This document shows positions 1 to 64,000 of a DNA stretch of 64,000 bases, piece after piece. Both the position numbers and the translations under genes were made by a program. This DNA is from a phage. Below the pieces are notes generated by a model that had not been told where the DNA came from, did not search any database, and saw only the letters and a program-made list of their open reading frames with translations. The stretch lies in the sequence record PX667085.1. One strand, given 5' to 3'. How positions within the stretch are numbered: the stretch's first letter is position 1; each line of letters begins with the position of its first letter.

Positions 1-93
1 ATTTATGGAGAAGGTGTATTATCATTGTCTACAGAACAAATGATCATCCTTCGTGACTTCTTAATTAGTTTAGATCTAGGAGAAAACAAATGA
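1..93 (+). CDS. 3-prime end of an upstream gene truncated by the window edge
   Basis: Frame 1 is open from base 1 to TGA at 91-93, overlapping the next ATG (ATGA). Confidence 0.35.
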   Translation: MYGEGVLSLSTEQMIILRDFLISLDLGENK

Positions 94-359
94 GTAAAAC
101 TTCTATCGAGTTTATCGAGAAATCCCCTGTTCCAAAGTTATACCGTTTATCTGAAATTGAACCTATGTCTGTTTTCTACTACTACGATTCAGAAGTAAGT
201 GAACAAGAACGGGACTACTACTTAGCTACAGATACAGGTGCAGTGTGCTTAACAGGTTCTCGTGCAGGAGAATACATTGTGACTAGTCGTTTTAATGAAG
301 CAGATTACTGTTGGGCTAAGGTTGAAACTAAGATTGTCATCAACATCACTAATCATTAA
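90..359 (+). CDS. hypothetical protein (89 aa)
   Basis: ORF with AGGAG ribosome binding site upstream of ATG; no recognisable motifs. Confidence 0.6.
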   Translation: MSKTSIEFIEKSPVPKLYRLSEIEPMSVFYYYDSEVSEQERDYYLATDTGAVCLTGSRAGEYIVTSRFNEADYCWAKVETKIVINITNH

Positions 360-381
360 GACTAATCTGACAAAGAGTTAC

Positions 382-411
382 TTGACATGTGCAAAGCTCT
401 TTGTGTAGAAT
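382..411 (+). promoter_or_regulatory. sigma70-like promoter (TTGACA, 18 nt spacer, TAGAAT)
   Basis: Near-consensus -35 and -10 hexamers read directly, upstream of the ORF at 442. Confidence 0.5.
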
Positions 412-441
412 AAAGATTCACTTACTAAGGAGATTTTATAA

Positions 442-639
442 ATGGCTACAAAGAAACAGAAAATGAAATGTCTTACTCTCACTGAACTGGGTCAAGCTTC
501 CAACTGCGTTACTGTTGGTAAGATTTATTCTACAGTTCTTGATAAAGACAACAACAGTTTTACTTTCAAAGATGATAACGGAAACCCTCAAGTTGGAATC
601 TACCCTTCCTGTGCTTTTGGTACTTGGGAAAAAGTGTAA
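442..639 (+). CDS. hypothetical protein (65 aa)
   Basis: ORF with AAGGAG ribosome binding site; downstream of the promoter-like site. Confidence 0.55.
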   Translation: MATKKQKMKCLTLTELGQASNCVTVGKIYSTVLDKDNNSFTFKDDNGNPQVGIYPSCAFGTWEKV

Positions 640-682
640 CTAATTAGAGGGTATACTTGTAAACAAGATTAAGGAGGCATTT

Positions 683-856
683 ATGGGAGATAAACAAAGT
701 AACATCCGTTACGCGCTTTATGGAAGAATGGGTGCAGATTGTGAATGGATGCTTCTGTCGCAACGTATACCCTCTTACAAAGAGGCTCTTGAAAAAAGAG
801 ACTATTATAAACAAACATGGCGTTTTGTCATTTGTAAACACTATTTGGAGGCGTGA
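683..856 (+). CDS. small hypothetical protein (57 aa, absent from ORF track)
   Basis: TAAGGAGG ribosome binding site 4-5 nt before ATG at 683; stop TGA overlaps the ATG of the next gene. Confidence 0.4.
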   Translation: MGDKQSNIRYALYGRMGADCEWMLLSQRIPSYKEALEKRDYYKQTWRFVICKHYLEA

Positions 857-1164
857 TGAGTACATTATCATTAGCAGTTACGGTGCACCAGTATTACGAA
901 GAAGCTGTAAAAGATTCAGAAAACCCATCTACATTGGTGTTTGAAGATCGGACTGGTCTTAAATGGGTAGAATCTGGGGATGAACTCTACTTTTGGTATC
1001 CACAAGGTTGCACAAGTAATTCTAATTTGTATAGTTATGAACTGGAGTATCGTGCGCCTGTAGACGAAGATGACAATTACATCATGTATTATGTTAATAA
1101 TGGTTGCGGTGAAACGTTTAATGTAGTATTCTCTAAAGCCTTGAAGTCCGACGAGGAGATGTAA
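856..1164 (+). CDS. hypothetical protein, tandem paralog 1
   Basis: ATG at 856 after GGAGG; shares LSLAV...H..Y, EHRAP..DD and GE...VVF motifs with the next ORF. Confidence 0.6.
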   Translation: MSTLSLAVTVHQYYEEAVKDSENPSTLVFEDRTGLKWVESGDELYFWYPQGCTSNSNLYSYELEYRAPVDEDDNYIMYYVNNGCGETFNVVFSKALKSDEEM

Positions 1165-1469
1165 TGCGGCACAATACGACTTTAAGTTTGGCAGTTGCAG
1201 CCCACATGCTGTACAATGATTCTGTGAAGAATGAGTTGTCGCCTGTGAGTTTAGCTTTCTATCTGATAGACAGGGATTGGATGTTCTCTGGTGAGGATGA
1301 AATCTACTACGTAAATTCACGCGGTTTTATTGAAAGTTTTGAACTTGAACATCGTGCACCAACAGCAGAAGATGATCGTTTTATTATGTTTTGTGTAAAA
1401 GATGGTTACGGAGAGGTATATGACGTAGTATTCTTCAAAAATCGACAGAAGACTGAAGAGGAATTCTAA
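1164..1469 (+). CDS. hypothetical protein, tandem paralog 2
   Basis: Start overlaps stop of paralog 1 (TAATG); clear similarity to paralog 1. Confidence 0.6.
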   Translation: MRHNTTLSLAVAAHMLYNDSVKNELSPVSLAFYLIDRDWMFSGEDEIYYVNSRGFIESFELEHRAPTAEDDRFIMFCVKDGYGEVYDVVFFKNRQKTEEEF

Positions 1470-1832
1470 ATGAAAAGGCTACTTTGTGTCCTGATATTGA
1501 TGATTACCACCAATGCTACAGCCGCCCGTGATGGTTTCAAGATTGGGGTGGAAGGTAGCCAATTCTTCACTTGGTATGGTGGTGAAGCTGTCTACCAAGT
1601 GGATGATAAAAAGTATAACTGCAAGTTTGATCGTATAGATCGTGGAGTGGATAATTGGGGTGACGCTTACAAAGCCACAGGTTTCTATTGCACAAAAGAT
1701 TTATATATTACAGTCAAAGAACCACAAGACAACAGAAAGGTGTTGTTCATTGTGGTAAACCCTGCTAAATTTGAAGAACGTAAAGCTTACTATGTAGATA
1801 TGTTCATTGAATACAAAAAGGAGGAAAAATGA
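1470..1832 (+). CDS. secreted hypothetical protein with N-terminal signal peptide
   Basis: N-terminus MKRLLCVLILMITTNATAA is signal-peptide-like; ribosome binding site present. Confidence 0.55.
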   Translation: MKRLLCVLILMITTNATAARDGFKIGVEGSQFFTWYGGEAVYQVDDKKYNCKFDRIDRGVDNWGDAYKATGFYCTKDLYITVKEPQDNRKVLFIVVNPAKFEERKAYYVDMFIEYKKEEK

Positions 1833-2191
1833 GAGAAACAATCGTAGATGTTGTTATTAATGGTCAACGTTATGTGCCTGTTGTAGAGAAAGCTGAACCA
1901 GATGCTTTAGATGTTGTTTTTGAAGACGATGATCTTGGCACTGTTACTGTGCGTGAATATTTCAGACGACTGCTCTCTACGCTTTGGGAAGAAGAAGATA
2001 GTTTCAGTGGAAAACGCCCTTTCGGTAACTCTTGCTGGCAGTTCGATTTGATTATTGGTTTGATCGATGCTGGGTACCTGGAAGGTAAAGTTTATCGTGA
2101 CGAAGATGGTGGTATAGAAGATACCGACTATGATCGGGAAGAAGCAGATAAACTCATCCAGGGTCTGATCGCACGTATGTGTTTAGGTTAA
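1829..2191 (+). CDS. hypothetical protein (120 aa)
   Basis: ATGA overlap with upstream gene; acidic protein. Confidence 0.55.
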   Translation: MRETIVDVVINGQRYVPVVEKAEPDALDVVFEDDDLGTVTVREYFRRLLSTLWEEEDSFSGKRPFGNSCWQFDLIIGLIDAGYLEGKVYRDEDGGIEDTDYDREEADKLIQGLIARMCLG

Positions 2192-2192
2192 T

Positions 2193-2561
2193 ATGAAGGT
2201 ATTAAACTTTTACCATTTAGGCAAAACAATCCCAGAAGGTGCTGTTTATATTGGTAGAGCAATGCCACACATGGAATTAAAAGCCTCTAAGTTTGCAAAC
2301 CCTTTTAAGTTAAAAGATGATGAACCACGAGGATCAACTATACAAAGGTATAAAGAGTGGTTGTGGGAGCAAATTCGTTGTGGTAAGATCACTCTTGAAG
2401 ATTTATTAGAGTTAGAAGGGAAAGATTTAGTTTGCTTCTGCTCCCCTCAACCTTGTCATGGAGATGTATTGGTAGCAGCCGTGACTTGGGCTAGAAAAGA
2501 GTGGGACAAAAGGCATCCTACTTATGTAGACAATTATTGGATTTGGGAGGAGAATTTTTGA
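2193..2561 (+). CDS. DUF4326-like protein
   Basis: Motifs GRAMP, SKFANPF and CFCSPQPCHGDVL resemble the DUF4326 family common in phages (from memory). Confidence 0.45.
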   Translation: MKVLNFYHLGKTIPEGAVYIGRAMPHMELKASKFANPFKLKDDEPRGSTIQRYKEWLWEQIRCGKITLEDLLELEGKDLVCFCSPQPCHGDVLVAAVTWARKEWDKRHPTYVDNYWIWEENF

Positions 2562-2917
2562 AAAATATTATTGATGTAGATGTGTTTGGTATCACAGCAC
2601 TACAAGACAAACAAGCAACATTATACTACCATAAAAAAGAGGATAAGGCTTACATCTACATCTACCTAGGAGCAGAAAAATTTGGTGTTGGAGATATGGC
2701 TCTAAATGTAGAAGGGGATCTTCCTTTAGAACAAAAGTTGAAAGTTTTTCGTTTCACAAGAGATGTTAAACTAGACGGCGTTATCGCAATCCTACAAGAA
2801 GACCATTATTATATGGTAACTTTCGTTACTCCTGCTTTCTCTGGTCTTAATGGAGAAGAAGCTCTTAACGATGTTATTATCTTAAAGATTGGTAATGCTT
2901 TAAACGATGTAAACTAA
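2558..2917 (+). CDS. hypothetical protein (probable TTG start)
   Basis: GGGAGGAG lies 6 nt before the in-frame TTG at 2558; the track ATG at 2501 would overlap the previous gene by 61 nt. Confidence 0.4.
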   Translation: MKNIIDVDVFGITALQDKQATLYYHKKEDKAYIYIYLGAEKFGVGDMALNVEGDLPLEQKLKVFRFTRDVKLDGVIAILQEDHYYMVTFVTPAFSGLNGEEALNDVIILKIGNALNDVN

Positions 2918-2931
2918 AGGAGGGAGTGTGT

Positions 2932-3441
2932 ATGTTCTTTGATGCAAATTCTCTTTTTGTATCTACAGCAGGGCAGTCTGCTGTTAATGCAGAATTTGAG
3001 GAAAGAGAAGAATGGATTGATAATCACAACTATGATCCAAGTAATCTAAACTGGTGCAGTTTGGATGTTGGTAATCTTAGTAGAGATAATGCACTTAGAG
3101 CATACTACTCTGTATATACTGTTGACAATCTTTATCAATACTACGTGTTTCGTAGTCTTATTGTTAATCTTAATTTAGCTGGACGTTTAAAGAACAATAA
3201 GGCATTCACATTGGGACATTATATTCCCTTCCGTAAAGGTGGTGTGCATTTTCCATGTAATTGGATCATTCAAACACGAAAAGAAAACAGTTTAGCAGGA
3301 GACACCATGCCAAGATTTAAAGATAAGTGGACATGGGAAAAACAAATGGGGTACATTAATGCACATTTGCCACCTAATCTAAAAGAACCTTATGCCAGCA
3401 GAGCTAAGGAAATGATGAGGATTGTCAAGAGTTTTTATTAA
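2932..3441 (+). CDS. hypothetical protein
   Basis: AAGGAGGG ribosome binding site then ATG at 2932 (track begins at GTG 2926). Confidence 0.55.
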   Translation: MFFDANSLFVSTAGQSAVNAEFEEREEWIDNHNYDPSNLNWCSLDVGNLSRDNALRAYYSVYTVDNLYQYYVFRSLIVNLNLAGRLKNNKAFTLGHYIPFRKGGVHFPCNWIIQTRKENSLAGDTMPRFKDKWTWEKQMGYINAHLPPNLKEPYASRAKEMMRIVKSFY

Positions 3442-3455
3442 GAGAGGAGAAATAC

Positions 3456-5048
3456 GTGTCTACACAATTGAGTTTTACACCTACCGAGGAACAATACGCT
3501 ATTGAAAGCGGGTATAAAGAAAATCGTTTCGTTACAATTCAAGCTAAATCTGGATCAGGTAAAACGTCAACACTGTATATGTTGGCTAATGGCACAAATG
3601 ATAGTATTCTATACTTGGCGTTTAACAAAAGTATGGCAGAGGAAGCTCGACGTAAAATGCCGCCTAACGTTATGTGCCGAACGCTACATTCAATCTGTTA
3701 CCAGCGTCTTCCACAAAACCTTCGACACAAATTGTCTCGTCCAGAAGGTCAATATGTTAACGTAGCTGGAACTGGTAGTGAGATTGCCAAAAAATTCAAG
3801 ATTCAGAACTTGATTGATAAGAATGGTAAAGTGCTACTGACTCGTGCAATGATCGGGTTAATGGTAAAACAAACTTTAGCTAAATATGAGTTTTCTGACG
3901 ATGAACATATTGGACATAAACATTTTCCTAAAGTGCATATGTCAGATCTTAAACGTAAGAACATCAACGAACAAAAACTTATTAACGAAGTTGTTAAATA
4001 TGCGAAGCAACTTTGGCGTGAGCGTATTGATCCTAAATCAGAAACCATTATGACTCATGACACCTATGTGAAACTCTTTGAATTGAGCAAAGAAGACTTA
4101 GGATATGATATTATTTTTGGAGATGAATTCCAGGATGTTAACCCTGCATTCCTGTCTATCCTTCGCAATGCTAAATCGGCTAAACGTATTGTTGTTGTGG
4201 GTGATGAATTTCAGAGTATTTATCAGTTCCGTGGAAGCCAGAACATGATGAAGCAAACGGCTACATATGGGATTGAGTTGCCTCTGACAACTTGTTTTCG
4301 CTTTGGTCCTAAAGTTGCGGATATTGCTAATGCGATCCTTTCTGATCGCTCACCTCTGAAGCATCCGCTGGTAGGCAAAGGTTATGATACTGTCACTGGA
4401 AGTTTTCATTCTGATGTGGTAGATTATAGTAAACCTTACACCATTATTTTCCGTAAGAATTTGACTCTGTTGCTCGAAGCTATGGACCGAATCGCTAACG
4501 GAGAAGAGATTATTATTAACGTAGATACCAAAGATTTCATTTCTATGGTTGATAGTGTTAATGCTTTACGTAGAGGTGATTTGGACAAAGTTAAGCATGA
4601 GACAGTCTTACCTTACACTTCTTGGGAAGAATTTGTAGAGTGTGCAGAATCAGATCCTGATGCAAAACGACTTTTAAACATCGTTGTTTCTGGTAAAGCT
4701 AATAATATTGCATACACTTTACGTATGCACCGTAACTCTCCAACGGCTAAAGTTACTTTAACTACAGCCCACAAATCAAAAGGTTTGGAGTGGGATCAGG
4801 TTATTGTTGCAAATGACTTCCCTTCCAATTATGATAAGAAGGGTGAGTGGGTAGGTCTTGAAGAATCAGAACGAAATCTTCTGTATGTTGCACATACACG
4901 TTGTATTAAATGTCTGCAATGGAACCGGACTGTTCAAGAGATTTTAGACATGCATCGTTTAGGTAAGAGCACGGCTCCTGTATCTGAAGAAGATAAGCTT
5001 ATAGCTGCCCTTGCTCGTAAGATTAATCAAATCAGAGAGGATCGTTAA
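3456..5048 (+). CDS. UvrD/PcrA-like superfamily 1 DNA helicase
   Basis: Walker A SGSGKTS, DEFQD box, VVGDEFQSIYQFRGS, C-terminal TAHKSKGLEWD motif; GTG start after GAGGAG. Confidence 0.8.
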   Translation: MSTQLSFTPTEEQYAIESGYKENRFVTIQAKSGSGKTSTLYMLANGTNDSILYLAFNKSMAEEARRKMPPNVMCRTLHSICYQRLPQNLRHKLSRPEGQYVNVAGTGSEIAKKFKIQNLIDKNGKVLLTRAMIGLMVKQTLAKYEFSDDEHIGHKHFPKVHMSDLKRKNINEQKLINEVVKYAKQLWRERIDPKSETIMTHDTYVKLFELSKEDLGYDIIFGDEFQDVNPAFLSILRNAKSAKRIVVVGDEFQSIYQFRGSQNMMKQTATYGIELPLTTCFRFGPKVADIANAILSDRSPLKHPLVGKGYDTVTGSFHSDVVDYSKPYTIIFRKNLTLLLEAMDRIANGEEIIINVDTKDFISMVDSVNALRRGDLDKVKHETVLPYTSWEEFVECAESDPDAKRLLNIVVSGKANNIAYTLRMHRNSPTAKVTLTTAHKSKGLEWDQVIVANDFPSNYDKKGEWVGLEESERNLLYVAHTRCIKCLQWNRTVQEILDMHRLGKSTAPVSEEDKLIAALARKINQIREDR

Positions 5049-5300
5049 ATGGCAGGGTATCACATAACAGACATTAAGAAACAACCTTATGGCAGCATAG
5101 AAAAGATTAAAGAGGAAGTAGAAGAACTTTTTGATGCTGTTGAACAGGATTGCAAAATAATGCAACTTGTTGAATTATCAGATATTATAGGTGCTGTTGA
5201 GGGAGTTTTAGAACAACAGTTCCCAGATATGACTTTACAAGATTTAATCATTATGTCCAGCATTACTAAACGCGCTTTCCGCACAGGAGGGAGATCATGA
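5049..5300 (+). CDS. hypothetical protein (possibly MazG-like all-alpha pyrophosphatase fragment)
   Basis: EEVEELFDAVEQ followed by ELSDIIGAVEG resembles MazG/HisE helices; short, weak. Confidence 0.35.
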   Translation: MAGYHITDIKKQPYGSIEKIKEEVEELFDAVEQDCKIMQLVELSDIIGAVEGVLEQQFPDMTLQDLIIMSSITKRAFRTGGRS

Positions 5301-5851
5301 ACGTAGCTGTTATTGCTCAAGCTATTGATTACTATGGGCGATTTGCGGAGATGTTGGAAGTCCCTTATCTTGTAGATGCGGATATCCTTGCATATACATT
5401 ACCAGAAGGTAAAGAGGATCGCCCCTTGGGGCATCCTAATGGTAAGTTCTACGTAGCCAGTGCAGAGCAGTCTTTCCTCCAGATGGAGAAAGACGGGTTT
5501 GAATTTTCAACAGACCATCCTTATATGGCTCTAACACCTTGCTACCGAACAGAAGAAGAGTTAGATGATGTTCATTTTAACATTTTCTTGAAGTTGGAAA
5601 TTATTGAGTTTTATCCAGGAGCATCCATCAAAGAATATGCCGAAACTATGCGCTATTTCTTTTGGACGTATTACAAAGTTCAAACTCAAATCATAGAGAC
5701 AGATATTGGTCTTGACGTGGAAGATATGTATGGGTTAGAATTAGGTTCGTTTGGGATGAGAACTTCTCCACAAGGTCATCCGTATTTATACGCCACTGGT
5801 ATCGCAGAGCCTAGGGCATCTATTGCAATAAAACGAGGAGGGTTATTATGA
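5297..5851 (+). CDS. hypothetical protein (184 aa)
   Basis: ATGA overlap; ribosome binding site GGAGGGAG. Confidence 0.55.
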   Translation: MNVAVIAQAIDYYGRFAEMLEVPYLVDADILAYTLPEGKEDRPLGHPNGKFYVASAEQSFLQMEKDGFEFSTDHPYMALTPCYRTEEELDDVHFNIFLKLEIIEFYPGASIKEYAETMRYFFWTYYKVQTQIIETDIGLDVEDMYGLELGSFGMRTSPQGHPYLYATGIAEPRASIAIKRGGLL

Positions 5852-7194
5852 ATGTATATACACATAAGCAAGATTTGGTAACAGCGGCAAACAATCGGGG
5901 CTTGTTCGATAGGCTTTGCAAAGCTATTGAAATTGCATATGGTTGGACTAAAGAGACAGATCCTAAACTTACAGGACAATATGCTCTTTTACACGGTTGC
6001 ACAAATTTTCCATACATCTGTCACACAGTCGGGACCAATGAATTTTCTGGAGAGCCGACAGTAGGAGATAATGAGCTACGTTTTACAGGAGATGCAATGC
6101 TAGATTTAATTCTTAAGAAAACTAAAATGCTAAAAATTGAAGATGTTTACACAGACACTAGTAACCTTTCTGAAGAAGAAATTGGAGAAATGATTACTAC
6201 TTTCAATAATACAACAGGGAAGAGTTTTTGGACTAAAAGCGATGCTTCCCGTCTTAAACGAGTAGACCCTGCTATTCCAGAAGACGGTAAGAAGTATCGA
6301 AAAGTTATCTTTTACGATAAAATGGCAGGTCTGGATGCTCTCCATCTTGAGTGTGGAAGCCTTGTGCCTCCGGTTGTTAGAGAACATGAATTTGCAGTTG
6401 AGGTTGAAGCACAGGAGTTTAAAGATATGTTTTATACTAAACATGTAAGAAAAGTGGAAGATGTGGAACAACAAAAAGAGACTTTTGAACCAGAAGACAC
6501 AGAGCCTACCTATATTCCTAATACAGGTATTCAACCTTGCGAGGACTTTGTTCAAGTCCGTTACAAAAATGGTGTTTTAGAAGTATGCAAAGCCAACCAC
6601 TTCGAATGGGAGAAATACGACAGTGAATGGCAGATTGAAGAATATTTTGTTCTCCCAAGAACAGCAAAATACCAAGCCCACATCGGAGGTAGACGCCCTT
6701 GTGATGGTCCTGTTAATGTTCTTTTTCGAAATGGGGACCAAGGAAAAGGGTTGGCAGAGACGTTTTATTGGAGCCACTCTGGAGATGGATCAGATATTGT
6801 AGGTTATATTAAACTTAACCCGTCTCCCCGTTACCGCAAGCGTCGTCAGAAGCCTCCAGTAGGTAAGAAGAGTGTCGTTCGTGTCCTTTACACTACACAG
6901 CAGACATACACATTTAAAAATGTGGTAGACGTGCAAGTGACCGAGGAGCGAGTTTATATCCAATATGATCGTGAAGTTACAGAGGGTATTAAAGAATCGG
7001 TTACTACCGAAATTGAAAATAAGCTTGTTATGGCAATCATTGTGGAAGAAAGTAAAGTAGAGAACGGTAAAGCCTACACTGTTCGTGATAGTTTCTTGCG
7101 TAACATTGATGGAACTTGGGATTATAATGGACACGATGGGACCGCTGTAAAGAACGGTAAGATCATGGGAAGACAATTCCTCTCCAAACGATAA
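5848..7194 (+). CDS. hypothetical protein (448 aa)
   Basis: ATGA overlap with upstream gene; followed by an intrinsic terminator. Confidence 0.55.
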   Translation: MNVYTHKQDLVTAANNRGLFDRLCKAIEIAYGWTKETDPKLTGQYALLHGCTNFPYICHTVGTNEFSGEPTVGDNELRFTGDAMLDLILKKTKMLKIEDVYTDTSNLSEEEIGEMITTFNNTTGKSFWTKSDASRLKRVDPAIPEDGKKYRKVIFYDKMAGLDALHLECGSLVPPVVREHEFAVEVEAQEFKDMFYTKHVRKVEDVEQQKETFEPEDTEPTYIPNTGIQPCEDFVQVRYKNGVLEVCKANHFEWEKYDSEWQIEEYFVLPRTAKYQAHIGGRRPCDGPVNVLFRNGDQGKGLAETFYWSHSGDGSDIVGYIKLNPSPRYRKRRQKPPVGKKSVVRVLYTTQQTYTFKNVVDVQVTEERVYIQYDREVTEGIKESVTTEIENKLVMAIIVEESKVENGKAYTVRDSFLRNIDGTWDYNGHDGTAVKNGKIMGRQFLSKR

Positions 7195-7200
7195 AACTTA

Positions 7201-7224
7201 AAGGCGCACTTTGCGCCTTTTTTG
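7201..7224 (+). terminator. rho-independent terminator
   Basis: Hairpin aaggcgca/tgcgcctt followed by a T6 run. Confidence 0.65.
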
Positions 7225-7294
7225 ATTTTCCTCAAAGCTTTTTTCGGTTGGAAGAGGTAGAATAATAGTTCTACTCACAAAATAAGGATTAATA

Positions 7295-9121
7295 ATGAAA
7301 GATTTGTACCAAGATGTTTTTTCTTTTTTAGATCGCACTTCAGAAACATACACTAGAGAGAATGCAAACAAACCTTCCCACCTCGTTAACACACACAGGG
7401 ATCTCTTGGCGGGGATTTTAAGCAAACATATGGCAATGACACAGATACTGCCAAAAAACTTGTCAGAATGGCATACAGAAGGTTTTGGACATATTCACGA
7501 CTTGGATTATCTGCTCTCTCCTCTTACAAACTGTTGTCTTGTTAATTACCAAGATATGTTAGAAAATGGTTTTAAGATCGGTGCTGCACAGATAGAAAAA
7601 CCAAAATCTATTGGAGTAGCTACCACAGTGCTAACTCAAATCATCCAAGCTGTAGCATCGAGCCAGTATGGTGGACAGACTTGTGCGCATATTGACGAGG
7701 GATTAAAACAATACGTAGAAAAAAGCTACAACAAAATCTTTAATAATCTCAGCAAAAATTATCGTGGTCCTAATACAGAGGACTTAGAGAAAAGGGCGAT
7801 GGAAGTGGTGGACAGTCTTGTTTATGACGCAATGCAAACACTTCTGTATCAAGTTAATACCTTGATGAGTGTGAATGGTCAATCACCATTCATCACTATC
7901 AGCCTCGGCTTGGACACCTCTGTTTTTGGACGAATGATCACTAAGAACTATTTAAAGGTTCATACAGGAGGTCTTGGGAAGGATCGCGTGACCCCAGTAT
8001 TCCCGAAAGTCGTGTTCTTCCTGAAAGACGGGGTGAATATGAAACCGGGTGACCCGAATTACGATCTCAAGCAACTGGCAATGGAATGTTGTGCAGAAAG
8101 GATTTACCCTGATTTCATCTCTGTTCCACTGAACATGGAAGTCACAGGATCTTCAGATGGCAAGGTTACAAGCATGGGTTGCAGAAGCTTCCTTTCTCAC
8201 TATGCCACCGAACAAGGAGAAAAATACGACGGACGATTCAACCTTGGAGTAGTTTCTATCAACTTACCTCTGATCGCTGCGGAAGCGAGAAGTAAAGGAG
8301 AATCTTTCACCGATCTTCTTAATAAACATATGGAGATAGCCTACGATGCTCACATGCTACGTGTAAACCGTATCAGACATACCAAAGCATCTGAAAACCC
8401 TATTCTTTTCATGGAAGGGGCTTTAGCTCGTTTAAATGCCAACGATGAAATTGGTGTTTTGTTTGAAGGTGGTTATGCTTCTATTAGTATTGGTTATGTA
8501 GGTCTTGCCGAAGCTTTGGAAATCCTTTATCCAGAAGAAAAAGATAAAAAGGAACTTGGTAAAAACATTCTGCAACATATGAAAGATGTGTGTGCTGTGT
8601 TTAAAGAACGATCTAATTTGGCGTTTAGTCTCTATGGAACTCCAGCAGAATCTTTGTGCTATAAGTTTGCAACAGCTTTAAATGAAAAATACCCAGGTTT
8701 GGTAGAAAGAGACTATCTTACTAACTCTTTTCATCAACCTGTGTGGTTGGTAACAAACCCTTTTGAAAAATGGGATTATGAAGCAGGTTTTGCACAGATT
8801 AGTAATGGTGGTAACATAAGTTATGTCGAAACACCAAACTTAAAGAATAACTTAGAAGCTTTGGAGACTTTAGTAGACTACGCTTATGAACATATTCACT
8901 ATTTTGGTATTAATCAGCCCGTGGATCAATGCTTTAAGTGTGGTTTTCATGGGGAATTTAAGGCAACGGCTAAAGGGTTTGAGTGTCCTGATTGTGGCAA
9001 CCATGAAGAAGAAACTATTTCTGTAGTTAGACGTGTGTCAGGGTATCTTTCTGCCCCTAACTCACGCCCTTACAACAAAGGTAAAATGCAGGAAGTTTTG
9101 CAAAGGGAGAAACATCTTTGA
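7295..9121 (+). CDS. nrdD: anaerobic ribonucleoside-triphosphate reductase (class III)
   Basis: 608 aa; C-terminal Zn-ribbon CxxC...CPDCG and glycyl-radical-type RVSGYL motif. Confidence 0.8.
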   Translation: MKDLYQDVFSFLDRTSETYTRENANKPSHLVNTHRDLLAGILSKHMAMTQILPKNLSEWHTEGFGHIHDLDYLLSPLTNCCLVNYQDMLENGFKIGAAQIEKPKSIGVATTVLTQIIQAVASSQYGGQTCAHIDEGLKQYVEKSYNKIFNNLSKNYRGPNTEDLEKRAMEVVDSLVYDAMQTLLYQVNTLMSVNGQSPFITISLGLDTSVFGRMITKNYLKVHTGGLGKDRVTPVFPKVVFFLKDGVNMKPGDPNYDLKQLAMECCAERIYPDFISVPLNMEVTGSSDGKVTSMGCRSFLSHYATEQGEKYDGRFNLGVVSINLPLIAAEARSKGESFTDLLNKHMEIAYDAHMLRVNRIRHTKASENPILFMEGALARLNANDEIGVLFEGGYASISIGYVGLAEALEILYPEEKDKKELGKNILQHMKDVCAVFKERSNLAFSLYGTPAESLCYKFATALNEKYPGLVERDYLTNSFHQPVWLVTNPFEKWDYEAGFAQISNGGNISYVETPNLKNNLEALETLVDYAYEHIHYFGINQPVDQCFKCGFHGEFKATAKGFECPDCGNHEEETISVVRRVSGYLSAPNSRPYNKGKMQEVLQREKHL

Positions 9122-9588
9122 ATTTTGCAGGATATGAACCTGTAGATCTTATTAATGGCGAGGGAGTTAGGTGCTCCCTCTGGGTTAGTGGTTGTAGCCA
9201 CGGTTGTCGTGGCTGTTTTAACCAAAAAGCCTGGTCTTATTCTTATGGGAAACCGTTCACTCACGAAAATGTAGAGCAAGTTTTAAAAGATTTGTCAAGA
9301 CCGTTTGTAAAAGGCTTAACAATTTTAGGAGGAGAGCCATTAGATCCACAGAATATTTACAATGTTAAAAACCTTATAGAAAAGGTTAGAGACGTTTATG
9401 GGTCAAGCAAAGATATAATGGTGTATACAGGGTATACTTTTGAGGAAGTGCCTTTGTATATTAAAAATCTTGTTGACATTATTGTAGACGGAAAGTATGA
9501 AATAAACAATCCAACTACAAAACCTTTCAGAGGGTCAGATAATCAAAGATTATGGACCAAAACGGCAAGTGGTTGGCAATCAGATTAA
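9118..9588 (+). CDS. nrdG: anaerobic ribonucleotide reductase activating protein (radical SAM)
   Basis: YEPVDLINGEGVRCSLWVSGCSHGCRGCFN matches the NrdG N-terminal cluster; TTG start overlapping the nrdD stop. Confidence 0.8.
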   Translation: MNFAGYEPVDLINGEGVRCSLWVSGCSHGCRGCFNQKAWSYSYGKPFTHENVEQVLKDLSRPFVKGLTILGGEPLDPQNIYNVKNLIEKVRDVYGSSKDIMVYTGYTFEEVPLYIKNLVDIIVDGKYEINNPTTKPFRGSDNQRLWTKTASGWQSD

Positions 9589-9601
9589 CTTAGGAGGTTT
9601 C

Positions 9602-9793
9602 ATGGTTACATATTTTGCTGTAGGAGATAGAGTAGGGACGGCAGGAGAACTTTTGAAGAACAGTGATCGGGACGTTAAGGACATTCTTGCAACCCTTGTG
9701 GATATTTTACAAAGAAAAGAGTTGCTTTCTGATCGAGATGTTGCTAAATTACTTGATATCGGAGGAGATGAACTTCAAAGACTTCCATTTTAA
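9602..9793 (+). CDS. hypothetical protein (63 aa)
   Basis: TAGGAGG then ATG at 9602; the track start at 9569 overlaps nrdG. Confidence 0.45.
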   Translation: MVTYFAVGDRVGTAGELLKNSDRDVKDILATLVDILQRKELLSDRDVAKLLDIGGDELQRLPF

Positions 9794-9808
9794 GTGAGGA
9801 GATAAGTA

Positions 9809-10414
9809 ATGCAACATAGTGTAGTAGTCAACATGCCGAATAGTGGGGATAAATCTTTTGGTGTCCCTGCTAAAAAAGTGTGGAAAGCCCATTTTCATCT
9901 TACTTTATCTAACGTTAGTTCTGAAGAGTTGATGAAAGCAGCTAAGATTATTGGTGCCAAATGCACAACAATTGATTTACATCGGGATACAAAGTCTCAA
10001 CGTGATCGTATGTTAACAAAGTATCAAAGCGATCTCGACACTACTTTAATGTTGCAGTGTGTAGAAAAACTTGAGAATGCAGGTTTCAATGTTGTTCGTT
10101 ACAAACTGGAACGAATGTTTAAACATGTTGCCTGTGTTCTTTTCATGGATCTAAGTAAAGAAAATTACGGAGAAGTTCACATTAAGACTTCAGCAAGTGA
10201 TCCCGAAGTAGAAACAAACTTCTTCCGTATTTCTTCTAATGCTGAAGAAATTGATTACCGATTTTATAATGCTCGCTTATATTCCGCAGAAGATAAGTTG
10301 CGTTTCAATGAAGCGTATGATATGCTCTTGAACAGTGGGATACAGATAAAAGGCTACCACATAGAACAAGTGGTAGTGGACAGTAATCTTAACTTAGACG
10401 CATGGTGGGCTTAA
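9809..10414 (+). CDS. hypothetical protein (201 aa)
   Basis: GAGGAG ribosome binding site; no motifs recognised. Confidence 0.55.
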   Translation: MQHSVVVNMPNSGDKSFGVPAKKVWKAHFHLTLSNVSSEELMKAAKIIGAKCTTIDLHRDTKSQRDRMLTKYQSDLDTTLMLQCVEKLENAGFNVVRYKLERMFKHVACVLFMDLSKENYGEVHIKTSASDPEVETNFFRISSNAEEIDYRFYNARLYSAEDKLRFNEAYDMLLNSGIQIKGYHIEQVVVDSNLNLDAWWA

Positions 10415-10415
10415 T

Positions 10416-11072
10416 ATGACTATTAAACATATCTCTTTTGATGTATGGAACACACTGATCACAGCAAACTCCAATTACGCAGACATGCGAGCCTGGACTA
10501 TCGCAAAATATGGAGATATTACGGAAGTGGAAGCAAGAGCAGCTTATAAAAAGATCAAAAAGGAACTGGATAATGCAGCACTTCAAGGCAAAGCCGAGTG
10601 TGCAGCATATGCCTGGGAAAGACTTGGTTCTGAACTTGGGATAACGCCTTGGAAGTCTGCAAAGCTTCGTTTCGAGTGTGAACAGTGGTTCCTTAAGTTT
10701 CCACCACACGTAGCCGTAGATCTGCCGATGTACTTGCTGTATCTTTCGGGGCGTTATGATTTGAGTATTAAGAGCAACACCAACTTCATATCAGGAGATA
10801 TCCTGCGTCGTGCTTGTAAGTTTGATAGTTGGAATTGTTTTGAGTTCACCCATTTCTCGGATGAAGCTTTACTTTGTAAACCAGATCCGCGATTCTTTGC
10901 TCGCACGCTCACGTATTCTCCGATCCCTCTGTTAGGGCACGAAGTGTTGCACGTAGGCGATAGTGAAGAATATGATGGAAAATGTGTTGACTTAGGATTT
11001 AACTTCTGTCATATTAAGAACCCTAACGACTTACTAGAGAAACTTAAAAGAGGAGAAATTGTAAATGCGTAA
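10416..11072 (+). CDS. HAD-superfamily hydrolase-like protein
   Basis: N-terminal ISFDVWNTLI (HAD motif I, dehalogenase-like variant) and C-terminal HVGDSEEYD. Confidence 0.55.
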   Translation: MTIKHISFDVWNTLITANSNYADMRAWTIAKYGDITEVEARAAYKKIKKELDNAALQGKAECAAYAWERLGSELGITPWKSAKLRFECEQWFLKFPPHVAVDLPMYLLYLSGRYDLSIKSNTNFISGDILRRACKFDSWNCFEFTHFSDEALLCKPDPRFFARTLTYSPIPLLGHEVLHVGDSEEYDGKCVDLGFNFCHIKNPNDLLEKLKRGEIVNA

Positions 11073-11892
11073 TCAAACTCAAATTTTTGCAAATAAATTT
11101 GATGACCTGGAAACTGCTACTTTTGATATCCAAGATTATTCAAAATTGAAATTTGGTAGTAACCAAGCTGCGCGTCGTATGGGTAAAGAATTGGCACTTC
11201 AGTTTTTTGCTCAAGTGGCAATGAAACATATTGGGGAACAATTTGTTATCATTCCTTCTCCTTATAACCATGTGCATAATGCTGCAACAATGATGACAGA
11301 TCATTTTATTAATTATTTTAATATGTTGCAATCACAATATGATCAAGGTCGTTCAGCAGAACTGGACATTATTCATCGTAAAGTTAGCTATATCAACGAT
11401 TATGGTTTCTTGGATAAAGCTAGTCGTAAGAAACTTATTGATGGGGATACATTCTACTGCAACAAAGAATTCTGGGGCGATAAGAAGCTTGTATTCATTG
11501 ATGATGTAAATATCACTGGAACGCATGAAGACAAACTGATTGAGATCCTTGATGAAAATCAAGTTAAAAATGATGTTTACTTCTTGTATTTTGCAAAATA
11601 CGAAGGTAATCAAGCAGATACCGAAGCTAAACTGAATTTTAACTACATTAATACACCAGAAGCGTTTGTTAAAATGATTAATGAAGAACGTGATGCACAG
11701 TGTCTTGTTCGTCCTATTAAGTATCTTATGGGCCAAAATCATGAAGACTTCAAAATCATTCTTAGCCAATTGCCACATTACTATGTAGAGCAACTTTTCT
11801 TTGGATGCTTGGGAGAAGGTTACAACCGAATTTCAAAGTATGCTGAAAACTTTGAATTCTTGGATCGTTACACAAAACAACACATTCTGTAA
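11065..11892 (+). CDS. phosphoribosyltransferase (type I PRTase) family protein
   Basis: PRPP-binding signature LVFIDDVNITGTH. Confidence 0.6.
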   Translation: MRNQTQIFANKFDDLETATFDIQDYSKLKFGSNQAARRMGKELALQFFAQVAMKHIGEQFVIIPSPYNHVHNAATMMTDHFINYFNMLQSQYDQGRSAELDIIHRKVSYINDYGFLDKASRKKLIDGDTFYCNKEFWGDKKLVFIDDVNITGTHEDKLIEILDENQVKNDVYFLYFAKYEGNQADTEAKLNFNYINTPEAFVKMINEERDAQCLVRPIKYLMGQNHEDFKIILSQLPHYYVEQLFFGCLGEGYNRISKYAENFEFLDRYTKQHIL

Positions 11893-11905
11893 TAAGGAGC
11901 TAAAA

Positions 11906-12379
11906 ATGCTTAAAATGAAAACAGGTAATCTTATTGATGCCGCTAAAGCAGGTGAAGTAACTGTTATTGCTCATTGTTGCAACTGTATGTGTAATATGGG
12001 GGCAGGTATTGCCCCACAAATTAAACAAGCATTCCCTTATGCATATGCGGCAGATTTAGACACAAGGGCTGGTGATCAAAGTAAGTTAGGTTCTTTTAGT
12101 TTAGGGGTGCCAGACGAACAATCAGACCCTTTGGTATATAATCTATACGGGCAATACCGTTACGGATACAATGCTAAAGGTCGTCAGTTGGACTATGATG
12201 CACTTTATGATGCACTAATAGCTATGGCTAATGATTTGCTTCTCCGTGACCAAAAATGTAAGATCGGCTTACCTATGATTGGCGCTGGATATGCTGGAGG
12301 TAATTGGGCTATCATCCAAGTGATGATTGAAGAAACTTTAGTAAAAACAGGTCACGATGTGACTATTTATAAACTTTAA
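11906..12379 (+). CDS. macro-domain protein (ADP-ribose-type ligand binding/processing)
   Basis: VIAHCCNCMCNMGAGIA and LPMIGAGYAGG align to the two glycine-rich macro-domain loops; AAGGAGC then ATG at 11906. Confidence 0.65.
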   Translation: MLKMKTGNLIDAAKAGEVTVIAHCCNCMCNMGAGIAPQIKQAFPYAYAADLDTRAGDQSKLGSFSLGVPDEQSDPLVYNLYGQYRYGYNAKGRQLDYDALYDALIAMANDLLLRDQKCKIGLPMIGAGYAGGNWAIIQVMIEETLVKTGHDVTIYKL

Positions 12380-12391
12380 GAGGAGATTAGT

Positions 12392-12613
12392 ATGGGTGTT
12401 TTTGCAGGTATTGTTGCAGTGGTAAGCTTTTTTGTTATTGCTTTTATGCTTAGTTTGATTCCAGCTTGGTTACTGTTGCTGGCTTACAACTATGTTGCTG
12501 AAGTTATGGGTCATGCAGATATCACTGTCCCAGTAACCTTCTGGACCGTGGTTTGTGTTTCGTTTATTCTGGCTGTATTACGAGGAATCTTTTCCTCTCA
12601 TTCAACAAAATAA
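12392..12613 (+). CDS. small hydrophobic membrane protein (73 aa)
   Basis: Two predicted transmembrane helices; GAGGAG ribosome binding site. Confidence 0.5.
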   Translation: MGVFAGIVAVVSFFVIAFMLSLIPAWLLLLAYNYVAEVMGHADITVPVTFWTVVCVSFILAVLRGIFSSHSTK

Positions 12614-12616
12614 GTG

Positions 12617-12644
12617 TTGACATAGTTCTTAAAAAGAGTAAGAT
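12617..12644 (+). promoter_or_regulatory. sigma70-like promoter (TTGACA, 16 nt spacer, TAAGAT)
   Basis: Consensus -35 read directly; -10 matches 4 of 6. Confidence 0.45.
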
Positions 12645-12656
12645 GTATCACATGAA

Positions 12657-12675
12657 GCGGGGAATAGTTCCCCGC
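12657..12675 (+). promoter_or_regulatory. GC-rich hairpin in the terC 5-prime leader
   Basis: gcgggg/ccccgc stem between promoter and ribosome binding site; no T-run follows. Confidence 0.4.
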
Positions 12676-12692
12676 AAAGAGAGGAGAAAAGA

Positions 12693-13667
12693 ATGCAACT
12701 TGGTTTCCCAATTATTGATGTAGTTGTTTTAGTTGGTATTTTGGCATTGTCTATTGGTATCGATTTCTTTGGTCATAAAGAGAATAAAGAAATTGGAATT
12801 AAATCTGCTTTGCTTTGGTCTGTTTTTTGGATTGCTTTAGCTTTAGGATATTACGCATTCATTTGGGTAGAACATGGTAAAGAGTTTGCCGCGCTTTTCC
12901 TAAGTGGCTATGTGTTGGAAAAGAGTCTTTCTGTAGATAACCTGATGGTGTTCATGGCAATTTTTGCAAGCTTTGGAATTAAGAGCACACATCTCCAACA
13001 TAAGATTTTACTTTGGGGGATTGCAGGAGCCATTGTCTTCCGAGGTATTTTTGTTGCAGCAGGGACCGCTTTGTTTAACCTTCATTGGTCGGTCCAAGTG
13101 TTGTTCGGTTTGATTGTAGCTTGGTCTGCCGTGGCTATCATCAAAGGTGGTGACGAAGAAGAGGATATTGATTACTCTAAGCATTGGGCTGTTCGTTTAG
13201 TAGGTAAAGTTCTGCCTGTGCACAATGCACTAGATGGTGAAAAGTTCATTACCATTAAGAATGGTATTAAATATGCAACTCCTGCTCTTCTTTGTGTGTT
13301 TGTTATTGAGCTTACAGATATTGTCTTCTCTTTTGATTCAGTTCCGGCTGTGATCGGTGTGACACAAGAACCTCTGCTAGTTTATTCTGCAATGCTGATG
13401 GCTGTTCTTGGTTTACGTGCACTTTTCTTTGTGTTAAGTGTAGCTGTGAAATATCTGGTTCACTTAGAGAAAGCTGTTGCTGTGGTTCTGGTGTTTGTCG
13501 GTGCTAAACTTATGTATCACCCGTTCGGTGAAACACTTCATGCCAAATGGTCATTCCTCCCGCATGATATTTCCCCTAACGTAAGTCTGATGATTGTTCT
13601 AGGCACATTAGCTCTTGGTGTTATTGCAAGCTTTATCTTCCCTGAAAAAGAAGAAGCTGCTGTTTAA
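12693..13667 (+). CDS. terC: TerC-family integral membrane protein
   Basis: Multi-pass membrane protein with the EKSLSVDN motif characteristic of the TerC family. Confidence 0.75.
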   Translation: MQLGFPIIDVVVLVGILALSIGIDFFGHKENKEIGIKSALLWSVFWIALALGYYAFIWVEHGKEFAALFLSGYVLEKSLSVDNLMVFMAIFASFGIKSTHLQHKILLWGIAGAIVFRGIFVAAGTALFNLHWSVQVLFGLIVAWSAVAIIKGGDEEEDIDYSKHWAVRLVGKVLPVHNALDGEKFITIKNGIKYATPALLCVFVIELTDIVFSFDSVPAVIGVTQEPLLVYSAMLMAVLGLRALFFVLSVAVKYLVHLEKAVAVVLVFVGAKLMYHPFGETLHAKWSFLPHDISPNVSLMIVLGTLALGVIASFIFPEKEEAAV

Positions 13668-13673
13668 TAGATG

Positions 13674-13698
13674 AGCCTCCTTCGGGAGGCTATTTTAT
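13674..13698 (+). terminator. rho-independent terminator
   Basis: agcctcc-ttcg-ggaggct hairpin followed by a T-rich tail. Confidence 0.6.
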
Positions 13699-13709
13699 AG
13701 GAGAGACTT

Positions 13710-14060
13710 ATGAATAATTTTGATGAAATTCAAGAACTTATTTGGGATTTATCTGGTGATGTGGATTACGTTTTAGATTACCTTTCAAAAGTTTACCCTG
13801 GGGTAAGCGTTATGATTGTGACCAAAGATCCAATTAATTTGCCTCCTAATGTTGTAGCTTGTTGTGGAAGTGGTTCAGGAGAAGTAGAGCCTGTATCTCG
13901 TTGGGAATTAACTAAAGCTGTTTCAAAACGAAACGGTGAAGTTTTGAATATTGATATCGAACAAATATGGACTTCTCCAGCAGCCAAATGGAACGATCCA
14001 AATGGTTGGGATTTGTTCTTCTGGGATAATGAAACTGATGATGAGGTATTTTTAAAATGA
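13710..14060 (+). CDS. hypothetical protein (116 aa)
   Basis: ORF with ribosome binding site. Confidence 0.55.
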   Translation: MNNFDEIQELIWDLSGDVDYVLDYLSKVYPGVSVMIVTKDPINLPPNVVACCGSGSGEVEPVSRWELTKAVSKRNGEVLNIDIEQIWTSPAAKWNDPNGWDLFFWDNETDDEVFLK

Positions 14061-14302
14061 AATACTTGTTGGTTGTGTTTGAAAATATCTGTTTTGCAAT
14101 AGGGTTGTTTGTTGTAATTTTTGTATTGACAAGCGTAATCAACGGCAGTAAAGTGAGTTTATACCGAGATGGAGAGCAACTTTATTGCTTCTCTGGAGAT
14201 TTCAAACACAGATGTATTAATAGTCAAAATGAGGAAAGCAAATATGAAAAAACTAGCCCTGATTTTAATTGGTTGTATCTTTTTAACAGCTTGCGAGGAT
14301 GA
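14057..14302 (+). CDS. possible small membrane protein (81 aa)
   Basis: ATGA overlap with upstream stop and a hydrophobic N-terminus, but overlaps the lipoprotein gene by 59 nt. Confidence 0.35.
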   Translation: MKYLLVVFENICFAIGLFVVIFVLTSVINGSKVSLYRDGEQLYCFSGDFKHRCINSQNEESKYEKTSPDFNWLYLFNSLRG

Positions 14303-14681
14303 AACAAATCCTGCACAATACCAACAACCTCCTCAACAATACGCTCAACAAGGATCTGACGGAGATACAACTATTATCAACAATGGTGGCGGTTCTAGTA
14401 GTAGCGGTGTTGGTGAGTTTGCTACAGGTATGTTGTTAGGGCATATGATGAGTGGTGGTAGTAATCGTAACAGTGGGGATTATAACGATAACAGAACGAT
14501 TATTAATAAGCATTATAATACACCTAAACCGAAAACTAATTTTTATGGTAAGCCTAAACAAGAGATAAAAACTTATGAAAAGCCGAGACAAACTTTTAAA
14601 ACAAATAGTAGCTATACAACTCGTAAATCTTACAATAGCCCTTTAAGTAAAAAGAGTTCATCTCGTAGCAAGCGACGTTAA
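14244..14681 (+). CDS. putative lipoprotein, Gln/Ser/Gly-rich
   Basis: MKKLALILIGCIFLTAC lipobox-type signal after GAGGAAA; low-complexity mature region. Confidence 0.55.
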   Translation: MKKLALILIGCIFLTACEDETNPAQYQQPPQQYAQQGSDGDTTIINNGGGSSSSGVGEFATGMLLGHMMSGGSNRNSGDYNDNRTIINKHYNTPKPKTNFYGKPKQEIKTYEKPRQTFKTNSSYTTRKSYNSPLSKKSSSRSKRR

Positions 14682-14695
14682 TAAGGAGAAAAACA

Positions 14696-15289
14696 ATGAC
14701 AATTTCTATTCGTACTTCCATTACAGGTGTTAAAAGTTTGCCTAATGCTTTGCAAATCACACGTGCTTTGAGGGATACGTTCTCTGCTGTGGATGAGCAT
14801 AAGATGCTCGATAATCTCTCAAATTGGCCCTATTTTCATTATTTTAAAAATGAAGACGACGAGTTTATAGACGCTGTTTCTTACGGTTATGATTTCGGTA
14901 AGGAGGTTTCTCCTGAAGAATTTGTAGCTACAGTATTTCCAAACGGTTTGCCTACTCGCAGTAAACGTAAAAAAGGACCAAAAAACAAGAAACGTGCTAC
15001 TAATAAAGCTACCATTTTCTTTACTGATGGCACACAATATACGATTAAAGATTTTGAAGAGGTATCTTATACAGCAGGTGGGAGTCTTTCTTTCTACACC
15101 ATCAAAAAACAAAACTATACGTTCAGCCATGTTTCTAACATGATTGAAATGTTAGTAGAAGATATTGAAAGCGTGGCTGTGTTAGGTATGCATAAAAGCT
15201 TTTTAATTACAAATATTTCAGATTTCAGTGCAAGTTTATCTGGCCCTGATTTTGAAGCCACGACCACGTATTTCGCTTTTAAGGTGTAA
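14696..15289 (+). CDS. hypothetical protein (197 aa)
   Basis: AAGGAG ribosome binding site. Confidence 0.55.
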   Translation: MTISIRTSITGVKSLPNALQITRALRDTFSAVDEHKMLDNLSNWPYFHYFKNEDDEFIDAVSYGYDFGKEVSPEEFVATVFPNGLPTRSKRKKGPKNKKRATNKATIFFTDGTQYTIKDFEEVSYTAGGSLSFYTIKKQNYTFSHVSNMIEMLVEDIESVAVLGMHKSFLITNISDFSASLSGPDFEATTTYFAFKV

Positions 15290-15292
15290 GTT

Positions 15293-15883
15293 ATGCATAC
15301 CGAGAGAGACTTGCAACTCTTGTGGTGGGAAGTGATGCAGGAAATAAAAGAAGATTTTCCTGTTTACTACAACATGTTACGTGAAGCAGGATATAAAGCT
15401 TGTGTTAGAAACAAAGTGAATAACTCTTTCGGTTGGTGCAACTACCGAGATAAAATTGTTGTTGTAAATTGGCACTTGCATAAGAACTCCACAAGAGATA
15501 TGATCGTGGATACAATGAAGCACGAAATTGCTCATGCTATTGATGGTTGTATGGGTAAGTTTAGTAGACACGGTGCTCATTGGCAAAAACTGGCAGCAGA
15601 GTTAGGGGCTAATCCTAAAGCCACTTCCAAAGAGCCGTTGAACCACGAATATAAATATGTTCTTGTTCTGGTAGATAGGTTTGCGACAAGATGTGTTAGA
15701 GGTTATAATCGTAAACCTAATCGCATGTACCCAGGTAAGCAACCTAATATGTGGTTGAAATCAGATAAAGAAGGGACCGAAGGAAAATTATGGTTGTATA
15801 AATGGGACGATTGGGTTAAAGTAGCTAAAGAGTACGGTGTTTCACCATATATAAGAGATGCAGAAGAGGAGAATGAAGAATGA
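15293..15883 (+). CDS. SprT-like zinc metallopeptidase domain protein
   Basis: HEIAH (HExxH) motif in an SprT-like context. Confidence 0.45.
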   Translation: MHTERDLQLLWWEVMQEIKEDFPVYYNMLREAGYKACVRNKVNNSFGWCNYRDKIVVVNWHLHKNSTRDMIVDTMKHEIAHAIDGCMGKFSRHGAHWQKLAAELGANPKATSKEPLNHEYKYVLVLVDRFATRCVRGYNRKPNRMYPGKQPNMWLKSDKEGTEGKLWLYKWDDWVKVAKEYGVSPYIRDAEEENEE

Positions 15884-16992
15884 CAAGTCCATTTTTAAAA
15901 GCAGCTACTGGTGGTCAGAAGAAGCCTGAAATGAGCGTATTTGCTGCAACAACAGATGCAAGTAAATCTGTATTCGCTCCAAGCGTGTTAGATGCCAGTC
16001 CTGTTTATGCACCAGCGGCACCGCAAGAAGTTCCAGTTTTGCCTTCTATGACCCGACAAGAGATTGAAGAGATTGGGGCAGAGGCAGGAACAACCTTGCG
16101 TTCCTTGAATGCCGAGGTGTTAAAACATCAACGTAGTAATCAAGGCGATCAGATGAGTGAACGACTCACAGCTTTGATTAAACAGGCAAAACAACTTGAT
16201 CCAAACTCTATTAAACAAAGCAAGGGTATTACTAAACTCATTAAAAAAGTTATGGGTATGAAAGAAGACCTGTTCGGGGAGTTTGATAATGTTAATAACC
16301 GTATTGAAGAGTTGGTAAAGAACCTTCAAATGGATATTCGCAAAGAAGAAGATTCCTTGGTATATCTTGAAAAGCTACATCAAGCTATTGGACAATATGC
16401 TGCAAGTTTGAACCGAGATATGCAGCTTCTAACAGCAACCTATGAAAAAGAAGAACAAGCTTTGGCTGCTCTTCCAGAAGATGCAGTAGAACAGCGACAA
16501 GTGATCCGAGATACTTTGGATCTTCTGGAGATTCGTATTGCAGATTTAAAAGCATTGCGCCTACTGTGTGTCCAAATGGGACCGCGTGTACAAGGTATGC
16601 AAAAAGTTTCTGCAAGCTTAATGCGATCTGCGCGTAACATAGTAAATAATGTTATTCCTGCTTACTCTGCTAACTTCTCAATGTATATCGAGAGCTTACG
16701 TCAAATGAAAGCAGCAGAGACGCAGAATAACGTTCTTGATGAATTTAACCTGGCAATTAAACTGGGTAGCGATCTTGCCACACAGAATCAGATCGAAGCA
16801 GCAGCACTGGCTAACCGTCAAGTGTTGGATATTGAAACTCTGCGTCACGATCAGGAAAACTTGGTTAAGATGTTGGAAGAAACTAACCGCATCAATACGG
16901 AAGCCCGTGCTGCTCGTGTTGATTATATTAATGAAGTTCAATCTCTGGAAGACGGGATGGTAGCTGCTGTGAAACGAGGGCTTGGTAAATGA
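15880..16992 (+). CDS. hypothetical alpha-helical protein (370 aa; TelA-like is a speculation)
   Basis: Disordered Ala/Pro-rich N-terminus then long helical region; ATGA overlap. Confidence 0.5.
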   Translation: MTSPFLKAATGGQKKPEMSVFAATTDASKSVFAPSVLDASPVYAPAAPQEVPVLPSMTRQEIEEIGAEAGTTLRSLNAEVLKHQRSNQGDQMSERLTALIKQAKQLDPNSIKQSKGITKLIKKVMGMKEDLFGEFDNVNNRIEELVKNLQMDIRKEEDSLVYLEKLHQAIGQYAASLNRDMQLLTATYEKEEQALAALPEDAVEQRQVIRDTLDLLEIRIADLKALRLLCVQMGPRVQGMQKVSASLMRSARNIVNNVIPAYSANFSMYIESLRQMKAAETQNNVLDEFNLAIKLGSDLATQNQIEAAALANRQVLDIETLRHDQENLVKMLEETNRINTEARAARVDYINEVQSLEDGMVAAVKRGLGK

Positions 16993-17186
16993 GAATCCGT
17001 ATCTATATAATTGATGAAGACATTGGTGTCCGTTATGATGACGAAAAACGATTCGCACCGATGGGAGGCATATATCCCCCAAGTGTTCTAGCAGTTTGTC
17101 GTGATTGTTATATTTATGAAGGTTGTCGTAACTTCCGTAAATTCGAACTCCTTGCAGATATTGACTTCAATGAGGAGGAGGAGTAA
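16989..17186 (+). CDS. hypothetical protein (65 aa)
   Basis: ATGA overlap with upstream gene. Confidence 0.45.
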   Translation: MRIRIYIIDEDIGVRYDDEKRFAPMGGIYPPSVLAVCRDCYIYEGCRNFRKFELLADIDFNEEEE

Positions 17187-17359
17187 TGAAAATATTACGA
17201 GTGAATATTGAAACTGCTTGGTGTGGATGCAATGAGGTTGTGGATATCGAAATTGAAGATGATATGTCTCAAGAGGATATAGAAGATCTTGCACACGAAA
17301 CCTTTCAGGATTATTGTAATTACGGGTTCCATATTTTAGAGGAGGAAGAAGATGTATAA
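17186..17359 (+). CDS. small acidic hypothetical protein (57 aa, absent from ORF track)
   Basis: ATG overlaps upstream stop (TAATG); GGAGGAGGAG ribosome binding site; 3-prime end overlaps next start. Confidence 0.35.
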   Translation: MKILRVNIETAWCGCNEVVDIEIEDDMSQEDIEDLAHETFQDYCNYGFHILEEEEDV

Positions 17360-17750
17360 TCCAACAGGTATTCTTTTAAAACTTACAGTAACAGACCCTA
17401 CTCTTTTCACTAAGTTAGCAAGTGGTGAAGTTTATGAAGTAATGAAAGATGGTGACGGTTGGTGTTATCTTTGTGGCTACTTCCTCTGTGATGCAGAAGA
17501 GTTAGAGTCCATTGTAACTAAAGGTTTTTATGAAGAACCAGGGTTCCGTGTGGAAACTACGCAGAAACCTGATACCATTACGCTGACTCGACAGGAACTG
17601 ATCACAATCATTGAAGATGCTTTTATTGATGGCTGGAATACACAAGATAATGACTGGGGTGGACCCGAAGCTTTTCTGGAACATCATAAAGCTTATGGAG
17701 AATTTTGTGAAACCACTGTAGCTCTTGATAATCTGAAGGAGGGTTTGTAA
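17352..17750 (+). CDS. hypothetical protein (132 aa)
   Basis: GAGGAGG ribosome binding site. Confidence 0.55.
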   Translation: MYNPTGILLKLTVTDPTLFTKLASGEVYEVMKDGDGWCYLCGYFLCDAEELESIVTKGFYEEPGFRVETTQKPDTITLTRQELITIIEDAFIDGWNTQDNDWGGPEAFLEHHKAYGEFCETTVALDNLKEGL

Positions 17751-18319
17751 TGGGTTGCTTTAGTTTTCTGTGTAAGGAGTCGGGCAAAGCTGCCCTCTCC
17801 ACCTCTTTCGATGGATCTCCTTGCTATCTCTTTCTACTGAAAGATGGAAAGGTTATCGAAGAGATGCACGGCAATTATGATAGTTATGGGCGTGTCTTCT
17901 CCAGTAAGCAGGATGCTCACGGGAACAGAGAAAGCTTTAAATGGACTATACCTTGGAGCGACGTTTGTGATCTTATGTTCTCTGTAAACCGTGGAGACGG
18001 TATTGCTATGGTTTTAGCAGAACACTTTACAGGAGAAGCCCCCACAGAACGATCCGAGGATGATCCTAATCAAGGTTGGGGAGACGGAGAAGAAGAGGAA
18101 GAAGAGGATTATTTCTACAGCACCGAAAATAATATTTTCAAACGTGTTGACAACCCTTATCATAAAGTGCATAATGTCCTCACTGAAACAGAAGACGACA
18201 AAATGGAAATTGAAGAAGATGATCCTCTTGTAACACTTCCTATAAGTGAGTTACAAAAGATCACTAAGGAAGCTTACGATTTGGGCTTCAAAATTGGTAG
18301 AGGAGGTATGCGTGTTTAG
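17750..18319 (+). CDS. hypothetical acidic protein (189 aa)
   Basis: TAATG overlap; poly-Glu stretch. Confidence 0.55.
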   Translation: MGCFSFLCKESGKAALSTSFDGSPCYLFLLKDGKVIEEMHGNYDSYGRVFSSKQDAHGNRESFKWTIPWSDVCDLMFSVNRGDGIAMVLAEHFTGEAPTERSEDDPNQGWGDGEEEEEEDYFYSTENNIFKRVDNPYHKVHNVLTETEDDKMEIEEDDPLVTLPISELQKITKEAYDLGFKIGRGGMRV

Positions 18320-18590
18320 ATTCAATATTCAAGAAGAAAAAAGTCAAGATTTACCTATTGCTTTCGAAGATCTTGACGTAGGGGCAACATTCATGTATTA
18401 TGATGCCTATGAAGACGCAGGGTTGGATACCTACCGTAACTTGGTGTTCATTAAAAATTCCACAAACAGTGCGATTTGTATTAATGGATCACTAGCACAA
18501 CGAGGCTATACTCATTGCATCCCACCAGATACAAATATGGTGGAAGTAGATTTAGAAGTTACCAATATTACACTTAAGAAGGAGAAATAA
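18312..18590 (+). CDS. small hypothetical protein, cassette paralog A
   Basis: GTG start 5 nt after GGAGG; paralog of 19612-19881 (shared DLDVG.TF, LEV.LTV.ITLK). Confidence 0.5.
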   Translation: MFRFNIQEEKSQDLPIAFEDLDVGATFMYYDAYEDAGLDTYRNLVFIKNSTNSAICINGSLAQRGYTHCIPPDTNMVEVDLEVTNITLKKEK

Positions 18591-18591
18591 T

Positions 18592-19386
18592 ATGTCCGAG
18601 AAAATCAGCCTGAAAAAACGTCAAGAAAACCTTGCTTTCTCTCTGAAAAAGAATAAGAACCTGAATGAAGGTAAGATTGTTCTTCGTGTAGCATGTGCTC
18701 TAGATATTTCTGGTAGTATGCATGGTCTATATTCTAGTGGGGTAGTGAGTGATTTTGTAGGTAAACTGCTTCCTTTTGGTATGCTGTTCGACGATAATCA
18801 ACAAATTGATATGTGGGCCTTCAATACGAGTTCCCAAGAGCTTACTCCAGCAACAGCAGACGTTTACGATGACTATGTTGGTAAATGTATGCGTAATGTT
18901 CGTATCGGAGGTGGAACAAATTACGCCCCTGTAATGGCAGATATCTACGATGAGTATTTTGGCACTGTTACCAAATATATTACCACTAAACAAGTGGTAC
19001 AAGAGGAGGCTCCAAAGAAAGGCTTCTTTAATCGTCTGCTTGGTAAAACTGAAACAGTGTCTGTAGAGCGTGAAAAAGTTGTAGCTGTATCTGAACCAGG
19101 TGCTGACGTTACCCCTGGTGTTGTATTCTTCCAGACGGATGGTGAGAATGGTGATCCTAGTGCTGTTCGTCGTCTTATTGAAGAGAATAAGAATAAACCT
19201 ATTTATTGGTTCATGGTTGGCGTTGGTAATGAGAAGTTTGGGTTCCTGAAAGAACTGGCAAATGCTTATGATAATGTTGGTTTTATTGGCATTAAAGATT
19301 TAGACTTGACAGATTCAGAGCTTTATGACAAACTCTTATCTGAGGAGTTCGGAGAGTGGGTTGTTAAAGTAGGTGCTAAAAAATGA
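18592..19386 (+). CDS. von Willebrand factor A (vWA) domain protein, TerY-like
   Basis: MIDAS motif DISGSM, downstream GGTNY and QTDGENGD; N-terminal KISLKK motif shared with TerD. Confidence 0.65.
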   Translation: MSEKISLKKRQENLAFSLKKNKNLNEGKIVLRVACALDISGSMHGLYSSGVVSDFVGKLLPFGMLFDDNQQIDMWAFNTSSQELTPATADVYDDYVGKCMRNVRIGGGTNYAPVMADIYDEYFGTVTKYITTKQVVQEEAPKKGFFNRLLGKTETVSVEREKVVAVSEPGADVTPGVVFFQTDGENGDPSAVRRLIEENKNKPIYWFMVGVGNEKFGFLKELANAYDNVGFIGIKDLDLTDSELYDKLLSEEFGEWVVKVGAKK

Positions 19387-19631
19387 TCGACGAGCTTGCC
19401 TCTCAAGTCATAGAAAATTATTGGCGCGAGAGAGAAGCTTTCATTATGCGCAGTCTCAAAGAGTATTTCATTGGGACTGTGCGAATGGAAGATATTGTAA
19501 GTAGAGTGGAGATTCATGTATGGCCCGATTATGAAGAATGGGTTGACAAAGAAAATGAAAATGCTATAATTCTTCGTATATACAAACCGGAGATAACATT
19601 AGGAGGAAGAAGTGTTAAACTTCGAAATTGA
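19383..19631 (+). CDS. hypothetical protein (82 aa)
   Basis: ATGA overlap with vWA gene. Confidence 0.45.
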   Translation: MIDELASQVIENYWREREAFIMRSLKEYFIGTVRMEDIVSRVEIHVWPDYEEWVDKENENAIILRIYKPEITLGGRSVKLRN

Positions 19632-19881
19632 TGAGCAAAAAGTAAATAAACGATGCCTTACCATTAAAGATTTGGATGTAGGAGATACTTTCGTCTATGA
19701 AAATGCATTTGACGAAAATGGTTTAGACCTTAGTGAAATCATTGTTTATTTAAAAGTAGATGATGGGGAAAATGATTATTCTGCTGTAGAACTAAACCAT
19801 CATGCACAATTAGTATCAATCCAAAACACATCTAAGCTTTTGGAAGTAGAATTGACTGTAACTGGTATTACACTTAAATAA
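19612..19881 (+). CDS. small hypothetical protein, cassette paralog B
   Basis: GTG start 5 nt after AGGAGG; paralog of 18312-18590. Confidence 0.5.
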   Translation: MLNFEIDEQKVNKRCLTIKDLDVGDTFVYENAFDENGLDLSEIIVYLKVDDGENDYSAVELNHHAQLVSIQNTSKLLEVELTVTGITLK

Positions 19882-19896
19882 TAGAGGAGACAAAAG

Positions 19897-20499
19897 ATGA
19901 CTGATAAAATTTCCCTGAAAAAAGGCTCTAGCGAAAAAATTTCCCTGAAGAAAGTTGCTCCGGCTCTGAAAGAACTGCGCCTGGAATTCTCTTGGAAATC
20001 TGATTCTAAACTGGATCTGGATGTAAGTGCACTGGTTTGTCGTCACAATGCCGCTGGTAATCCTGAAATGCTGTCTGCACGTCATCTGGTTTGCTATGCT
20101 AACAAGTTTGATCCTGAACGTTCTACCTTCGCTGGTGACGATGTTCGTGATGGAACTGGCAGCATGGAGCAGATTGATATTACTCTGGCTAAAATCTCTC
20201 CTGATGCACAAGAGATTGCCTTTGTTCTGACCATTGATGATGATACAGGTCTGAAACGTTTTGGTCATGCTTCTGAAGGTATGCTTAAAATCTTCGACTC
20301 CGAGCGCAATGTGGAAATTCTGGATTTTGACTTCCTGGCTCCTGAAGTAGCTGGCAACACAATCTGCCACGTGGCTTCCTTGGTTCGTGAAGATGGGGAA
20401 TGGAAGCTGAAAGCATATGGTGTAGGTAAAGCTGGTCTGGATATTTGTGATGTGGTGATGGCCTTCGGTGGTAAAAAAGAATGGTATGAATGTCCATAA
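19897..20499 (+). CDS. terD: TerD-domain protein
   Basis: Matches E. coli TerD (recalled from memory): N-terminal SLKKG...ISLKK, DLDVSAL, GDDVRDGTGS, IAFVLTIDD, DGEWKLKAYG. Confidence 0.8.
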   Translation: MTDKISLKKGSSEKISLKKVAPALKELRLEFSWKSDSKLDLDVSALVCRHNAAGNPEMLSARHLVCYANKFDPERSTFAGDDVRDGTGSMEQIDITLAKISPDAQEIAFVLTIDDDTGLKRFGHASEGMLKIFDSERNVEILDFDFLAPEVAGNTICHVASLVREDGEWKLKAYGVGKAGLDICDVVMAFGGKKEWYECP

Positions 20500-20517
20500 T
20501 AATTAACAAATGATTTT

Positions 20518-20537
20518 GAGGGGGAGAAATCCCCCTC
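20518..20537 (+). terminator. GC-rich hairpin, putative terminator
   Basis: gaggggg/ccccctc stem after terD; weak T-tract. Confidence 0.45.
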
Positions 20538-20566
20538 TTGCAATAAAGCCTCTATCGTGTTATACT
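20538..20566 (+). promoter_or_regulatory. sigma70-like promoter (TTGCAA, 17 nt spacer, TATACT)
   Basis: Near-consensus hexamers with optimal spacing. Confidence 0.55.
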
Positions 20567-20598
20567 AGAAATTCGTTAACTTAAAAAGGAGGCAAAAT

Positions 20599-21120
20599 TT
20601 GCTGATAAAAAACTTTGTAACAGTTGCGTTACTATCCTTAACTGCTTTTACATTTACACCTGTTGTGGCGAAAGCCGAAGCTGCAAACGTAAAAACCGCT
20701 AAAGTAGTTCACAAATGTACAAAGCAATATAATGATAAAATTCTATTAGCTTGTGCAATTTACGCAGAAGGTCGCGGTCTGGGTAAAAAAGGAATGAATG
20801 CCGTTGGGAATGTGGTAATCAACAGAAGAAATGATACCTACTTCCCTAACACAGTCAGAGGAGTCTTGTTCCAGAAAGGACAATTCTCATATGCGAAAAC
20901 TTTTAACGTAACAGAGAAAGATAAGTGGCAGGAAGCAAAAGCAATAGCGGAACGTTTACTTTATTTAGAGAAACATTTTCCTGAATTGCGGTCTGTTTTA
21001 GATGTTACTAAAGGTGCTCTATACTTCAAGAAACGGAATATAAGGACAAACTGGGAACGTGATATGCGTCTTGTTTATCGAGATAAAGTGCATGGTTTCT
21101 ATCTACCAAAGGGGAGTTAA
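20599..21120 (+). CDS. SleB/CwlJ-like cell wall hydrolase with signal peptide (candidate endolysin)
   Basis: AIYAEGRG...NVVINR...QFSYA motifs; N-terminal signal peptide; TTG start after AAAAGGAGG. Confidence 0.65.
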   Translation: MLIKNFVTVALLSLTAFTFTPVVAKAEAANVKTAKVVHKCTKQYNDKILLACAIYAEGRGLGKKGMNAVGNVVINRRNDTYFPNTVRGVLFQKGQFSYAKTFNVTEKDKWQEAKAIAERLLYLEKHFPELRSVLDVTKGALYFKKRNIRTNWERDMRLVYRDKVHGFYLPKGS

Positions 21121-21121
21121 A

Positions 21122-21406
21122 ATGCAAGAAGATAATACTGTTGTTGTAGCAAGTTACCTGGTTGTCGGTCTTACCGAAGAGGACGTATACTACACCCGTA
21201 AGCATTTGGAAGCATACGCTACTTTGTTTATGGAAGATGAAAAGGATGTAGATAAATATAGCATTGATATGATCAACGACAGTATTTATCCTTGTATGGT
21301 TCTTAAAGTAGATGCTGTGTTGTGGGAGCGTTTTGCAAGGACTCATGATGCTGTAGAATGCTCCGCAGTAATGTCTCAAAACAACATTTTAGGGGAGATT
21401 CATTGA
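21122..21406 (+). CDS. hypothetical protein
   Basis: GGGGAG then ATG at 21122. Confidence 0.5.
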   Translation: MQEDNTVVVASYLVVGLTEEDVYYTRKHLEAYATLFMEDEKDVDKYSIDMINDSIYPCMVLKVDAVLWERFARTHDAVECSAVMSQNNILGEIH

Positions 21407-21636
21407 TGGGAGAAGTCATTGAAGTCAATTTTCGCACTAAACAGAAAGTGCAAAAATATGTCGTTATTAAAAACATTTGCGTTGTCTGCTTCAATACAGT
21501 AATATACGACTCACGACGCGGAGAAAACGAAAATGAACCTTACATTGAAATTTCTAAGAACAAAGGTCAATGTATTTGTAAGAACTGTGCAGTAGCTATT
21601 AAGGAGGTTGTAAATGAAAACGCTTGGGACCAATGA
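21406..21636 (+). CDS. small Cys-rich (zinc-ribbon-like) protein
   Basis: CVVC ... CICKNC spacing; ATG overlaps upstream TGA. Confidence 0.45.
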   Translation: MGEVIEVNFRTKQKVQKYVVIKNICVVCFNTVIYDSRRGENENEPYIEISKNKGQCICKNCAVAIKEVVNENAWDQ

Positions 21637-21805
21637 AACTGGCGAAATCTCTCTTCAAGAAGTGACAAACGACAAGCTGATTAAACTACGGGATGTAGCT
21701 CGTGACCATCTCCAAGAATCTTTTAAAGAATATATGGAAGCACGAGATCGTGTGATCCAGATTCAACAAGAAATGATTAAACGTGGGATTGTAGCTGACA
21801 GTTAA
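21614..21805 (+). CDS. hypothetical protein (63 aa)
   Basis: AAGGAGG ribosome binding site; overlaps previous ORF by 23 nt. Confidence 0.45.
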   Translation: MKTLGTNETGEISLQEVTNDKLIKLRDVARDHLQESFKEYMEARDRVIQIQQEMIKRGIVADS

Positions 21806-21821
21806 TATAACGGAGGGGAGA

Positions 21822-22385
21822 ATGATTTATTATATTACTCCCTATCTGACAGGAAATATCGGCAAGGCTATCAATGAAGCCATTGCCGTTCTTCCAGATG
21901 ATAGTTGGGTGTGTTTAAGAGATACCGATACAATGTTCCTCCTACCTGATCAACCATCTATGCTTGAAGAGCTTGTTATGTCAAATCCGCCTTTTGATGT
22001 AATAGGTGCAACTTGTAACAGGTTAGGCAGTGGTTATCAGCTTTTCTCTAACCAAATTAACGATGATCCAGATATTCTAAACCATATAGAATATGCTAAG
22101 ATTGCAAGAGAATATCATAAAGTGAGTGTTGAAGAAGTTCCTTTCGGAACACCTCTAGCAGGTTTCTTCTTGCTTTTTAGAAAATCATTGTGGAATGAAA
22201 TTCCTTTCGAAGAAAAATCTATCCAATTCGACTTAATTTTCTCTCGCACTTTACATGAAAAAGGGAAGAGGTTAGGATTGATGCGGGGAATGTATCTGTT
22301 TCACATTTACAGATTAGGTCAAACAAATCCTCAACGGTCTATACATCATTTATTACACTGTCATGATCACAGTAAAACTATTTAG
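21822..22385 (+). CDS. putative glycosyltransferase (GT-A-like)
   Basis: N-terminal Y..G..N.A and DTD (DxD-like) arrangement; weak. Confidence 0.4.
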   Translation: MIYYITPYLTGNIGKAINEAIAVLPDDSWVCLRDTDTMFLLPDQPSMLEELVMSNPPFDVIGATCNRLGSGYQLFSNQINDDPDILNHIEYAKIAREYHKVSVEEVPFGTPLAGFFLLFRKSLWNEIPFEEKSIQFDLIFSRTLHEKGKRLGLMRGMYLFHIYRLGQTNPQRSIHHLLHCHDHSKTI

Positions 22386-22393
22386 GAGAGAAA

Positions 22394-23077
22394 ATGGAAA
22401 ATATTAAAATTGGAGTGGGTGTTATCACTGTAGGTGTCCGTCCACTTAAAGACTACCTTGTAACAGATCCACGTGCAGATTTTCGAGTATTCAACGATCC
22501 AGATCGTAAAGGTGTAGCTTATGCCAGGAATGAACTTATGCACCAGTTTTATGAAGAAGGTTATGATTATTGGTTTATTTTTGACGACGATTGCTACCCA
22601 GTCATGGAGGGATGGGAAACATACTTTGTAGGTCAAGCTGTCTCTGGAGGATGGGATTTCTTTGGTATGCCGGAGTATTTCAAAGATAAAGTTGTTGGAA
22701 GCAAAGGAGAAGTTATTCTCTGGGAACTTGCAATGTGTCAATTTGCAATGTATTCTCGTGCCGTTGTTGAGAAGATGGGTTATTTCCGTCCTTACACTCA
22801 CGGCTATGGTTTTGAAGATGCTGAATGGGGACACCGTTTGCAAGCTGCTGGTTTGAATCATGGTATTCAGGCAACACCTTGTCCACTTCGTATCATGGCT
22901 TATATCCACCCAGACGATGTTTTTGGAAACAATCCTATGCCTTTTGCTAATCTGACAAAAGAAGAGAAAGAAGCTGCTATCGGGATTAACTGGGAAGAAT
23001 ATAAAGCATCTTTAGAGGATATTAAAAATGGGAAAATCCGAATTTCCTATGAGGAGGCACTGGCACATGTCAAATAA
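22394..23077 (+). CDS. family 2-like glycosyltransferase (GT-A)
   Basis: GVAYARNE, FIFDDD (DxD) and GYGFEDAEWGHRL (ED motif) in canonical GT2 order. Confidence 0.6.
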   Translation: MENIKIGVGVITVGVRPLKDYLVTDPRADFRVFNDPDRKGVAYARNELMHQFYEEGYDYWFIFDDDCYPVMEGWETYFVGQAVSGGWDFFGMPEYFKDKVVGSKGEVILWELAMCQFAMYSRAVVEKMGYFRPYTHGYGFEDAEWGHRLQAAGLNHGIQATPCPLRIMAYIHPDDVFGNNPMPFANLTKEEKEAAIGINWEEYKASLEDIKNGKIRISYEEALAHVK

Positions 23078-24014
23078 AAAATGGTCTAAACTAAAAATTG
23101 ATGCAAAACCTCATAGCGGTTGTGACTATCATCGTATTGTTATGCCATTTAACAACAATAATTTTCAACCTAAGAAAGATATTGTTGTGTTTAACCGTAT
23201 CCACTCTAAAGGTGCAGAATACGTTTTATCTTTGAAACGTCAAGGTGTTAAGGTTGTTGTAGATTTAGATGATTTTTACCAACTTAATCCAGAGCATTAT
23301 TTAGCAAGTCTATACGAGTCAAACACTCATGCTATTGTAGCTATGGTTAAGCTTGCTGATGTGGTTATTGTGACTACAGAATATTTGGCATATAAGATCC
23401 GTCACTTAAATAGAAATGTCGTTGTGATCCGAAATGCACTTCCTTTTGATAGCGGACAATTCACTTTGTCAAATGATCGTTCATCCGGTACCCCTGTTGT
23501 ATGGGCTGGCGGTGCTAGTCACGAACCAGATTTACGACTAGTCTCTAATACTTTCGATGATGAACTTCTTACTATTGCGGGATATGAAGCATCACAAAGC
23601 ATCACGGGACAAGAGTGGATTAAGATTCGCAGAAATTTACCAAATGCCAAATATAAAGCTGCTGTAAAAGATTTAGATAATTACATGAGTGTTTACGAAA
23701 GTCATGCTATTGCTATAGCTCCTTTGGTAGACAATGATTTTAATAATTGTAAAAGTAATCTCAAAATCCTGGAAGCTGGAGCAAAAGGTATTCCGATTAT
23801 TTGTTCTAAGGTATTACCTTATTTTAACCCTGTAGATGCTCGCGCTGTTGCTTACGCAGAGAATAAAGCAGAATGGCATTACGAAATTGTTAAGCTTCTT
23901 CGCAATCCAAACTATCGGGAAGATCGTGGCTTGTTCTTGGCTGAACATGTTCGAACACATTATAATCTGGCAGATGCAAACGAGTTGCGACGCCAGGTTA
24001 TTGAAAGTTTGTAG
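23067..24014 (+). CDS. putative glycosyltransferase (GT-B-like), paralog 1
   Basis: GAGGAGG then ATG at 23067; KSNLKILEAGAKGIPIICS resembles the GT-B C-terminal motif; paralog of the next gene. Confidence 0.45.
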   Translation: MSNKKWSKLKIDAKPHSGCDYHRIVMPFNNNNFQPKKDIVVFNRIHSKGAEYVLSLKRQGVKVVVDLDDFYQLNPEHYLASLYESNTHAIVAMVKLADVVIVTTEYLAYKIRHLNRNVVVIRNALPFDSGQFTLSNDRSSGTPVVWAGGASHEPDLRLVSNTFDDELLTIAGYEASQSITGQEWIKIRRNLPNAKYKAAVKDLDNYMSVYESHAIAIAPLVDNDFNNCKSNLKILEAGAKGIPIICSKVLPYFNPVDARAVAYAENKAEWHYEIVKLLRNPNYREDRGLFLAEHVRTHYNLADANELRRQVIESL

Positions 24015-24021
24015 GTGAAGT

Positions 24022-24966
24022 ATGGGACAAATAATTCTTGACAATCGTAACGGAATCAATTATAGTGTCTGCGATTTCCATAGGGTAGTGCTGCCTTACT
24101 CAAGGCAGTTCTCTTCACAACCTAAATACAACGTTTTCGTTTTTAACGGAGTGCCAACAAAAGGTAAAGAGGGCTTTTTAGCCCTTAAAAACCTAGGCTT
24201 TAAAATGGTTATGGATTTGGATGACTCTTTAGTTATTCCAAAAGGACACATGTTAGAAGGTATTTTTGAATCAGGTATTCGTGAACATTTAAAATGGTTT
24301 TTAGAGCACAGTGATCTTGTTACAACTACGACACCTGCCTTGCAAGTTGAACTTTCACAATACAATGATAATGTGCACATAATCCCTAATGGACTTCCTT
24401 ATGACGAAGGTCAATTTGTGTTGACCCGTGATCGCTACTCCAAAACTCCATTAGTCTGGGCTGGAAGTGAAACACATAAGCAAGATTTGGCTATCTTGCC
24501 CGATTTTGGTAAAGATCTTACAATATGTGGTTTTCGTAGGGATTCTGAAGTTTTAAGTAGTCGTGAATGGTCTGTAATCAGAGAAAATGTAGCACCAACT
24601 TGTGTTTATGAAGGTGTAAGACCATATGCCAACTACATGGAATCTTACGATGGTCATCAAATCAGTCTTGCGCCACTGATTGATAACGTGTTTAATAATG
24701 CAAAAAGCAATCTTAAAATTCTTGAGGCAGGTGCTAAGGGTTTACCTTTGATCTGTTCTCCTCGTGAGAATTATCATACACAAGAGTTTAAAGATCTGTT
24801 GTTCTTTGCTGAAACACCTTCCGAGTGGAAAGATATTACGGAATACTTATTAAGTGCTCCCGATGTTTGCATGGAGAAAGGATTAGCATTAGCTAAGTAT
24901 GTCAGGACTCATTATCACATTGATGTGTTGAATGAGCGTCGTAGACTTTTATTTGAGGAGCTATAA
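24022..24966 (+). CDS. putative glycosyltransferase (GT-B-like), paralog 2
   Basis: Shares CD(Y/F)HR, DLDD, TPVVWAG and KSNLKILEAGAKG motifs with paralog 1. Confidence 0.45.
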   Translation: MGQIILDNRNGINYSVCDFHRVVLPYSRQFSSQPKYNVFVFNGVPTKGKEGFLALKNLGFKMVMDLDDSLVIPKGHMLEGIFESGIREHLKWFLEHSDLVTTTTPALQVELSQYNDNVHIIPNGLPYDEGQFVLTRDRYSKTPLVWAGSETHKQDLAILPDFGKDLTICGFRRDSEVLSSREWSVIRENVAPTCVYEGVRPYANYMESYDGHQISLAPLIDNVFNNAKSNLKILEAGAKGLPLICSPRENYHTQEFKDLLFFAETPSEWKDITEYLLSAPDVCMEKGLALAKYVRTHYHIDVLNERRRLLFEEL

Positions 24967-25244
24967 TGATTAACACTTTTGATTTTGAATACACCACTCG
25001 TAACGGGAAAGCCTTAGTTGTGGAGGTGGATTACTATTATGAAGAGCCTAACCCGCTTTCTCGTGAAAGTGATTGGGATTACCACGGAGGGCTTTTAATT
25101 GACGGTATTCGTTTTTATGAAGGCTCTACAGAAGTTTTTGAAAAAGATTTAAATGTAACTGTAGCAGAAATTGCTTTCCAATTTAGAAAGCATATGGAAG
25201 AACTAGAAGCAGAATATATGATGGAGACTAACGAACCATTTTAA
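24966..25244 (+). CDS. hypothetical protein (92 aa)
   Basis: TAATG overlap. Confidence 0.5.
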   Translation: MINTFDFEYTTRNGKALVVEVDYYYEEPNPLSRESDWDYHGGLLIDGIRFYEGSTEVFEKDLNVTVAEIAFQFRKHMEELEAEYMMETNEPF

Positions 25245-25256
25245 CAGGAGAACAAA

Positions 25257-27035
25257 GTGTCGCACATTATAACTAAATATGGATTTGATGTTGATCTTAG
25301 CAAGGAAGGGCATACAGGTTGTCCGCGCTGCATGAAAAATGGCAAGGATCGCTCTCGTAATAACCTGATGGTTTATGGATTAGATTCTAATGGAGAGCAT
25401 AAAGGTGCTAAGTGCTTTGCGTGTGAATACACTATTCCTAGCGTAGAATGGTTACGAGAAAATGGTGAAGTTTTAGAAGAAGAGGAGGAGATTGTGGGTT
25501 CGGAATTTAATAAACAGATTCATCGTAAAATTGTTCAAGAAACATCAACCAACCCACGTGGTTATCGAGGAATTAAAGAAAAAGTTTCATCTTTCTATGG
25601 TGTTCGTTATGAATACCGTCAGGAAGGGGATCAGATGGTAGTAGAAAGTTGTTTATATCCGACTACTATCGGTAAAGAATTGGTTGGTTTTAAGCGTCGT
25701 ATTCATCCTAAAGATTTCAGTAAACCTATTGGTCAAGTAGGTAAAGATGTAGATCTTTTTGGACAAATTCGTTTTGCAGACCGTTCTCATACTGTGGTAA
25801 TTACAGGTGGTGAACACGATGCTCTGGCAGCTTATCAAATGCTATCTGAAAACTTGGACAACAAGTATGAACTTCCAGCAGTAGTTAGTGGCACAACTGG
25901 TGAAACCAGTATGTATAAACAAGTTCAGGCACAATATCCTTTCTTTGAAAAATTTAAGAAGATTATTGTTTGCATGGATAATGACAAAGCAGGTAATGAA
26001 GCATTTGAAAATATTGTTAAGGTGCTGCCTCGTAACAAAGTCTACCGTATGCAGATGGATCTTAAGGATGCCAATCAGTATCTGGAAGAAGGTCGTGCAA
26101 AAGATTTCGTAAAAGCTTTTTGGAGTGCTCGTCTATACACCCCAGCAGGTGTTTATGCTTCTAATGTCTTGTATGAAGCTGCATTAGAATGCTTGGAATC
26201 CAAGATGATTACCTTGCCTCCTTTTATGCGTGTAGCTGCAAACATGCTGGGTGGTGGTTTAGTAGAGGAAGAGATTACAGTCATCCTGGCAAAGACCAGT
26301 ATCGGTAAAACTTTAATGGTGAACGAGATCACCAAACATATTATTGTTGCGCACCCAGAACATACCCTAGGTATCCTGTCCTTGGAAGCAACTTATAAGA
26401 AATATTCTCGTAACCTGTTGTCCTCGTTCCTGCATATTCCTCTACACAGGAAAACACCGGAAGAGAAATTTCAAATCTTGGAAGAGAATAAAGAAAAAAT
26501 CCTAGATTTTTACGAAAGAGAAGATGGATCACCACGTTTTTATGTGTGTGATGATCGTGGAGCAGATGTGGAGTCTATCAAAGAAAAAGTTTTGGAGATG
26601 ATCATCTATTTTGGAGTAACAATTCTTGTTATCGACCCTTATTCTGATTTGCTTTCTGGTATGGATGTTCAAGCCCAGGAAGAGTTAGCAACATGGTTGA
26701 AGCGCATCATGAAAGAGTATGCTATAACTATTATCGTCATCTCACACGTTAAGAAATCGGCTAATGGTGGCAATGAACACTTAACAGAGGACGATGCAAT
26801 GGGTAGTAGTTTCTTGGCTAAAGGTGCTGGTATTACCTTGGCTTTGGAACGAGATAAAGCCGCTGAAGACCCTGTAGAACGCAATACGACTCATTGCTTT
26901 ATCCTAAAAAACCGTGAGTTCTCGGAAACTGGTCCGGCAGGGCAGTTTTACTATGACATTAGAACTGCAACTCTGCATGACAAAGAGCAGTATTTCAACA
27001 ATCCTGCTAATTTGCCTACGGATAGCAACTATTAA
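25257..27035 (+). CDS. bifunctional DNA primase/helicase (T7 gp4-like)
   Basis: N-terminal Zn-ribbon CPRC...CFAC, TOPRIM-like centre, DnaB-type Walker A KTSIGKT; GTG start. Confidence 0.8.
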   Translation: MSHIITKYGFDVDLSKEGHTGCPRCMKNGKDRSRNNLMVYGLDSNGEHKGAKCFACEYTIPSVEWLRENGEVLEEEEEIVGSEFNKQIHRKIVQETSTNPRGYRGIKEKVSSFYGVRYEYRQEGDQMVVESCLYPTTIGKELVGFKRRIHPKDFSKPIGQVGKDVDLFGQIRFADRSHTVVITGGEHDALAAYQMLSENLDNKYELPAVVSGTTGETSMYKQVQAQYPFFEKFKKIIVCMDNDKAGNEAFENIVKVLPRNKVYRMQMDLKDANQYLEEGRAKDFVKAFWSARLYTPAGVYASNVLYEAALECLESKMITLPPFMRVAANMLGGGLVEEEITVILAKTSIGKTLMVNEITKHIIVAHPEHTLGILSLEATYKKYSRNLLSSFLHIPLHRKTPEEKFQILEENKEKILDFYEREDGSPRFYVCDDRGADVESIKEKVLEMIIYFGVTILVIDPYSDLLSGMDVQAQEELATWLKRIMKEYAITIIVISHVKKSANGGNEHLTEDDAMGSSFLAKGAGITLALERDKAAEDPVERNTTHCFILKNREFSETGPAGQFYYDIRTATLHDKEQYFNNPANLPTDSNY

Positions 27036-27054
27036 GGGCTTCGGCCCTTTTATT
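27034..27054 (+). terminator. rho-independent terminator
   Basis: aagggc-ttcg-gccctt hairpin then T-rich tail. Confidence 0.6.
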
Positions 27055-27065
27055 AAAAATACCTG

Positions 27066-27094
27066 TTGACAACTTTGCGGAAGGGACTTATACT
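27066..27094 (+). promoter_or_regulatory. sigma70-like promoter (TTGACA, 17 nt spacer, TATACT)
   Basis: Consensus -35, optimal spacer, 5 of 6 -10. Confidence 0.65.
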
Positions 27095-27127
27095 TGTCTC
27101 ATCAACCAAACAAGAGGAGAAGTAAAA

Positions 27128-27559
27128 ATGCGTATGACAATCGATCTGAATGCAAAAGTTAAAGCTGCTGGTGCTCTGGGTGCTGGTGTTATTAAACACA
27201 AACAAGCGTTGGCATTTGCCATCCCACATATGATTGTTGAGGATCATCCTGAAGAGTTTGCTGTAAAAGTTGTTGAGAACAATGTCTCTGTTATTGAACA
27301 TCTTCCAACTGGACGTTCTTACCGTGTTGTTTCTTCTAAAGGTTTCCGTTTCGATGTAAGCCCTTCTTTCACAAAAGGTGCTGGTCGTAGTAAAGTGGGT
27401 ATTCTTTCTTACAAATATTATATCGATAAAGTTGCAGATGGTGTTGCATTCTGTCGTGTAAGTGAAGGTAAAGTAGATATCATCTTTAAAAATACTAAAA
27501 ACATGGTTATTTCTGATGATGGTAAAGTTGACCTCACTATTGAGTTCGCTAACAACTAA
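27128..27559 (+). CDS. hypothetical protein (143 aa) in its own transcription unit
   Basis: Strong ribosome binding site AGAGGAG; flanked by terminator/promoter upstream. Confidence 0.6.
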   Translation: MRMTIDLNAKVKAAGALGAGVIKHKQALAFAIPHMIVEDHPEEFAVKVVENNVSVIEHLPTGRSYRVVSSKGFRFDVSPSFTKGAGRSKVGILSYKYYIDKVADGVAFCRVSEGKVDIIFKNTKNMVISDDGKVDLTIEFANN

Positions 27560-27568
27560 GGAGGACTA

Positions 27569-28363
27569 TTGAGCAAGTTGAACACACTTGATCAATATTA
27601 CACTAACCCCGCTTATGCGGGGTTCTTATGTGATAAGATCAAAGAAATTTTTGGAGAGGAAGCTAACTACGTAGAACCATCTGCGGGAGAAGGAGCTTTC
27701 TCTTCTTGTTTTAAAAACATAACTTCTTTTGATATTGACCCTAAGTTTGAAGATTGTATTGAGGCAGATTTTTTAGCTCAATCTGTTGAGTCTGTTGGTA
27801 GTGTAACTGCTTTTGTCGGTAATCCTCCATTTGGAAAAAATGCTAGTCTTGCCATTAAATTCTTTAACCATTGTGCTGAAATGCTGGATAACGAAGGTGG
27901 TATTTGTTTTATCTTGCCTCGCACATTTCAAAAAATCTTTTTTGCACACAAGCTAAATCCCCATATGCATCTTCTTTACGAAGAAGAATGTCCAAAAGGA
28001 TCTTTTATTCTTCATGGAGAACCTTGGGATGTTCCTTGTGTATTCCAGGTATGGATTAAACGCAACGAGAAGCGTTCTCCCGTTGTTTTAGGAGAGAATC
28101 GACTATTCGTATTAGGTAACAGTAAAGACTACGATATAGCCGTTAGGAGAGCGGGAGCAAGTGCAGGTAAAGTGTTATCAGAAGAAGATTCTTTATCTGA
28201 AGCATCTACCTATTTTTTAAAAGCCTTGACTTCTGATCTTAAAACGCGTATCATTGAGGCTTACCCGTTACTTAAAGCTGAAGCTAGTAAAACTGCGGGA
28301 GTAAGAAGTTTAAGTTTAAAAGAACTTCAGTGGGTTCTGGAGAACATTAGAAAGGAGGAATAG
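27569..28363 (+). CDS. N6-adenine DNA methyltransferase (gamma-class-like)
   Basis: AdoMet motif EPSAGEGAF and catalytic GNPPFG; TTG start after AAGGAGG. Confidence 0.6.
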   Translation: MSKLNTLDQYYTNPAYAGFLCDKIKEIFGEEANYVEPSAGEGAFSSCFKNITSFDIDPKFEDCIEADFLAQSVESVGSVTAFVGNPPFGKNASLAIKFFNHCAEMLDNEGGICFILPRTFQKIFFAHKLNPHMHLLYEEECPKGSFILHGEPWDVPCVFQVWIKRNEKRSPVVLGENRLFVLGNSKDYDIAVRRAGASAGKVLSEEDSLSEASTYFLKALTSDLKTRIIEAYPLLKAEASKTAGVRSLSLKELQWVLENIRKEE

Positions 28364-30960
28364 TGAGTAAGTTTACATGGGATATTGAAGCAAACGGATT
28401 GTTGAATAATGACACTATTGATTATTTAGCTAGTCCTTATCGTCTCAAAGACACATTTCAAATGCACTGTATTGTCTTAGAGAACCATGAAACAGGAGAA
28501 ATAGTAGCTTTCCACGATGGCCCTAAATACATCTTTGATGGGCGTCCTTACGAAGAGTCAGATGGTAAATACACATATGTTCTTAAAGAGTATGTGGCGC
28601 AAGATTACACACATTTTCAACTAAAAGATTTCCCAGATTTTATTAATCATGAAGGTTATTTTAAAGACAAGCCTGAATATCTAGTTGAAATGGCTGTGGC
28701 TCACAACGGTATCAACTACGACTGGTTGGCTACAAAACTGTTTTATGGATTAGATTACAGTGTTAAATATAATACGTGGGGCAAAAATAAGGTAAAACTT
28801 ATTGACTCCTTGATTTTGAGTAAAGTGTTAAACCCAGATCGAAAGATTGAGGGCAAATCAGGACATAGCTTGGCAGCACTTTCTCGAAAAGCAGGTGGTG
28901 ATGTAAAAATAGATTTCCGTAAAGAGATTCCAGAAGAAGATCGATTTAAGACTTTTGCTGCGGATATGCTTTATTACTGTATCTATGACAACAAAGCCAA
29001 TACGAGCGTATATAATTACCTTATGGAAGAATGGGGTGATTATGATAAATGGGAAGGTCCATTTGAACTTGAACAACGTGTAGCAGACATTATTACACGC
29101 CAGGAACACCGTGGGTTTGCTTTTAACATGAAACAAGCAGAAGAGAACCTTGCTTTTTTGGATGCAGAAATGGAGCGTCTTCGTTTACTCGTTGAGCCTA
29201 TTTTGCCACCTAAACCAGCAACAAAAGGTTATCTTAAGGCTTTTATTCCACCTAAGTTGCAAATTAAAAAGAACTTAGAGCCAACTAACCATATGATCAA
29301 TTTTGCTAAGAAACATGATGGTCATTTGGAAGAGAGGGATGGCGATTGGTGGTTAGTTATGTTGGGGAAAGAGTGGAAACTGCCAGTTGCAGCAGATGAG
29401 CCTCTATGTGATCCTAACATTCCTGCAACATTGAACGATACAACCCATATTAAAAACTGGCTTGTAGGATTAGGTTGGGTACCGTCTGAATATAAAGATA
29501 AAGACTTGACGCTTAAATCTGGCACCAAAATTAAAAAGAGCGAGGAAGAACTTCAGAAAGGTATTAGAGCTTACGTTGAGCAAACTCTATCTTCTAATTT
29601 TTGTCAGGATCGTTGTGATCATCTGGAGTGCACACCGGAAACTTTGGAAAGGAAGATTCAAGAGCGTATAGCAAAAGGTAAAGGTCGCGGTCTTAAAGTA
29701 TTGACTAACCCGTGTTTTACCAAAGGTCAGGAAAAAGAAATTTGTCCTAACCTGCAAGCTTTGGGTGAGAAGTTTCCTTATGCTACACAGATTGTAGAAT
29801 ACTTAACGTATAAGCATCGTAGGAACTCTATTTTAGGTGGCGGTGCTGATTGGGAAGAAGATGAAGAAGATCAAGAATACGATAAAGGTTTCTTAGCCGC
29901 AGTAAGGGCAGATGGTCGTATTCCTACCCCAGCCGCTACATGTGATGCTGCAACTTCTCGTATGAAGCACAGATCTGTAGCTAATATTCCTCGTGTCACA
30001 TCTTTGTTTGGATGGGAGATGCGTAACTTGTTTGGTGTAGAGGTTCCTAAATACTTCCAGATTGGCTACGACTTCGACTCTTTAGAAGCAAAAATTGAAT
30101 CGCATTACTGTTGGCGGTACGAGCCGGAGCCACACGAATATTGTAACGCTCTGTTGTTAGAGAAACCTAATGATGTTCACACAATGATGGCAAAACGTAT
30201 CACTGAAACTATTGGACGCAAATTTGAACGTAGTCCTGCTAAATCTGTTAAGTATGGTATTACCTATGGTGCACAAGCCGACAAGGTTGCTAAAACAATT
30301 GGTAGTGATAAGTTTACAGGTCAGTTGGTGTTCGATGCTTTCTGGGAAGCTGCGTTCCCATTGGCGCGTCTTAAAGAACGTTTAAACGATTTCTGGGTTA
30401 AGACTGGTAAACAATATGTTTTAGGTATTGACGGTCGTAAGGTTCCTACTCGTTCTGCTCACGCGATTCTTAACTCTCTGTTCCAAAGCGGTGGGGTTAT
30501 CTGTGCTAAACGTGCAATGGTTATTTATGACGATATGATCGAAGAAGAAGGACTAAGTGTTGACTTCTTTAAAGATGACTGGAAGAATAAAGACTTCGTG
30601 CAACAAATGATTGCATATCACGATGAAGCCCAGCTTGAAGTTTCTCGTAACCTTGTAGAATTCAAATGGTTTTCACCGGAATCATTAGGTTGGAAGAAAG
30701 TAGACGATCCTGAAGAACAAAAGAAAATTGATAAAGAATGCCTTGCTAAAGTTGAAGAATGGAAGCATAATAAGGAAAAAGAGACAGGGCAAATTTGGGC
30801 TAACATTCATGAATCTCCCAAAGGTGGATGGTTTACAGCTTATAGTCGGGCAGGTGAACTTGCTGCTTTAGCTGTTACTAAGGCTGGAGAATTTTACAAT
30901 CTTAACGTTCAGCTTACTGCCGGATATGATGTGGGTAATTCCTGGGCGTCTTGTCACTAG
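28363..30960 (+). CDS. family A DNA polymerase with 3-prime-5-prime exonuclease
   Basis: Exo I DIEANGL near N-terminus; motif B-like KYGITYGAQ; motif C HDE; GTG start. Confidence 0.8.
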   Translation: MSKFTWDIEANGLLNNDTIDYLASPYRLKDTFQMHCIVLENHETGEIVAFHDGPKYIFDGRPYEESDGKYTYVLKEYVAQDYTHFQLKDFPDFINHEGYFKDKPEYLVEMAVAHNGINYDWLATKLFYGLDYSVKYNTWGKNKVKLIDSLILSKVLNPDRKIEGKSGHSLAALSRKAGGDVKIDFRKEIPEEDRFKTFAADMLYYCIYDNKANTSVYNYLMEEWGDYDKWEGPFELEQRVADIITRQEHRGFAFNMKQAEENLAFLDAEMERLRLLVEPILPPKPATKGYLKAFIPPKLQIKKNLEPTNHMINFAKKHDGHLEERDGDWWLVMLGKEWKLPVAADEPLCDPNIPATLNDTTHIKNWLVGLGWVPSEYKDKDLTLKSGTKIKKSEEELQKGIRAYVEQTLSSNFCQDRCDHLECTPETLERKIQERIAKGKGRGLKVLTNPCFTKGQEKEICPNLQALGEKFPYATQIVEYLTYKHRRNSILGGGADWEEDEEDQEYDKGFLAAVRADGRIPTPAATCDAATSRMKHRSVANIPRVTSLFGWEMRNLFGVEVPKYFQIGYDFDSLEAKIESHYCWRYEPEPHEYCNALLLEKPNDVHTMMAKRITETIGRKFERSPAKSVKYGITYGAQADKVAKTIGSDKFTGQLVFDAFWEAAFPLARLKERLNDFWVKTGKQYVLGIDGRKVPTRSAHAILNSLFQSGGVICAKRAMVIYDDMIEEEGLSVDFFKDDWKNKDFVQQMIAYHDEAQLEVSRNLVEFKWFSPESLGWKKVDDPEEQKKIDKECLAKVEEWKHNKEKETGQIWANIHESPKGGWFTAYSRAGELAALAVTKAGEFYNLNVQLTAGYDVGNSWASCH

Positions 30961-30978
30961 TTAACTCATTGTTTTATA

Positions 30979-30996
30979 AGGGGCTTCTGCCCCTTT
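30979..30996 (+). terminator. hairpin, putative terminator
   Basis: aggggc-ttct-gcccct then TTT; ribosome binding site of next gene follows. Confidence 0.5.
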
Positions 30997-31008
30997 ATAG
31001 GAGGAGAT

Positions 31009-31200
31009 ATGCATTACGATTTAGATTGTCTTGGTATGCCTTACCTACCAGATGAATTTGAAGGTGAAGAAGAACGTGAATGGGACGATGGGGATATCCG
31101 TTGTTGGTCTTGTGGTAAAGATATGTCTTATGAACAACATATGCACAATGATGGTTTCTGCATACATTGTTATAATGAAATTGATCTGGAGGAAGATTAA
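31009..31200 (+). CDS. small Cys-rich acidic protein (zinc-ribbon-like)
   Basis: CWSCGKD ... CIHCYNE; AGGAGG ribosome binding site. Confidence 0.5.
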   Translation: MHYDLDCLGMPYLPDEFEGEEEREWDDGDIRCWSCGKDMSYEQHMHNDGFCIHCYNEIDLEED

Positions 31201-31367
31201 TGGGAAATGGTATCATGATTTGCTATAAAATTGTGCGTATTGTCGGAGACGAAATTACCACTCGGTATTTTATGATAGAGTCTCAAGCCGATGAGGTTTA
31301 CAATGACTGGCTTGAAAAAGGTGGATACGATTTTGTATCTAAAGAAACTTTCCGTTTAGAAGTATAA
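31200..31367 (+). CDS. small hypothetical protein (55 aa, absent from ORF track)
   Basis: ATG overlaps upstream stop (TAATG); open frame ends just before next ribosome binding site. Confidence 0.3.
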   Translation: MGNGIMICYKIVRIVGDEITTRYFMIESQADEVYNDWLEKGGYDFVSKETFRLEV

Positions 31368-31377
31368 GGAGAAAACA

Positions 31378-31596
31378 ATGCGTAAATTAGTGAGCTTTAA
31401 TGTTTCAATTCTTGTTGATGAACAAAATGAAGATGTTATTAAAGGTCTTGCAAATAAGATTGCAGGTGGAATGACGGAAGCTGAAGTGTGGGAAGAATGT
31501 GCTCGACTTTATGAGGAAGGTGTTATTGAGGTCTTGGGGGATGAGATTAATATGGACGATGTTGTAAAAGTAACTGTGGAGCGTATCAATGACTAA
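31378..31596 (+). CDS. hypothetical protein (72 aa)
   Basis: AAGGAGAA ribosome binding site. Confidence 0.5.
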   Translation: MRKLVSFNVSILVDEQNEDVIKGLANKIAGGMTEAEVWEECARLYEEGVIEVLGDEINMDDVVKVTVERIND

Positions 31597-32182
31597 ATCA
31601 AAACAAATCAATATTGCCAAAGAAATTCTTACCGTATTAAAGATCGCTGATCCTAATTCTGTCTTGGCTGGCGGTGCTGTTCGTGATTGGCGTATTCTTG
31701 ATATTGCTGGACGTGATCTGGATTTCTATACATCCCTTCCTGCACATCGGACTGAAGAACAAATACAAGGATTAATTGCATCTGCTTTAATGGGAACCAA
31801 TATTCGTAAACTAGGAAACAAAGAGGCTTCTGACAATTATGAAGGTGTTACTGGTCTTAAACACGTTTTTGAGTTTGAACGTGATGGTCAGCTTTGCAAC
31901 CTTATGATTATGGAACCAAGCGTAATGACAACCTTTCTAAATGAGTTCGATCTGTCCATCTGCCAGGCTGCATTTGATGGGAAGGATTGTTATTATTCTA
32001 AAGATTTTGAAACAACCTTGGAAACAGGGATCTGCTTCTTGCACAAAGACGTTAGAGAAGATGCCAAACACGTTATTAAAATTGCTACACGTTTCCCATA
32101 TCTTCGTTTTGTGAAAGAGGTTAAGGTTCCACGTCCACCTCAAGTAGATACCAGATTGGAAGAAGATGATATTCCTTGGTAA
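31589..32182 (+). CDS. Pol-beta-superfamily nucleotidyltransferase (CCA-adding/poly(A) polymerase head-domain-like)
   Basis: LAGGAVRDWRILDIAGRDLDFY matches the GGxVRD...DxD head motif; only 197 aa. Confidence 0.5.
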   Translation: MTKSKQINIAKEILTVLKIADPNSVLAGGAVRDWRILDIAGRDLDFYTSLPAHRTEEQIQGLIASALMGTNIRKLGNKEASDNYEGVTGLKHVFEFERDGQLCNLMIMEPSVMTTFLNEFDLSICQAAFDGKDCYYSKDFETTLETGICFLHKDVREDAKHVIKIATRFPYLRFVKEVKVPRPPQVDTRLEEDDIPW

Positions 32183-32227
32183 TTAAAGCTTGACAATATT
32201 AAACATTTTATGATAGGATAGCATTCA

Positions 32228-32620
32228 ATGACTGAACGTTCTAAGATAGCTGTTGAAACTGTTTATGGAAACTATACCAGTTTGACACTAGTTGAGAAAA
32301 ATGTTGTAGGTCTTGACAACTCTTTTTATTTTCAAATTTTGGTTATTCAAGGTGGAAACAAGAAGCTAACTGCTCGTGTTGAAACATCTGAAATAATTGA
32401 AACCACTGTTACAAACAAAGAATTCATTTCACTGCAAGATACAATCCGAAACGTTATAGACGAAGAAGGCAAAGCTGCCACAATTAAACTCGGAGGTTTC
32501 CCAGTGCAAATAGTTCATTTTCCTAATGGTGAAATTGGAGTTGGAATAGGTAAAGGTAAATACCTGTTAGAGCAAGATGATATGGAAAGACTCCGTTCTT
32601 TCTGTGCAAAATTAATGTAA
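32228..32620 (+). CDS. hypothetical protein (130 aa)
   Basis: ORF after TTGACA-containing intergenic region; weak ribosome binding site. Confidence 0.45.
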   Translation: MTERSKIAVETVYGNYTSLTLVEKNVVGLDNSFYFQILVIQGGNKKLTARVETSEIIETTVTNKEFISLQDTIRNVIDEEGKAATIKLGGFPVQIVHFPNGEIGVGIGKGKYLLEQDDMERLRSFCAKLM

Positions 32621-32636
32621 TGTAGAGGAGATAATA

Positions 32637-33524
32637 ATGTCCGTAATTAATACTGAAACTGATCGTAAAGGCAAAACCGTAACTTATGCAACTGGTATCG
32701 TAGACTACGTTAAACTGGATAAATTCGCTGAACCTAAAACTTTTCATTGGGAAGGAAAAACGATTGTTTCAACTCACCGAGCTTCTCTTGTTCTGAAAGA
32801 GAAAGGTGCTAAACCAGATGAGAAAGGTGTTTGGATTTCTCTTGGTGACATTGAACTGAAAGAAGGTTATGAAAACCTGCAAGTCAAAGAAGGTGATAAT
32901 TGGATCACTATTGAAAAAGGTGTAGAAGTAAGTATTGATATTGATCGCGTTGATAATAAAGGCGGTAAAACTTACTACAATACTAAAAAATCTCGTATTA
33001 CAGTATTGTCTACCGATGGTGTTCAGAAGTCTAACAAATCTTCTGGCAATAAAGGTTCCAACGATGCTGCTCCTAAGCAATCCTATAAAAAACGTGATAC
33101 TGTAGGTCTGGAAACTGGTCACGCAGTAAATGGTGCACTGGAACTGATTCGTAATGGTGTTAAAGGCGATGCTTTCGATATCGCTGGGGTTGTTCAATCT
33201 GCAACTGTCACGCTGAAATCGGAAATTGCTGAATCTCGTGGCGTTGATATTAATGATTATGATCTTGGGGCATCTGTTGGTCACGCTATTCTTAATGCTT
33301 GTAAAGACCATACCATTAAGACTGTATCTGTAGAAGATCTGATTGACTCTGCTCGTAAAGTTCTAGCTCTGTCTGATAAAGTTGCTGCTGCCATTCGTGG
33401 TTCCGCAGAACAACCTAAGAAAGAAGAGAAGAAAGAAGTTAAAAAGCCTGAACCACAACCAGAACCAACTCCAAGCAATCAAGAAGAACCTCCAATGGAC
33501 TTCGATGATGATATTCCATTCTGA
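32637..33524 (+). CDS. putative single-stranded DNA-binding protein
   Basis: C-terminus EPPMDFDDDIPF matches the E. coli SSB C-terminal tip (from memory); basic/acidic linker precedes it. Confidence 0.55.
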   Translation: MSVINTETDRKGKTVTYATGIVDYVKLDKFAEPKTFHWEGKTIVSTHRASLVLKEKGAKPDEKGVWISLGDIELKEGYENLQVKEGDNWITIEKGVEVSIDIDRVDNKGGKTYYNTKKSRITVLSTDGVQKSNKSSGNKGSNDAAPKQSYKKRDTVGLETGHAVNGALELIRNGVKGDAFDIAGVVQSATVTLKSEIAESRGVDINDYDLGASVGHAILNACKDHTIKTVSVEDLIDSARKVLALSDKVAAAIRGSAEQPKKEEKKEVKKPEPQPEPTPSNQEEPPMDFDDDIPF

Positions 33525-33551
33525 TCTTATTGATTTATAAAGAGTTTTTAT

Positions 33552-33586
33552 AAAAGAAAAGGGAACCTTTGCGGGTTCCCTTTTTT
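33552..33586. terminator. bidirectional rho-independent terminator
   Basis: gggaacc/ggttccc hairpin flanked by an A-run and T6 between convergent genes. Confidence 0.7.
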
Positions 33587-33587
33587 A

Positions 33588-36263
33588 TTAGTCGTAATAT
33601 TTCAAACCTGTAATGAACTTCGATCCCCAATCCGCACTTGCGGCGGTGAACGTCAACATCCAAGTTGTAGCTGTACCAGTGAAGACCTCTCGTTGCACAG
33701 TACCATCAGTGTGGTAAATGTCCACGCCAGTATGTCCATTCTTAGGAATAGTGAAGGTAACAGCACTGGTAGTGTCTCGTGCATAAGAACAAACAAATGG
33801 TGTCCCCGCCCAAACTGGATTTGTCATATCACCCATCTCAAGCTGTGGAACCCAAGCAATAAGACCTGCCGTACCATCTCCTGCGAAAGTGTCTGATCCA
33901 CTTGCATTCAAAGCTATAATCTCATAGGTTATAGATGCTTGTTTGGCAACTGTCACTTTGTGTAGAATTACACGATACCAACCGTTCCCCATATCGATTA
34001 TGTTTGCATCTGCACCTGTAAATGTTCCAGCTACAAGATCATAAGTCCCTTCGTTAATCTCATCTCCTGAAGTCAATTTGAGTTTCACTTTAGTGATCCC
34101 GTCTGGCTTCAAGAATACGGATGCCGCCCAGTGCTTACCTGCTGTAATATCAGAAGCTGTATTCACTGCTGATAAAATATGTTGTCCTGAAGTTGTAGAA
34201 GGTGTTAACTTGTAAGTGTTAGCCGTAGTTCCAACCGGAGAGTTGATTGTTGATGCTGTGACTGTCAAGTTCGTCTTCAACCACGGGGAAGCTGTTGTCA
34301 AGTTATTGTTGATAAAGATATGTGTACGGTTGGCTGCTACAACACGTCTACCTTGTGGAGTTGTACCAACATATTCTAAAGGTGCTACGGGAGCAGAACT
34401 CTCTGTAGGTACAAGGATATCTCCAGAAGCCCTGGCATAACGGTTACTCCTGTTGACCTTTACATCCGCCGGAATAGTTTCTTGCGTCAAATCATAGTCC
34501 ATCACAATGACCACAGCATTCACTGTGAGATAAGAACTATCTTCGGCAGTTACCACACCTTGATAAGTTGCTCTACAACCGATACGACAACCTCCATCAG
34601 CAACCGCTGTAATAACGCCTGTAACGGGGTCAACTGTTGCTACCGTAGGGTCATTAGAGAAATACTCAACAACCATACCAGGTAAGCTTGCTGCTCCTGT
34701 TGGCGTTATTTCTGCTACCATTGTTTGTGTTGTTCCTACATCCATCGCAGATAAGCTAGGAGTGTAAACGCTCAATGTTGAAGCATATCCTCCAGAGGTA
34801 TCTGATAAAGTTGTTCCTTCAGCGTTTAAGGCTGTCATACCTGCATCAAAACCACCTTCTGCATGGAAAGTCATTAAACCAGTAGATGATATTGTCATGT
34901 TTGCAGGGGCAGAAGAAGTGTATTTAATATTGAAAAGTTTACCTCCTTCTGGGCTAACAGAATGTGTCAACTGTTTAGTTCCACCTACAATACAAATTCC
35001 TAAAGAATCTGTAGTTAAGCCAGTTGCCAGAATATCACCCGTAATCACGGAGCTTGCTATTGGTGTGAATTTATTATAGTTTAGACCACTATTGAACAGA
35101 TACGAGGCTTTCCCATCTTTCCAAATACCGGAATAATACATATCCCCGTTATAAACGAAAAAGGTTCCTTGATAACCTAATTGGTTAGTAATATCCATAT
35201 TCAGCGTATGAACGCTTGTGAGCTTGTTTATATCCCAGGAACCCACTCCTTCAGGTTTAACTGGTTTTCCCACTTGGAGTGGATCTCCGCTCGCAGAATC
35301 ATACCCCAAACCTAAGTTTGCAGTGTAGTTCTTACCAATAGCCCACAAGGAATTGTTGATCCCAACGAAAAAAGAGTGGCGGTTTGGTGGAAATTTCCAT
35401 GTTGAGAAACCTGCTGCAAAGGTATCCAGTTTAGTGTAGGTTGTTTCTGTATTAGACCTGACATATAAGTAGTTTACCGTGCCCGTACCACCGGAGGTAT
35501 CTCCTACAACTATTGTCTGGGAAACTGTATTGATGTAATCTTTGACATACACTGTTTCAGTAGCGGATATCGTGGCATTGACAAAAGCGGTTGTTGTGTT
35601 ATTATTACCTGCTAAACCTTTACTAGCTCCACAAACACGCAAGGTTCCCACATTGTTGACATAAGAGCATTGGTTGTAACCTGCATCAAAAGCAACTGCT
35701 GAACTTGTTATCTGACGAGGAGTAGAAACTTCGTTAGTAGTGCTTGCACCTAAACTACCTACTGTGTTTTGACCCGATCCATAAAGAACACCACTATTCA
35801 TTAACCAGAGAGTATTGTTATACCCTCCTTTAACCTCTTTAAGATTGGCTAAAGAAATAGTCCCTGTTATTACAGATGGAAAGCTGGTCCAAGTAGTTAC
35901 ACATGCATCCGTACCACCTGCTGCTATAGATCCTACCAACCCTGCTGTCAATCCTGAATATTGCCATCCCCCACTGTTAGTTTTAATAACAAAACAACGA
36001 TCTGCGGTAAACACATCCGCTACTACAGTAGAAGCTAAGTGGAAATTATTGAATCGTGCACTACGAGTTCCATCTGCAATCTCACCAAAGAGGTTTGCGC
36101 CTTGAGTAAACAATCTACCATCATTAAGCAAAATTGCCAAACTGCTGTTAGAATTACCAGCGTTATCTGGGTAATCTAAAGTAATTACTTTTTTAACAAT
36201 ACCTGCTGGCAGAGGAACGACACCAGTGCTGGTCATAATAGTAAATATTGGAATTGGAAACAT
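33588..36263 (-). CDS. tail fibre / receptor-binding protein (891 aa)
   Basis: Large Gly/Thr/Ser/Asn-rich protein at the distal end of the tail module; GGAGGG ribosome binding site. Confidence 0.55.
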   Translation of the reverse strand: MFPIPIFTIMTSTGVVPLPAGIVKKVITLDYPDNAGNSNSSLAILLNDGRLFTQGANLFGEIADGTRSARFNNFHLASTVVADVFTADRCFVIKTNSGGWQYSGLTAGLVGSIAAGGTDACVTTWTSFPSVITGTISLANLKEVKGGYNNTLWLMNSGVLYGSGQNTVGSLGASTTNEVSTPRQITSSAVAFDAGYNQCSYVNNVGTLRVCGASKGLAGNNNTTTAFVNATISATETVYVKDYINTVSQTIVVGDTSGGTGTVNYLYVRSNTETTYTKLDTFAAGFSTWKFPPNRHSFFVGINNSLWAIGKNYTANLGLGYDSASGDPLQVGKPVKPEGVGSWDINKLTSVHTLNMDITNQLGYQGTFFVYNGDMYYSGIWKDGKASYLFNSGLNYNKFTPIASSVITGDILATGLTTDSLGICIVGGTKQLTHSVSPEGGKLFNIKYTSSAPANMTISSTGLMTFHAEGGFDAGMTALNAEGTTLSDTSGGYASTLSVYTPSLSAMDVGTTQTMVAEITPTGAASLPGMVVEYFSNDPTVATVDPVTGVITAVADGGCRIGCRATYQGVVTAEDSSYLTVNAVVIVMDYDLTQETIPADVKVNRSNRYARASGDILVPTESSAPVAPLEYVGTTPQGRRVVAANRTHIFINNNLTTASPWLKTNLTVTASTINSPVGTTANTYKLTPSTTSGQHILSAVNTASDITAGKHWAASVFLKPDGITKVKLKLTSGDEINEGTYDLVAGTFTGADANIIDMGNGWYRVILHKVTVAKQASITYEIIALNASGSDTFAGDGTAGLIAWVPQLEMGDMTNPVWAGTPFVCSYARDTTSAVTFTIPKNGHTGVDIYHTDGTVQREVFTGTATTWMLTFTAASADWGSKFITGLKYYD

Positions 36264-36274
36264 TTAAACCCTCC

Positions 36275-36300
36275 ATAAAAAGAAAGCCCCTTTCGGGGCT
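36275..36300 (-). terminator. rho-independent terminator (minus strand)
   Basis: agcccc/ggggct hairpin followed by a U-rich tract on the minus strand. Confidence 0.55.
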
Positions 36301-36304
36301 TCTG

Positions 36305-38329
36305 TTATCGTGTTACAACAACCATGTCCACGATATTACCCACACCAGGATACGTTAATTGCAAAATTGTTACTGCGTTAGCAGTAGTTGCTATTTCTGT
36401 ATCATTCAGTGCTCCATAAGACGCATCTAGTGTAACCGTGTGTCCCGTTGTATCTTGAATCAAATAAATCATTGCTGAAAATGCTTTAGGTTTTGTAGAT
36501 CCAGTGACACCAGGCCATGCTCCAACTGTCAGAGCGTCAGTTACTGTAACAACATACATATTGGAAGTTCCAGAAGGAGTCCAAGATGCTCCAGAGTTGG
36601 CAGTAGTTGTTTCAAGTTCCATGAAACCTGCTGTAACTTTAGTTGGTGTTATAGCTTCTGTAGGATCTGATCCTGATATTTCGATCCAGTTCCCATCAGA
36701 ACGACCATACGTCAAGCCGTCTTGAGGTGCTTCTGGTATACTAGGAAGAGTTCCTATAAGTGTCCACGTAGAAGAATCTGTTTTCTTGAACACTGCTCCA
36801 GTGGTAGTATTGAAGGCGTAATCATTGATAACACCATCTCCTGCGACTGGATTAGTTGTTGCTACAAACCACTGTGCGCCGTCCTTACCGTTGGTCCCAT
36901 CTGTACCGTTGGTTCCGTTTGTTCCAGGATCACCCTTATCTCCTTTATCCCCTTTTTCACCTTTGTCGCCTTTAATACTTCCCATGTCAACAAAAGATGC
37001 GGAATTGGTGTCTTGATCGTAGGTATAGATATAAAGATTACTAGTATCTTCAGTTAAGTAGGCATCACCATAGTTATTATAAACAGGGAGAGCTTCACTG
37101 TTCGGAACATGACCTTTAGCTGTAATTGATGTTCCTCCAAGACTGCCAACATTCATCCATTCTGTAGCATCTTGAACCCAAACATACAAATCATTATTAA
37201 TTTTATATGCATCACCTACTTCTCCAGTAGGAGGAAGTTCAGCTTCACTGTTCAGAACCCCGATAATCTCTAAGCCTGATCCTGTTGCACCCACTGGTCC
37301 TTGTGGACCTAGTTCACCTTGTGGACCTCGCTCTCCTTGATCACCCTTGTCTCCTTTTGGACCTTTAAGTGAGGCAATAAAATCTACTTCTGTCCCTTCA
37401 TTACCAGCATCCAGCCAACTTTGATATGCAGATTTCCCTTCATCTCCATCTGTTCCATCAAGACCGTCTTTACCTGCCTCACCTTGTGGACCTTGAGGAC
37501 CAACAATATTACCCATGTTGACCCAAGCTGTCCCATTAGAGACATAAAGATTACCATTGATAGAATAAGCTTGGCTTACGTTTTCAGAGTTAGGTTGTGG
37601 TAAGTTACTTGTAGAAGGTAAATCCCCACGATAATCAAAACCGTTGGCGTTAACACCAGGTGCTCCCTGTGGCCCTGTAGGACCAACATCACCTTTATCA
37701 CCTTTTATAGAGGTAAGAAAGTCATAAACAGATCCTGTATTACCATCTGCCAACCATACCTCATAAGCTGATTTCCCTTCTGGTCCAAGAGAAGAAATAA
37801 GTTTCCAAACAGAACCATCCCAAGCATAGATTACATCGCCTACGATATAACCGTCCCCTGCAACGTTACCTGTAGATGGTAGCTCACTAGTGCTTGCTAA
37901 TGATCCTTTAATATTAAGTTGAGCACCAGTATCTCCTTTCAAAGAAGCAAGCCATTGTGCTTCTGTTCCAACAAAACCATTATCAAGTGCGATCTGATAA
38001 GCTGATTTACCAGCTTCAGGTATTGTTTCCGACAGATCATCGATCTGTTGCTGCACTGCCGTAAACTTGGCATTGATAATTGCTATATCATCAGCGGTCC
38101 CAACATTTTGCCATGCAAGGGAAGAAATACCACCTGTGGTGGCTGGTGTAGAGTTTGCTGGAACTACTTTAGGAAAAGTTCCTTTCCATTGGTAATAATT
38201 CCCTTCTGCTGCTAACAGCAAAACTTCACGGGAATTACGTAATGTAAAACCTGCCTCAAAACTGCGACGTTTTCGATAAGTAGCTTCTACCAGATCGGCT
38301 ATCGCACTATTAGGTCTTGTTAAATTCAT
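36305..38329 (-). CDS. tail fibre protein with collagen-like Gly-X-Y repeats
   Basis: GPQGPQGEAGKDGLDG, GDKGEKGDKGDKGDPG and three repeats of a GKSAYQ/E...SLKG module. Confidence 0.65.
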   Translation of the reverse strand: MNLTRPNSAIADLVEATYRKRRSFEAGFTLRNSREVLLLAAEGNYYQWKGTFPKVVPANSTPATTGGISSLAWQNVGTADDIAIINAKFTAVQQQIDDLSETIPEAGKSAYQIALDNGFVGTEAQWLASLKGDTGAQLNIKGSLASTSELPSTGNVAGDGYIVGDVIYAWDGSVWKLISSLGPEGKSAYEVWLADGNTGSVYDFLTSIKGDKGDVGPTGPQGAPGVNANGFDYRGDLPSTSNLPQPNSENVSQAYSINGNLYVSNGTAWVNMGNIVGPQGPQGEAGKDGLDGTDGDEGKSAYQSWLDAGNEGTEVDFIASLKGPKGDKGDQGERGPQGELGPQGPVGATGSGLEIIGVLNSEAELPPTGEVGDAYKINNDLYVWVQDATEWMNVGSLGGTSITAKGHVPNSEALPVYNNYGDAYLTEDTSNLYIYTYDQDTNSASFVDMGSIKGDKGEKGDKGDKGDPGTNGTNGTDGTNGKDGAQWFVATTNPVAGDGVINDYAFNTTTGAVFKKTDSSTWTLIGTLPSIPEAPQDGLTYGRSDGNWIEISGSDPTEAITPTKVTAGFMELETTTANSGASWTPSGTSNMYVVTVTDALTVGAWPGVTGSTKPKAFSAMIYLIQDTTGHTVTLDASYGALNDTEIATTANAVTILQLTYPGVGNIVDMVVVTR

Positions 38330-38351
38330 TTATCTCTCCTATCATTAGACC

Positions 38352-38385
38352 ATTCTATTGGAAGAAGAGGGGGAATCCCCCCTCT
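38352..38385 (-). terminator. GC-rich hairpin, putative terminator (minus strand)
   Basis: 8 bp agaggggg/cccccTCT stem between fibre genes. Confidence 0.45.
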
Positions 38386-38391
38386 ATTCCA

Positions 38392-41300
38392 TTAGGTTGT
38401 TGGCACATCTACTACTGGCGTTGGGCGAATAACCGCAGTATTACCTACAGAAACATTACTGGAATCATTAGGTATGGTTTTAATTCTAACTCCAGCACTT
38501 GTAGGCGTTACAATTGGATCTGCAATGTCTATTTTAACTGGGTTAGTCCACGTATCATTATCTTGATAAGGTGCACGAGTAATAACTGTGTCCAAATCTG
38601 CTCCACCTACGCCAGCACCAGGAATACGGATACGTGTCCCTGCTGACAGAGGGTAATGATACAACCAAGAAGCATTTGTTGCTGTCCCGTTAGGAGTCAA
38701 GTTCTGTGTCAGGAAGGTATCTCCTGCCTGTGTAGCTCGAATACCGAAAGCTGGGATATCTGGAATATATGCCCCACTTGTTGTTACAAGGAAGAACGTA
38801 TTATCCGCCTTGACTATCATATCACCTTTGTCAAACTCTTTCCCTGTTGGGAAATGCATTCCATCAATGTTTCGACTAGGATTAGGCTCTAAGTAATAAA
38901 CTTTGCCCGTTGTCCCTACAATAGCTCCAATACCACCTGCGATATTGGTATACATATTAGCTTCAACATTACAGTTGACACGATGAATATCCGAGTAACG
39001 GCAACGGCTCCACTGTGGACGACCAGTAACCATCGTCTTGCCATCTGGGTAACAGTTTACGTTAACCATTTCAAGAACAGATTTTTCTCTACGGAAGAAT
39101 CCATCATAAAATGTCCCTGGACCAGATTCAGGTTGACCAACACAATCGAAGATATTACAGGTGATGTTAGACATTGAAAGCCAAGAAGCTATACCGAACA
39201 ACTGCAATGCAGCGCAACGAATATTTTCAAAGCTAACTCTGTTTTCATAACCTGGCCCAGCGGAAACTCCCGCAAAAACACGCCCAGTTTTGGTGTGAAT
39301 GTTACGAACAGAATAGTTAAAACATGGATTTGAAGGTCTGCCCTGTGCCGGAACTACCGGATTACCCTCTTCGTCCAGAACTGCGTTAGTTCCCCACTCC
39401 AAATAAATCATACGGATATTACTTGCAAGTGTGCTACCGTCTGTTTTAGGCTCTCCATAAACACCGTCAATCGTAAAATCTTTACTTCCGTACATTACAA
39501 CTGCGCCAGTTGCCAAACCTGTCCCAACAGATACAGTCTGATCTGGATCGCCATGAATGTTTTCGATAGAGATATTACGACCAACTTCTACGTGGACAAT
39601 CTGACGACAACGTTTTGCAAAAACGTTACGAATTGTAATATTCTTGCAATATTGATCATCAGGGATTCCGTAACCATATGGTCCTTTACCAGCTACACCG
39701 ATACCGATACCCCAGTTGGACAGAGGAATAGGAGCGTTAGTCCCATCGATATTAGACAGGTAAATATTCTCAATCACACAACCATCGTCATAATGTTTAT
39801 TGATGACGTTCAGTTCTATTGCATCACCTTGCATGTCCATGAAGGTAAGGTTACGGAAGACACCACGTGTTACTGGTTCCCCTGTTCCTTGTTGAAGGAT
39901 GCCATACAACCCGTTTTTAAAAGTACAGTTATCAATTTCAAAAGTACCTGATATTGGGTTGCCTTGGAATACCAAGCTACCAACTTGACCTGCGCGAGGA
40001 GCACCGTCCCACAAACAATCGAACATGCGCACAGCACCACCCCAATACATAACACGAGAGTTACGGAAAGTTGTGCCTTCTACTGTAGCATTTTGCACAC
40101 GATAGTCGCGTTGACCACGGAACACACCCCCACGCAAAGTGATACCTTGAATATCAAAAGAGCTTGTCGTGAAAGTCATATCGCAACCGTAAGCATCGAG
40201 AATCTTGCTTTTCGAAGATTTTGCTGCTAACAGTGCCGCTTGGAAAGCTGCTTCTGGTGTGGTATAGGTAGTTGTATTGTTAGCAAATTCGGACAAGTAG
40301 ACAACATCGAATAAATCGTTGTATGTTCCACCACGAGGGGTTAACAGTCCTTCTGTATTAGTCAGAACCCATGCATTTGGACCTAATCCTCCGCTCGTCT
40401 CCAAGGTATCGGAAGCCAAAATACTTTTTGGTAAACTTCCAGCCCAACGATAACGACCAGCGCCACGTCCAATCGTCTGATTTTTAGCTGTCAGAGTTAC
40501 ATTATTACCAAAGCTTGTAGGCAAATGAACAAACTGTCCACGCTCAACAGCCAGTGCAGAAAGGTCTACAGATCCTCCAGAATAAGTCATTACTCCAGAA
40601 ACAGACAAGGATGTTAAAGTGCCTGTAATGTTAGGAGGTAATGTGTAGGAAGACTGCGCTACCGGATCATACAGAGCTTTAATCCCTGTTAACGATTGAC
40701 CTGCTGTTGCGTAAGCCACCTCATCATCTAACAAACCATACTTACGAGCAATAGTTTGCAGAGGGACTTTATCCATGCTTTCTGTTAGTTCTTCCGTTTT
40801 TGTTTCTAAACTAACAAGACGGTTCTCTAGATTAGGATCTGTATCTGCTGAAGCTACGATTTTGCCAATATAAGCAAAAAGTTTGTTTGGCAGTCCTGTT
40901 GCAGGATCGTGTCCCAAAGGTTCAGATAAGATGATCTTACTATCTTCTATACGGAAAGCTTCCCCCAGAACCTGAATAACACCATTGATCGTAACAATAG
41001 CACTATCAAAGATGTAAGGAGGACTAATTACTGTTTCATAACCAGTTGCACCAGAATATACCCAAGGGGTGACTTCTGTTGCCAATTGTTCTGTCTTCAG
41101 TCCCCACAATACCCAGTTGTTATCTCCTACTGGAGTCCCTTGCATAGGGATTGGGTTAACCAATGTAGCGTTAGGGGCATAGTAATAACCGCTCAATACT
41201 CCATTCTGGAAATAACGAAGTTGGTTAAAAACTGTTTCGTTTGTGCCTTGCGCCCAATCCAATGGGCTTTTAAAGAAAAAGTTGTCAACAAGGGCTTTTC

Positions 41301-41445
41301 TCAGGGTTGGTATCAACCCTGATTCTGTTTCAATACTCTCTGTAGCACTTCCATTAATAACATCATGGAGTTGGTTAGATGAGAAAATAACCAGGTCTAC
41401 GCCCTGTTCGAGAGACGTTGCTGGATATGTTGGGAATGTTGCCAT
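38392..41445 (-). CDS. large tail spike/fibre protein (1017 aa), beta-helix depolymerase-like
   Basis: Recurrent N-I/V-x-I/V-x-N turns (NIYLSNIDG, NITIRNV, ISIENIHG) typical of right-handed beta-helices. Confidence 0.5.
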   Translation of the reverse strand: MATFPTYPATSLEQGVDLVIFSSNQLHDVINGSATESIETESGLIPTLRKALVDNFFFKSPLDWAQGTNETVFNQLRYFQNGVLSGYYYAPNATLVNPIPMQGTPVGDNNWVLWGLKTEQLATEVTPWVYSGATGYETVISPPYIFDSAIVTINGVIQVLGEAFRIEDSKIILSEPLGHDPATGLPNKLFAYIGKIVASADTDPNLENRLVSLETKTEELTESMDKVPLQTIARKYGLLDDEVAYATAGQSLTGIKALYDPVAQSSYTLPPNITGTLTSLSVSGVMTYSGGSVDLSALAVERGQFVHLPTSFGNNVTLTAKNQTIGRGAGRYRWAGSLPKSILASDTLETSGGLGPNAWVLTNTEGLLTPRGGTYNDLFDVVYLSEFANNTTTYTTPEAAFQAALLAAKSSKSKILDAYGCDMTFTTSSFDIQGITLRGGVFRGQRDYRVQNATVEGTTFRNSRVMYWGGAVRMFDCLWDGAPRAGQVGSLVFQGNPISGTFEIDNCTFKNGLYGILQQGTGEPVTRGVFRNLTFMDMQGDAIELNVINKHYDDGCVIENIYLSNIDGTNAPIPLSNWGIGIGVAGKGPYGYGIPDDQYCKNITIRNVFAKRCRQIVHVEVGRNISIENIHGDPDQTVSVGTGLATGAVVMYGSKDFTIDGVYGEPKTDGSTLASNIRMIYLEWGTNAVLDEEGNPVVPAQGRPSNPCFNYSVRNIHTKTGRVFAGVSAGPGYENRVSFENIRCAALQLFGIASWLSMSNITCNIFDCVGQPESGPGTFYDGFFRREKSVLEMVNVNCYPDGKTMVTGRPQWSRCRYSDIHRVNCNVEANMYTNIAGGIGAIVGTTGKVYYLEPNPSRNIDGMHFPTGKEFDKGDMIVKADNTFFLVTTSGAYIPDIPAFGIRATQAGDTFLTQNLTPNGTATNASWLYHYPLSAGTRIRIPGAGVGGADLDTVITRAPYQDNDTWTNPVKIDIADPIVTPTSAGVRIKTIPNDSSNVSVGNTAVIRPTPVVDVPTT

Positions 41446-41448
41446 TAA

Positions 41449-41784
41449 TTACCCCTTATTCTGTGTACGTTTAACTATGTCATCTAGCATCATTTGGATA
41501 GTCGCATTCTTGAGGTCCATAATCTTTTCAATTTTTTGCTCAAGGGTGTTATTATTTGCCATTAATGTAGAGTTAATTTGATTTAGCATCTGGGTAAGTT
41601 CGGCTTTAGTTGCATAAGTTGATTCAACAAAGACCAACTTCTTCTCTAGCTCTCGACTTTTCTCCTCCATTTCCTCAAGATCAGAGCCGAATTTATCCAT
41701 TTTTTGTTTGAAAAAGAACCAGATGACTCCGATTAAAGGGATTATTGCATCCTTTGCAAGTCCCCATGCTTCTTGAAATTCCAT
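41449..41784 (-). CDS. small membrane-anchored coiled-coil protein (111 aa)
   Basis: One N-terminal hydrophobic helix, then charged helical region. Confidence 0.4.
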   Translation of the reverse strand: MEFQEAWGLAKDAIIPLIGVIWFFFKQKMDKFGSDLEEMEEKSRELEKKLVFVESTYATKAELTQMLNQINSTLMANNNTLEQKIEKIMDLKNATIQMMLDDIVKRTQNKG

Positions 41785-41793
41785 AGTGATCCC

Positions 41794-42339
41794 TTATTCT
41801 GTCGGTAATGTAGGCCAATCTATAGCGTAAGGATAGTCTTTTTGAAGCGGAACACGATTTAGTTTAACTACATAAACTTGAAGATTTTTAAGATAAGCTA
41901 ATTCGTCTTCAGTAGCCATTTCTAAATCTTTAGCATACTGTAAAGGTGTTATAAGTGCTACCGCTGTTTCTTGTAAAGAGCGAATTTTTGCACTAGCTTG
42001 TGTCATCAACTCTTCACGGGAATACTCTTTATCCTTAAGAGTTAAGGTTTCTAAATCCAGAACCTTGTTCCTAATATCCTCAAAAGTATCTATATTAAAG
42101 TCTACTTGTGCTATAGAAAGATCTTCAGGGCAAAGTAGTGTAGGATCAGTATTCCAAAACACAATACGATTTTGATCATCAAAAACGACTTTCATTTTAT
42201 CGTTATTGAATTCTGTGCTACGTAAATCATACCAATCGTAACCTTGATCGCAACGAAGAAAAAGAATGTTCTCTGCTTCTACCAATTCTTTTAGTTCAGG
42301 GTCTTCAGGAATATATTTTTTAAAGTTTGTAAATATCAT
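41794..42339 (-). CDS. tail fibre assembly chaperone (Tfa-like)
   Basis: C-terminal LNRVPLQKDYPYAIDWPTLP resembles the Tfa signature; follows a fibre gene. Confidence 0.6.
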   Translation of the reverse strand: MIFTNFKKYIPEDPELKELVEAENILFLRCDQGYDWYDLRSTEFNNDKMKVVFDDQNRIVFWNTDPTLLCPEDLSIAQVDFNIDTFEDIRNKVLDLETLTLKDKEYSREELMTQASAKIRSLQETAVALITPLQYAKDLEMATEDELAYLKNLQVYVVKLNRVPLQKDYPYAIDWPTLPTE

Positions 42340-43401
42340 TTAGCCTCCAATATCGTACCAGTTTCCGTTAACGTTGCGCTGGAGGCGTTTGAAGTAAACC
42401 CCACCGATGTTATCCGCAGAGCTACGTCCTGTTTCCTGTACGATAATACCAGAAAGAACATAACCAGAAGAACAGATATAAGTCCAAGAAACCTCGTTCC
42501 CTGGTGGATAATACACACCTTGGCTAGTATAACGAATATCTCTTACAAAGGTTCCGTTAGCATAATTGTAGTTATTTGTAATCTGACTTTGATGATTACT
42601 TTCTACATTGTTTATACGGGAAGAAAGGTTGCTGTTAACATTATTCAAGTTATTTTGAACAGTGTTAATATTCGTCTGCAATGTGTTCTGAAGGGAAGTC
42701 AAACGAGAGTTCAGATAATCTAAACGAACTAAAGCATTTCCGTTAGAAGTATCTTGTCCACTGTTTGATCTTGGATTATCTATTAGAACATAACCTGCAT
42801 CATATAAACGAACACCTGCCGATACACTACCTGTGCTAGGATTTCTACGATAAATATAAAGCTGACCTCCGCTTTGATACTCGGCAGAAATCTCACCATT
42901 TGTTTGTCCTGCAAAGTTTTTGAAGAACAGTGTTGCAGGATCTGTTGTGGAAGTACCGTTAACATAAACATCGCCACCATAAATAGCACCACCCGCATCA
43001 CGTTTTACCAGCACGTTTGGTGTTACTGTTGAACTAGTGGCATCTGTAATGTTTGCCGACAAGTGATTATGACTGTTATCTTGAACCTGGATAGATAAAG
43101 TAACTTCTTTGTTACCGTTCCAAGTGGCCTCACCAGTAGCATCACCTGCCATTGTAATCTTAGTTCCCACTAAAGGCAAGTAGGTATTAGGTAAAGTTGG
43201 AAGAAAATCATCCACCAAATAGCGAATCCATAAACCGATATTATTAAGAATCCAGTTCATTTCTTCGCAAGTCATGATTTGACCATAATCCATACCAACT
43301 GTGCGGATGGTTTCTTTAGGTCTAATTTTGTTTGTGTTTAAAGTTCCTGGGAGCGTTACAGTTTGTGTAGCCCAGTCAGGATAATATATTGGCTTCGCCA
43401 T
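42340..43401 (-). CDS. tail fibre protein (353 aa)
   Basis: Position between gpI-like and Tfa-like genes (P2-like J-I-H-G order); Asn/Ser/Thr-rich. Confidence 0.55.
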   Translation of the reverse strand: MAKPIYYPDWATQTVTLPGTLNTNKIRPKETIRTVGMDYGQIMTCEEMNWILNNIGLWIRYLVDDFLPTLPNTYLPLVGTKITMAGDATGEATWNGNKEVTLSIQVQDNSHNHLSANITDATSSTVTPNVLVKRDAGGAIYGGDVYVNGTSTTDPATLFFKNFAGQTNGEISAEYQSGGQLYIYRRNPSTGSVSAGVRLYDAGYVLIDNPRSNSGQDTSNGNALVRLDYLNSRLTSLQNTLQTNINTVQNNLNNVNSNLSSRINNVESNHQSQITNNYNYANGTFVRDIRYTSQGVYYPPGNEVSWTYICSSGYVLSGIIVQETGRSSADNIGGVYFKRLQRNVNGNWYDIGG

Positions 43402-43410
43402 TTAAACTCC

Positions 43411-44040
43411 TTAATCTATTTGCTTGAGAAGCGTACACATGCGTCCTGTTTCATCCCCAGTAGATTCCATGTACAGGGAACCTAAACCACCAATACCATG
43501 AGGCGGTTTGGTAGCATAATAAGAACTAAAACCAAAAGCTGATCCTGCTTTTGCTCCAAGACGGTAGCTACTAATAATAGGGAAAACACTTAGCAACTGC
43601 TCTAAAGCTTGATCAGATTGAAGACACAGGTTGTAGAAAAACACATCAAAGGTTTTATTCAAACCTACGTAAGTATTAAGCGTTTCACGCTCTGTTCCTG
43701 TGAAACGGGCGAAGATATCAATTATGTCGCCACGAGTCCCCGATGAGGCTACGCGGTAAGCCCTGATTTTTAATATTGTTCTATACTCTTCATCATCAGA
43801 GCCATTACGTTCGATCCCCATTTCTTCCCCTAGAATATCTAGGTATTTGCCTGTGGCTGTAGAGATCAAGCGGTGTTTAGCAAGATAGATCATTGCCTGA
43901 TCTATCTTTTGCTTTTCACTGGATACGATGTAGAGGAGCTTGACAATGTTAGGAGAAGATTTAAAATCTTCAATCAGAAGGTTTTTAACATCTTCATTGA
44001 TACTGGCCCAAGTTGTTACATGGTCAACACTCACTGCCAT
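43411..44040 (-). CDS. baseplate protein (P2 gpI-like position)
   Basis: Immediately downstream of baseplate J-like gene; identified by position. Confidence 0.4.
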   Translation of the reverse strand: MAVSVDHVTTWASINEDVKNLLIEDFKSSPNIVKLLYIVSSEKQKIDQAMIYLAKHRLISTATGKYLDILGEEMGIERNGSDDEEYRTILKIRAYRVASSGTRGDIIDIFARFTGTERETLNTYVGLNKTFDVFFYNLCLQSDQALEQLLSVFPIISSYRLGAKAGSAFGFSSYYATKPPHGIGGLGSLYMESTGDETGRMCTLLKQID

Positions 44041-44042
44041 TT

Positions 44043-45530
44043 TTACACTCCATACTCGTAAGAAATGTTATCAAGGTCAAAAGAAGGGACAACATTATAA
44101 GCAGGAACTATATTATTCTCTGTATATTTACTGTCATCCTCAGTATTAAGTTTAACATAAACACGAAGAGAAGTCAAGCGTCCAAAAGCAAGTGCTGCAT
44201 AAATAACACCTTTGATTTGATCGTTCGTTACTGAAGAACCTAACTCAAAGTAAGCTTGCAGGTTTTGCAAAGCTTCTACGATGTTTTGTTTTTCTGTTCC
44301 ACTTAAAGTTGTTCCGTTGACAGTTTGATAAACAAGTTTTACGGAATACATAGCAGAAGCACCAGGAGAGAAGCGAATAATTTCTTGTCCTCCATCTTCT
44401 GTTGTAACTGTTATGTTAGTTGTTCCGTGTGTCAAAGTGTTGATTGGTTTGGTTTTATAGATAACATTTGCAATTTCTTCTGCACTGCCACCATAAACTA
44501 TAGTCTGGAAAGTCATAGCTGGAGCATGTTCTTGATCGTGTAATGTGGGGTTATCGTAGATTTTCACTTTGGTAACACCATCTGTAAGCAGCAGTGCTTT
44601 CACAATAGCTGCTCGTGTCCCCGCATTAGCTTCATCCACATTATCATTGAAACGAGAGCGGAATTCTGCATCTGTCTCAACATCTCGACCAGGAGAAAAC
44701 GAATAGAAGTTACCACTATCAAGATAACCTGTAAAGGTAGAAGATATCCCTGTAATAGACTCCACACCCACCGGATTGTATCCTTTCTCTGCTGCAACTA
44801 CCGGAATTTCACTCCATTTGGTTCCAACTGGAACACTAGCATAAAATTTGATAGGAGTTACTAGTCCCACTGGAGTATCGCTGGTTAAAGAAGTAAAACC
44901 AATTGACAAGTTACCAGAATCAGAAAATACAAGACTACGATCAGCTTCTGTTAAATTCGCCTTGATAAAAGTTTCAAGATCGGTTATAAATGTAGAAGAA
45001 CCAGGTGCAAGTGTTTTACTGTTTAGTCCTCCATCCACCGCACTTTGTGCATAAAAAGTAATATTTGGAACACCTGTAGCAGTTGCATTAGCACGGGAGA
45101 TTTGATAAGCTGCAATCTTAGCATTCAACATAGTTGGTGTGCTAACATAGTAGTTCATATCACTATCAGAGTTGAAATAAATATCTGTGCCTAGCTCATA
45201 AGTCCAAGCTGCTTTGTTATTACTCTTAACATATGCATAACCTGTACTTGCTGCTGCACCTGCTCGATAGAAACCGCGTTTAGAAAAGATTTCATCAAGA
45301 TAAATACCTTCTGCACCATCCAGTGTTTGAGTATTATAAACACCTTGCATACCTTCCCACAATGTGTAATCTGTGTATGCAATTATTCTAAACAGTTGTC
45401 CGATCACAGTATCTTCCGAAGTGGCTGCATCTGCACCAAATGTGTTTTTTACTGCTGTCATGTAGTTGTTTAAAACATCGTCAAAAGTCGGGATTACAAA
45501 TCCCGCATCTGTCAAACCATATTCGTCCAT
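44043..45530 (-). CDS. baseplate J-like protein
   Basis: N-terminus MDEYGLTDAGFVIPTFDDVL...IGQL resembles the baseplate J family N-terminus (from memory). Confidence 0.6.
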   Translation of the reverse strand: MDEYGLTDAGFVIPTFDDVLNNYMTAVKNTFGADAATSEDTVIGQLFRIIAYTDYTLWEGMQGVYNTQTLDGAEGIYLDEIFSKRGFYRAGAAASTGYAYVKSNNKAAWTYELGTDIYFNSDSDMNYYVSTPTMLNAKIAAYQISRANATATGVPNITFYAQSAVDGGLNSKTLAPGSSTFITDLETFIKANLTEADRSLVFSDSGNLSIGFTSLTSDTPVGLVTPIKFYASVPVGTKWSEIPVVAAEKGYNPVGVESITGISSTFTGYLDSGNFYSFSPGRDVETDAEFRSRFNDNVDEANAGTRAAIVKALLLTDGVTKVKIYDNPTLHDQEHAPAMTFQTIVYGGSAEEIANVIYKTKPINTLTHGTTNITVTTEDGGQEIIRFSPGASAMYSVKLVYQTVNGTTLSGTEKQNIVEALQNLQAYFELGSSVTNDQIKGVIYAALAFGRLTSLRVYVKLNTEDDSKYTENNIVPAYNVVPSFDLDNISYEYGV

Positions 45531-45793
45531 TAGTCATCCTCTTTGGTAGATTGTGATCTGCCCCAACGTAAATCAATAAGATTTTTCATGAGGCGAGAAG
45601 GGGTTATCATGAAAACAAAAGCCCAACCCATCCATTCAGGAATTTCTTTTTCTATTCCTAAAAAGATAAACATGCCTGTCATAACCGACATGCCTACAGC
45701 GTTCCAGACTTTCGTAGAGCTTACCCCGTTGCCGGGGTAAGTGCAGAACATTCCACGAATAAATTTTTTAAAACCGTTTTTCTCTTTAGCCAT
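45530..45793 (-). CDS. small membrane protein (87 aa)
   Basis: Two hydrophobic segments; AGAGG ribosome binding site. Confidence 0.4.
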   Translation of the reverse strand: MAKEKNGFKKFIRGMFCTYPGNGVSSTKVWNAVGMSVMTGMFIFLGIEKEIPEWMGWAFVFMITPSRLMKNLIDLRWGRSQSTKEDD

Positions 45794-45810
45794 GAGTACC
45801 TCTAAGTGAG

Positions 45811-45842
45811 ATATAAAGATTGAAATACCGCCTAAGCGGTAT
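45811..45842 (-). terminator. hairpin, putative terminator (minus strand)
   Basis: ataccgc/gcggtat stem inside a 336 bp non-coding gap. Confidence 0.45.
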
Positions 45843-46129
45843 TATTTACTTTCTAGGGTTGCAAGCCTTTCTTCAAGAGCTTTTAACTTTTTACGTTGAT
45901 AAGCCATCTCAATAAAAAACATTTGGTCAGCGCGGATACCCCATCGCGATCCTGCTGGAGTTATTTCGATAGTTTCTACAACATCTTCTACGATTGTTAC
46001 TGGATTACCTTACAACCTTCCCCTTCATCAAATAAAGGGATTTCTTTTTGTCCCGTAACAACACTATCGTACATAACAGGGTATTCATCATAACACAGAA
46101 AAGCATACTTACAATCTTAGTTATTTTAT

Positions 46130-47740
46130 TTATACTATATTGATGGTCCCCGATATACTTATGGCTCTTGCTGAACCGTCAGATACATCTGTCCAGTGTG
46201 CGTACCGAGTAGTTCCATCTATGAATGTTAATAAGAACTTAGCTGTATTATCTGACACCACCTCTAAGGAAACATCGTATAATTGTTTAGCTGAGTTTGC
46301 TGTAGCATAGTAAAATGCGTACAGGCCGCCCCTAACTGTACCTCCAAATCCAGATTTAATGCCATAAACAGGAGCTATATTTACAATTACATCACCTGTT
46401 GCTGACGGTATAGCTGCTACTGTTGTAGCTATGGAAAAACTTAATGTGTTATACCATATTCCAGAGGTCAGAGTTTGGCTCGACATCGTTACACCATCAG
46501 CACTTGCAAGAACAGCCCCTGAATTGGGTCCAAAGGTCATTCCTGTACGCATTTTTTCAGCATATCCATAACCTGAAATGTGATTTCTGGCTATCCCTGA
46601 ATTGTTTTCAAATGAAATCCATATGTCTGTTACATATTGCTCACCCGAAACCTGAAAATCTTTTATTGTCGATCTTTGAGTCGTGGTGATCATTGGTAAG
46701 GTACTTTTTGCTACTGTGTCATGTCTGGACGGTAATACAAGAATCCCATCAAGAACGCAGTCCCATGCATCACAAATTACACCAACCCCACCATTACTTC
46801 TAGATGGTGCATTATTGGTGTTTTTCCTTACCGGAGTATCAAGAATAATATTTGAATATGTAGAAAAACCTGCGTTCTCTGTGATTACGATACCAACATT
46901 CATCTTCCCCATCACGCCTACGCGATTATCAACAGTGTTTCCCCAGGGGTGTGCTTTATCAACCACATTTGCGCTCTTATTAAACTTTAGCCCAATTGAA
47001 TAACCAACTGGCGAAAGTTCACTAAACCAACTGTCAGTTGAATTACTTTCAAATCCTACAGAGTTATCAAGCCTTGTATTTGCTACAACCATCGTGAATT
47101 TGCTGGCTTTTCCTTCGTAGTTGTTCGTCTCATAGAACCCGCCATTATTAAAACCGATGATTGCCCCTCCTTCGTAAGTCCATCCGTAGCAATGGCGAAC
47201 ACAAACACCTTTAGCAGAAATACCTGTTGTGTAATCCTCTGCTACTAAGAAGAGGTTATAGCAATTTGTTTTGTTAGCTTTAGTAAAGTGATGGGAACTG
47301 CTGTATGTAGGAGTATCTGCTCCACCATCCATTATATAAGCATATTCAGCAGTTAATCCTGACTTAACTTTAGCTACAGCGTTCCATCGCACAGTTACAT
47401 TCTCTTTGTGCATAATAGGAAGGGATGTAAAGAGTATGTCCTCATTGACGAATAGTGTGCCACCACCATTAGCTGACAACTCAGACATCGCGGCGTTAAA
47501 ACCTTCTTCTCCGGCCCCCCATCCCCGTACATCACCTTCATCTCTCCAGCGTGACATTTGAAGTTCTGGGTACTTGGTAGCTCCAGAAATATCTTTTAAC
47601 TGGGTGGCTAAAACCACCCCAGTGTCAGTAAGAAAGTTGGAAACTGTGCTTTTAACAGTCTTATCAGGTTGGTCTAAAACCAGGTAATCAGAACCATTAA
47701 CTTTTGATGTTTCGGGTAAATTAGTAATTGTAGTTGACAT
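46130..47740 (-). CDS. virion structural protein (536 aa)
   Basis: Large ORF within the tail/baseplate operon. Confidence 0.5.
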   Translation of the reverse strand: MSTTITNLPETSKVNGSDYLVLDQPDKTVKSTVSNFLTDTGVVLATQLKDISGATKYPELQMSRWRDEGDVRGWGAGEEGFNAAMSELSANGGGTLFVNEDILFTSLPIMHKENVTVRWNAVAKVKSGLTAEYAYIMDGGADTPTYSSSHHFTKANKTNCYNLFLVAEDYTTGISAKGVCVRHCYGWTYEGGAIIGFNNGGFYETNNYEGKASKFTMVVANTRLDNSVGFESNSTDSWFSELSPVGYSIGLKFNKSANVVDKAHPWGNTVDNRVGVMGKMNVGIVITENAGFSTYSNIILDTPVRKNTNNAPSRSNGGVGVICDAWDCVLDGILVLPSRHDTVAKSTLPMITTTQRSTIKDFQVSGEQYVTDIWISFENNSGIARNHISGYGYAEKMRTGMTFGPNSGAVLASADGVTMSSQTLTSGIWYNTLSFSIATTVAAIPSATGDVIVNIAPVYGIKSGFGGTVRGGLYAFYYATANSAKQLYDVSLEVVSDNTAKFLLTFIDGTTRYAHWTDVSDGSARAISISGTINIV

Positions 47741-47748
47741 TTTTACTC

Positions 47749-49902
47749 CTATATATAAAATTTTTGTGTTGTTACTAAATCTTCTCCAGATTTAGTGGCT
47801 AATGTAATTCCACTTATGGTGGCAATCTCAACATTTACCTGTTTAAGAGTGATATCCTGTAAATAAACGTTCAAAGGCACGTTACCCATATAGAAAACTT
47901 GGGATTGAGAATTAACTACCGTGATAGAATCGTGCATTATTTGAGGATAGGCCCATATATATTGTGTAAGTCCATTGAACTTATTGGCGTTCAACACTAT
48001 GTTACCTATAATCATCTTCCAAAGATATGTGCGGTAGTTTGATTCAGGATCAAAGCCATACAAAGGTGCAAGAGTAGCATCTGGAACAAAACCTGCAAGA
48101 TAGTGAATATCAGAATATTCAAAACCTAATTTTTCATGTGGTATGGTAATTGCATCAAATGCTTTCATCATTTTACCTTCCAGAAGCCAGTCGTAACACT
48201 CCGAACAGTAAAAATCAAAAGCTTCAGGAATGTAGTAATCAGACGGAAAGTTAACTTTCTCCATCAACCCGTTGCCAATAATTGATGGTAAGAATGGAAG
48301 CAATGTTACTTTAGCTCCTGGATAAGTTGCTCTAGTATCTGTTGCAAACTTTGTAACTCTTAACCCTAGTTTACGAGACAAAAATGCATAGTATTCGTCA
48401 AATGGCGTTCCTGTTTTATAATTATCTATTGTTCCTGCATCTTGTGCAAATAAGCCTGTTTCTGTATTGAATGCCAGTTTGGTAGTGTAATCATATATAC
48501 AAGGCATTTTACTTGCTGTATTATACCACCACCAAGGTTCACCAATTTGAATGACGACTGGAATATTGTTAGCTTGAGAAATAGATGCTATTTTGTTAAT
48601 AACATTTTGCAAATATTCCATACCTTCATCAATTGTTGGAGATAACACATAACTAGGCGGCTCATAACCTGTTGCTGCAAGAGCATCGTTCCAATCATGT
48701 TGAACCCATTCTACAGGACAAACTGTGCTCATCAACTCAAAACTCAAAGAGTTCATTATTGTGTAGCCATTTTCATTAGCTATAGAATGGAAACTGTTAA
48801 GCCAAGCTTCTGTAGCCGGATTCAGGAAAACAGATCTATTCAAAGCCCAAGATGTTCCGTTCCATGAGAACTCATAATAGTGAGACATTCCGTTGTAATG
48901 GTTAATCATTCCACGATAACCTAGTGCATATGTATTATAAATAACTCTCTCTGGAGTCAGGTTATACATATCATCATAAGATGTGCACATGCGAATATCA
49001 TGTTCAGGCTGGACAAGGTTGCTGACTTTCATCATACTGTAACCAGAAGTAGGTTCAAGAAGAGTGAAAGTAAACCAAGCCTCTTGACTGGCAATAGGCA
49101 CAATCTCTTCTATTTCTTCATACCTTGCTGTAATCAAAGAGAAGAAAATATTATCTACAGCACTCATATCCAAAGGAATATCATTATTAGGGCCAGAAAA
49201 GATATTACCAAAATCTAACTTGATTGTGGCTGTTTTACCATCTTCTGAAATATCTGAAGCGTAGAATCCTAAACTGACATAATGAACACTTTTATCCAAG
49301 AGAGTTACAGTCAAAGTCGGCACCAAAGGTTCTTCTTTAAAACCTGGCATGTTTTGACTAATTTCCATTTTAAACCAAAGTTTCTCTGAACTTAAATCTG
49401 TGTGGGGTAAATACCCAACACCTTTGTGATCATATTTGTCAACTGTGCTCCAGATAACCCCTGCCAAACCTGCTGTTGTTCTGTTTACAAATCTTGCAGT
49501 AAAAGAGTCTCCATGAGATACAATAGAACAACTTTCCGTTGCTTGAGAATCTATTGTCCAATACATAGGAGAGAACATTTTAACGTCTTTTGTAGTCCAA
49601 GTTATTGGAGTAGTATTTTCTTGGATAGTAGTTATAATACAATTGATGGTTGTTTCAACCATCATGTTATTTTGACTAATCCCTGAAACTTGGAGGGAGA
49701 AGTTAAGATCTATTGAGTTCTTTGGTCGTTCAAATACTTCAACCACAATAGTAGCAGAATCAGCATCATCAGGGAACACAAGTGTTCCCGATTTTGCAAT
49801 ATAATCTCTACCAGCGACTGCTGTTCCATCAACAGTCGTGTAGTTAAATGAACTCGCATTTACTCTCTTGTCTCGCGTGACAGTAAATATAGCTTGTTTC
49901 AT
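47749..49902 (-). CDS. virion structural protein (717 aa)
   Basis: Large ORF tightly packed in the tail operon. Confidence 0.5.
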   Translation of the reverse strand: MKQAIFTVTRDKRVNASSFNYTTVDGTAVAGRDYIAKSGTLVFPDDADSATIVVEVFERPKNSIDLNFSLQVSGISQNNMMVETTINCIITTIQENTTPITWTTKDVKMFSPMYWTIDSQATESCSIVSHGDSFTARFVNRTTAGLAGVIWSTVDKYDHKGVGYLPHTDLSSEKLWFKMEISQNMPGFKEEPLVPTLTVTLLDKSVHYVSLGFYASDISEDGKTATIKLDFGNIFSGPNNDIPLDMSAVDNIFFSLITARYEEIEEIVPIASQEAWFTFTLLEPTSGYSMMKVSNLVQPEHDIRMCTSYDDMYNLTPERVIYNTYALGYRGMINHYNGMSHYYEFSWNGTSWALNRSVFLNPATEAWLNSFHSIANENGYTIMNSLSFELMSTVCPVEWVQHDWNDALAATGYEPPSYVLSPTIDEGMEYLQNVINKIASISQANNIPVVIQIGEPWWWYNTASKMPCIYDYTTKLAFNTETGLFAQDAGTIDNYKTGTPFDEYYAFLSRKLGLRVTKFATDTRATYPGAKVTLLPFLPSIIGNGLMEKVNFPSDYYIPEAFDFYCSECYDWLLEGKMMKAFDAITIPHEKLGFEYSDIHYLAGFVPDATLAPLYGFDPESNYRTYLWKMIIGNIVLNANKFNGLTQYIWAYPQIMHDSITVVNSQSQVFYMGNVPLNVYLQDITLKQVNVEIATISGITLATKSGEDLVTTQKFYI

Positions 49903-49910
49903 TTTACCCC

Positions 49911-52787
49911 TTACTCAGTAACGTCCACACTAATGTTTGCCATTGTCAAAACAGTAAGTGCAGGAATATTGCTCGAATCCAAAACAGGTAATGCATTTTG
50001 GGGATTAAGTTTTTTGTATAAAGCATACAACCCAAAACCACGTAACAACTCTCCAGCGTGGAAGCCAAAGAAGACTCCGTTATCACTGTCTGGTCTAGGA
50101 GCGGCACTCCAACAACCATTCATAACGTGATTAGGACCAAGAACAATATAATTTTCCTGAATAAGTTCAAAACAGCGGTCTGCTACTATTTTAATGTTAG
50201 GAATTTCTGAATCATATCCAGCCATCCCCATTATAGCACATCCCGCCATAAAGAGCGCAGACATGTGACTTGTAAAGTCATCTACAGGCGCAGCCACTTC
50301 TCCGTTAGGATAAAATATTGTTGGTGTTCTTCCTTCGTTGTTATCTTGGAACCACTTCAGATAGTTGATCCAGTTTTTACAAACTGTTAAAAGTTTTTCA
50401 GGAACTTCTGCTCCTCGTTGTTTCAGTTCGTATACTGTATGACACGCACAGAAGAATGCTCGTGCTTCATAACCATCCCAAGCTTTATCGTTCCAATGAT
50501 ACATTGTGAACTCATTCTTGTTTCCGTATTTATGAGCATCCCAACGATCCCAAACATAAGCTTGTGCCATTGGCCCAGGCATTACAGGGGCAAACTTATT
50601 ATAAAACCACATTTGTGAATCATATAAAAAGTCTATACTGTTGTTCATACGAACCCAGTCAATATCTCTCCCTTTAAAACAATATAAGGATGGGTATTGA
50701 TAACCTGGGTAAGGAATACCACGCCAACCGTCATATAATGCTGTATTAGGATCACTAATATTGGAAAATGGAATGATTCCTGGAGTATAATTCAAACTGT
50801 CAAGTTTGTAGTCCAGTATTGTACAATCTCCAAGTTTTGCTGTATAAGGATTTTCAGATGAAACTGTAACCCTGAAATACATTGTGTAATCATCACCAGC
50901 GGCTGAAGAATACAAAGATGGGATATCGTTAACGCAATAAAAGTCGATTGCCCCTGTCAAGCCATTTGCAGGTTCAGAATCCAATGCAATGTTGATCTGA
51001 TCAACAGCAGTCAGGTTTATTGACGAAGGTTTTGTCTCTGTGTCATCGTGATTAGGTTGCCAAGTACTTAATTTGAAATCAGCAGGACTTAAAGCTTTAG
51101 TAACCCATGCAGAATTTGTTTTTTCTAACATAGCCCACCATCTCCAACCTGCGGAATCCGTAATAGTGATGTTAAAATCATCTGCGTATGAACGATACGT
51201 AATAGATTTTAAATTGGCTGTTTTAGTTGGTGTTAACCAAAACCCAATAGTAAAACCACCATCTGAATCCATATTAGCAGAAACTATCTGATCACTATTT
51301 GTCCCAGCAATACCAGTTGCATATTTATATTGTATCACAGTATTGCTTCCCCAGTCAACAATGATTCTAGGTTCAGCAATAATATATACACCACCTCCAG
51401 GAGGTTCAGTGCGCATAAAACTGGATAAAGGTATATCCATCTTAGTCATATTAGCTGCACCAAGAGGTAAGCCACAACGATATGTCACTGTGTCTGTTTC
51501 ACTCTTAGTCTTGCTTAATTCTAACTCTGGACGGAAAAGAACACCTTCCCCTGCATCATCTACGCCTTGAAACTCAATACGTAGTTTTGAATTCTGATCC
51601 ACTCTGAACCAAACTGCCTGTTGTTCTAGAGTTGTTTGTGCTGCAACATCTTGGCGAATTACTGTGTATCCTAATTCGTCACGAGAATATTTAGGTATTG
51701 CTGTAGATGGGTATGAGTAATCATAAGAAATACCATCTGTAAAAGGAATTATTGCTGTCGTAGATCTACGGAAGAATTTATCAAACATATCGATGTTTGA
51801 GTAGTCTTGACACAGCAATAAAGAAGATTGCCAGCAAAGCCAGTATTTTCTCTCTCCTGTGATCTGATACATCAAGTAGTTTGCATCACACCACCACGTT
51901 TCAGCATCGGAAGCATTATCTTGATAACCTAACTCTACCGGAACGTTTACAGGACGGTTATGCCACATCTCATTACGTTTAAGTAGATACCCACCGTGTT
52001 CTACAGGGTTGCATGTAGCATAGTTGAATTTATAGTCACCGTTCACAGAAGCGTTTTTAAGTTGCACTGTTCCATATTCTGCAAAGCTATGACCAGTAGA
52101 TAAAATGTTACCATCCCAATCAACTTTACGTCCTAGACGGTCTATAATCCATTCAACGTCCCACTGATCTCCATATTCTTTCCAGTTGGTTGAACCATCT
52201 GGGTTAGTTGCATACACTGTTGCGTTAACAGAGTTCCAACCAAGATTACCATTGAAAGCAAACCAAGCTTTATCTAAGTATTCTCCCCAGTGTGGCGCAC
52301 CTTTAGGAATAATAGTCCTTCCGTTAATCCAAGTCATCATGCTACCTTTGAACCCACCGTGCGTAGGATACCCATCATCTGTGAGAGGGTAATGTGCTAA
52401 ACGTGGTTCTTTACCATTGATGATCCAGTTGGGACGATATTTAGCCGGAGGATCAGGAATAGGTTGGCCCCCGAAGAAGTGATCTATATAAGCTTGCCAA
52501 TACTTCTCGGCAGATTCAAGATATTTTTTATCCCCTGTAGCCAAATATGCATAAGCAAAACCAGTGATAAGCACAGATTGACCTTCGGTAGTAGCGTCAC
52601 CGTTTGGTTGCCCTTCCTGCGCTGTCCAGTTAATAAAGTGTCTGTTGTTCGCCAATACGTTTTGTGGGTTGATAATGTAATGCTGAACCGTAGGATCTAT
52701 GGTAAGCCCAGTATTTCTTTCCAAAAACTGAACCAACCCTTCAATCAACTGAAACGTGTTGTCAATATTGTGCTTAACTCTTGACAT
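49911..52787 (-). CDS. large virion protein (958 aa), possible receptor-binding or glycan-degrading protein
   Basis: Trp/Tyr-rich; position among baseplate/fibre genes; function not recognisable. Confidence 0.5.
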   Translation of the reverse strand: MSRVKHNIDNTFQLIEGLVQFLERNTGLTIDPTVQHYIINPQNVLANNRHFINWTAQEGQPNGDATTEGQSVLITGFAYAYLATGDKKYLESAEKYWQAYIDHFFGGQPIPDPPAKYRPNWIINGKEPRLAHYPLTDDGYPTHGGFKGSMMTWINGRTIIPKGAPHWGEYLDKAWFAFNGNLGWNSVNATVYATNPDGSTNWKEYGDQWDVEWIIDRLGRKVDWDGNILSTGHSFAEYGTVQLKNASVNGDYKFNYATCNPVEHGGYLLKRNEMWHNRPVNVPVELGYQDNASDAETWWCDANYLMYQITGERKYWLCWQSSLLLCQDYSNIDMFDKFFRRSTTAIIPFTDGISYDYSYPSTAIPKYSRDELGYTVIRQDVAAQTTLEQQAVWFRVDQNSKLRIEFQGVDDAGEGVLFRPELELSKTKSETDTVTYRCGLPLGAANMTKMDIPLSSFMRTEPPGGGVYIIAEPRIIVDWGSNTVIQYKYATGIAGTNSDQIVSANMDSDGGFTIGFWLTPTKTANLKSITYRSYADDFNITITDSAGWRWWAMLEKTNSAWVTKALSPADFKLSTWQPNHDDTETKPSSINLTAVDQINIALDSEPANGLTGAIDFYCVNDIPSLYSSAAGDDYTMYFRVTVSSENPYTAKLGDCTILDYKLDSLNYTPGIIPFSNISDPNTALYDGWRGIPYPGYQYPSLYCFKGRDIDWVRMNNSIDFLYDSQMWFYNKFAPVMPGPMAQAYVWDRWDAHKYGNKNEFTMYHWNDKAWDGYEARAFFCACHTVYELKQRGAEVPEKLLTVCKNWINYLKWFQDNNEGRTPTIFYPNGEVAAPVDDFTSHMSALFMAGCAIMGMAGYDSEIPNIKIVADRCFELIQENYIVLGPNHVMNGCWSAAPRPDSDNGVFFGFHAGELLRGFGLYALYKKLNPQNALPVLDSSNIPALTVLTMANISVDVTE

Positions 52788-53260
52788 TAAATAACTCCTG
52801 CTAAAACTAAGCTACCTGTCCAAGTTGCACCATTATCATAACTGATAAACTCAAAAGTGTCTGTTGCACCTTGACGATAACTCAAAACTGGGGGACGACC
52901 AAAACTCCATTTTACAGAAGAAGGCCATACGACTTTATTTGCACCACTTCCTTGACGCAAAGCTAAAGTAAAGTTTAAAACTGCATTTGTTGCTACTGGA
53001 ATATTAGTAAAACTAATTGTGCACGTTGCAGAAGATAAAGTTGCTGAAAAATATTCTGCTGAACTAATATCTAATGCCAAGGTGCTAGTTACTGTTCCCC
53101 GTGCATTCAGACGGTTTCTAGTTACCCCTGCACCACTCAACAGCACTTTCAAAGAAGTTTTCTTTGTTATTCCAGCCTGATCTGTTACAAAGAAATCTGT
53201 ATCAGATACAGAGGTTGTTTGTGTAAGATCAGAAATTTTGATCGTAGTTAAATCTGCCAT
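52787..53260 (-). CDS. virion structural protein (157 aa)
   Basis: Start/stop overlap with neighbours. Confidence 0.5.
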   Translation of the reverse strand: MADLTTIKISDLTQTTSVSDTDFFVTDQAGITKKTSLKVLLSGAGVTRNRLNARGTVTSTLALDISSAEYFSATLSSATCTISFTNIPVATNAVLNFTLALRQGSGANKVVWPSSVKWSFGRPPVLSYRQGATDTFEFISYDNGATWTGSLVLAGVI

Positions 53261-53886
53261 TACTCTTCTACTCCTGTCATAGCTGTTATACCGAAATCAT
53301 TGTTTGTAGCTAATGCATCACCTTTTTCGTTAACCATGATTCTTTCCACTGCTGACTCTGTGGACCATTCATTCCACCAAGTAGAGTAGGTATCACGTGG
53401 CAAACCAACAAAGTTGATAAAGCGATAAAGTCTATTCGAATTCTCAACAATACTGTAAGCTTCACAAATGATCGCTGCATTGTCTTCGCCAGCTTCAGGG
53501 TAAATAAACTCTTCAGAAGGTTGAGTATTGAATATAGATGTTACTGTATCTGCTCCAACTGTGACCATAACTGTCATTGAGTAATAACGTTGGTCCATAT
53601 CATAAGCAGATTTATAACTGTTTATTGTATCGATGTAAACGTTTTTGGCAATCTCTGCTAAAAATATTCTGTCTACAATATCTTTCTTTCTGGCAACACC
53701 AATAATCTCTTGTAAGTAAGGAACACCAAAGTTAGTATTTAAAAACCACTCCCCACGATACGTGTTCAGAGTTATCCCAAGAGTTTGTGCTGCAATTTCT
53801 GTTCTGGTTGTGGTAAGGACCAAATCCCCATCGTCCATGATGAGGTCGTTGTTTGGTCCAAGTTTTAAGTCAAAAGGGATTCCCAT
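53260..53886 (-). CDS. baseplate protein (gp25/gpW-like or XkdS-like, tentative)
   Basis: RGEWFLNTNFGVPY resembles the gp25-type motif; baseplate position. Confidence 0.4.
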   Translation of the reverse strand: MGIPFDLKLGPNNDLIMDDGDLVLTTTRTEIAAQTLGITLNTYRGEWFLNTNFGVPYLQEIIGVARKKDIVDRIFLAEIAKNVYIDTINSYKSAYDMDQRYYSMTVMVTVGADTVTSIFNTQPSEEFIYPEAGEDNAAIICEAYSIVENSNRLYRFINFVGLPRDTYSTWWNEWSTESAVERIMVNEKGDALATNNDFGITAMTGVEE

Positions 53887-53887
53887 G

Positions 53888-54622
53888 TTAGGCTCCTGTT
53901 GGTTTTAAGGACTCGGCACTTGAGCTACCGCTCTGAATGTTACGAACCGTGTGCGTGTGAGTATGGAATCCGATGCCATTACCATCTGTCATCAAACCGT
54001 TCTGATCTATTTTAAGACCATTGATATCTGCTACGCCGCCTTTGAAAGTTAAATTACCACCTTTTAGATCCAAAGTCCCTGTGCCATCTGTAATAGTAAT
54101 ACCGGAGGTAGTAATGTCTATTTTCATCCCTTGACTATTCCATATTGAAATATTACCTGTAGGGTCGAAAGAAGCGTACGTGTTTTTGTTATTAGAAATA
54201 ACTACCTTTTCAGAATCTACAGCTTCTGTTGAATCTGTTCCTGTAGCTATTTTGGGAATAAAACAAATAGGGTATAATCCACAAGGCTGCATAAAAGTGG
54301 ATGATGAAGAAGTTTCCCCACTAGTTTGCAGTGCATTAGAAGGATCTCGTTCAGAAAATATAACGGTCCCTAAATCTCCTGATTTAATAGGGAATGAGAT
54401 TCTTCCTGTCCCACCACCATTAACCATGAAAGGAACATCTTCAAAAGTAGGATAATCTATTTCATCTTCACTAGATCGTGTGTTTTTAACAATAGATTCT
54501 AAGGTGACAGTCTTAGCACCATAATTAACGCCAGTCACACGGACTGGCAAGGCTGTATGGACTTCTGCTAATTGTTCTGTCATTAAGCCACGCATTGCTG
54601 TGACAAAATTCAATGCATCCAT
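53888..54622 (-). CDS. baseplate hub/spike-like protein (tentative)
   Basis: Position and Gly/Thr-rich C-terminal half. Confidence 0.4.
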   Translation of the reverse strand: MDALNFVTAMRGLMTEQLAEVHTALPVRVTGVNYGAKTVTLESIVKNTRSSEDEIDYPTFEDVPFMVNGGGTGRISFPIKSGDLGTVIFSERDPSNALQTSGETSSSSTFMQPCGLYPICFIPKIATGTDSTEAVDSEKVVISNNKNTYASFDPTGNISIWNSQGMKIDITTSGITITDGTGTLDLKGGNLTFKGGVADINGLKIDQNGLMTDGNGIGFHTHTHTVRNIQSGSSSAESLKPTGA

Positions 54623-55632
54623 TATTTCTCCTTAGTCATTATTTCAGACACGGATACACACTCCACTTCAGTAACCCACTCTTTACCTTCTTTATCTCCG
54701 TTGTGAGAAACAGAAACTACTTTAAATGGACCATCATAATCTCGGCTTTTTAACCAGATTGTTTTTTCTGGTAATATTGCACCATTCATTTGGCATTTGA
54801 ATTTAACACCATCTGTAGGTTTCTTTGCCTTCTTAGATGACTTGGTAACTTTTTTAGTAGGTTTTATATCGTTGTGGAATGGTTCTGGACTTCCTATCAG
54901 ACCAGTTTCAGGGCTAATGTAGGCGCTACGTGCACTAGACATTTGTGAACGAGGAGTGACATAAACAGATCCATCTTGTATTGACACATTGTGATCAATA
55001 CTTTTACAAATATGTTCTAGGTAATGTGAAGTGTTTCCACACATAGCTGTTGCTGAGGATAAGGTTTGATCATTATCTACGTGTATATTACCTTCTGTAG
55101 TTCCTAAATCCTTTACCAAATCTGTCACAACACGTTTGATTTTAGTTCCTTTTGGATAACTGCGGCTTGTTCTTGCTTCTGCAATGTTAATACCGCCATC
55201 CAAACAGTGTAAAGTGGTTTTCCTGTCTACCGAGTCAAAAGTATCACTAACCCACTGGATAGTTCCTTTGAAGACCATAACCAACTCTTCACCTTCGTAT
55301 CCTACCGCTAAAGCAACAGCCAAGTTATTTCGGATACCACGGTTTATATAGTTAACAGTATCATCCGAAAGGTTATAAACTACAATCTCTGCTTGGTTAG
55401 GATCTTTGTTATTATCTTTCTTAATACTGAAGGTTATTTGATGGTCTTGCAACAAATACAAATTAGAAGAGGATTTTTCTGTTGTTCCTAACTTGGTATC
55501 CAAATCTACTGTAGATTTAAATGCCGAGTTCTTAGTTCTCTTCTGTATTGTGTTTGTGGCAGAACCAATTAATAATTTGTATGCCCTGTTTAAATTAGGG
55601 GCAGGAGCTTTTGTATACTCTCTTTCTGCCAT
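54622..55632 (-). CDS. baseplate/tail protein (336 aa)
   Basis: Operon position downstream of tape measure. Confidence 0.45.
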   Translation of the reverse strand: MAEREYTKAPAPNLNRAYKLLIGSATNTIQKRTKNSAFKSTVDLDTKLGTTEKSSSNLYLLQDHQITFSIKKDNNKDPNQAEIVVYNLSDDTVNYINRGIRNNLAVALAVGYEGEELVMVFKGTIQWVSDTFDSVDRKTTLHCLDGGINIAEARTSRSYPKGTKIKRVVTDLVKDLGTTEGNIHVDNDQTLSSATAMCGNTSHYLEHICKSIDHNVSIQDGSVYVTPRSQMSSARSAYISPETGLIGSPEPFHNDIKPTKKVTKSSKKAKKPTDGVKFKCQMNGAILPEKTIWLKSRDYDGPFKVVSVSHNGDKEGKEWVTEVECVSVSEIMTKEK

Positions 55633-55641
55633 ATTATCTCC

Positions 55642-56055
55642 TTACGCCTGATTAGGTTTGTTATCAATATAAACCAATACAAAACGTTTATCTCGACCTG
55701 TAGTTGTATACCCAGGACGACCATTAATCTTAACTGTATCTACTATATACAATTGACCATCTGGCACACTTTCAAGATATTTATAAGGTTTAAGAAGATC
55801 TAAACCATTTGTAACTTTGAAACTTATACTTGGATCATCTCCAGATAATCCAATCTGACATTGCCAAGACTCGTCCCTAGTGTTCCACCTTAAACGAATG
55901 TCATAATCAACTCCATCCAATGTAACTGTATATGTTTGATCAGGATACTCTTCAGTTTTCAGATACCATGCAAAATAAGTAGAATGGTCCTCTAGATAAA
56001 CTGCACTGTAGCCTGTATTACTTGTAGACCTTGTTGTTTTAGAATAAGTTGTCAC
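55642..56055 (-). CDS. tail/baseplate protein (137 aa)
   Basis: Operon position. Confidence 0.45.
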   Translation of the reverse strand: MTTYSKTTRSTSNTGYSAVYLEDHSTYFAWYLKTEEYPDQTYTVTLDGVDYDIRLRWNTRDESWQCQIGLSGDDPSISFKVTNGLDLLKPYKYLESVPDGQLYIVDTVKINGRPGYTTTGRDKRFVLVYIDNKPNQA

Positions 56056-56057
56056 TA

Positions 56058-56759
56058 TTAACCTCCGTTGTTTGTTGGGGTATTAGTAGCTTCAGCAGTT
56101 CTTACTGTAATATCTGACTTAGGACCATTCGAAGCAACTTGACCTTTCACATCACCACCAGTCGATTTATTTGGTGCTGTTTTTACAGCAATAGCATTAG
56201 TAGTGGCCTTAGAAACGAGACGGATTTGTTCAAACTCTAAATCAAATTGCATAGCAAATTCAGATTTATAATCATAAGAGTAGCCTTTGAGAATAACATT
56301 TTCAAAAGTCCTGTGTTCTGTCAAAAGAACTATTGGTTGTCTTGACTCAAATATTTGATCTAGATATTCTATTGCTTGAGAAATCCTTGCCCCATTTACA
56401 CCTGCACTGTATAATTGATCTCGCATAAGCCGAATTGGTGTTTCGGTAATTATACCTGAAAGTTTAAATCTGTTGTTTTTTATTTGAACGTGGTCACTTA
56501 CATCCGATCCTGATTCTACTGGAAAACTTGTAACATCTGCCTCACGAGTTACACCTACTTCAGGGACCGAATCGAAAGTAATTGCTTTAAAGTTTTGAAT
56601 GTATTGATCACTTGAACTATTATAAACACTTGCTAAAATGCAGAAACCATTATCACCCTTTACAGTAGATGCCGAGGTATTTTTATTCTCGGTAGAGTTG
56701 ATTTCCTGTTCTGCCTTATAGACGGCTCTCACCGACTGTTGTGGAGTCATTGCTGCCAT
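56058..56759 (-). CDS. tail/baseplate protein (233 aa)
   Basis: First gene after an internal promoter; GAGG ribosome binding site. Confidence 0.5.
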   Translation of the reverse strand: MAAMTPQQSVRAVYKAEQEINSTENKNTSASTVKGDNGFCILASVYNSSSDQYIQNFKAITFDSVPEVGVTREADVTSFPVESGSDVSDHVQIKNNRFKLSGIITETPIRLMRDQLYSAGVNGARISQAIEYLDQIFESRQPIVLLTEHRTFENVILKGYSYDYKSEFAMQFDLEFEQIRLVSKATTNAIAVKTAPNKSTGGDVKGQVASNGPKSDITVRTAEATNTPTNNGG

Positions 56760-56789
56760 GATAACCTCGTAGTAATGATAATGCCAAAA

Positions 56790-56808
56790 GGAAGATGCAA
56801 GATCTTCC
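56790..56808 (-). promoter_or_regulatory. hairpin in 5-prime UTR of the 56058-56759 transcript
   Basis: ggaagat/atcttcc 7 bp stem between promoter and ribosome binding site. Confidence 0.35.
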
Positions 56809-56818
56809 CATATTGATT

Positions 56819-56848
56819 ATTGTAACACATATAGAAACTTCGTGTCAA
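56819..56848 (-). promoter_or_regulatory. sigma70-like promoter with extended -10 (TTGACA, 18 nt spacer, TGtTACAAT)
   Basis: Reverse complement reads TTGACA...TGTTACAAT. Confidence 0.55.
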
Positions 56849-56850
56849 GG

Positions 56851-56878
56851 GAAACGAAAAAACCCCGCCGAAGCGAGG
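56851..56878 (-). terminator. rho-independent terminator (minus strand)
   Basis: ccucgc-UUCG-gcgggg hairpin (one G-U pair) followed by U6. Confidence 0.6.
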
Positions 56879-56885
56879 TATTTTA

Positions 56886-58874
56886 TTAACCACCAGTGTT
56901 AGATTGTCCACTTAGAGTTGAAAGAGATAAACGTTGGAAAATGCTATTTCCGCTATTTTGAATTCTTGCATCAAGAATATTTCCAAACTCGGAAGAAGGA
57001 CTGATCGTAACTTTGATAAGATCACTTGGTATTGCTACCGTATTCTCAACAACAGGTTGATTACGAGCCAAACTTACGTTAGGTGTATAGGCTGATTCAC
57101 GTAAATCTTCAAGAGGATTACCAAATCCAAAAGCACGTGTCCTTGTTTGTTCTCCTCTCCACATACGACCAATATCTTGTGTATCAATACCTGTTAAATT
57201 GTACAACCAATCTGCTACAGGATTGCTGTCTCCACTTTGCGTTGCCTCGTATGCTTTTTGTGCCATAGATTTATTAGGATCTGTGTTGTCTCCGAATGTA
57301 TCTGGGAATGTTTCTTTAAGCCAATTGGTAAAAGATCCGAAACCATCTCCCAATTCTTTAGCAAAACCTCCTAATTGAACTGTTGTCTTACCGAGTTCTT
57401 CACCTAAATCTTTGGCAAACTGATCTAGCACTTTAACGTTATCCAACCAAGAATCATCTTTAGGTAACGCTTTCACAAAACCCTCTAAGAAGTGGTTCTG
57501 CATACCTTGACCTACAAGCTGAACTGTTGCAGCAAAACGAGTAAACTCCTTAGAAGCATCTATTTGTTCTTGAGTTAATGTTGCACCTGTTCTTTGAAGC
57601 ATTTTCAATACTTCATTGTATCCTTCGCCGTTTTTACTAAACATTCGTTGGTAGTGCATAAGGTCGTCACCAAGGTTTTCAAGAAGTCGCCCGATTTGAG
57701 CAGAGTTCATACCTCGACGTTCACCTTCATTAACAGTAGCCTGAATAAAAGCTAAAGGATCGTTCTGTAAAGGTTTAAGCTGTTCTGGATTCCATCCAAA
57801 CAAGTTCATAATGTCATTTATGCCATTATCACCGCCTTTCCACTTCCCTTCTTTCTCATTCCATTTTGAGGCTAAAACTGTATTACCAAGACGTTCACGA
57901 ACGTCTTTAATATTATCTATTGACTTAATAATATTTGCAGAGTCTACACCGTTCTGTTCACCCCAAGCTGTCATTGCCAAAATAGCGTTGGCGTTTGTCT
58001 GAACGTTTTCAGCACCACGACTTACAAGTTTAATTCTTTCGTTAGTATTCATCAACGTGTTACCAACTACAGAACCACCTGCAAACAGCCCAGCACCTAT
58101 TAAAGAGGATGCAATCATGCGTGGATTAAGACCTGCTGCACCTTCTTTTAATTGTCCATATCGACGATCACGATCACGTTTTTGTTGAGCTAATTCACGC
58201 TTACGGTTGCGTTCTATATCTCTAAGTTCACGATTTCGCATACGTATACGCATTTTAGCTTCTGCTTCTAGCTCTCTACGAATACGGCGACGACCGCGAA
58301 CCTCGTCTTCTATTTCAGCATTCTTTTCACGATGAGATCTGCGTAAGGCATCTAACTGGTGAGCAAGAGCTTGGTTCATACGTTGAAGAGTTATTTCACC
58401 CTTTTTGTATTGCTCTACAGCTTTACCCATAACGTCTCTAGCTTCTTGCATAGCGCCAGGACTAGCTTTACTAAATGCTCTTGCTCGATAGTTAAAGTTC
58501 TGCAAACGAAGATTACCTAAATCTTCCCTACGTGCTGCTGCTTTAGCTTCGCGTTCAGCAGCTTTACGAGCTTTTTCTTCTTCTCTTCCTTGCGGGGTTT
58601 TAGGAGTTCTAGGTCTACCAGATCCGCCTACAGGAGCACCCGCTCCAGCGGGAGTAGGTGCTCGCATAGGTTTTTGACTTTGAGTTTGAGCTTTCTTAAG
58701 TTCACGCTCAATCTCTTTCATTTGTTGTCTAAACTTGGTCATGTTCATAGTGGGTTGCATTTTATTTGCAAACTTCTGAACACTCAACACGGCATCTTTT
58801 GCTTCCTTGAGACTGTTCTTGTCCACCTTAAACGTAACCACGTTACTAATTTTGGAGGCGTTAATTTCTAACAA
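56886..58874 (-). CDS. tail tape measure protein
   Basis: 662 aa, charged coiled-coil N-terminus, Gly-rich centre; directly downstream of the frameshifted chaperone. Confidence 0.6.
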   Translation of the reverse strand: MLEINASKISNVVTFKVDKNSLKEAKDAVLSVQKFANKMQPTMNMTKFRQQMKEIERELKKAQTQSQKPMRAPTPAGAGAPVGGSGRPRTPKTPQGREEEKARKAAEREAKAAARREDLGNLRLQNFNYRARAFSKASPGAMQEARDVMGKAVEQYKKGEITLQRMNQALAHQLDALRRSHREKNAEIEDEVRGRRRIRRELEAEAKMRIRMRNRELRDIERNRKRELAQQKRDRDRRYGQLKEGAAGLNPRMIASSLIGAGLFAGGSVVGNTLMNTNERIKLVSRGAENVQTNANAILAMTAWGEQNGVDSANIIKSIDNIKDVRERLGNTVLASKWNEKEGKWKGGDNGINDIMNLFGWNPEQLKPLQNDPLAFIQATVNEGERRGMNSAQIGRLLENLGDDLMHYQRMFSKNGEGYNEVLKMLQRTGATLTQEQIDASKEFTRFAATVQLVGQGMQNHFLEGFVKALPKDDSWLDNVKVLDQFAKDLGEELGKTTVQLGGFAKELGDGFGSFTNWLKETFPDTFGDNTDPNKSMAQKAYEATQSGDSNPVADWLYNLTGIDTQDIGRMWRGEQTRTRAFGFGNPLEDLRESAYTPNVSLARNQPVVENTVAIPSDLIKVTISPSSEFGNILDARIQNSGNSIFQRLSLSTLSGQSNTGG

Positions 58875-58894
58875 AGTATGTTCCTCGTGTTGGA

Positions 58895-59113
58895 TTAAAC
58901 AAGTTTCTTAAACAAATCTGACATTTTATTTGTCTGGTTTTGATGTTTTCTCTTTATTGAAGTGTCTTTAACATACATGGCTTCAACATACTCTTCGTAT
59001 GTTAAATACTCATATAGTTTTAAAAGATAATCTACACCGTAGTTATCCAATGTTTTCAGTGTTTCCGAGGTATCTTTAACGACTTTGCAAAGAATAACCT
59101 CATACCACTTCAA
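58895..59113 (-). CDS. tail assembly chaperone frameshift extension (T-like)
   Basis: Its frame stays open upstream into the 3-prime end of the chaperone gene in the -1 frame. Confidence 0.5.
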   Translation of the reverse strand: MKWYEVILCKVVKDTSETLKTLDNYGVDYLLKLYEYLTYEEYVEAMYVKDTSIKRKHQNQTNKMSDLFKKLV

Positions 59114-59160
59114 AGTAAGGGTTTTCGTTGCTATGTCGATAGCATGTTCAATCGCAGGTG

Positions 59161-59643
59161 TTAATTTGCTGCTAAACTCGTCATCGCCTGAAGCTGTGTG
59201 AACAGTTTTCCGAAACCTCGTTTGAAAAAAGGGCCGTAGTTTACCTCCAGAACTTTAGCAGTAAGATCTAACACTAGTTCTGGGTGAGCCATAAATAATT
59301 CATCAAAATTTTCTGCAACGTTATAACCGTCTTGAGTATAAACCTCATCTAAAATTTTACGCAAAAAGACAGTTAAATTCTTTTCTTCCAAACCTGCAAA
59401 AAGTTGGATCAATGCCATAGCAATACGTGACTCAAGGTCTTCGTCTGCGGACATTGTTGCTGTGCTATACATAGTCATAGGAACAACCAGAACACTACCT
59501 AATTCTGGAATCCTGTCAAACACTTTAGATGGACTCCACTTCATAATACGGAAAGTAACAGATCTGTTTCCATCTAACGGAATCTCAACTACTTCTTCTG
59601 GTCGAGCATATTTTTGAATTGTGTTATCTTGTTCTTGTGACAT
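59161..59643 (-). CDS. tail assembly chaperone (G-like)
   Basis: 160 aa acidic protein between tube and tape measure; GAGAGGAAAA ribosome binding site. Confidence 0.55.
   Translation of the reverse strand: MSQEQDNTIQKYARPEEVVEIPLDGNRSVTFRIMKWSPSKVFDRIPELGSVLVVPMTMYSTATMSADEDLESRIAMALIQLFAGLEEKNLTVFLRKILDEVYTQDGYNVAENFDELFMAHPELVLDLTAKVLEVNYGPFFKRGFGKLFTQLQAMTSLAAN
59223..59229 (-). other. candidate -1 programmed ribosomal frameshift slippery site (T TTT TTC)
   Basis: Heptamer in the chaperone zero frame (cct ttt ttc); the -1 frame from here is open to 58895. Confidence 0.45.
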
Positions 59644-59650
59644 ATTTTCC

Positions 59651-59683
59651 TCTCTAATGATAAAAAGGGCATTTCTGCCCTTT
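59651..59683 (-). terminator. rho-independent terminator after tube gene
   Basis: aaagggc/gcccttt hairpin; typical attenuator after a major structural gene. Confidence 0.55.
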
Positions 59684-59688
59684 ATTTA

Positions 59689-60168
59689 TTATTGAATTGT
59701 CAGAGCAGAGATTGAGTTAAGGGTGCTCAAACCTACACCAACTTCATTACGCAGAAGGCTTGCATCTTTAAGACCAATAACCCATTGGTTCTCTGTAATC
59801 ATTTCGCCAATAGTATCTTCAGGCTGACTTTGAATCCATCCAATCGTGCTAATGTAATAGCCACGTGGGTCTTCTAAATAAACACTGAACGCTACTTGAC
59901 GAGTAGAATACATTGTTTGTGCATATGTTGCAAGTACTTCGTTAGCTGGAGATGTGCGTTGCAAAGACATTGTGAGTGTTCCCAAACGGTTACGACTCAA
60001 AGCTAGTGAAACGTCGCCATCAGTCCCTGCATAAGGGTTGATAATATCGTTAGATTTAGCAATAACGATTTTAGTATCAGCCGCAAAACCCCACGGTTCC
60101 CAACCACCTAATGAAAGGATAACTTGAGATGGGTCGTAGGCCATTACGCCAGTAAGCATTTTATCCAT
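59689..60168 (-). CDS. tail tube protein
   Basis: 159 aa ORF immediately downstream of sheath gene. Confidence 0.55.
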   Translation of the reverse strand: MDKMLTGVMAYDPSQVILSLGGWEPWGFAADTKIVIAKSNDIINPYAGTDGDVSLALSRNRLGTLTMSLQRTSPANEVLATYAQTMYSTRQVAFSVYLEDPRGYYISTIGWIQSQPEDTIGEMITENQWVIGLKDASLLRNEVGVGLSTLNSISALTIQ

Positions 60169-60175
60169 TATAGAT

Positions 60176-60209
60176 CCTCTTTATTTTGATAACGGGGGCT
60201 TAACCCCCG
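60176..60209 (-). terminator. hairpin, putative terminator after sheath gene
   Basis: cggggg/cccccg stem followed by an A/U-rich tract. Confidence 0.5.
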
Positions 60210-60214
60210 CCGTA

Positions 60215-61588
60215 TTAGTTTGCAGTACGGTTAGTCAGGACGTTGACCTGAACTTTAACGTAATGGAAGAAGCCAGCGTAAACATATTCAATCTTCATCC
60301 CATCGACCAGACGAGCATTGATTTGCGCATCAGTCATATCGGCACGAGAAGGAATATAAACAATAGGTTTCAGATCGACACGCAAACCAGTCTCTTCAGA
60401 AGTAACAACTTCATTAGCGATGGAACCGTTGAGGATACCTACTTGGATCGGGTTAGCCAGAACAGCTTGTCGAATCAAAGCCAGACCGTTTGAAGTAGCA
60501 CGAACACCACCACCCAGCATAGACTGTTGTTTAAACAGTGTAAACAGTGATTCTTCTGTGCGAGCTTTAAACCACAAAGCATGAACAACATAGTCAACAA
60601 AGAAACCGCTAACCATCAATCCATCACGATAGAACAGAGTTCCATGCTCTTTACGATAGATGTTACCGTTCTGTTGAACAATATTGTTTTCCGAAGTCTG
60701 ATCCAGTTTCTCGATCTCTACACCTACCAGTGTTTTACCGTGAAGAGTAGTTAAACCAGGTTGACGAGAACAGATTGCACCAACAACTGCCGCTTCTGGG
60801 AATACAGAATCTGCATCGGTCATCCACAAAGCAAAGCAAGTGTTATTATAACCGAGGTCATTCAGTCGTTCCAGAACGTTATCTTCTGCTTTCGTTTTAA
60901 TTCCAGGTTCAGAGCTAGAGAAGAAGTAAACTTTATCATTCTCTTCTACCCATGCAGCCAAAGCTAGAACATCTTCTGTTTCATGGGAATCTGAAAGGGT
61001 CCAGAACCAGCTACTATCGATATCATGCAGAGCAGCAATATCTTCCGTAATAGCATTAGCATAGACAGTTTCTTGAGTGAAACCTGTGCTGTCAATAGAA
61101 CCAAACTTACCTTCTACTGGAGTGAAAGTCATTGCAGCGCCGTTGTTAGCTACTGTAAACAGTGGGCCATAAACAAGATCTGCATTGATCATTTCAGTCA
61201 GACCAACTACAATCTCTTGTGCAGTTGCAGTGTCATCAGCAATGAATTTAAATTCTTTTTTCTTGGTACCATTTTTGATGGTAATTGTGTAAGTTGCACT
61301 ATCTTCTACGATTGGAGTTAGAGTAAAGTTTGTAACTTCACGCTTACCAACCATGACTTGATCTGGTGGGAACAAACCGTTAAACAGTTTGACTGCCATA
61401 ATATACGCTGGATCATTTAATCCATAACCTGCTTCCAAAAGTGCATCGGAAGAAGAGTAATATTGAATCGCTTCGCCAGTTACGTTCTGACCTGTAAGGA
61501 TCAGGGGAATATCGAACTGGGTTTCACGAATTGATGTAGCACCATACAGTAAAGTTACGGTTGCTACCTTTTCACGAAAAGTTGCCAT
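60215..61588 (-). CDS. tail sheath protein
   Basis: 457 aa ORF preceding tube, chaperone and tape measure; AGGAGC ribosome binding site. Confidence 0.55.
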   Translation of the reverse strand: MATFREKVATVTLLYGATSIRETQFDIPLILTGQNVTGEAIQYYSSSDALLEAGYGLNDPAYIMAVKLFNGLFPPDQVMVGKREVTNFTLTPIVEDSATYTITIKNGTKKKEFKFIADDTATAQEIVVGLTEMINADLVYGPLFTVANNGAAMTFTPVEGKFGSIDSTGFTQETVYANAITEDIAALHDIDSSWFWTLSDSHETEDVLALAAWVEENDKVYFFSSSEPGIKTKAEDNVLERLNDLGYNNTCFALWMTDADSVFPEAAVVGAICSRQPGLTTLHGKTLVGVEIEKLDQTSENNIVQQNGNIYRKEHGTLFYRDGLMVSGFFVDYVVHALWFKARTEESLFTLFKQQSMLGGGVRATSNGLALIRQAVLANPIQVGILNGSIANEVVTSEETGLRVDLKPIVYIPSRADMTDAQINARLVDGMKIEYVYAGFFHYVKVQVNVLTNRTAN

Positions 61589-61622
61589 TTATGCTCCTGT
61601 TAGAAACTTAATTCCAATGAGT

Positions 61623-62261
61623 TTATTCGGTAGGGTTGTTAAATAATGATCCATTTTGATTGACTGACGAGTATTCGCCTGGAACCAAAGTAATTGCATA
61701 AACCCTGTTTAGAATTAAATCTAAAGGGATAGGATCATTGTAACTATCTCTGAATGAACGGATGTGCATGTTGATTGCTTCTATTGGTGTAGTAGCAATA
61801 TCTTCAATACTCATACGAGTGTTGAACGTCATAACCATACGCGCTCTTAATTCAGTCTTATCTCCGTCTACAATTGTATTGGCTTGAGCTATATTGGAGG
61901 CTCCTAAAAAACCAAGACCTTTAGAATAGAGATGTTTGTATTTTAATTCCTCTGCACCACGGAGAGCAGCCAGAACATAGCTCATCAAAGTGGTAGGTCT
62001 TCCACGATAGGCTACAAGTTCAATCTCGTAGGTATTATCCATCTCGTAGGAATACATATCATTTTGAATAGAGCTTCGGTAAGACCAACCTCCAGAATCG
62101 CTGGAAGTGATAATACGTAGTGCTAGGTAAGGAGTATCCGGTTTAATGAATGGCTTATCCATAACATAGACTGGCAACCCCACTAATTCTTGAAGGAAGC
62201 CACCTATATTTAAGTAGATGGCATTTTCGTATGCTTCTATTTGTTGGTAAATATTAGCCAA
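61623..62261 (-). CDS. neck/tail completion protein (tentative)
   Basis: In-frame TTG preceded by AAGGAGG 5 nt upstream suggests start at 62261 rather than the track ATG at 62282. Confidence 0.45.
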   Translation of the reverse strand: MANIYQQIEAYENAIYLNIGGFLQELVGLPVYVMDKPFIKPDTPYLALRIITSSDSGGWSYRSSIQNDMYSYEMDNTYEIELVAYRGRPTTLMSYVLAALRGAEELKYKHLYSKGLGFLGASNIAQANTIVDGDKTELRARMVMTFNTRMSIEDIATTPIEAINMHIRSFRDSYNDPIPLDLILNRVYAITLVPGEYSSVNQNGSLFNNPTE

Positions 62262-62703
62262 AGTTTCCTCCTTCTGTTCCATAAGACCAGGAGTTGTTTT
62301 GATCGTCTAATATTGCAACACAGTGATGATGGACTAAGAAAGATGTTCTGGTCCAATCTTTAAGGGAATAAACAGAATACCATTTACCATCTATCAATAT
62401 CTGATCTGATAACTGTTCTGTTCCTTGTTGTAACCCCTTCATTTCTGTTTTAGTCCAGAAACTATATTGAGCCTTAGATCTGTAACCTTCGGGTAGTGCA
62501 TTCAGTGTTTTACCAGATATCGGTTGTAAGCTTGCCGCTTCAATAGTAAATGGTTCATATTCTACACTACTTTCTAAGTTAGCAATAACTGAACCAACGG
62601 CCTCTTTGTAGACTCGTCTACGACCTTGGTATTCAGTTAGATCAAGGAGAGTAAATTGATCTAGTAACACTTGTATCTCCTTTTTAGTATACATCAAAAA
62701 CAA
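62254..62703 (-). CDS. head-tail joining protein (tentative)
   Basis: Operon position upstream of sheath. Confidence 0.45.
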   Translation of the reverse strand: MFLMYTKKEIQVLLDQFTLLDLTEYQGRRRVYKEAVGSVIANLESSVEYEPFTIEAASLQPISGKTLNALPEGYRSKAQYSFWTKTEMKGLQQGTEQLSDQILIDGKWYSVYSLKDWTRTSFLVHHHCVAILDDQNNSWSYGTEGGNFG

Positions 62704-62715
62704 AGTTTATGCAAG

Positions 62716-63204
62716 TTATTTTTTAGACTTGCTTTTTGTGATTTTTGTTTCGATTGCATTTATCATGTGTGCCGTATCTATTAAGATATGATTAGAATAG
62801 TTGCCTTTATCTTGTCGTATCTTAATTGTCACAGGAGATAAAGGACGATAACGTTGCATTGCAATCGCTTGAGCTATTCCTTCTCTAGAGGCTCTCGCTA
62901 TAGGCTCAAAAACAGCTAACCCGACATTATTCAGTAAGTAATTTGCAAACACCTGCTTCATCTTTTTAGCGATATTGTTCTGTGAGATAACAGCACCATC
63001 TGTTATAAAAGGGCGAGCAGGTATGTTGTTTGTTTCATTACCATATTGTTGAATAGCTGCTATTGCAGGAATAGTGAGATCTGATTCAGGATGCCTTTTG
63101 TTTGTTAAAAAACCAGCTTCGATTTGAACTTGTTCAAGATCCATCATCTTTTTGATAATGGTTTCCCAATCTGTATCGTCACCTGGTAAGATCTCACTTT
63201 CCAT
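62716..63204 (-). CDS. head-tail joining protein (tentative)
   Basis: Operon position; overlapping stop/start with neighbour. Confidence 0.45.
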   Translation of the reverse strand: MESEILPGDDTDWETIIKKMMDLEQVQIEAGFLTNKRHPESDLTIPAIAAIQQYGNETNNIPARPFITDGAVISQNNIAKKMKQVFANYLLNNVGLAVFEPIARASREGIAQAIAMQRYRPLSPVTIKIRQDKGNYSNHILIDTAHMINAIETKITKSKSKK

Positions 63205-63752
63205 TATTTGTCCCTACGATAAAAAGAAACAGGTCCGTAATTTCGCAAATAATTAACGTTGCGGGTATTACGATCAACACTTGCAACATTACCAAGACCA
63301 TTCACAGAGTTAGGATCGCTGTTTACTCGATCAATCTCACGAGCATCAACACCGCCAATAAGAACTTTACTGGTTGCTCCTCGTCCTGCCGTGCACCCAG
63401 GAATGACCATAAGACCATTTAAATAGTTATGATAGATATCTTCCCACGGAGACTTATAAGTTACTTGACCGTTGTTAAATTTAACTTCAACTTCGACTTC
63501 ACCCATCTTTTCTCTGCGGGACATAGCTCCTCCTGTTTGAGTACTATTGTTAAGAACATCGTTGTTCCATAAATACTCTAAAACAGAAATCAAGCTGTTC
63601 CACAATACTGCACACTTATCCTTATCTTCATTCCCTATAATATCAATCCAAGTTTGGATAATCTGAATCAGCATTGCATCTGGCAATACTTCTTGAGAAG
63701 GGTTATAAACAAGAATTCGGATCAGTGGTGCCAACTCTACCGCATTCAGCAT
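63204..63752 (-). CDS. head-tail connector/adaptor protein (tentative)
   Basis: Operon position. Confidence 0.45.
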   Translation of the reverse strand: MLNAVELAPLIRILVYNPSQEVLPDAMLIQIIQTWIDIIGNEDKDKCAVLWNSLISVLEYLWNNDVLNNSTQTGGAMSRREKMGEVEVEVKFNNGQVTYKSPWEDIYHNYLNGLMVIPGCTAGRGATSKVLIGGVDAREIDRVNSDPNSVNGLGNVASVDRNTRNVNYLRNYGPVSFYRRDK

Positions 63753-63761
63753 AAGCCCACC

Positions 63762-63995
63762 TTATTTTTTACGAAGGGAACGTTTTTTAGCTGGAGTGTC
63801 TACCGCTTCTACTTTTAAAACTTCTTCTTTGATTTTTACAGGTGCATAGTCTTCGTAACTTACAAGATAGTAACCCATGTGTTCTTCACTTGCAAAAGGA
63901 TGCACAAGAATACCTGTTTCTTCTCTCAAACGCGTGAGGAAGTGAATGAAGTTTCCACCTAATGCAATACGACCATCTTTCAGATAGAAAGACAT
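63762..63995 (-). CDS. hypothetical virion module protein (77 aa)
   Basis: ORF at window edge; upstream region not visible. Confidence 0.4.
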   Translation of the reverse strand: MSFYLKDGRIALGGNFIHFLTRLREETGILVHPFASEEHMGYYLVSYEDYAPVKIKEEVLKVEAVDTPAKKRSLRKK

Positions 63996-64000
63996 TGGTG

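Follow-up and report, generated by a model that had tools for sequence, protein, structure and literature searches.

What could be the reason for a virulent Escherichia coli phage to carry, adjoining its anaerobic ribonucleotide reductase genes (NrdDG), an abridged version of the "Ter" gene network by which bacteria respond to stress and exclude phages, and do the genes concerned belong to one system? The window, i.e., the whole stretch of 64,000 nucleotides of record PX667085.1 that was analysed, derives from a Phapecoctavirus of the phAPEC8 group, 97–98% identical to phAPEC8. The block of interest occupies positions 10416–20499, exactly from the start of a HAD hydrolase gene to the stop of a TerD gene, and every gene named in it lies on the + strand.

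The Ter-like block and its setting

The block contains the following features:

10416–11072, + strand: HAD-IA hydrolase, opening the HAD→PRTase_3 dyad (PDB 2om6, phrog_14393, NCBIfam HAD-IA)
11065–11892, + strand: PRTase_3, a ComF-like type I phosphoribosyltransferase (PF15610, E 2e-41)
11906–12379, + strand: macro-domain protein, TARG1/DarG-like fold, SCO6735/BT1257 subgroup
12392–12613, + strand: 73-aa protein with two hydrophobic segments (2-TM peptide), conserved in Stephanstirmvirinae only
12617–12692, + strand: promoter-like site (TTGACA-16-TAAGAT), 5′ hairpin GCGGGGAAUAGUUCCCCGC and strong RBS before TerC
12693–13667, + strand: TerC/Alx-family integral membrane protein (PF03741, E 3e-40)
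13674–13691, + strand: terminator-like hairpin directly after TerC, an annotated terminator in the relative ASO2A
14244–14681, + strand: lipoprotein with lipobox LTAC and a glycine-zipper-like segment
15293–15883, + strand: SprT-like HExxH protein (putative protease; E 4e-9)
15880–16992, + strand: TelA, toxic anion resistance protein family (PF05816, E 3e-33)
18312–18590, + strand: small paralogue A, directly upstream of the vWA gene
18592–19386, + strand: vWA-TerF-like protein (PF10138, E 1.6e-37)
19543–19570, + strand: perfect sigma-70 consensus (TTGACA, 16 nt, TG-TATAAT), preceding paralogue B and TerD
19612–19881, + strand: small paralogue B, directly upstream of TerD
19897–20499, + strand: TerD-domain protein (PF02342, E 3e-28; PDB 2kxt, E 1.5e-15)

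Profile and structure searches place these proteins in the Ter, PRTase, HAD and macro families to which the initial annotation had assigned them, the HAD and macro proteins below the Pfam threshold but with PDB support. All the genes named there were found again, including the small membrane protein with its two hydrophobic segments, whereas TelA and the SprT-like gene had been missed; the protein described as "TerY-like" does contain a vWA domain, but of the TerF and not of the TerY type. The suggestion that the combination is unusual for a phage fared less well: the block is real, but already known. It is kept throughout the Stephanstirmvirinae, its synteny being shared by Phapecoctavirus, Justusliebigvirus and Klebsiella relatives, and at least one GenBank record (SKA64) carries annotations for all its pieces. 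Furthermore, Iyer et al. 2021 (PMC7824862) had already reported Ter systems in phages, with PRTase+HAD as their "signal biosynthesis" part, and proposed for them a role in superinfection exclusion; Ter genes of other phages are mentioned in PMC8386662 and PMC9796965, and papers on phage Ter genes describe their function as unknown.

The HAD and PRTase_3 pair and its Ter neighbours

The HAD protein scores 21.2 bits in Pfam, below the gathering score of 26.4, and matches PDB 2om6 over its full length (E 8e-5) with an identical motif I (FDVWNTL), as well as phrog_14393 "hydrolase" and NCBIfam HAD-IA models. Motifs I–IV are conserved, namely the nucleophile Asp (FDVWNT), SNTNF, KP and GDSxxYD; the D+2 position is occupied by Trp, and always by Trp or Tyr among the homologues, so that, the general acid/base Asp being replaced, the enzyme need not act as a simple phosphatase. 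The PRTase_3 gene overlaps that of the hydrolase by 8 nt. Its PRPP loop (DDVxITGTHE) and ~40 further positions are invariant in 101 homologues, and the AF2 model (pLDDT 93.7) displays a type I PRTase core followed by an additional all-helical C-terminal region (residues 186–275); judging from alignment and model, the protein looks like an active enzyme.

Could the pair simply serve phage DNA synthesis, PRTase_3 as a common phosphoribosyltransferase for orotate or purines and the HAD enzyme as a house-keeping nucleotidase? The GenBank label "putative orotate phosphoribosyltransferase", the proximity of NrdDG and a weak similarity of the HAD protein to the YjjG nucleotidase speak in this sense. 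However, PRTase_3 matched no salvage-enzyme model in NCBIfam and, by sequence, no PDB entry, its best Foldseek matches (HGPRT and ComF) reach a TM of only 0.3–0.5, PF15610 is not a salvage family and salvage would be undone by a phosphatase that attacks its product. We regard this as the least probable of the explanations considered; the fold is a distant type I PRTase with an extra helical region.

The distribution of the pair is more informative. In tblastn searches of enterobacterial plasmids the phage PRTase_3 gave no match at E ≤ 1e-3, and the sole cellular relatives found are in Rhizobiaceae (~40% identity) and Bacteroidota MAG contigs (~30%). The census comprised 21 PRTase_3 lineages (clustered at 80% identity, 40-plus loci examined), 18 of them outside the Stephanstirmvirinae. 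A HAD gene lies directly upstream of PRTase_3 in all 21, at every one of the loci, and in nine of the 18 outside lineages TerD, vWA, TelA and/or TerC (or the TerC-clan DUF475) are found no further than 10 kb from the dyad. At least five gene orders occur among these nine lineages, whose PRTases are 25–58% identical to one another; SPFH/Band 7 genes are added in some of these clusters. The tie between a Ter-like cluster and PRTase and HAD enzymes, initially pointed out from bacterial loci, is hereby borne out by profile matches and neighbourhoods alike. Among 50,697 phage records, PRTase_3 occurs in 157, TerD in 149 and TelA in 225; if PRTase_3 and TerD were independent, ~0.5 shared records would be expected, and the accessions listed and the organism counts largely coincide. 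To family membership and conserved catalytic and metal-binding motifs is added, as a third observation, this recurrent co-location across lineages, and its persistence in shuffled gene orders argues for a functional link among HAD, PRTase_3, TerC, TelA, vWA and TerD.

The same data must be weighed against the view that the region is a mosaic of accessory genes gathered independently in a permissive part of the genome, with neither pathway nor ligand in common: a nucleotide-type HAD+PRTase_3 pair, a TerC/Alx metal exporter and TelA, vWA and TerD as envelope-stress proteins. Indeed, the six genes are spread over 10 kb with ~12 unrelated ORFs, many of them lineage-specific, between them, and the block appears to form several transcription units, TerC having a predicted promoter and terminator of its own and a consensus promoter preceding TerD. 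The dyad lacks Ter neighbours in the other nine outside lineages, among them those of Rhizobium phages, Rhizobiaceae plasmids and XaC1-like phages, the latter placing it among RNA-repair and translation genes, and the excess of TelA over PRTase_3 records suggests that sub-modules may be separable. On the other hand, linkage in nine lineages with shuffled orders is hard to explain unless linkage is selected, and where Ter genes are missing in one lineage (L008/L009), the dyad is followed by a DUF2828/DUF7788 neighbour that is probably vWA-related. The mosaic is a serious competitor, if a rather unlikely one.

Lineage-specific genes and a possible anti-immunity island

Two features that had been read as parts of the system, the macro domain and the duplicated small genes, do not share this distribution. 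The small genes are true paralogues, as had been recognized (34% identity, E 2e-14), but in the neighbourhood census they and the macro domain adjoin Ter genes in this one subfamily only, no macro–Ter link being seen outside the Stephanstirmvirinae, and this adjacency reflects vertical inheritance. The SprT-like protein is treated as a passenger because no counterpart was detected in those loci of phi92-like phages (Justusliebigvirus) that were examined. Together with the lipoprotein, which is possibly associated with the Ter-like system, and a 201-aa gene upstream of the HAD gene, these genes are lineage-specific passengers and not core components.

Nevertheless, the first operon (201-aa gene, HAD, PRTase_3 and macro) could be seen as an anti-immunity island in which the macro protein, as an orphan DarG-like antitoxin, would erase ADP-ribosylation, while the dyad, by synthesising or degrading some molecule derived from a nucleotide, would disturb host immune signalling. 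Orphan antitoxin-like ADP-ribosyl hydrolases of phages, such as the NADAR protein AdfN (PMC11825919) and the macrodomain AdfM (PMC13309987), are established counter-defence. The macro protein, at 19.8 bits under the Pfam gathering score of 22, matches PDB 5e3b (E 1e-12), OARD1 (E 3e-6) and, as its best defence models, DarG (NCBIfam E 1e-8, PADLOC E 3e-10); it shares the TARG1/DarG-type fold class, and PADLOC models of the "AbiEi" antitoxin are matched by the 201-aa protein over the full length of the models (E 5e-13). However, where TARG1 has its catalytic Lys and Asp, this protein has Gln and Ala, a replacement also seen in SCO6735 and BT1257, so that its activity is uncertain; the alignment is to TARG1, the Lys of DarG2/AdfM (K80/K78) being quoted from the literature. 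Moreover, the AbiEi match finds no support in Pfam, PDB or fold searches, the macro and 201-aa genes adjoin the dyad in close relatives only, and elsewhere the recurring partners of the dyad are Ter proteins and not antitoxin-like genes. We therefore consider counter-defence improbable, more so than the mosaic.

A putative phage-adapted Ter system

The membrane-proximal components have retained their family features to different extents. TerC scores 319 bits against TIGR03718 ("R_switched_Alx"; cutoff 246), above the cutoff of the subfamily of E. coli Alx/TerC metal exporters, yet its leader consists of a short 5′ hairpin and RBS with neither a yybP-ykoY riboswitch nor any other Rfam match upstream. 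The vWA protein has its MIDAS residues (D-I-S-G-S ... T ... D), and TerD, which has diverged from its Klebsiella counterpart (phmmer E 1.5e-15), keeps in part (GTGSMEQ) the acidic Ca2+-binding cluster of the latter (GDGDDE). The Pfam scan of ORFs in the block found neither TerB nor the multiple TerD paralogues, ATP-grasp and lyase enzymes known from bacterial Ter clusters.

The plasmid and chromosomal terZABCDEF clusters (IncHI2 R478, E. coli O157, Klebsiella) share the TerC and TerD families and a TerF-type vWA with the phage, whose block differs by having a single TerD paralogue and no TerB; their phenotypes, namely tellurite resistance, phage inhibition and resistance to pore-forming colicins, are the basis of the functional analogy. 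Protection of the infected or pseudolysogenic cell from tellurite, metals or other xenobiotics would agree with the "tellurite resistance" in family names and GenBank labels, with the contribution of Klebsiella TerC to tellurite/zinc resistance reported in PMC12054061 and with xenobiotic resistance during pseudolysogeny, an additional possibility in Iyer et al. (PMC7824862). Such a benefit is very unlikely in a virulent phage that lyses quickly and in whose block neither TerB nor the several TerD paralogues typical of the resistance operon were found; for a comparable phage set, too, tellurium resistance was judged unlikely by its authors, components being missing.

The explanation that we prefer, to which we give about an even chance, is that the six genes constitute one phage-adapted, abridged Ter system, a pair plus a membrane set with an exclusion role at the inner membrane. 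Its product, assembly and phenotype we infer as follows. The genes would be expressed from that arm of the genome which serves replication and nucleotide metabolism. PRTase_3 would join PRPP to a base-like acceptor, and the HAD enzyme would convert the resulting nucleotide to a nucleoside-like product. TerC/Alx, presumably a cation-transporting membrane protein, TelA, the vWA protein with its intact MIDAS and TerD would assemble at the E. coli inner membrane and, together with this product, keep ion homeostasis and membrane integrity, so that the infected cell could exclude depolarising insults such as DNA injection by superinfecting phages and pore-forming colicins. This role would parallel the phage inhibition and colicin resistance reportedly encoded by R478 ter (Whelan 1995), and the same architecture and role were proposed by Iyer et al. 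2021 (PMC7824862).

With the systems of the latter authors (e.g., of Acinetobacter phage vB_AbaM_ME3 and Caulobacter jumbo phages) the block shares the component classes (PRTase+HAD, TerD, TelA, TerC, TerF-type vWA) and the virulent tailed phages that carry them. Unlike those examples, it belongs to a subfamily of 150-kb, non-jumbo E. coli myoviruses not singled out there, and its genes are dispersed among lineage-specific ORFs instead of forming a compact operon; what the census contributes beyond that account is that HAD invariably precedes PRTase_3 and that the residue at D+2 is aromatic. The clustering of TerC, TerD, TerF-type vWA and TelA is shared also by the virulent phages PhiPsa374 (terC, terD, terF, telA) and phiKp34, in which its function is called unknown and whose descriptions, in contrast to the dyad present here, mention no PRTase/HAD pair. 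Since Bas62 (BASEL) and similar phages of E. coli K-12 carry the set, the old Ter question is open to genetics.

The HAD–PRTase_3 dyad and its Ter partners

The Ter-like block (10416-20499, + strand) opens with a dyad, a HAD hydrolase gene followed by a PRTase_3 gene, and both enzyme calls of the initial annotation hold: the phosphoribosyltransferase is identified by a Pfam profile search (PF15610, PRTase_3, E 2e-41) and the HAD-like hydrolase, though just under the Pfam gathering score, is secured by HAD-IA model matches and by a full-length alignment to the archaeal HAD structure 2om6 (E 8e-5), with an identical motif I, FDVWNTL.

Features of the dyad and of its Ter partners
10416-11072, +, HAD hydrolase gene (2om6 alignment, HAD-IA models)
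12651-12692, +, TerC leader (5' hairpin and ribosome-binding site)
15880-16992, +, TelA gene
19543-19570, +, perfect sigma-70 consensus

The HAD protein has motifs I-IV: its nucleophile Asp is kept, as are the Ser/Thr and Lys residues and the acidic motif that binds Mg2+. Position D+2 of motif I, normally occupied in the phosphatases and mutases of the superfamily by the general acid/base Asp, is a Trp (once a Tyr) and never an Asp in every lineage examined; the window gene and the HAD genes of 17 other loci were compared.

About 40 positions of PRTase_3, including the PRPP loop DDVxITGTHE, are invariant across 101 homologues, and on sequence grounds the protein is strongly constrained. Its AlphaFold model, a confident one (pLDDT 93.7), consists of a type I PRTase core and an all-helical C-terminal extension, the best Foldseek matches being HGPRT, ComF and PyrR at TM values of 0.3-0.5. 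Routine nucleotide salvage, against which the initial annotation had set its own reading, is hardly credible for a protein that matches no PDB sequence, exceeds a TM of 0.5 with none of these folds and fits no curated NCBIfam salvage-enzyme model, the OPRT, HGPRT and UPRT equivalogs being among those unmatched. Since neither a curated salvage model nor a PDB sequence matches PRTase_3, the GenBank label “orotate PRTase” is unsupported, and the Foldseek comparison lends it nothing. NAD+ salvage by the PRTase together with the macro protein was rejected by reasoning, because the salvage would be reversed by any phosphatase that attacked the nucleotide product; separate NadV/NMNAT genes are present in Klebsiella relatives.

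Profile searches also uphold TerC (PF03741, E 3e-40; 319 bits with TIGR03718 “TerC/Alx” vs a curated cutoff of 246) and TerD (PF02342, E 3e-28, above cutoff; Klebsiella TerD structure 2kxt, E 1.5e-15), whereas the vWA protein, correctly recognized as such, proved to be of the TerF type (PF10138, vWA-TerF-like, E 1.6e-37) and not of the TerY type. To these must be added TelA, which had been overlooked (PF05816, E 3e-33, 115.7 bits vs a cutoff of 30). The translated vWA protein contains the MIDAS metal-binding motif in full (DISGS...T...D), and TerD retains the DLD motif and, in part, the acidic Ca2+-binding cluster.

In the classical terZABCDEF operon TerB and several TerD paralogues (TerZ/A/D/E/F) are encoded together, whereas no TerB match was obtained among the 20 Pfam-scanned ORFs of the block and a single TerD, with no second copy, is found in the whole window. 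Descent from the E. coli/IncHI2 ter island was rejected, a tblastn search with PRTase_3 having given no match in enterobacterial plasmids.

TerC appears to possess its own promoter-like site and terminator, and its leader forms a stable 5' hairpin (z = -3.0 vs shuffles) that lacks a U tract and is directly followed by a strong GAGAGGAG ribosome-binding site. Unlike Alx-type TerC, which has a yybP-ykoY riboswitch leader, the phage gene has no Rfam match in its leader, to yybP-ykoY or to any other family, whether the gathering threshold or E <= 1 is applied; this result, the missing U tract and the adjacent ribosome-binding site speak against a riboswitch or attenuator. The same hairpin is annotated as a “terminator” in the GenBank record of a relative, an annotation that is unlikely to be correct. 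The sigma-70 consensus (TTGACA, a spacer of 16 nt, an extended -10 TG and TATAAT) lies within an 82-aa gene, 5' of small paralogue B and of TerD.

Neighbourhood of the dyad across lineages

The coherence of the block was examined in 46 loci encoding PRTase_3 relatives, drawn from annotated phages, from IMG/VR contigs and metagenome assemblies, from plasmids and from a set with a single genome for each prokaryotic species; ORFs were labelled by iterative HMMER using the proteins of the window, and wherever Pfam matches exist, precomputed or newly run, they bear the labels out. Clustering of the PRTases at 80% identity yielded 21 lineages, in all of which the HAD gene is directly upstream of PRTase_3 and often overlaps it. 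At least two of TerD, vWA-TerF, TelA and TerC (or the TerC-clan DUF475) occur within 10 kb of the dyad in nine of the 18 lineages outside Stephanstirmvirinae, the subfamily of the phage under study, and the PRTases of these nine share only 25-58% pairwise identity. Their gene orders are of at least five kinds.

Gene orders around the dyad (HAD-PRT)
TerC-X-TerD-Y-vWA-HAD-PRT
TerC-vWA-TerD-TerD-TelA-HAD-PRT
TelA-vWA-...-HAD-PRT-TerD
TelA-HAD-PRT-vWA-...-TerD
TerD-TerD-HAD-PRT-TerC

Linkage that persists though the order is shuffled is the classical signature of functional association, and it supports a putative six-gene core composed of HAD, PRTase_3, TerC, TelA, vWA and TerD. Proteins X and Y, which belong to compact clusters (L006/L007), gave no match in a Pfam search, nor did several neighbours in loci L017 and L024. 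No Ter neighbour of the dyad is detectable in the other nine lineages, which include Rhizobium phages, Rhizobiaceae plasmids, XaC1-like phages and CcrColossus; CcrColossus and XaC1 have a TerD elsewhere in the genome. That the block is a mosaic of mutually independent accessory genes has a limited, yet appreciable, probability. Of the 50,697 records in a phage database, 157 contain PRTase_3 and 149 contain TerD, the sets being largely coincident by organism and listed accession.

In the lineage of loci L008 and L009 the dyad is followed by a DUF2828/DUF7788 protein, with RNA-repair and translation genes nearby. In XaC1-like jumbo phages a protein of ~530 aa occupies this position (L008:10967-12562; L003:7941-9527), the DUF2828/DUF7788 match being that of the L008 copy, and the surroundings, which differ from the Ter context, comprise RNA ligase, 2H-like phosphoesterase, CCA-adding enzyme, S30AE, PTH2 and Nudix genes. 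The only clear cellular relatives of the PRTase_3 clade are dyads on Rhizobiaceae replicons (L027, a Sinorhizobium plasmid, and L028, pRL10), at ~40% identity; no Ter genes were found near either, and one lies among genes for a UbiA prenyltransferase, an oxidoreductase, an epimerase, an SMR protein and a glycosyltransferase.

Closer to the window, phAPEC8, anhysbys, the ESCO-series and some 60 other genomes of Phapecoctavirus, a Stephanstirmvirinae genus of virulent myoviruses with genomes of ~150 kb, are 97-98% identical across the full 10-kb region. Every gene of this region is on the + strand, in the genome arm devoted to replication and nucleotide metabolism. The 5' neighbours of the block are a helicase, a HisRS-like gene and NrdD/NrdG; on its 3' side lie a SleB-like hydrolase, four glycosyltransferases and a primase/helicase, then the genes for a Dam-like methyltransferase, for PolA and for SSB, the tail genes following on the opposite strand. 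The glycosyltransferase genes (GT2-like and GT1 WbuB-like) form a row from 21822 to about 25600 (+), between the SleB-like hydrolase and the primase/helicase. The block is also present in records labelled with hosts other than E. coli, namely MG065650 (Campylobacter phage B15), MG065645 (A145), OP562383 (Acinetobacter phage ABPW7) and OR584014 (Pseudomonas phage PsgM04F). The DNA of B15 and ABPW7 is 97-98% identical to that of E. coli Phapecoctavirus, A145 exactly matches phi92-like proteins and the TerD of PsgM04F is 90% identical; these host labels look doubtful.

Passenger genes and the macro protein

The remaining genes of the block fare differently in the same census.

Features outside the six-gene core
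11906-12379, +, macro protein
14244-14681, +, lipoprotein (relatives at L024:14017-14583, L008:5748-6257 and L003:3546-4043)
15293-15883, +, SprT-like HExxH protein (profile search)

The small membrane protein recognized earlier (73 aa) does have two hydrophobic segments, and the duplicated small genes, one ahead of vWA and the other ahead of TerD, are indeed paralogous (34% identity, E 2e-14), but their membership of the set extends only to Stephanstirmvirinae. The SprT-like protein, previously overlooked, was not detected in the loci of phi92-like phages. The following are found with the core within Stephanstirmvirinae only and are treated as passengers: the macro gene, the SprT-like protein, the 2-TM peptide, the intervening ORFs and both small paralogues. 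The lipoprotein is a possible exception: relatives of the same architecture (signal peptide, lipobox, Cys and then acidic residues, Q-rich linker, glycine-zipper-like segment and a tail rich in S/K/R that closes with RRR) occur near the dyad, at a distance of a few kb, in three unrelated lineages besides that of the window, a resemblance weakened by compositional bias. In these relatives the Cys and its acidic residues read C-D-D, a pattern of inner-membrane retention.

The macro domain, just under the Pfam gathering score, is confirmed by matches to the SCO6735 macrodomain 5e3b (E 1e-12), to BT1257, to OARD1/TARG1 of human and to DarG of T. aquaticus; the fold is of the TARG1/DarG class and the protein falls in the SCO6735/BT1257 subgroup. 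As a part of the Ter set, which the initial annotation had made it, the domain must be given up, because its adjacency to the core is confined to Stephanstirmvirinae. In phi92-like phages the annotated macro protein has 244 aa, with an N terminus ~90 aa longer. In the HMMER alignment to OARD1 a Gln stands under the T-K-K lysine and an Ala under the G-L-D aspartate, these being the catalytic residues of TARG1, whose Lys is K84. The DarG2/AdfM ADP-ribosyl-DNA hydrolases have the fold class in common with the macro protein; its identification as a canonical enzyme of this type is weakened by the Lys-to-Gln change. The catalytic Lys of T. aquaticus DarG2 is K80 (PMC13309987).

The possibility that the block is a counter-defence island has some evidence in its favour, inasmuch as the best defence-related matches of the macro protein are DarG models, the 201-aa protein encoded upstream of the HAD gene matches PADLOC “AbiEi” models and orphan antitoxin-like anti-DarT factors are established in phages (PMC11825919, PMC13309987). 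However, with Gln aligned to the TARG1 catalytic Lys, and with the macro and 201-aa genes both passengers by the neighbourhood test, such an island is improbable.

Proposed function and place among known Ter systems

The six genes may, with about even probability, constitute a phage-adapted Ter system that protects the infected cell. In the simplest pathway, a plausible one with which the weak similarity of the HAD protein to the YjjG nucleotidase is consistent, PRTase_3 would convert PRPP and an acceptor into a nucleotide, from which the HAD partner would produce a nucleoside-like molecule. This product would act jointly with TerD, vWA and TelA, assembled at the inner membrane in which TerC resides, so preserving ion homeostasis and membrane integrity and excluding depolarising insults, superinfecting phage and pore-forming colicins among them. 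The mechanism is suggested by the plasmid ter phenotypes of phage inhibition and colicin resistance (Whelan et al. 1995, as cited in PMC8386662 and PMC9796965), by what Iyer et al. 2021 proposed for the Ter systems of phages (PMC7824862) and by the neighbours of these genes, which are accompanied by SPFH/Band 7 genes in some other phages, while a pspA-like gene adjoins terD in gut jumbo phages. A further idea, in which the nucleoside-like molecule made in infected E. coli is either the ligand that switches on a TerD/vWA/TelA/TerC device for membrane protection or exclusion or a phage-made antagonist of host immunity, is rather unlikely; that the genes provide the host with resistance to xenobiotics is very improbable.

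The cluster noticed in the initial annotation is real and profile-confirmed, but it is less of a departure from known phage modules than had been supposed. All parts are annotated in the GenBank record of phage SKA64 (REG-2-like HAD, PRTase, Macro_Poa1p_like, TerC, SprT, TelA, vWA-TerF and TerD), and HAD, PRTase and macrodomain are annotated in the BASEL phage Bas62 JohannJBalmer. Furthermore, phage Ter systems with PRTase and HAD, TerD, TerC, TelA and TerF-vWA were already described and interpreted in 2021, with explicit inclusion of “certain other related smaller tailed phages” (PMC7824862), and phiKp34 and PhiPsa374 have been noted to carry partial ter sets (PMC8386662, PMC9796965). On the Ter set of Stephanstirmvirinae the literature search found nothing beyond listed “tellurite resistance” genes, and on PF15610/PRTase_3 or on TerC in phAPEC8 it yielded no paper. 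The finding is therefore a correct re-identification of genes that had been annotated before and had been discussed in other phages; what the analysis adds is that the HAD → PRTase_3 coupling is invariant, that residue D+2 is aromatic, that shuffled synteny points to a six-gene core and that the macro gene and small paralogues rank as passengers.

A compact conserved set in virulent E. coli phages, with two predicted biosynthetic genes at its core and four partners close to the membrane, represents a tractable entry point into Ter biology, a long-standing puzzle that is opened to experiment by carrier phages, several of them K-12-infecting members of a public collection (e.g., BASEL Bas62). 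Since E. coli K-12 is a host of such phages, they could be used to identify directly both the hypothetical “Ter metabolite” and what the Ter proteins do. If it is true that the module protects the membrane or blocks superinfection, it would bear on phage competition, on lysis timing and on the design of phage cocktails.

Follow-up and report, generated by a model that had tools for sequence, protein, structure and literature searches.

We analysed a 64,000-nt stretch of record PX667085.1 (hereafter the window), which derives from a Phapecoctavirus, a phAPEC8-like coliphage with 99.4% identity to ECO340P1. Five genes follow one another on the plus strand: small1 (18312–18590), the pre-vWA paralog of s1 type, encoding an acidic protein of 92 aa; the gene of a TerF-type vWA protein of 264 aa (18592–19386); orf82 (19383–19631), encoding a conserved protein of 82 aa assigned to phrog_22387; small2 (19612–19881), the pre-TerD paralog of s2 type, encoding an acidic protein of 89 aa; and the gene of a TerD-domain protein of 200 aa (19897–20499). 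A preliminary description had presented the region as a duplicated two-gene cassette. Each small gene does stand directly before the vWA or the TerD gene, but the two units are not adjacent, as orf82 lies between them.

The genes from small1 to TerD form the distal end of a Ter (tellurite-resistance-type stress/conflict) cluster carried by the phage. Ter systems are common in bacteria, plasmids and large phages, and their mechanism is obscure. Upstream on the plus strand lie genes for a HAD-like hydrolase (10416–11072, a weak match in a Ter context), a ComF-like PRTase (11065–11892; PRTase_3, E = 2.2e-41), TerC (12693–13667; E = 3e-40), a SprT-like protein within the same Ter context (15293–15883) and TelA (15880–16992; E = 3.2e-33). 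TerC, TerD, TelA, a TerF-type vWA protein, a PRTase and a HAD-like hydrolase are thus encoded on one strand within 10 kb, and the same set has been described for Ter systems and for some large phages; TerB, TerA and TerZ were not seen in the examined part of the window. Co-location of TerC, TerD, TelA and TerF-type vWA genes with those of nucleotide-metabolite enzymes is the comparative-genomic hallmark of a Ter system cited in PMC7824862; the phenotypes associated with such systems are resistance to tellurite, colicin or phage, and superinfection exclusion. Phages with abbreviated Ter operons are on record (Iyer et al. 2021, PMC7824862), including phiKp34 (bioRxiv 10.1101/2021.03.02.433402) and ZCKP1 (PMC6141743), and the literature proposes superinfection exclusion or tolerance of stress as their role. 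Many small genes without assigned function surround small1 and small2.

The domain assignments of the two larger proteins agree with the preliminary description. The protein behind small1 matches the vWA family PF10138 with 130.1 bits (cut-off 29.4) in two stretches that flank an insertion; the domain begins at residue 31 and is preceded by a basic head (residues 1–30, 18592–18681, ISLKKRQENLAFSLKK). The MIDAS metal site of vWA domains has the form DxSxS...T...D, and the corresponding residues D38, S40, S42, T109 and D183 are all in place, with no or almost no variation in an alignment of 20 sequences; none of the solved structures is related to this protein in sequence. The protein behind small2 matches PF02342 with 98.9 bits (cut-off 25.3), residues 5–179 covering model positions 3–177 of 187, and aligns over its full length, N-terminal segment included, with the solved structures of Klebsiella pneumoniae TerD (2kxt/2kxv; E = 1.5e-15 for 2kxt) and a Streptomyces TerD-like protein (3ibz, E = 2.9e-14). 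Klebsiella TerD binds Ca2+ through acidic loops; the phage loop GDDVRDGTGSMEQ, aligned with GDNRTGEGDGDDE of 2kxt, is kept only in part, some acidic residues being replaced. TerF is a fusion of PF02342 and PF10138, and because TerD is encoded next door to a PF10138 protein, the phage pair looks like a split TerF. It differs from the fusion in that the genes are separate, run in the opposite order (vWA, then TerD) and are parted by orf82 and small2, each being preceded by the gene of a small, predicted barrel protein.

Both small genes start with GTG 5 nt past a GGAGG (18302–18306 before GTG 18312, and 19602–19606 before GTG 19612), exactly as first described, and these starts are supported by homologues in other phages that have ATG at the aligned position. 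The two ORFs had been proposed to be paralogs, and the alignment bears this out: BLASTP aligns them over their full length at 34% identity (E = 2e-14), and both match phrog_11278 end to end (small1, E = 4.2e-51, residues 1–92 of 92; small2, E = 7e-45, 1–89 of 92). Small2 lacks the KKEK tail of small1 and carries a short insertion, DDGENDY. Both genes are under purifying selection (dN/dS 0.21–0.40), with dN/dS values above those of the vWA and TerD genes; orf82, which is restricted to phages with small2, shows a dN/dS of 0.20–0.34.

An AF2 model predicts an SH3-like beta-barrel with pLDDT 85 when 18 sequences are aligned, compared with pLDDT 47 for an alignment of seven close sequences. In BFVD, the small1 model finds the phAPEC8 orthologue of small2 as its best match, and otherwise various small phage proteins that are uncharacterised; a Foldseek search of the PDB returned no significant match. 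Compared with known SH3-like barrels (the ribosomal L2 C-domain, the DtxR/IdeR C-terminal domain, FeoA, the KOW domains of EF-P/eIF5A, and Tudor), the model adds a short helix behind the first strand, and sequence identities of 4–19% amount to no sequence similarity. SH3-like is the predicted fold class of the small proteins and not a family assignment; the fold is generic and says little about their function. A barrel of KOW- or SH3-like type could in principle bind nucleic acids and make the small proteins translational or transcriptional autoregulators of the genes downstream; their acidic pI of 4.3–5.4 speaks against nucleic-acid binding, and we consider such a role improbable. Neither PADLOC nor NCBIfam matched any of the small proteins, orf82, the vWA protein or TerD.

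The regional signals suggest that the two small genes are each produced together with their neighbour, in different ways. The GTG of small1 overlaps the stop codon of an upstream gene of 189 aa, its C-terminal KKEK codons (AAGAAGGAGAAA) double as the vWA Shine–Dalgarno sequence, and 1 nt separates its stop codon from the vWA ATG. Through this ribosome-binding site within its own last codons, small1 would be translationally coupled to the vWA gene. Roughly 135 nt ahead of small1, inside the 189-aa gene, is a candidate sigma-70-like promoter (18147–18175, plus strand; TTGACA-17-CATAAT, 11/12). SKA64, phi92 and PsgM04F retain both of its hexamers, with synonymous changes in the spacer. For small2, a predicted promoter of perfect extended sigma-70 consensus (19543–19570, plus strand; TTGACA-16-TG-n-TATAAT, 12/12) is located in the 3′ part of orf82, whose final 20 nt overlap small2; it lies some 40 nt before the GTG of small2. 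It scores 12/12 in four genomes that have diverged at dS ~1, although the amino acids encoded over its –10 hexamer differ between genomes (AII versus VIM). Small2 and TerD appear, on sequence grounds, to form their own transcription unit from this promoter. Just after TerD lies a G+C-rich hairpin, GAGGGGGA-GAAA-TCCCCCTC (20518–20537, plus strand; minimum free energy –17.5 kcal/mol, z = –2.7), which is likely the terminator of this unit, with no clear T-run and no call from the terminator scan at this position.

The close junction of small1 and the vWA gene could also be read as a programmed +1 frameshift at AAA-TAA-T that fuses the two into an SH3–vWA protein, with AGGAG upstream as in prfB. 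The arrangement AAG-AAG-GAG-AAA-TAA-T-ATG indeed puts the vWA gene at +1 relative to small1, AGGAG stands just before the stop codon, and the same 1-nt spacing recurs in phi92, PsgM04F and L010. However, AGGAG, a gap of 7 nt and ATG together make an ordinary start site of ideal form, the two genes of phage 05F01 share 1 nt and so stand in another frame relation, the arrangement is absent in phages with the order vWA–small–TerD, and the vWA head begins at Met1 in all homologues. We give a frameshift fusion almost no credence.

The vWA and TerD proteins open with similar ISLKK-type heads, MSEKISLKK... and MTDKISLKKGSSEKISLKK, respectively, as the preliminary description had noticed. Of the window's ORFs that encode 60 aa or more (185 in all), only these two have a double φxLxK motif within the first 35 residues and, judged by sequence, the likeness of the heads is not a matter of chance. 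What they have in common is a basic motif of about 20 residues (φSLxK, turn, φSLxK; charge of the heads +5 to +8). The TerD head ISLKKGSSEKISLKK is the canonical N-terminal segment of TerD and aligns with VSLSKGG--NVSLSK of Klebsiella TerD; compared with the latter, its turn is 2 residues longer and the head is much more basic (+5). The proposed relationship between the vWA N-terminus and TerD holds for the heads, which align by hhalign with E = 5e-4, but the alignment comprises 32 columns only and nothing beyond the head. A search of the Pfam TerD model with the vWA head alone (45 residues) gave no match, while the TerD head does match, so that the likeness is visible only in profile-to-profile comparison and by motif.

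The head is a property of the families and not of this locus. Nineteen of 20 diverse phage, prophage and metagenomic vWA-TerF-like homologues carry the pattern φxLxK(R/K)xE..φxLxK, the vWA-type head also occurs in phages without any small gene, and fusions of TerD with vWA of the TerF type carry the head in their linker; in P0066 and P0069 the linker holds the very pre-domain head that the phage vWA protein has kept. The motif, which was derived in this analysis and lies outside the Pfam vWA-TerF-like model, is a concrete gain in annotation over the current model. The turn is of the form K-R-x-E in the phage vWA head and K-G/S-x-x-K in TerD-type heads, and its vWA-type turn indicates that the former was not copied from TerD. 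The ISLKK head may represent an ancestral basic N-terminal segment of both the TerD and the vWA-TerF-like families, and its family-wide occurrence is a hint of shared ancestry, or of a shared way of docking, in the two.

These observations bear on the proposal that the module had been duplicated with domain swapping, that is, that a small gene and a head-bearing gene were duplicated as a unit and the body of one copy was later replaced (vWA for TerD), the KISLKK head being what remains of the original. Apart from the alignable heads, a weak colinear DNA similarity that begins at the 3′ end of the small gene and runs across the ribosome-binding site and ATG into the head (two stretches, of 37 nt with 76% identity and 39 nt with 77%, at offsets of 1300 and 1305) might be taken as a trace of such an event. 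This junction similarity is accounted for by the Shine–Dalgarno sequence and the similar peptides, and DNA likeness between the units is limited to short segments of ~75% identity. Furthermore, the serine codons belong to different classes (AGC versus TCC), the vWA head has the K-R-x-E turn of its orthologues, the head exists in vWA-TerF-like proteins with no small gene nearby as well as in TerD–vWA fusions, and relatives hold a single small gene in either position. With vWA and TerD alike only in a family-wide head, the proposal is not supported, and we regard a duplication of the whole cassette as very improbable.

Among 1.84 billion representative proteins, a profile search for the small family returned 16 sequences shorter than 100 aa, of which 13 are full-length homologues (87–93 aa), and a word-indexed search with small1 returned close relatives only. 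The other 20 profile matches are giant repeat proteins. Kinship with the DUF11-type or cadherin-like repeats of these surface proteins was rejected: the matches cover only a short D-V-G-D-T-L-x-Y motif with 2–15 bits per repeat, E-values being sums over 8–22 repeats, two unrelated repeat families are matched, and the predicted fold differs. Within the searches made, the small family is confined to Stephanstirmvirinae-like phages. Among phage GenBank records, 127 have the small gene and 210 the vWA protein; 83 records with the vWA protein, including Caulobacter, Brevundimonas and Pseudomonas phages, show no small-gene match.

The small gene adjoins vWA and/or TerD in every examined context but L008, where both neighbouring genes are cut at contig ends and have no family assignment. 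Three gene orders occur: small–vWA–TerD, vWA–small–TerD and small–vWA–orf–small–TerD. In relatives with a single small gene, it lies either before vWA or between vWA and TerD; phi92 is among the phages with only one. Copies preceding vWA and copies preceding TerD form separate clades with moderate bootstrap values (75% and 73%); these position-specific clades imply that the duplication is old, and the sequences suggest that the small gene alone was duplicated, long ago. Co-occurrence, named as a check in the preliminary description, holds from the side of the small gene, L008 excepted, but not from that of its neighbours, as phages with vWA and TerD genes and no small gene exist. Distant Ter-carrying phage L013 and the prophage-like Neobacillus island L012 are such cases; the small ORFs upstream of vWA in L013 are not members of the family (hhalign probability <1%). 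The core function accordingly does not require the small protein, and carriers of vWA and TerD that lack it retain the basic heads. Unlike the phage studied here, the other Ter-carrying phages and the prophage-like island examined have no small SH3-like proteins, and we found no mention of such proteins in the available accounts of Ter systems.

The invariant gene neighbourhood makes a role as dedicated partner or regulator plausible, as had been suggested, and we infer that small1 and small2 most likely serve the vWA and TerD proteins as partner subunits peculiar to this phage lineage. The contrast between the acidic small proteins (pI 4.3–5.4) and the basic heads (+5 to +8) is in keeping with this. 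The explanation we favour, with a probability of roughly 55%, is that they are old paralogs, with a predicted SH3-like fold, within a phage Ter cluster, each made together with the vWA or the TerD protein and acting as its partner. In Ter systems, these two proteins are thought to act under the membrane. Each small protein would be co-produced with its neighbour and act as a paralog-specific partner, serving as an adaptor, assembly factor or holding factor.

This explanation competes with another, in which the small proteins are unconnected with Ter and are lineage-specific passengers, for instance in host takeover or anti-defence, kept by synteny in an early-gene block. The family is restricted to one phage lineage, many small genes of no assigned function lie around, the BFVD neighbours are of the same uncharacterised kind, constraint on the small genes is fairly relaxed, and in other genomes vWA and TerD genes function with no small gene; as all carriers belong to one broadly syntenic lineage, the conserved neighbourhood is weaker evidence than the same finding in unrelated genomes would be. 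Nevertheless, the small gene has moved and been duplicated and still lies beside vWA or TerD wherever both neighbours are identifiable, and this adjacency holds even at vWA identities of 44–50%, where other neighbours differ. Both paralogs are kept, each with its own neighbour, and the close link of small1 translation to that of vWA and the dedicated promoter that small2 and TerD would share also argue against mere passengers. We consider the passenger explanation possible, though rather unlikely.

A more specific form of partnership is conceivable, in which the acidic small proteins are dedicated readers of the basic φSLxK-turn-φSLxK head, each paralog binding the head of its neighbour and thereby controlling the time or place of oligomerisation or of docking under the membrane. 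We offer this as speculation with a small chance of being correct. If true, the head would act as an interaction module that two Ter protein families share and that has so far gone unrecognised; the small proteins would be a phage-invented switch for a Ter system. Should the small proteins prove to be syntenic passengers, the finding would be an ordinary one. As true partners, they would provide a simple handle on the assembly of the soluble TerD and TerF-type vWA components and would also reveal how a virulent coliphage benefits from carrying a Ter cluster.

The two small paralogs, small1 (92 aa, before the vWA gene) and small2 (89 aa, before the TerD gene), lie in a 2.9-kb region that shares 99.4% identity with Escherichia phage ECO340P1 and 95–97% with ~50 further phAPEC8-like phages (Phapecoctavirus, Stephanstirmvirinae), in whose records nearly all genes of the region are labelled 'hypothetical protein' and TerD is named in some. 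All genes run on the plus strand. An acidic 189-aa ORF (17750–18319, phrog_14928) overlaps the start of small1 (18312–18590), followed by the 264-aa vWA-TerF-like ORF (18592–19386; PF10138, 130 bits), the conserved 82-aa gene orf82 (19383–19631), small2 (19612–19881), the 200-aa TerD ORF (19897–20499; PF02342, 99 bits), a G+C-rich hairpin (20518–20537) and a SleB-like cell-wall hydrolase gene. The preliminary description had correctly named vWA and TerD as the downstream partners and placed both GTG starts 5 nt after GGAGG; its two units of small gene plus partner are both present but are not contiguous, with orf82 between them. Locus L010, a related small-gene locus, lacks the 189-aa gene and has a different gene before small1; in the window, this ORF contains a conserved promoter-like site (18147–18175). 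Further upstream, a 57-aa protein (17186–17359) matches DUF7167 slightly below the cut-off (E = 7.5e-5).

Small1 and small2 align end to end (BLASTP, 34% identity, E = 2e-14) and each matches PHROG 11278 over its whole length, which bears out the proposed paralogy. Both are real genes, because their orthologues in diverged phages carry ATG at the aligned start position and pairwise dN/dS is 0.21–0.40; the vWA and TerD genes are under tighter constraint (0.06–0.14). An AF2 model built from an 18-sequence alignment (pLDDT 85.3, pTM 0.72) has ~12 disordered N-terminal residues followed by a small barrel that includes one short helix. Foldseek returned no significant match for this model in the PDB; in BFVD, the phAPEC8 small2 orthologue was the top match, followed by assorted unknown small phage proteins.

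Searching 1.84 billion representative proteins with a profile of the family gave 36 matches, 16 of them shorter than 100 aa (13 full-length homologues of 87–93 aa and three fragments of 54–55 aa). The remaining 20 are giant repeat proteins, which we rejected as homologues, because they match through a short D-V-G-D-T-L-x-Y motif whose scores add up over many repeats. The small gene is found in 127 phage GenBank records (two copies in Phapecoctavirus, one in phi92-like Justusliebigvirus), and a vWA-TerF-like protein in 210. Near-identical genomes of these two genera appear in the records under the host names Campylobacter, Acinetobacter, Klebsiella, Serratia and Pseudomonas, with small1 98.9% identical in Campylobacter phage B15; unless the host range is exceptionally wide, such host assignments appear questionable.

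The genes are arranged in three ways. Phi92 and Klebsiella phage 05F01 have small-vWA-TerD; L006, L007 and L009, metagenomic phages at a greater distance, have vWA-small-TerD, and L005 shows small-TerD; the window, PsgM04F, L010 and L011 have small-vWA-orf81/82-small-TerD. Neither the 64-kb window nor any locus fetched holds extra copies. A neighbour-joining tree groups the pre-vWA copies, which all have a K(K/E)EK tail, with 75% bootstrap and the Phapecoctavirus-type pre-TerD copies with 73%, and gives good support (97%) to the distant vWA-small-TerD group; it does not settle the order in which these three branched. Read most simply, the small gene alone was duplicated long ago, a direction of events that we infer, and phi92-like and 05F01-like phages have no pre-TerD copy. 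Downstream of TerD the two genera differ as well, since phi92 gp171 (6788–7390 of locus L002, 200 aa), immediately 3′ of TerD, has no counterpart in the window; an aligned identity of 17% rules it out as a TerD paralog.

The basic N-terminal segments, or heads, of the vWA and TerD proteins had suggested a cassette duplication with domain swapping. Their first ~20 residues are indeed alike (BLASTP), but the rest of the two proteins has no similarity. The TerD head is the canonical TerD N-terminus: ISLKKGSSEKISLKK lines up with VSLSKGG--NVSLSK in the solved Klebsiella structure, and residues 1–45 alone match the TerD model. The vWA head (18592–18681) lies outside the Pfam model, which begins at residue 31, and alone gives no match to the TerD model. 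Across 20 phage, prophage and metagenomic vWA homologues, down to 29% identity, L7, K9, L18 and K20 show little or no variation, and the double motif φxLxK-(2-8)-φxφx[KQ] is present in 19 of the 20. The conserved head missed by PF10138 spans ~25 residues (alignment columns 39–70). It also occurs in the linker of the TerD-vWA (TerF-type) fusions P0066 and P0069, and in vWA proteins of a distant Ter-carrying phage (L013) and a Neobacillus prophage-like island (L012), both without the small gene. In the P0069 linker (residues 156–215, 60 residues otherwise without assignment) the sequence of the segment is ISLSKQRLISLEKTAP, which bears a striking resemblance to the TerD start VSLSKGGNVSLSKTAP.

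The window has 185 ORFs that reach 60 aa, and the N-terminal double motif occurs in just two of them, those for vWA and TerD; when the family profiles are compared the heads alone align (32 columns, E = 5e-4, probability 31%). From the alternation of hydrophobic residues (i, i+2) we infer a probable beta-hairpin like TerD strands 1–2. The turn of the phage vWA head is of the vWA-type K-R-x-E, as in orthologues, not TerD-type; the two heads use serine codons of unlike classes, and at the DNA level the units resemble each other only over short segments (~76%). The common head is thus an old, family-level trait of two Ter protein families and does not count as evidence for a cassette duplication and swap in this phage: paralogy and common head are real, the duplicated cassette is not.

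The small1 start overlaps the upstream gene, its stop lies 1 nt ahead of the vWA ATG and its last codons, AAG AAG GAG AAA, form the Shine-Dalgarno sequence of the vWA gene, by sequence a textbook layout for translational coupling. About 40 nt 5′ of small2, the 3′ part of orf82 contains an extended sigma-70 promoter of perfect consensus (19543–19570, plus strand; TTGACA-16-TATAAT with upstream TG). It scores 12/12 in four genomes whose synonymous sites mostly differ, and is kept although the residues encoded over the −10 hexamer vary (AII vs VIM); in phi92, where orf82 and small2 are missing, a 10/12 promoter lies in the spacer between the vWA and TerD genes. Together with the hairpin at 20518–20537, this makes small2 and TerD resemble a separate unit that depends on the host polymerase, and the promoter suggests early transcription by host RNA polymerase.

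Upstream on the plus strand lie genes for a HAD-like hydrolase (10416–11072), a ComF-like PRTase (PRTase_3, 11065–11892), TerC (12693–13667), and a SprT-like zinc-metallopeptidase (HEIAH motif) with TelA (15293–16992). Together with vWA and TerD, this set means that the phage carries a fairly complete Ter system, including presumed nucleotide-metabolite enzymes, of the same kind as those of bacteria and some large phages. The SprT-like gene overlaps the TelA start by 4 nt, and L010 and PsgM04F keep this pair; coupling of a protease to TelA falls outside the usual description of Ter systems. A 192-aa ORF (11801–12379), whose start is uncertain because it overlaps the PRTase gene end and uses TTG, weakly matches a Macro domain (Pfam E = 8e-4, below cut-off) and DarG (NCBIfam E = 1e-8 over ~45 residues, DarG-antitoxin-like); it could be an ADP-ribose-removing anti-defence protein. 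5′ of the Ter block are a UvrD-like helicase (3456–5048), the anaerobic ribonucleotide reductase NrdD (7295–9121) and its activase NrdG (9118–9588); two ORFs between them (184 and 448 aa) match no Pfam family.

Ter has been proposed to exclude superinfecting phages or to provide stress tolerance, with TelA and TerF vWA forming sub-membrane structures and TerD as ligand sensor (PMC7824862). The literature covered, outside which the main comparative Ter paper lies, has no mention of the small proteins or PF10138 heads. Every small-family member is acidic (pI 4.3–5.4) and the vWA and TerD heads in small-gene phages are strongly basic (+5 to +8 per 25 residues), which counts against nucleic-acid binding and is compatible with the small protein binding the head; in L013, which has no small gene, the heads are basic all the same. 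The best-supported account is co-expression with probable partnership: a lineage-specific, anciently duplicated SH3-like protein is co-expressed with the TerF-type vWA protein and TerD of the phage's Ter system and probably partners them. Its main rival, that the small genes are syntenic passengers with an unrelated role, we consider unlikely. We hold the anatomy and history of the small genes as described at a probability of roughly 0.85–0.9; that partnering the vWA and TerD proteins is their function we propose tentatively, at slightly less than even odds. The locus is a modestly interesting variant of the known Ter system rather than a new kind of system.

Follow-up and report, generated by a model that had tools for sequence, protein, structure and literature searches.

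The window, by which we mean the whole stretch of 64,000 nucleotides of phage DNA analysed here (PX667085.1), comes from a phAPEC8-like Phapecoctavirus with E. coli as host and is 100% identical to Escherichia phage ECO340P1. Positions 21822-24966 of its forward strand hold four consecutive ORFs, named GT1 to GT4, and a conserved small ORF follows them:

21822..22385, + strand: GT1, predicted small soluble GT-A glycosyltransferase (187 aa; DxD motif RDTDT, residues 33-37)
22394..23077, + strand: GT2, predicted soluble GT-A glycosyltransferase (227 aa; FDDD 63-66, YG.ED 138-142)
23067..24014, + strand: GT3, predicted GT-B enzyme of the Glycos_transf_1 clan, CgeB-like (315 aa; putative ancestral-type copy)
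24022..24966, + strand: GT4, tandem paralog of GT3 (314 aa; 41% identity to GT3)
24966..25244, + strand: conserved 92-aa ORF between the GT-B genes and the primase-helicase gene

Packing is tight, with intergenic gaps of 7-8 nt and an 11-nt overlap of GT2 and GT3, and each of GT1-GT4 has a Shine-Dalgarno-like sequence. The longest ORF of GT3 begins at 23028; the start at 23067 is backed by RefSeq and by the homologue alignment. The ATG of the 92-aa ORF overlaps the GT4 stop codon. An ORF of 85-89 aa occupies the equivalent position in the divergent contig L006 and in L011, L013 and L014, so that in the myovirus lineage the small ORF possibly moves together with the cassette; NCBIfam gave no match for it and BLAST found no counterpart in temperate-phage cassettes.

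The cluster lies in the replication module, near genes for a primase-helicase, an N6-adenine methyltransferase-like protein and a DNA polymerase. A Ter-type stress-response gene cluster is found just upstream, in the early/middle region, and a secreted SleB-like cell-wall hydrolase precedes the cassette in the source phage and in its myovirus relatives. The GT genes are within the transcription unit of the replication module with sigma-70-like promoters nearby, and this placement does not indicate late expression.

RefSeq already labels all four ORFs as glycosyltransferases. PHROG matches have E values from 5e-78 to 4e-149, and every matched family carries the same label. No clear transmembrane helix is present in GT1-GT4, as judged from a maximum 19-residue Kyte-Doolittle hydropathy of 0.76-1.65. 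Our literature search found no experiment on the four enzymes. We consider it very probable that the region is a glycan-building glycosyltransferase cassette.

Two GT-A enzymes and a GT-B pair

GT1 matches phrog_14179 (E 8.5e-113), whereas neither a Pfam glycosyltransferase family nor NCBIfam gave a match. Its residues D34 and D36 form an RDxDT motif and are nearly invariant: 90% or more of the homologues have them. The AlphaFold (AF2) model of GT1 has a pLDDT of 92.7 and finds GT-A enzymes only when compared with the PDB by Foldseek (E 3e-4 to 5e-3, TMq 0.45-0.54), including the GT domain of LH3/PLOD3, ppGalNAc-T2, COLGALT1, RmlT and SpsA. The family counts 983 cluster representatives among 1.84 billion proteins. 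Of 56 fusion proteins, 43 combine the GT1 domain with a TOD1/MUCI70 GT-like domain; others combine it with GT2-family domains.

GT2 matches phrog_2456 (E 5.4e-78) and phrog_1579 (E 7e-12), and F63-D64-D65-D66 and YG.ED (138-142) are invariant across its homologues. Its Pfam matches, to TAGT, Glyco_transf_7C and Glycos_transf_2, are all below threshold, the last (PF00535) with 13 bits against a gathering cut-off of 23.3. The AF2 model (pLDDT 88.9) matches STIV A197, TarP, B4GalT7, ppGalNAc-T2 and chondroitin synthases in the PDB, and viral GT2-like proteins in BFVD reach a TM of up to 0.75. For both models all significant PDB matches are GT-A enzymes (probability ~1.0, TMq 0.41-0.54). Sequence similarity between GT1 and GT2 is undetectable, and we treat them as two unrelated enzymes. 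To judge from the models, both are GT-A glycosyltransferases; both have a conserved DxD motif, and they are fold-level relatives only of Glycos_transf_2 (PF00535).

GT3 matches phrog_7162 (E 3.7e-149) and is 41% identical to GT4 (BLASTP, E 4e-77), and the identity rises to 48% in the C-terminal donor-binding part and falls to 38% in the N-terminal part. The pair shares the conserved motif KSNLKILEAGAKG, in which K228 and K232 are invariant and E235 is nearly invariant. GT4 just passes the cut-off of PF13524 (25.2 bits vs 25). The matches of GT3 to PF13692 and PF13524 are sub-threshold (20.6 vs 25 for PF13524). Most homologues of the pair bear precomputed PF13524, PF13692 or PF00534 domains, and 11 ORFs among 13 prophage loci match PF13692 at E 1e-4 or better. 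The GT3-family profile matches the GT4-family GT-B structures TreT, PglA and BshA (E 2e-3 to 3e-2), and the N-terminal part of GT3/GT4 gives a weak Glyco_transf_4 match (E 0.0014). On sequence evidence, GT3 and GT4 are assigned to the GT-B / Glycos_transf_1 clan as CgeB-like members. Both copies are present in Phapecoctavirus, in Justusliebigvirus (two places in each record) and in contig L006. The single-copy GT-Bs of all other phage lineages are nearer to GT3 (41-54%) than to GT4 (36-40%). GT3 is by this comparison the ancestral-type copy and GT4 the duplicate specific to the Stephanstirmvirinae-like lineage.

The description in the earlier note therefore holds at the level of the enzymes. 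The four glycosyltransferase-like genes which it placed at 21822-24966 are confirmed as ORFs with strong PHROG matches; the GT2-type motifs it read in 22394-23077 correspond to the invariant FDDD and YG.ED; its second GT-A-like ORF is GT1, with D34/D36 and GT-A-only PDB matches; and its tandem paralogs with a GT-B-like C-terminal motif are GT3 and GT4, with their 41% identity and conserved motif. The profile and structure searches it proposed agree for GT-A, from the PDB matches of both models, and at the level of profiles for GT-B, from the PF13524 score of GT4 and the family-profile matches to TreT, PglA and BshA.

Mobility of the cassette and sugar supply

The cluster is conserved in ~130 strictly lytic phage genomes, which is far beyond chance. 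The BASEL phage Bas61 carries an orthologous four-gene cluster with 66-77% identity, and in a related 135-kb myovirus an RmlB-like NDP-sugar 4,6-dehydratase is inserted between GT1 and GT2. The core pair of GT2 and a GT3-type GT-B, often with GT1, recurs in Serratia, Pseudomonas, lambdoid, P22-like and Bacteroidota prophages. In a Serratia HK97-like prophage the order is lysis cassette, GT1, GT2, GT-B, HNH, TerS, TerL and capsid; in a Pseudomonas prophage it is Big_2 protein, GT2, GT-B, TerL, portal and MuF. A P22-like contig has TerL on one side of the cassette and portal on the other, and in a lambdoid phage the Q antiterminator and lysis genes flank it. A Flavihumibacter prophage shows the order TerL, TylF-like O-methyltransferase, two ORFs, GT-B, portal and capsid, with ORFs that overlap TerL or directly adjoin it. 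At 13 prophage loci the most frequent neighbours are terminase families; next come other GTs, hexapeptide acetyltransferases and TylF-like methyltransferases. No structural proteins are common to the source phage and the small cassette-carrying phages, and the GTs are their sole shared genes. We conclude that GT2 and a GT3-type GT-B make up the minimal mobile unit, to which GT1 is often added, and that the replication-module position is lineage-specific. It should be noted that accessory genes generally gather upstream of terminase, a hotspot for them, which makes the position of the cassette weak evidence by itself.

A genome search for nucleotide-sugar genes, as suggested in the earlier note, was positive. 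The near-identical genome NC_052662.1 encodes RmlC (TIGR01221, 225 bits vs cut-off 156) and RmlD (TIGR01214, 236.5 bits vs cut-off 224) at 117033-118435, outside the window and beside ribonucleotide reductase. Since the phage encodes both, dTDP-L-rhamnose is probably the donor for at least one of the enzymes.

The acceptor: DNA, virion proteins or host targets

The earlier note took the adjacency to primase-helicase, N6-adenine methyltransferase-like and DNA polymerase genes as making DNA sugar modification plausible. In such a system the GTs would put rhamnose or other sugars on a modified base against host nucleases, comparable to T4 glucosyl-hmC or TET/TAGT systems, and the idea was raised by Olsen et al. 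2020 (PMC7552041). The location of the RmlC and RmlD genes beside ribonucleotide reductase fits this idea, as late expression right before packaging would too. However, the adjacency loses its weight because the same cassette lies beside lysis, terminase, portal or capsid genes elsewhere, and its lambdoid and HK97-like temperate carriers replicate host-dependently with no base-modifying genes nearby. The phage genome does encode a putative divergent ThyX-like protein and a putative NT5C nucleotidase, but the search for a hydroxymethylase found none of the ThyA type: the annotation of NC_052662.1 contains no ThyA-family hydroxymethylase or TET/JBP, and Pfam scans of 55 of its poorly annotated proteins, covering those of ~130 aa and longer, gave no PF00303 and no TET_JBP, the ThyX-like protein only. 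Weak profile matches to TAGT and to beta-glucosyl-HMC-alpha-glucosyltransferase are observed, yet the TAGT match of GT2 (PF20691) reaches 19.5 bits where the cut-off is 27.5, and it spans residues 32-68, the DxD region only. The T4 alpha- and beta-glucosyltransferases, whose structures the PDB presumably contains, are missing from the PDB matches (E up to 10 for single sequences, up to 1 for profiles), and this lack of profile similarity also argues against DNA. The sugar O-methyl-, acetyl- and aminotransferases that accompany the cassette suggest complex glycans. Furthermore, Bas60-62 are reported to be exceptionally RM-susceptible 'despite a putative dTDP glycosylation machinery' (PMC8594841), and this group includes Bas61 with its orthologous cluster.

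Thus the DNA inference is unsupported, because the cassette sits away from replication genes in unrelated temperate phages, no ThyA-family hydroxymethylase or TET/JBP is found in NC_052662.1, the group of Bas61 is reported as RM-susceptible, and the TAGT match is sub-threshold and confined to the DxD region. We regard DNA glycosylation as highly improbable. Because cassette relatives in unrelated phages neighbour head and packaging genes, a virion or other non-DNA target is likelier than DNA, and the acceptor is likely to be something other than DNA. Virion proteins and host glycans, both named as alternatives in the earlier note, now look more likely.

Our preferred acceptor is a virion protein, a choice we make tentatively. 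A tblastn search with GT2 retrieves 352 Mycobacterium phage records (24-28% identity, E ~1e-7) annotated as glycosyltransferase or galactosyltransferase, and these GT-A genes, of the Che8 gp108 type, are its only relatives in GenBank phages beyond its own clade. GT2 resembles the N-terminal GT-A domain of Che8 gp108 only weakly (22% identity, pairwise E 0.002), and no similarity of the cassette to Che8 gp109 or gp110 was detected. In Che8 and its relative Rita, phage-encoded GTs are reported to glycosylate capsid proteins (Freeman 2023, as summarised in PMC11256854 and PMC12363180), and among the Che8 enzymes it is gp110 that is reported essential. Obvious Ser/Thr-rich C-terminal tails were not seen in the capsid, decoration, tube and sheath proteins of the cassette phage. 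Among the fold matches of GT1 and GT2, protein O-glycosyltransferases do not rank above teichoic-acid or polysaccharide GT-As. The source phage and the small carrier phages have no structural protein in common, so a shared phage-encoded acceptor is not apparent; this speaks for a universal host target. Stephanstirmvirinae virions are not known to bear a glycan.

We propose the following mechanism. GT1-GT4 would be co-transcribed and yield two metal-dependent GT-A and two CgeB-like GT-B enzymes, all soluble and cytoplasmic. The phage RmlC and RmlD would make dTDP-L-rhamnose from host dTDP-4-keto-6-deoxyglucose. Each enzyme would most likely add one sugar, so the four together would build a short oligosaccharide, which GT4 probably extends or branches. 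The acceptor would most likely not be DNA; we would guess at virion proteins of the phage, one or several, that receive the glycan in the cytoplasm while the particles assemble, in the manner of mycobacteriophage Che8. Read by analogy in this way, the locus may be a glycan-building cassette that glycosylates virion proteins, which we hold possible and somewhat short of probable. A rather tentative extension is that it could represent the first virion-glycosylation system in phages of Gram-negative bacteria, giving an RmlC/RmlD-fed, rhamnose-containing coat on capsid, tail or collagen-like tail-fibre proteins of coliphages much used in therapy (Phapecoctavirus, phi92-like), and likewise in the Serratia, Pseudomonas and Bacteroidota prophages.

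Remodelling of the host envelope glycan is a rather unlikely alternative with evidence of its own. Soluble GTs at the inner membrane face would add rhamnose or other sugars to undecaprenyl-linked intermediates (e.g. Und-PP-GlcNAc of the ECA/O-antigen pathways) or to the LPS core. An altered or capped receptor glycan would cause superinfection exclusion or keep progeny off debris; in a variant, Und-P could be sequestered late in infection. A GT2-like GT-A with a GT4-like GT-B is the standard toolkit for O-antigen, ECA, capsule and teichoic-acid assembly, and the cassette enzymes resemble it, with fold matches that include the prophage teichoic-acid GT TarP and the Listeria rhamnosyltransferase RmlT. 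Yet a membrane protein, an initiating phosphoglycosyltransferase, a flippase and a polymerase are all missing from the cassette, and so are transmembrane segments. The positions between Q and lysis genes in the lambdoid phage and between lysis genes and terminase, both occupied by the cassette, are classic moron sites. However, in several cases the cassette directly adjoins or overlaps late head genes, unlike known seroconversion genes, which are usually near int/attP and expressed in lysogens. That the GTs alone are common to carrier phages is consistent with a host-encoded acceptor, and the SleB-like hydrolase ahead of the cassette in the source phage and its myovirus relatives also speaks for the envelope. 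The receptors of Stephanstirmvirinae are also surface glycans (PMC8594841, PMC11990801). Replacement of surface glycans is slow compared with the lytic cycle, and yet the cassette is kept in ~130 strictly lytic genomes.

It is unlikely that the target is another cytoplasmic molecule, either a host protein such as a translation or defence factor or a small molecule such as a nucleotide-like signal or metabolite, modified for host takeover or anti-defence. EarP, which rhamnosylates EF-P, is a precedent, and the enzymes are soluble with no phage acceptor common to the carriers; but PDB profile and fold searches show no similarity to protein-targeting toxin GTs or EarP. A self-contained accessory module that moves among very different phages and host phyla resembles anti-defence genes, but two to four transferases with sugar-tailoring enzymes suggest an oligosaccharide and not a single inactivating sugar. 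The early/middle position directly downstream of the Ter-type cluster would fit as well, but this cluster is absent in temperate-phage contexts.

Comparison with known systems and implications

For virion proteins as acceptor, the closest comparison is the Che8 gp108-110 / Corndog gp38 operon. As far as the summaries above describe it, it has several adjacent phage-encoded soluble GTs away from structural genes, as in the cassette. GT-A genes of the gp108 type are GT2's sole phage relatives outside its clade, and some relatives of the cassette come with sugar methyltransferases. In contrast, the cassette has Gram-negative hosts and CgeB-like GT-Bs and depends on a dTDP-rhamnose branch, and no obvious Ser/Thr-rich C-terminal tails were seen in the structural proteins of its phage.

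The Bacillus subtilis spore-surface toolkit consists of CgeB, SpsA and the Sps rml genes making dTDP-rhamnose, and it decorates a protein shell that is built within the cytoplasm of another cell. The cassette parallels it in a CgeB-family GT-B (PF13524), an SpsA-like GT-A (fold match) and a dTDP-rhamnose supply, but the similarity is family-level only, an analogy and not demonstrated orthology. The T4 glucosyltransferases and TAGT (PF20691) are likewise phage-encoded GTs in DNA-metabolism regions. The T4 alpha- and beta-glucosyltransferases are GT-B enzymes, thus sharing their class with GT3/GT4, and GT2 gives its weak, sub-threshold match to TAGT; however, no ThyA-type hydroxymethylase or TET partner was found in the related complete genome, and a sister genus with the cluster is highly RM-sensitive. 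The prophage modifiers TarP of S. aureus, a top GT2 fold match, and GtrABC are also GTs carried as accessory phage cargo. In contrast, the cassette occurs in strictly lytic phages, lies inside late head-gene operons in prophages, and has no GtrA-, GtrB- or GtrC-type membrane proteins or transmembrane segments. Gtr families were found neither in the Pfam scan of GT1-GT4 nor among the families listed for cassette neighbours. The cassette does not have the composition of a GtrABC-type seroconversion module, which combines an integral-membrane flippase, a bactoprenol GT and a serotype-specific GT.

Among coliphages, Phapecoctavirus and phi92-like phages have some of the broadest host ranges, and they are frequent candidates for phage therapy and biocontrol. 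If virion glycosylation is true, it would have consequences for how antibodies recognise the particles, for their clearance and for their stability. Mycobacteriophage glycans shield particles from neutralising antibodies, and the cassette would then extend such systems past actinobacteriophages. If host-glycan remodelling is true, it would be a receptor-masking mechanism in a lytic phage. Either way, the published speculation on DNA rhamnosylation is corrected, and a minimal mobile unit, GT2 with a GT3-type GT-B, is now defined.

Gene layout and predicted folds

The cluster lies on the + strand and comprises four ORFs.

GT1, 21822-22385, +, ORF of 187 aa
GT2, 22394-23077, +, ORF of 227 aa
GT3, 23067-24014, +, ORF of 315 aa (start at 23067, not 23028, according to RefSeq and homologue alignments)
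GT4, 24022-24966, +, ORF of 314 aa

Because the genes carry Shine-Dalgarno-like sequences, are separated by 7-8 nt or overlap, and have no + strand terminator between them, they appear to share a transcript with the 92-aa ORF, primase-helicase, methyltransferase-like gene and DNA polymerase that follow. Across window positions 21000-26000, Escherichia phage ECO340P1 is 100% identical and about 65 other phAPEC8-like myoviruses (Phapecoctavirus, Stephanstirmvirinae) are 95-99.7% identical. All four genes are already labelled 'glycosyltransferase' in the RefSeq record of Mt1B1_P17 (NC_052662.1, a near-identical complete genome), so their existence, unlike their function, is on record. PHROG families with the same label match all four (E 5e-78 to 4e-149). 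In the literature searched, which did not include Freeman 2023 and Schwarzer 2012, we found speculation on these genes and no experiment. What is known already is therefore the gene annotation, together with a role discussed in print without experiments.

Pfam gives marginal matches for the cluster, and NCBIfam has a model for none of GT1-GT4. AlphaFold models of GT1 and GT2, built from homologue alignments (pLDDT 92.7 and 88.9), retrieve GT-A glycosyltransferases only from the PDB with Foldseek. The matches of GT2 are STIV A197, TarP, B4GalT7, ppGalNAc-T2 and chondroitin synthases; those of GT1 are the LH3/PLOD3 GT domain, ppGalNAc-T2, COLGALT1, RmlT and SpsA. Against viral GT2-like models, GT2 reaches a TM of up to 0.75. 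Among homologues, the DxD-type motif FDDD of GT2 is invariant and D34 and D36 of the GT1 DxD motif are nearly so. The GT-A character suggested in the earlier note thus holds for both proteins; that GT1 is a GT-A enzyme according to its predicted structure is a confirmation new here. Single-sequence PDB searches with GT1, GT2 and GT4 gave nothing meaningful, the GT4 matches being ankyrin-repeat designs only, which we regard as chance, and the A2 family profile gave no GT matches in the PDB.

GT3 and GT4 share 41% identity (E 4e-77), as expected of the tandem paralog pair proposed earlier; between GT1 and GT2 there is no sequence relationship. The GT3/GT4 family profile matches the C-terminal domains of the GT4-family GT-B structures TreT, PglA and BshA, and homologues carry PF13524, PF13692 and PF00534. 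The motif KSNLKILEAGAKG, singled out in the same note, is a conserved donor-binding segment of both proteins. The assignment of GT3 and GT4 to the GT-B fold, which rests on profile evidence, agrees with the GT-B-like character suggested there. No transmembrane segment is found in GT1, GT2, GT3 or GT4. Since the GT1 family (983 cluster representatives) is often C-terminally fused to a second GT-like domain (TOD1/MUCI70 partner in 43 of 56 fusions, GT2-family domains in some others), GT1 may act together with a partner transferase.

A Ter-type stress-response cluster at about 12693-20499 (+) immediately precedes the hydrolase and GT genes. Its members are assigned by position and RefSeq annotation, with Pfam matches on the syntenic myovirus loci L006 and L013.

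TerC-like gene, 12693-13667, +
TelA-like gene, 15880-16992, +
vWA-TerF-like gene, 18592-19386, +
TerD-like gene, 19897-20499, +
Downstream of the Ter-type cluster: 'endolysin' gene, 20599-21120, +, SleB/Hydrolase_2-like cell-wall hydrolase

By eye, the 'endolysin' N-terminus MLIKNFVTVALLSLTAFTFTPVVAKAEA looks like a cleavable signal peptide. This gene lies a long way from that for the Rz-like spanin, whose neighbour in the complete genome is the terminase gene, and a SleB-like hydrolase gene precedes the GT cassette in all myovirus relatives examined. PRTase ComF-like, NADAR, Macro and HAD matches are also present among the proteins of the complete genome. A 160-aa head-module gene (NC_052662.1 88391-88870, -; 19392-19871 of its locus L003) has conflicting annotation, being 'DNA methyltransferase' in RefSeq and 'putative prohead protease' at the orthologous position in Bas61, a BASEL phage of the sister genus. 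A Peptidase_S78_2 (XkdF-like protease) match was obtained for some protein of the scan set that contains this one.

A mobile cassette in unrelated phages

Homologues of the cassette are few, with 17-35 clusters per protein in a word-indexed search of 5.8 billion sequences. In the other large myoviruses L011, L013 and L014 the order is GT1, GT2, one GT-B, small ORF and primase; the divergent contig L006 has both GT-B copies. Further loci are found in very different phages.

Gene order at cassette loci outside the large myoviruses
Serratia sp. M24T3 HK97-like prophage: holins, endolysin, spanin, three small ORFs, GT1, GT2, GT-B, HNH, TerS, TerL, capsid
P22-like contig: TerL, several small ORFs, GT-B, 152-aa ORF, GT2, portal
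Lambdoid phage: Q antiterminator, accessory genes, GT2, GT-B, holin and lysozyme, terminase, portal
Four Pseudomonas genomes: Big_2 protein, GT2, GT-B, metallopeptidase, DUF2280, TerL, portal, MuF
Bacteroidota prophages, e.g. Flavihumibacter: TerS, TerL, TylF-like O-methyltransferase, two ORFs, GT-B, portal, MuF, capsid

The Serratia proteins are 41% (GT1), 36% (GT2) and 51% (GT-B, to GT3) identical to ours, and the Bacteroidota cassette ORFs overlap or abut each other. Over 13 loci in unrelated phages (150 ORFs), the small and large terminase subunits are the commonest neighbour families, followed by GT-A enzymes including the PLOD-type GT domain, hexapeptide acetyltransferases and TylF-like methyltransferases. 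As the pair recurs across these loci, GT2 plus a GT3-type GT-B is the conserved mobile core, with GT1 as a common third member. All single-copy GT-Bs are nearer GT3 than GT4, so GT4 is a duplicate restricted to phages of the Stephanstirmvirinae-like lineage. The mobile core, its recurrent packaging/head-module context across bacterial phyla and this lineage-specific duplication are new here.

Two metagenome contigs, P0013 (69.9 kb) and P0014 (54.8 kb), each have one hybrid GT-B gene in the region corresponding to window 23067-24966, GT3-type in its N-terminal and GT4-type in its C-terminal part. The crossover points differ and both lie at conserved motifs, LPFDEGQF and KSNLKILEAGAKG. These hybrids look like products of unequal recombination between the tandem paralogs, the alternative being assembly artefacts. 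One Justusliebigvirus record, OZ035770.1, has a single GT-B place. In the distant phage contig L015, genes at 7227-10733 for a GT-B, a Glycos_transf_2 protein, a protein with a PLOD-type GT domain and a DegT/PseC-like sugar aminotransferase directly follow the small terminase gene; because of this analogous cassette, modules that combine several GTs with sugar-tailoring enzymes seem to be more widespread among phages. GT-B domain relatives of 25-30% identity in Gammaproteobacteria and Dechloromonas MAGs (L033-L037) were set aside, since they lie inside giant multidomain proteins (ORFs of 880-1700 aa) of different architecture.

DNA as an improbable target, and the putative sugar donor

The earlier note favoured DNA sugar modification from the adjacency to replication genes, and suggested a search for hydroxymethylase and nucleotide-sugar genes elsewhere in the genome. 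That adjacency is peculiar to this lineage. Known phage DNA glycosylation requires a hydroxymethylated base, yet no ThyA-type hydroxymethylase or TET/JBP is annotated in the related complete genome or found when 55 of its poorly annotated proteins were scanned against Pfam; the scans yielded nothing beyond a divergent ThyX-like protein and an NT5C nucleotidase. The TAGT match of GT2 (19.5 bits, cut-off 27.5) covers the DxD segment only, and T4 alpha- and beta-glucosyltransferases are absent from the PDB search matches. Phages of the phi92-like genus, Bas61 among them, have all four GT genes at 66-77% identity, and Maffei et al. describe Bas60-62 as exceptionally susceptible to RM systems despite a 'putative dTDP glycosylation machinery' (PMC8594841); this evidence applies by orthology from the sister genus, because Phapecoctavirus itself is not in BASEL. 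A possible explanation put forward by Olsen et al. is that hydroxymethylated nucleotides are rhamnosylated (PMC7552041). We consider DNA glycosylation by the cassette very improbable, and the case against it is new here. The ThyX-like protein (332 aa; Pfam Thy1 33 bits, above threshold; NCBIfam thyX 31 bits, far below the cut-off of 88) is encoded beside an NT5C-type deoxyribonucleotidase near NrdAB (NC_052662.1 110429-112045; L003 41430-43046), and this putative enzyme, of dTMP synthesis or another role, bears on what remains of the DNA reading.

Nucleotide-sugar genes do occur: equivalog-level RmlC and RmlD are encoded at NC_052662.1 117033-118435, about 30 kb past the window end, while RmlA and RmlB are not found in that genome. 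The 'complete' dTDP-rhamnose pathway stated for these phages (PMC7552041) was thus not reproduced. RmlA and RmlB are presumably supplied by the host. Physically, 6-deoxyhexose synthesis is tied to the cassette in a more distant 135-kb myovirus, where an RmlB-like 4,6-dehydratase gene is inserted between GT1 and GT2. Since every E. coli already makes dTDP-4-keto-6-deoxyglucose for ECA synthesis via RffH and RffG, phage RmlC and RmlD would add the last two steps to dTDP-L-rhamnose.

Virion proteins and other candidate acceptors

Because the enzymes are soluble, are packed in temperate-phage late operons by head and packaging genes, and travel with sugar-tailoring enzymes, the cassette probably synthesises an oligosaccharide on a cytoplasmic acceptor late in the lytic cycle. 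We tentatively favour virion-protein glycosylation, at somewhat less than an even chance. According to passages in PMC11256854 and PMC12363180 citing Freeman 2023, capsid and tail-tube subunits of mycobacteriophages Che8, Corndog and Myrna are glycosylated by phage GTs and thereby protected against antibodies; this is the best-documented precedent. Phage relatives of GT2 outside its own clade are GT-A genes of the Che8 gp108 type only. This link to Che8 is weak, and hhalign of the cassette family profiles detected nothing in gp109 or gp110. At the family level the cassette is also analogous to the spore-surface toolkit of B. subtilis (CgeB, SpsA, dTDP-rhamnose genes).

Our caution in this preference follows from the weak Che8 link and four further observations. 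No structural protein is common to the carrier phages: in a search for a co-transferred acceptor, BLAST of all ORFs of the window against the small carrier phages returned GT genes alone. Glycosylation sites in Che8 are Ser/Thr-rich C-terminal tails, and none is obvious on the capsid, decoration, tube and sheath proteins. Upstream of terminase lies a general hotspot for cargo genes, and in this phage the GT genes sit within the replication-module transcription unit.

Remodelling of host envelope glycans would agree with the lack of a common phage acceptor, with the enzyme families and with the TarP and RmlT fold matches; yet the cassette has no membrane component and is strictly conserved in lytic phages, and we hold this role to be somewhat unlikely. 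Another cytoplasmic target, a host protein or small molecule, is unlikely.

A tail-fibre gene (36305-38329, -; 674 aa) encodes four collagen-like Gly-X-Y runs with many Lys and Thr residues, among them GDKGEKGDKGDKGDPGTNGTNGTDGTNGKDGAQ at 36872-36970, and its Bas61 orthologue is labelled lateral tail fibre with a type I collagen domain. The top fold matches of GT1 include collagen glycosyltransferases, no better than its other GT-A matches. This fibre is a speculative candidate substrate of the cassette.

The interest of the cassette is moderate, and would be higher if virion glycosylation were demonstrated in coliphages.
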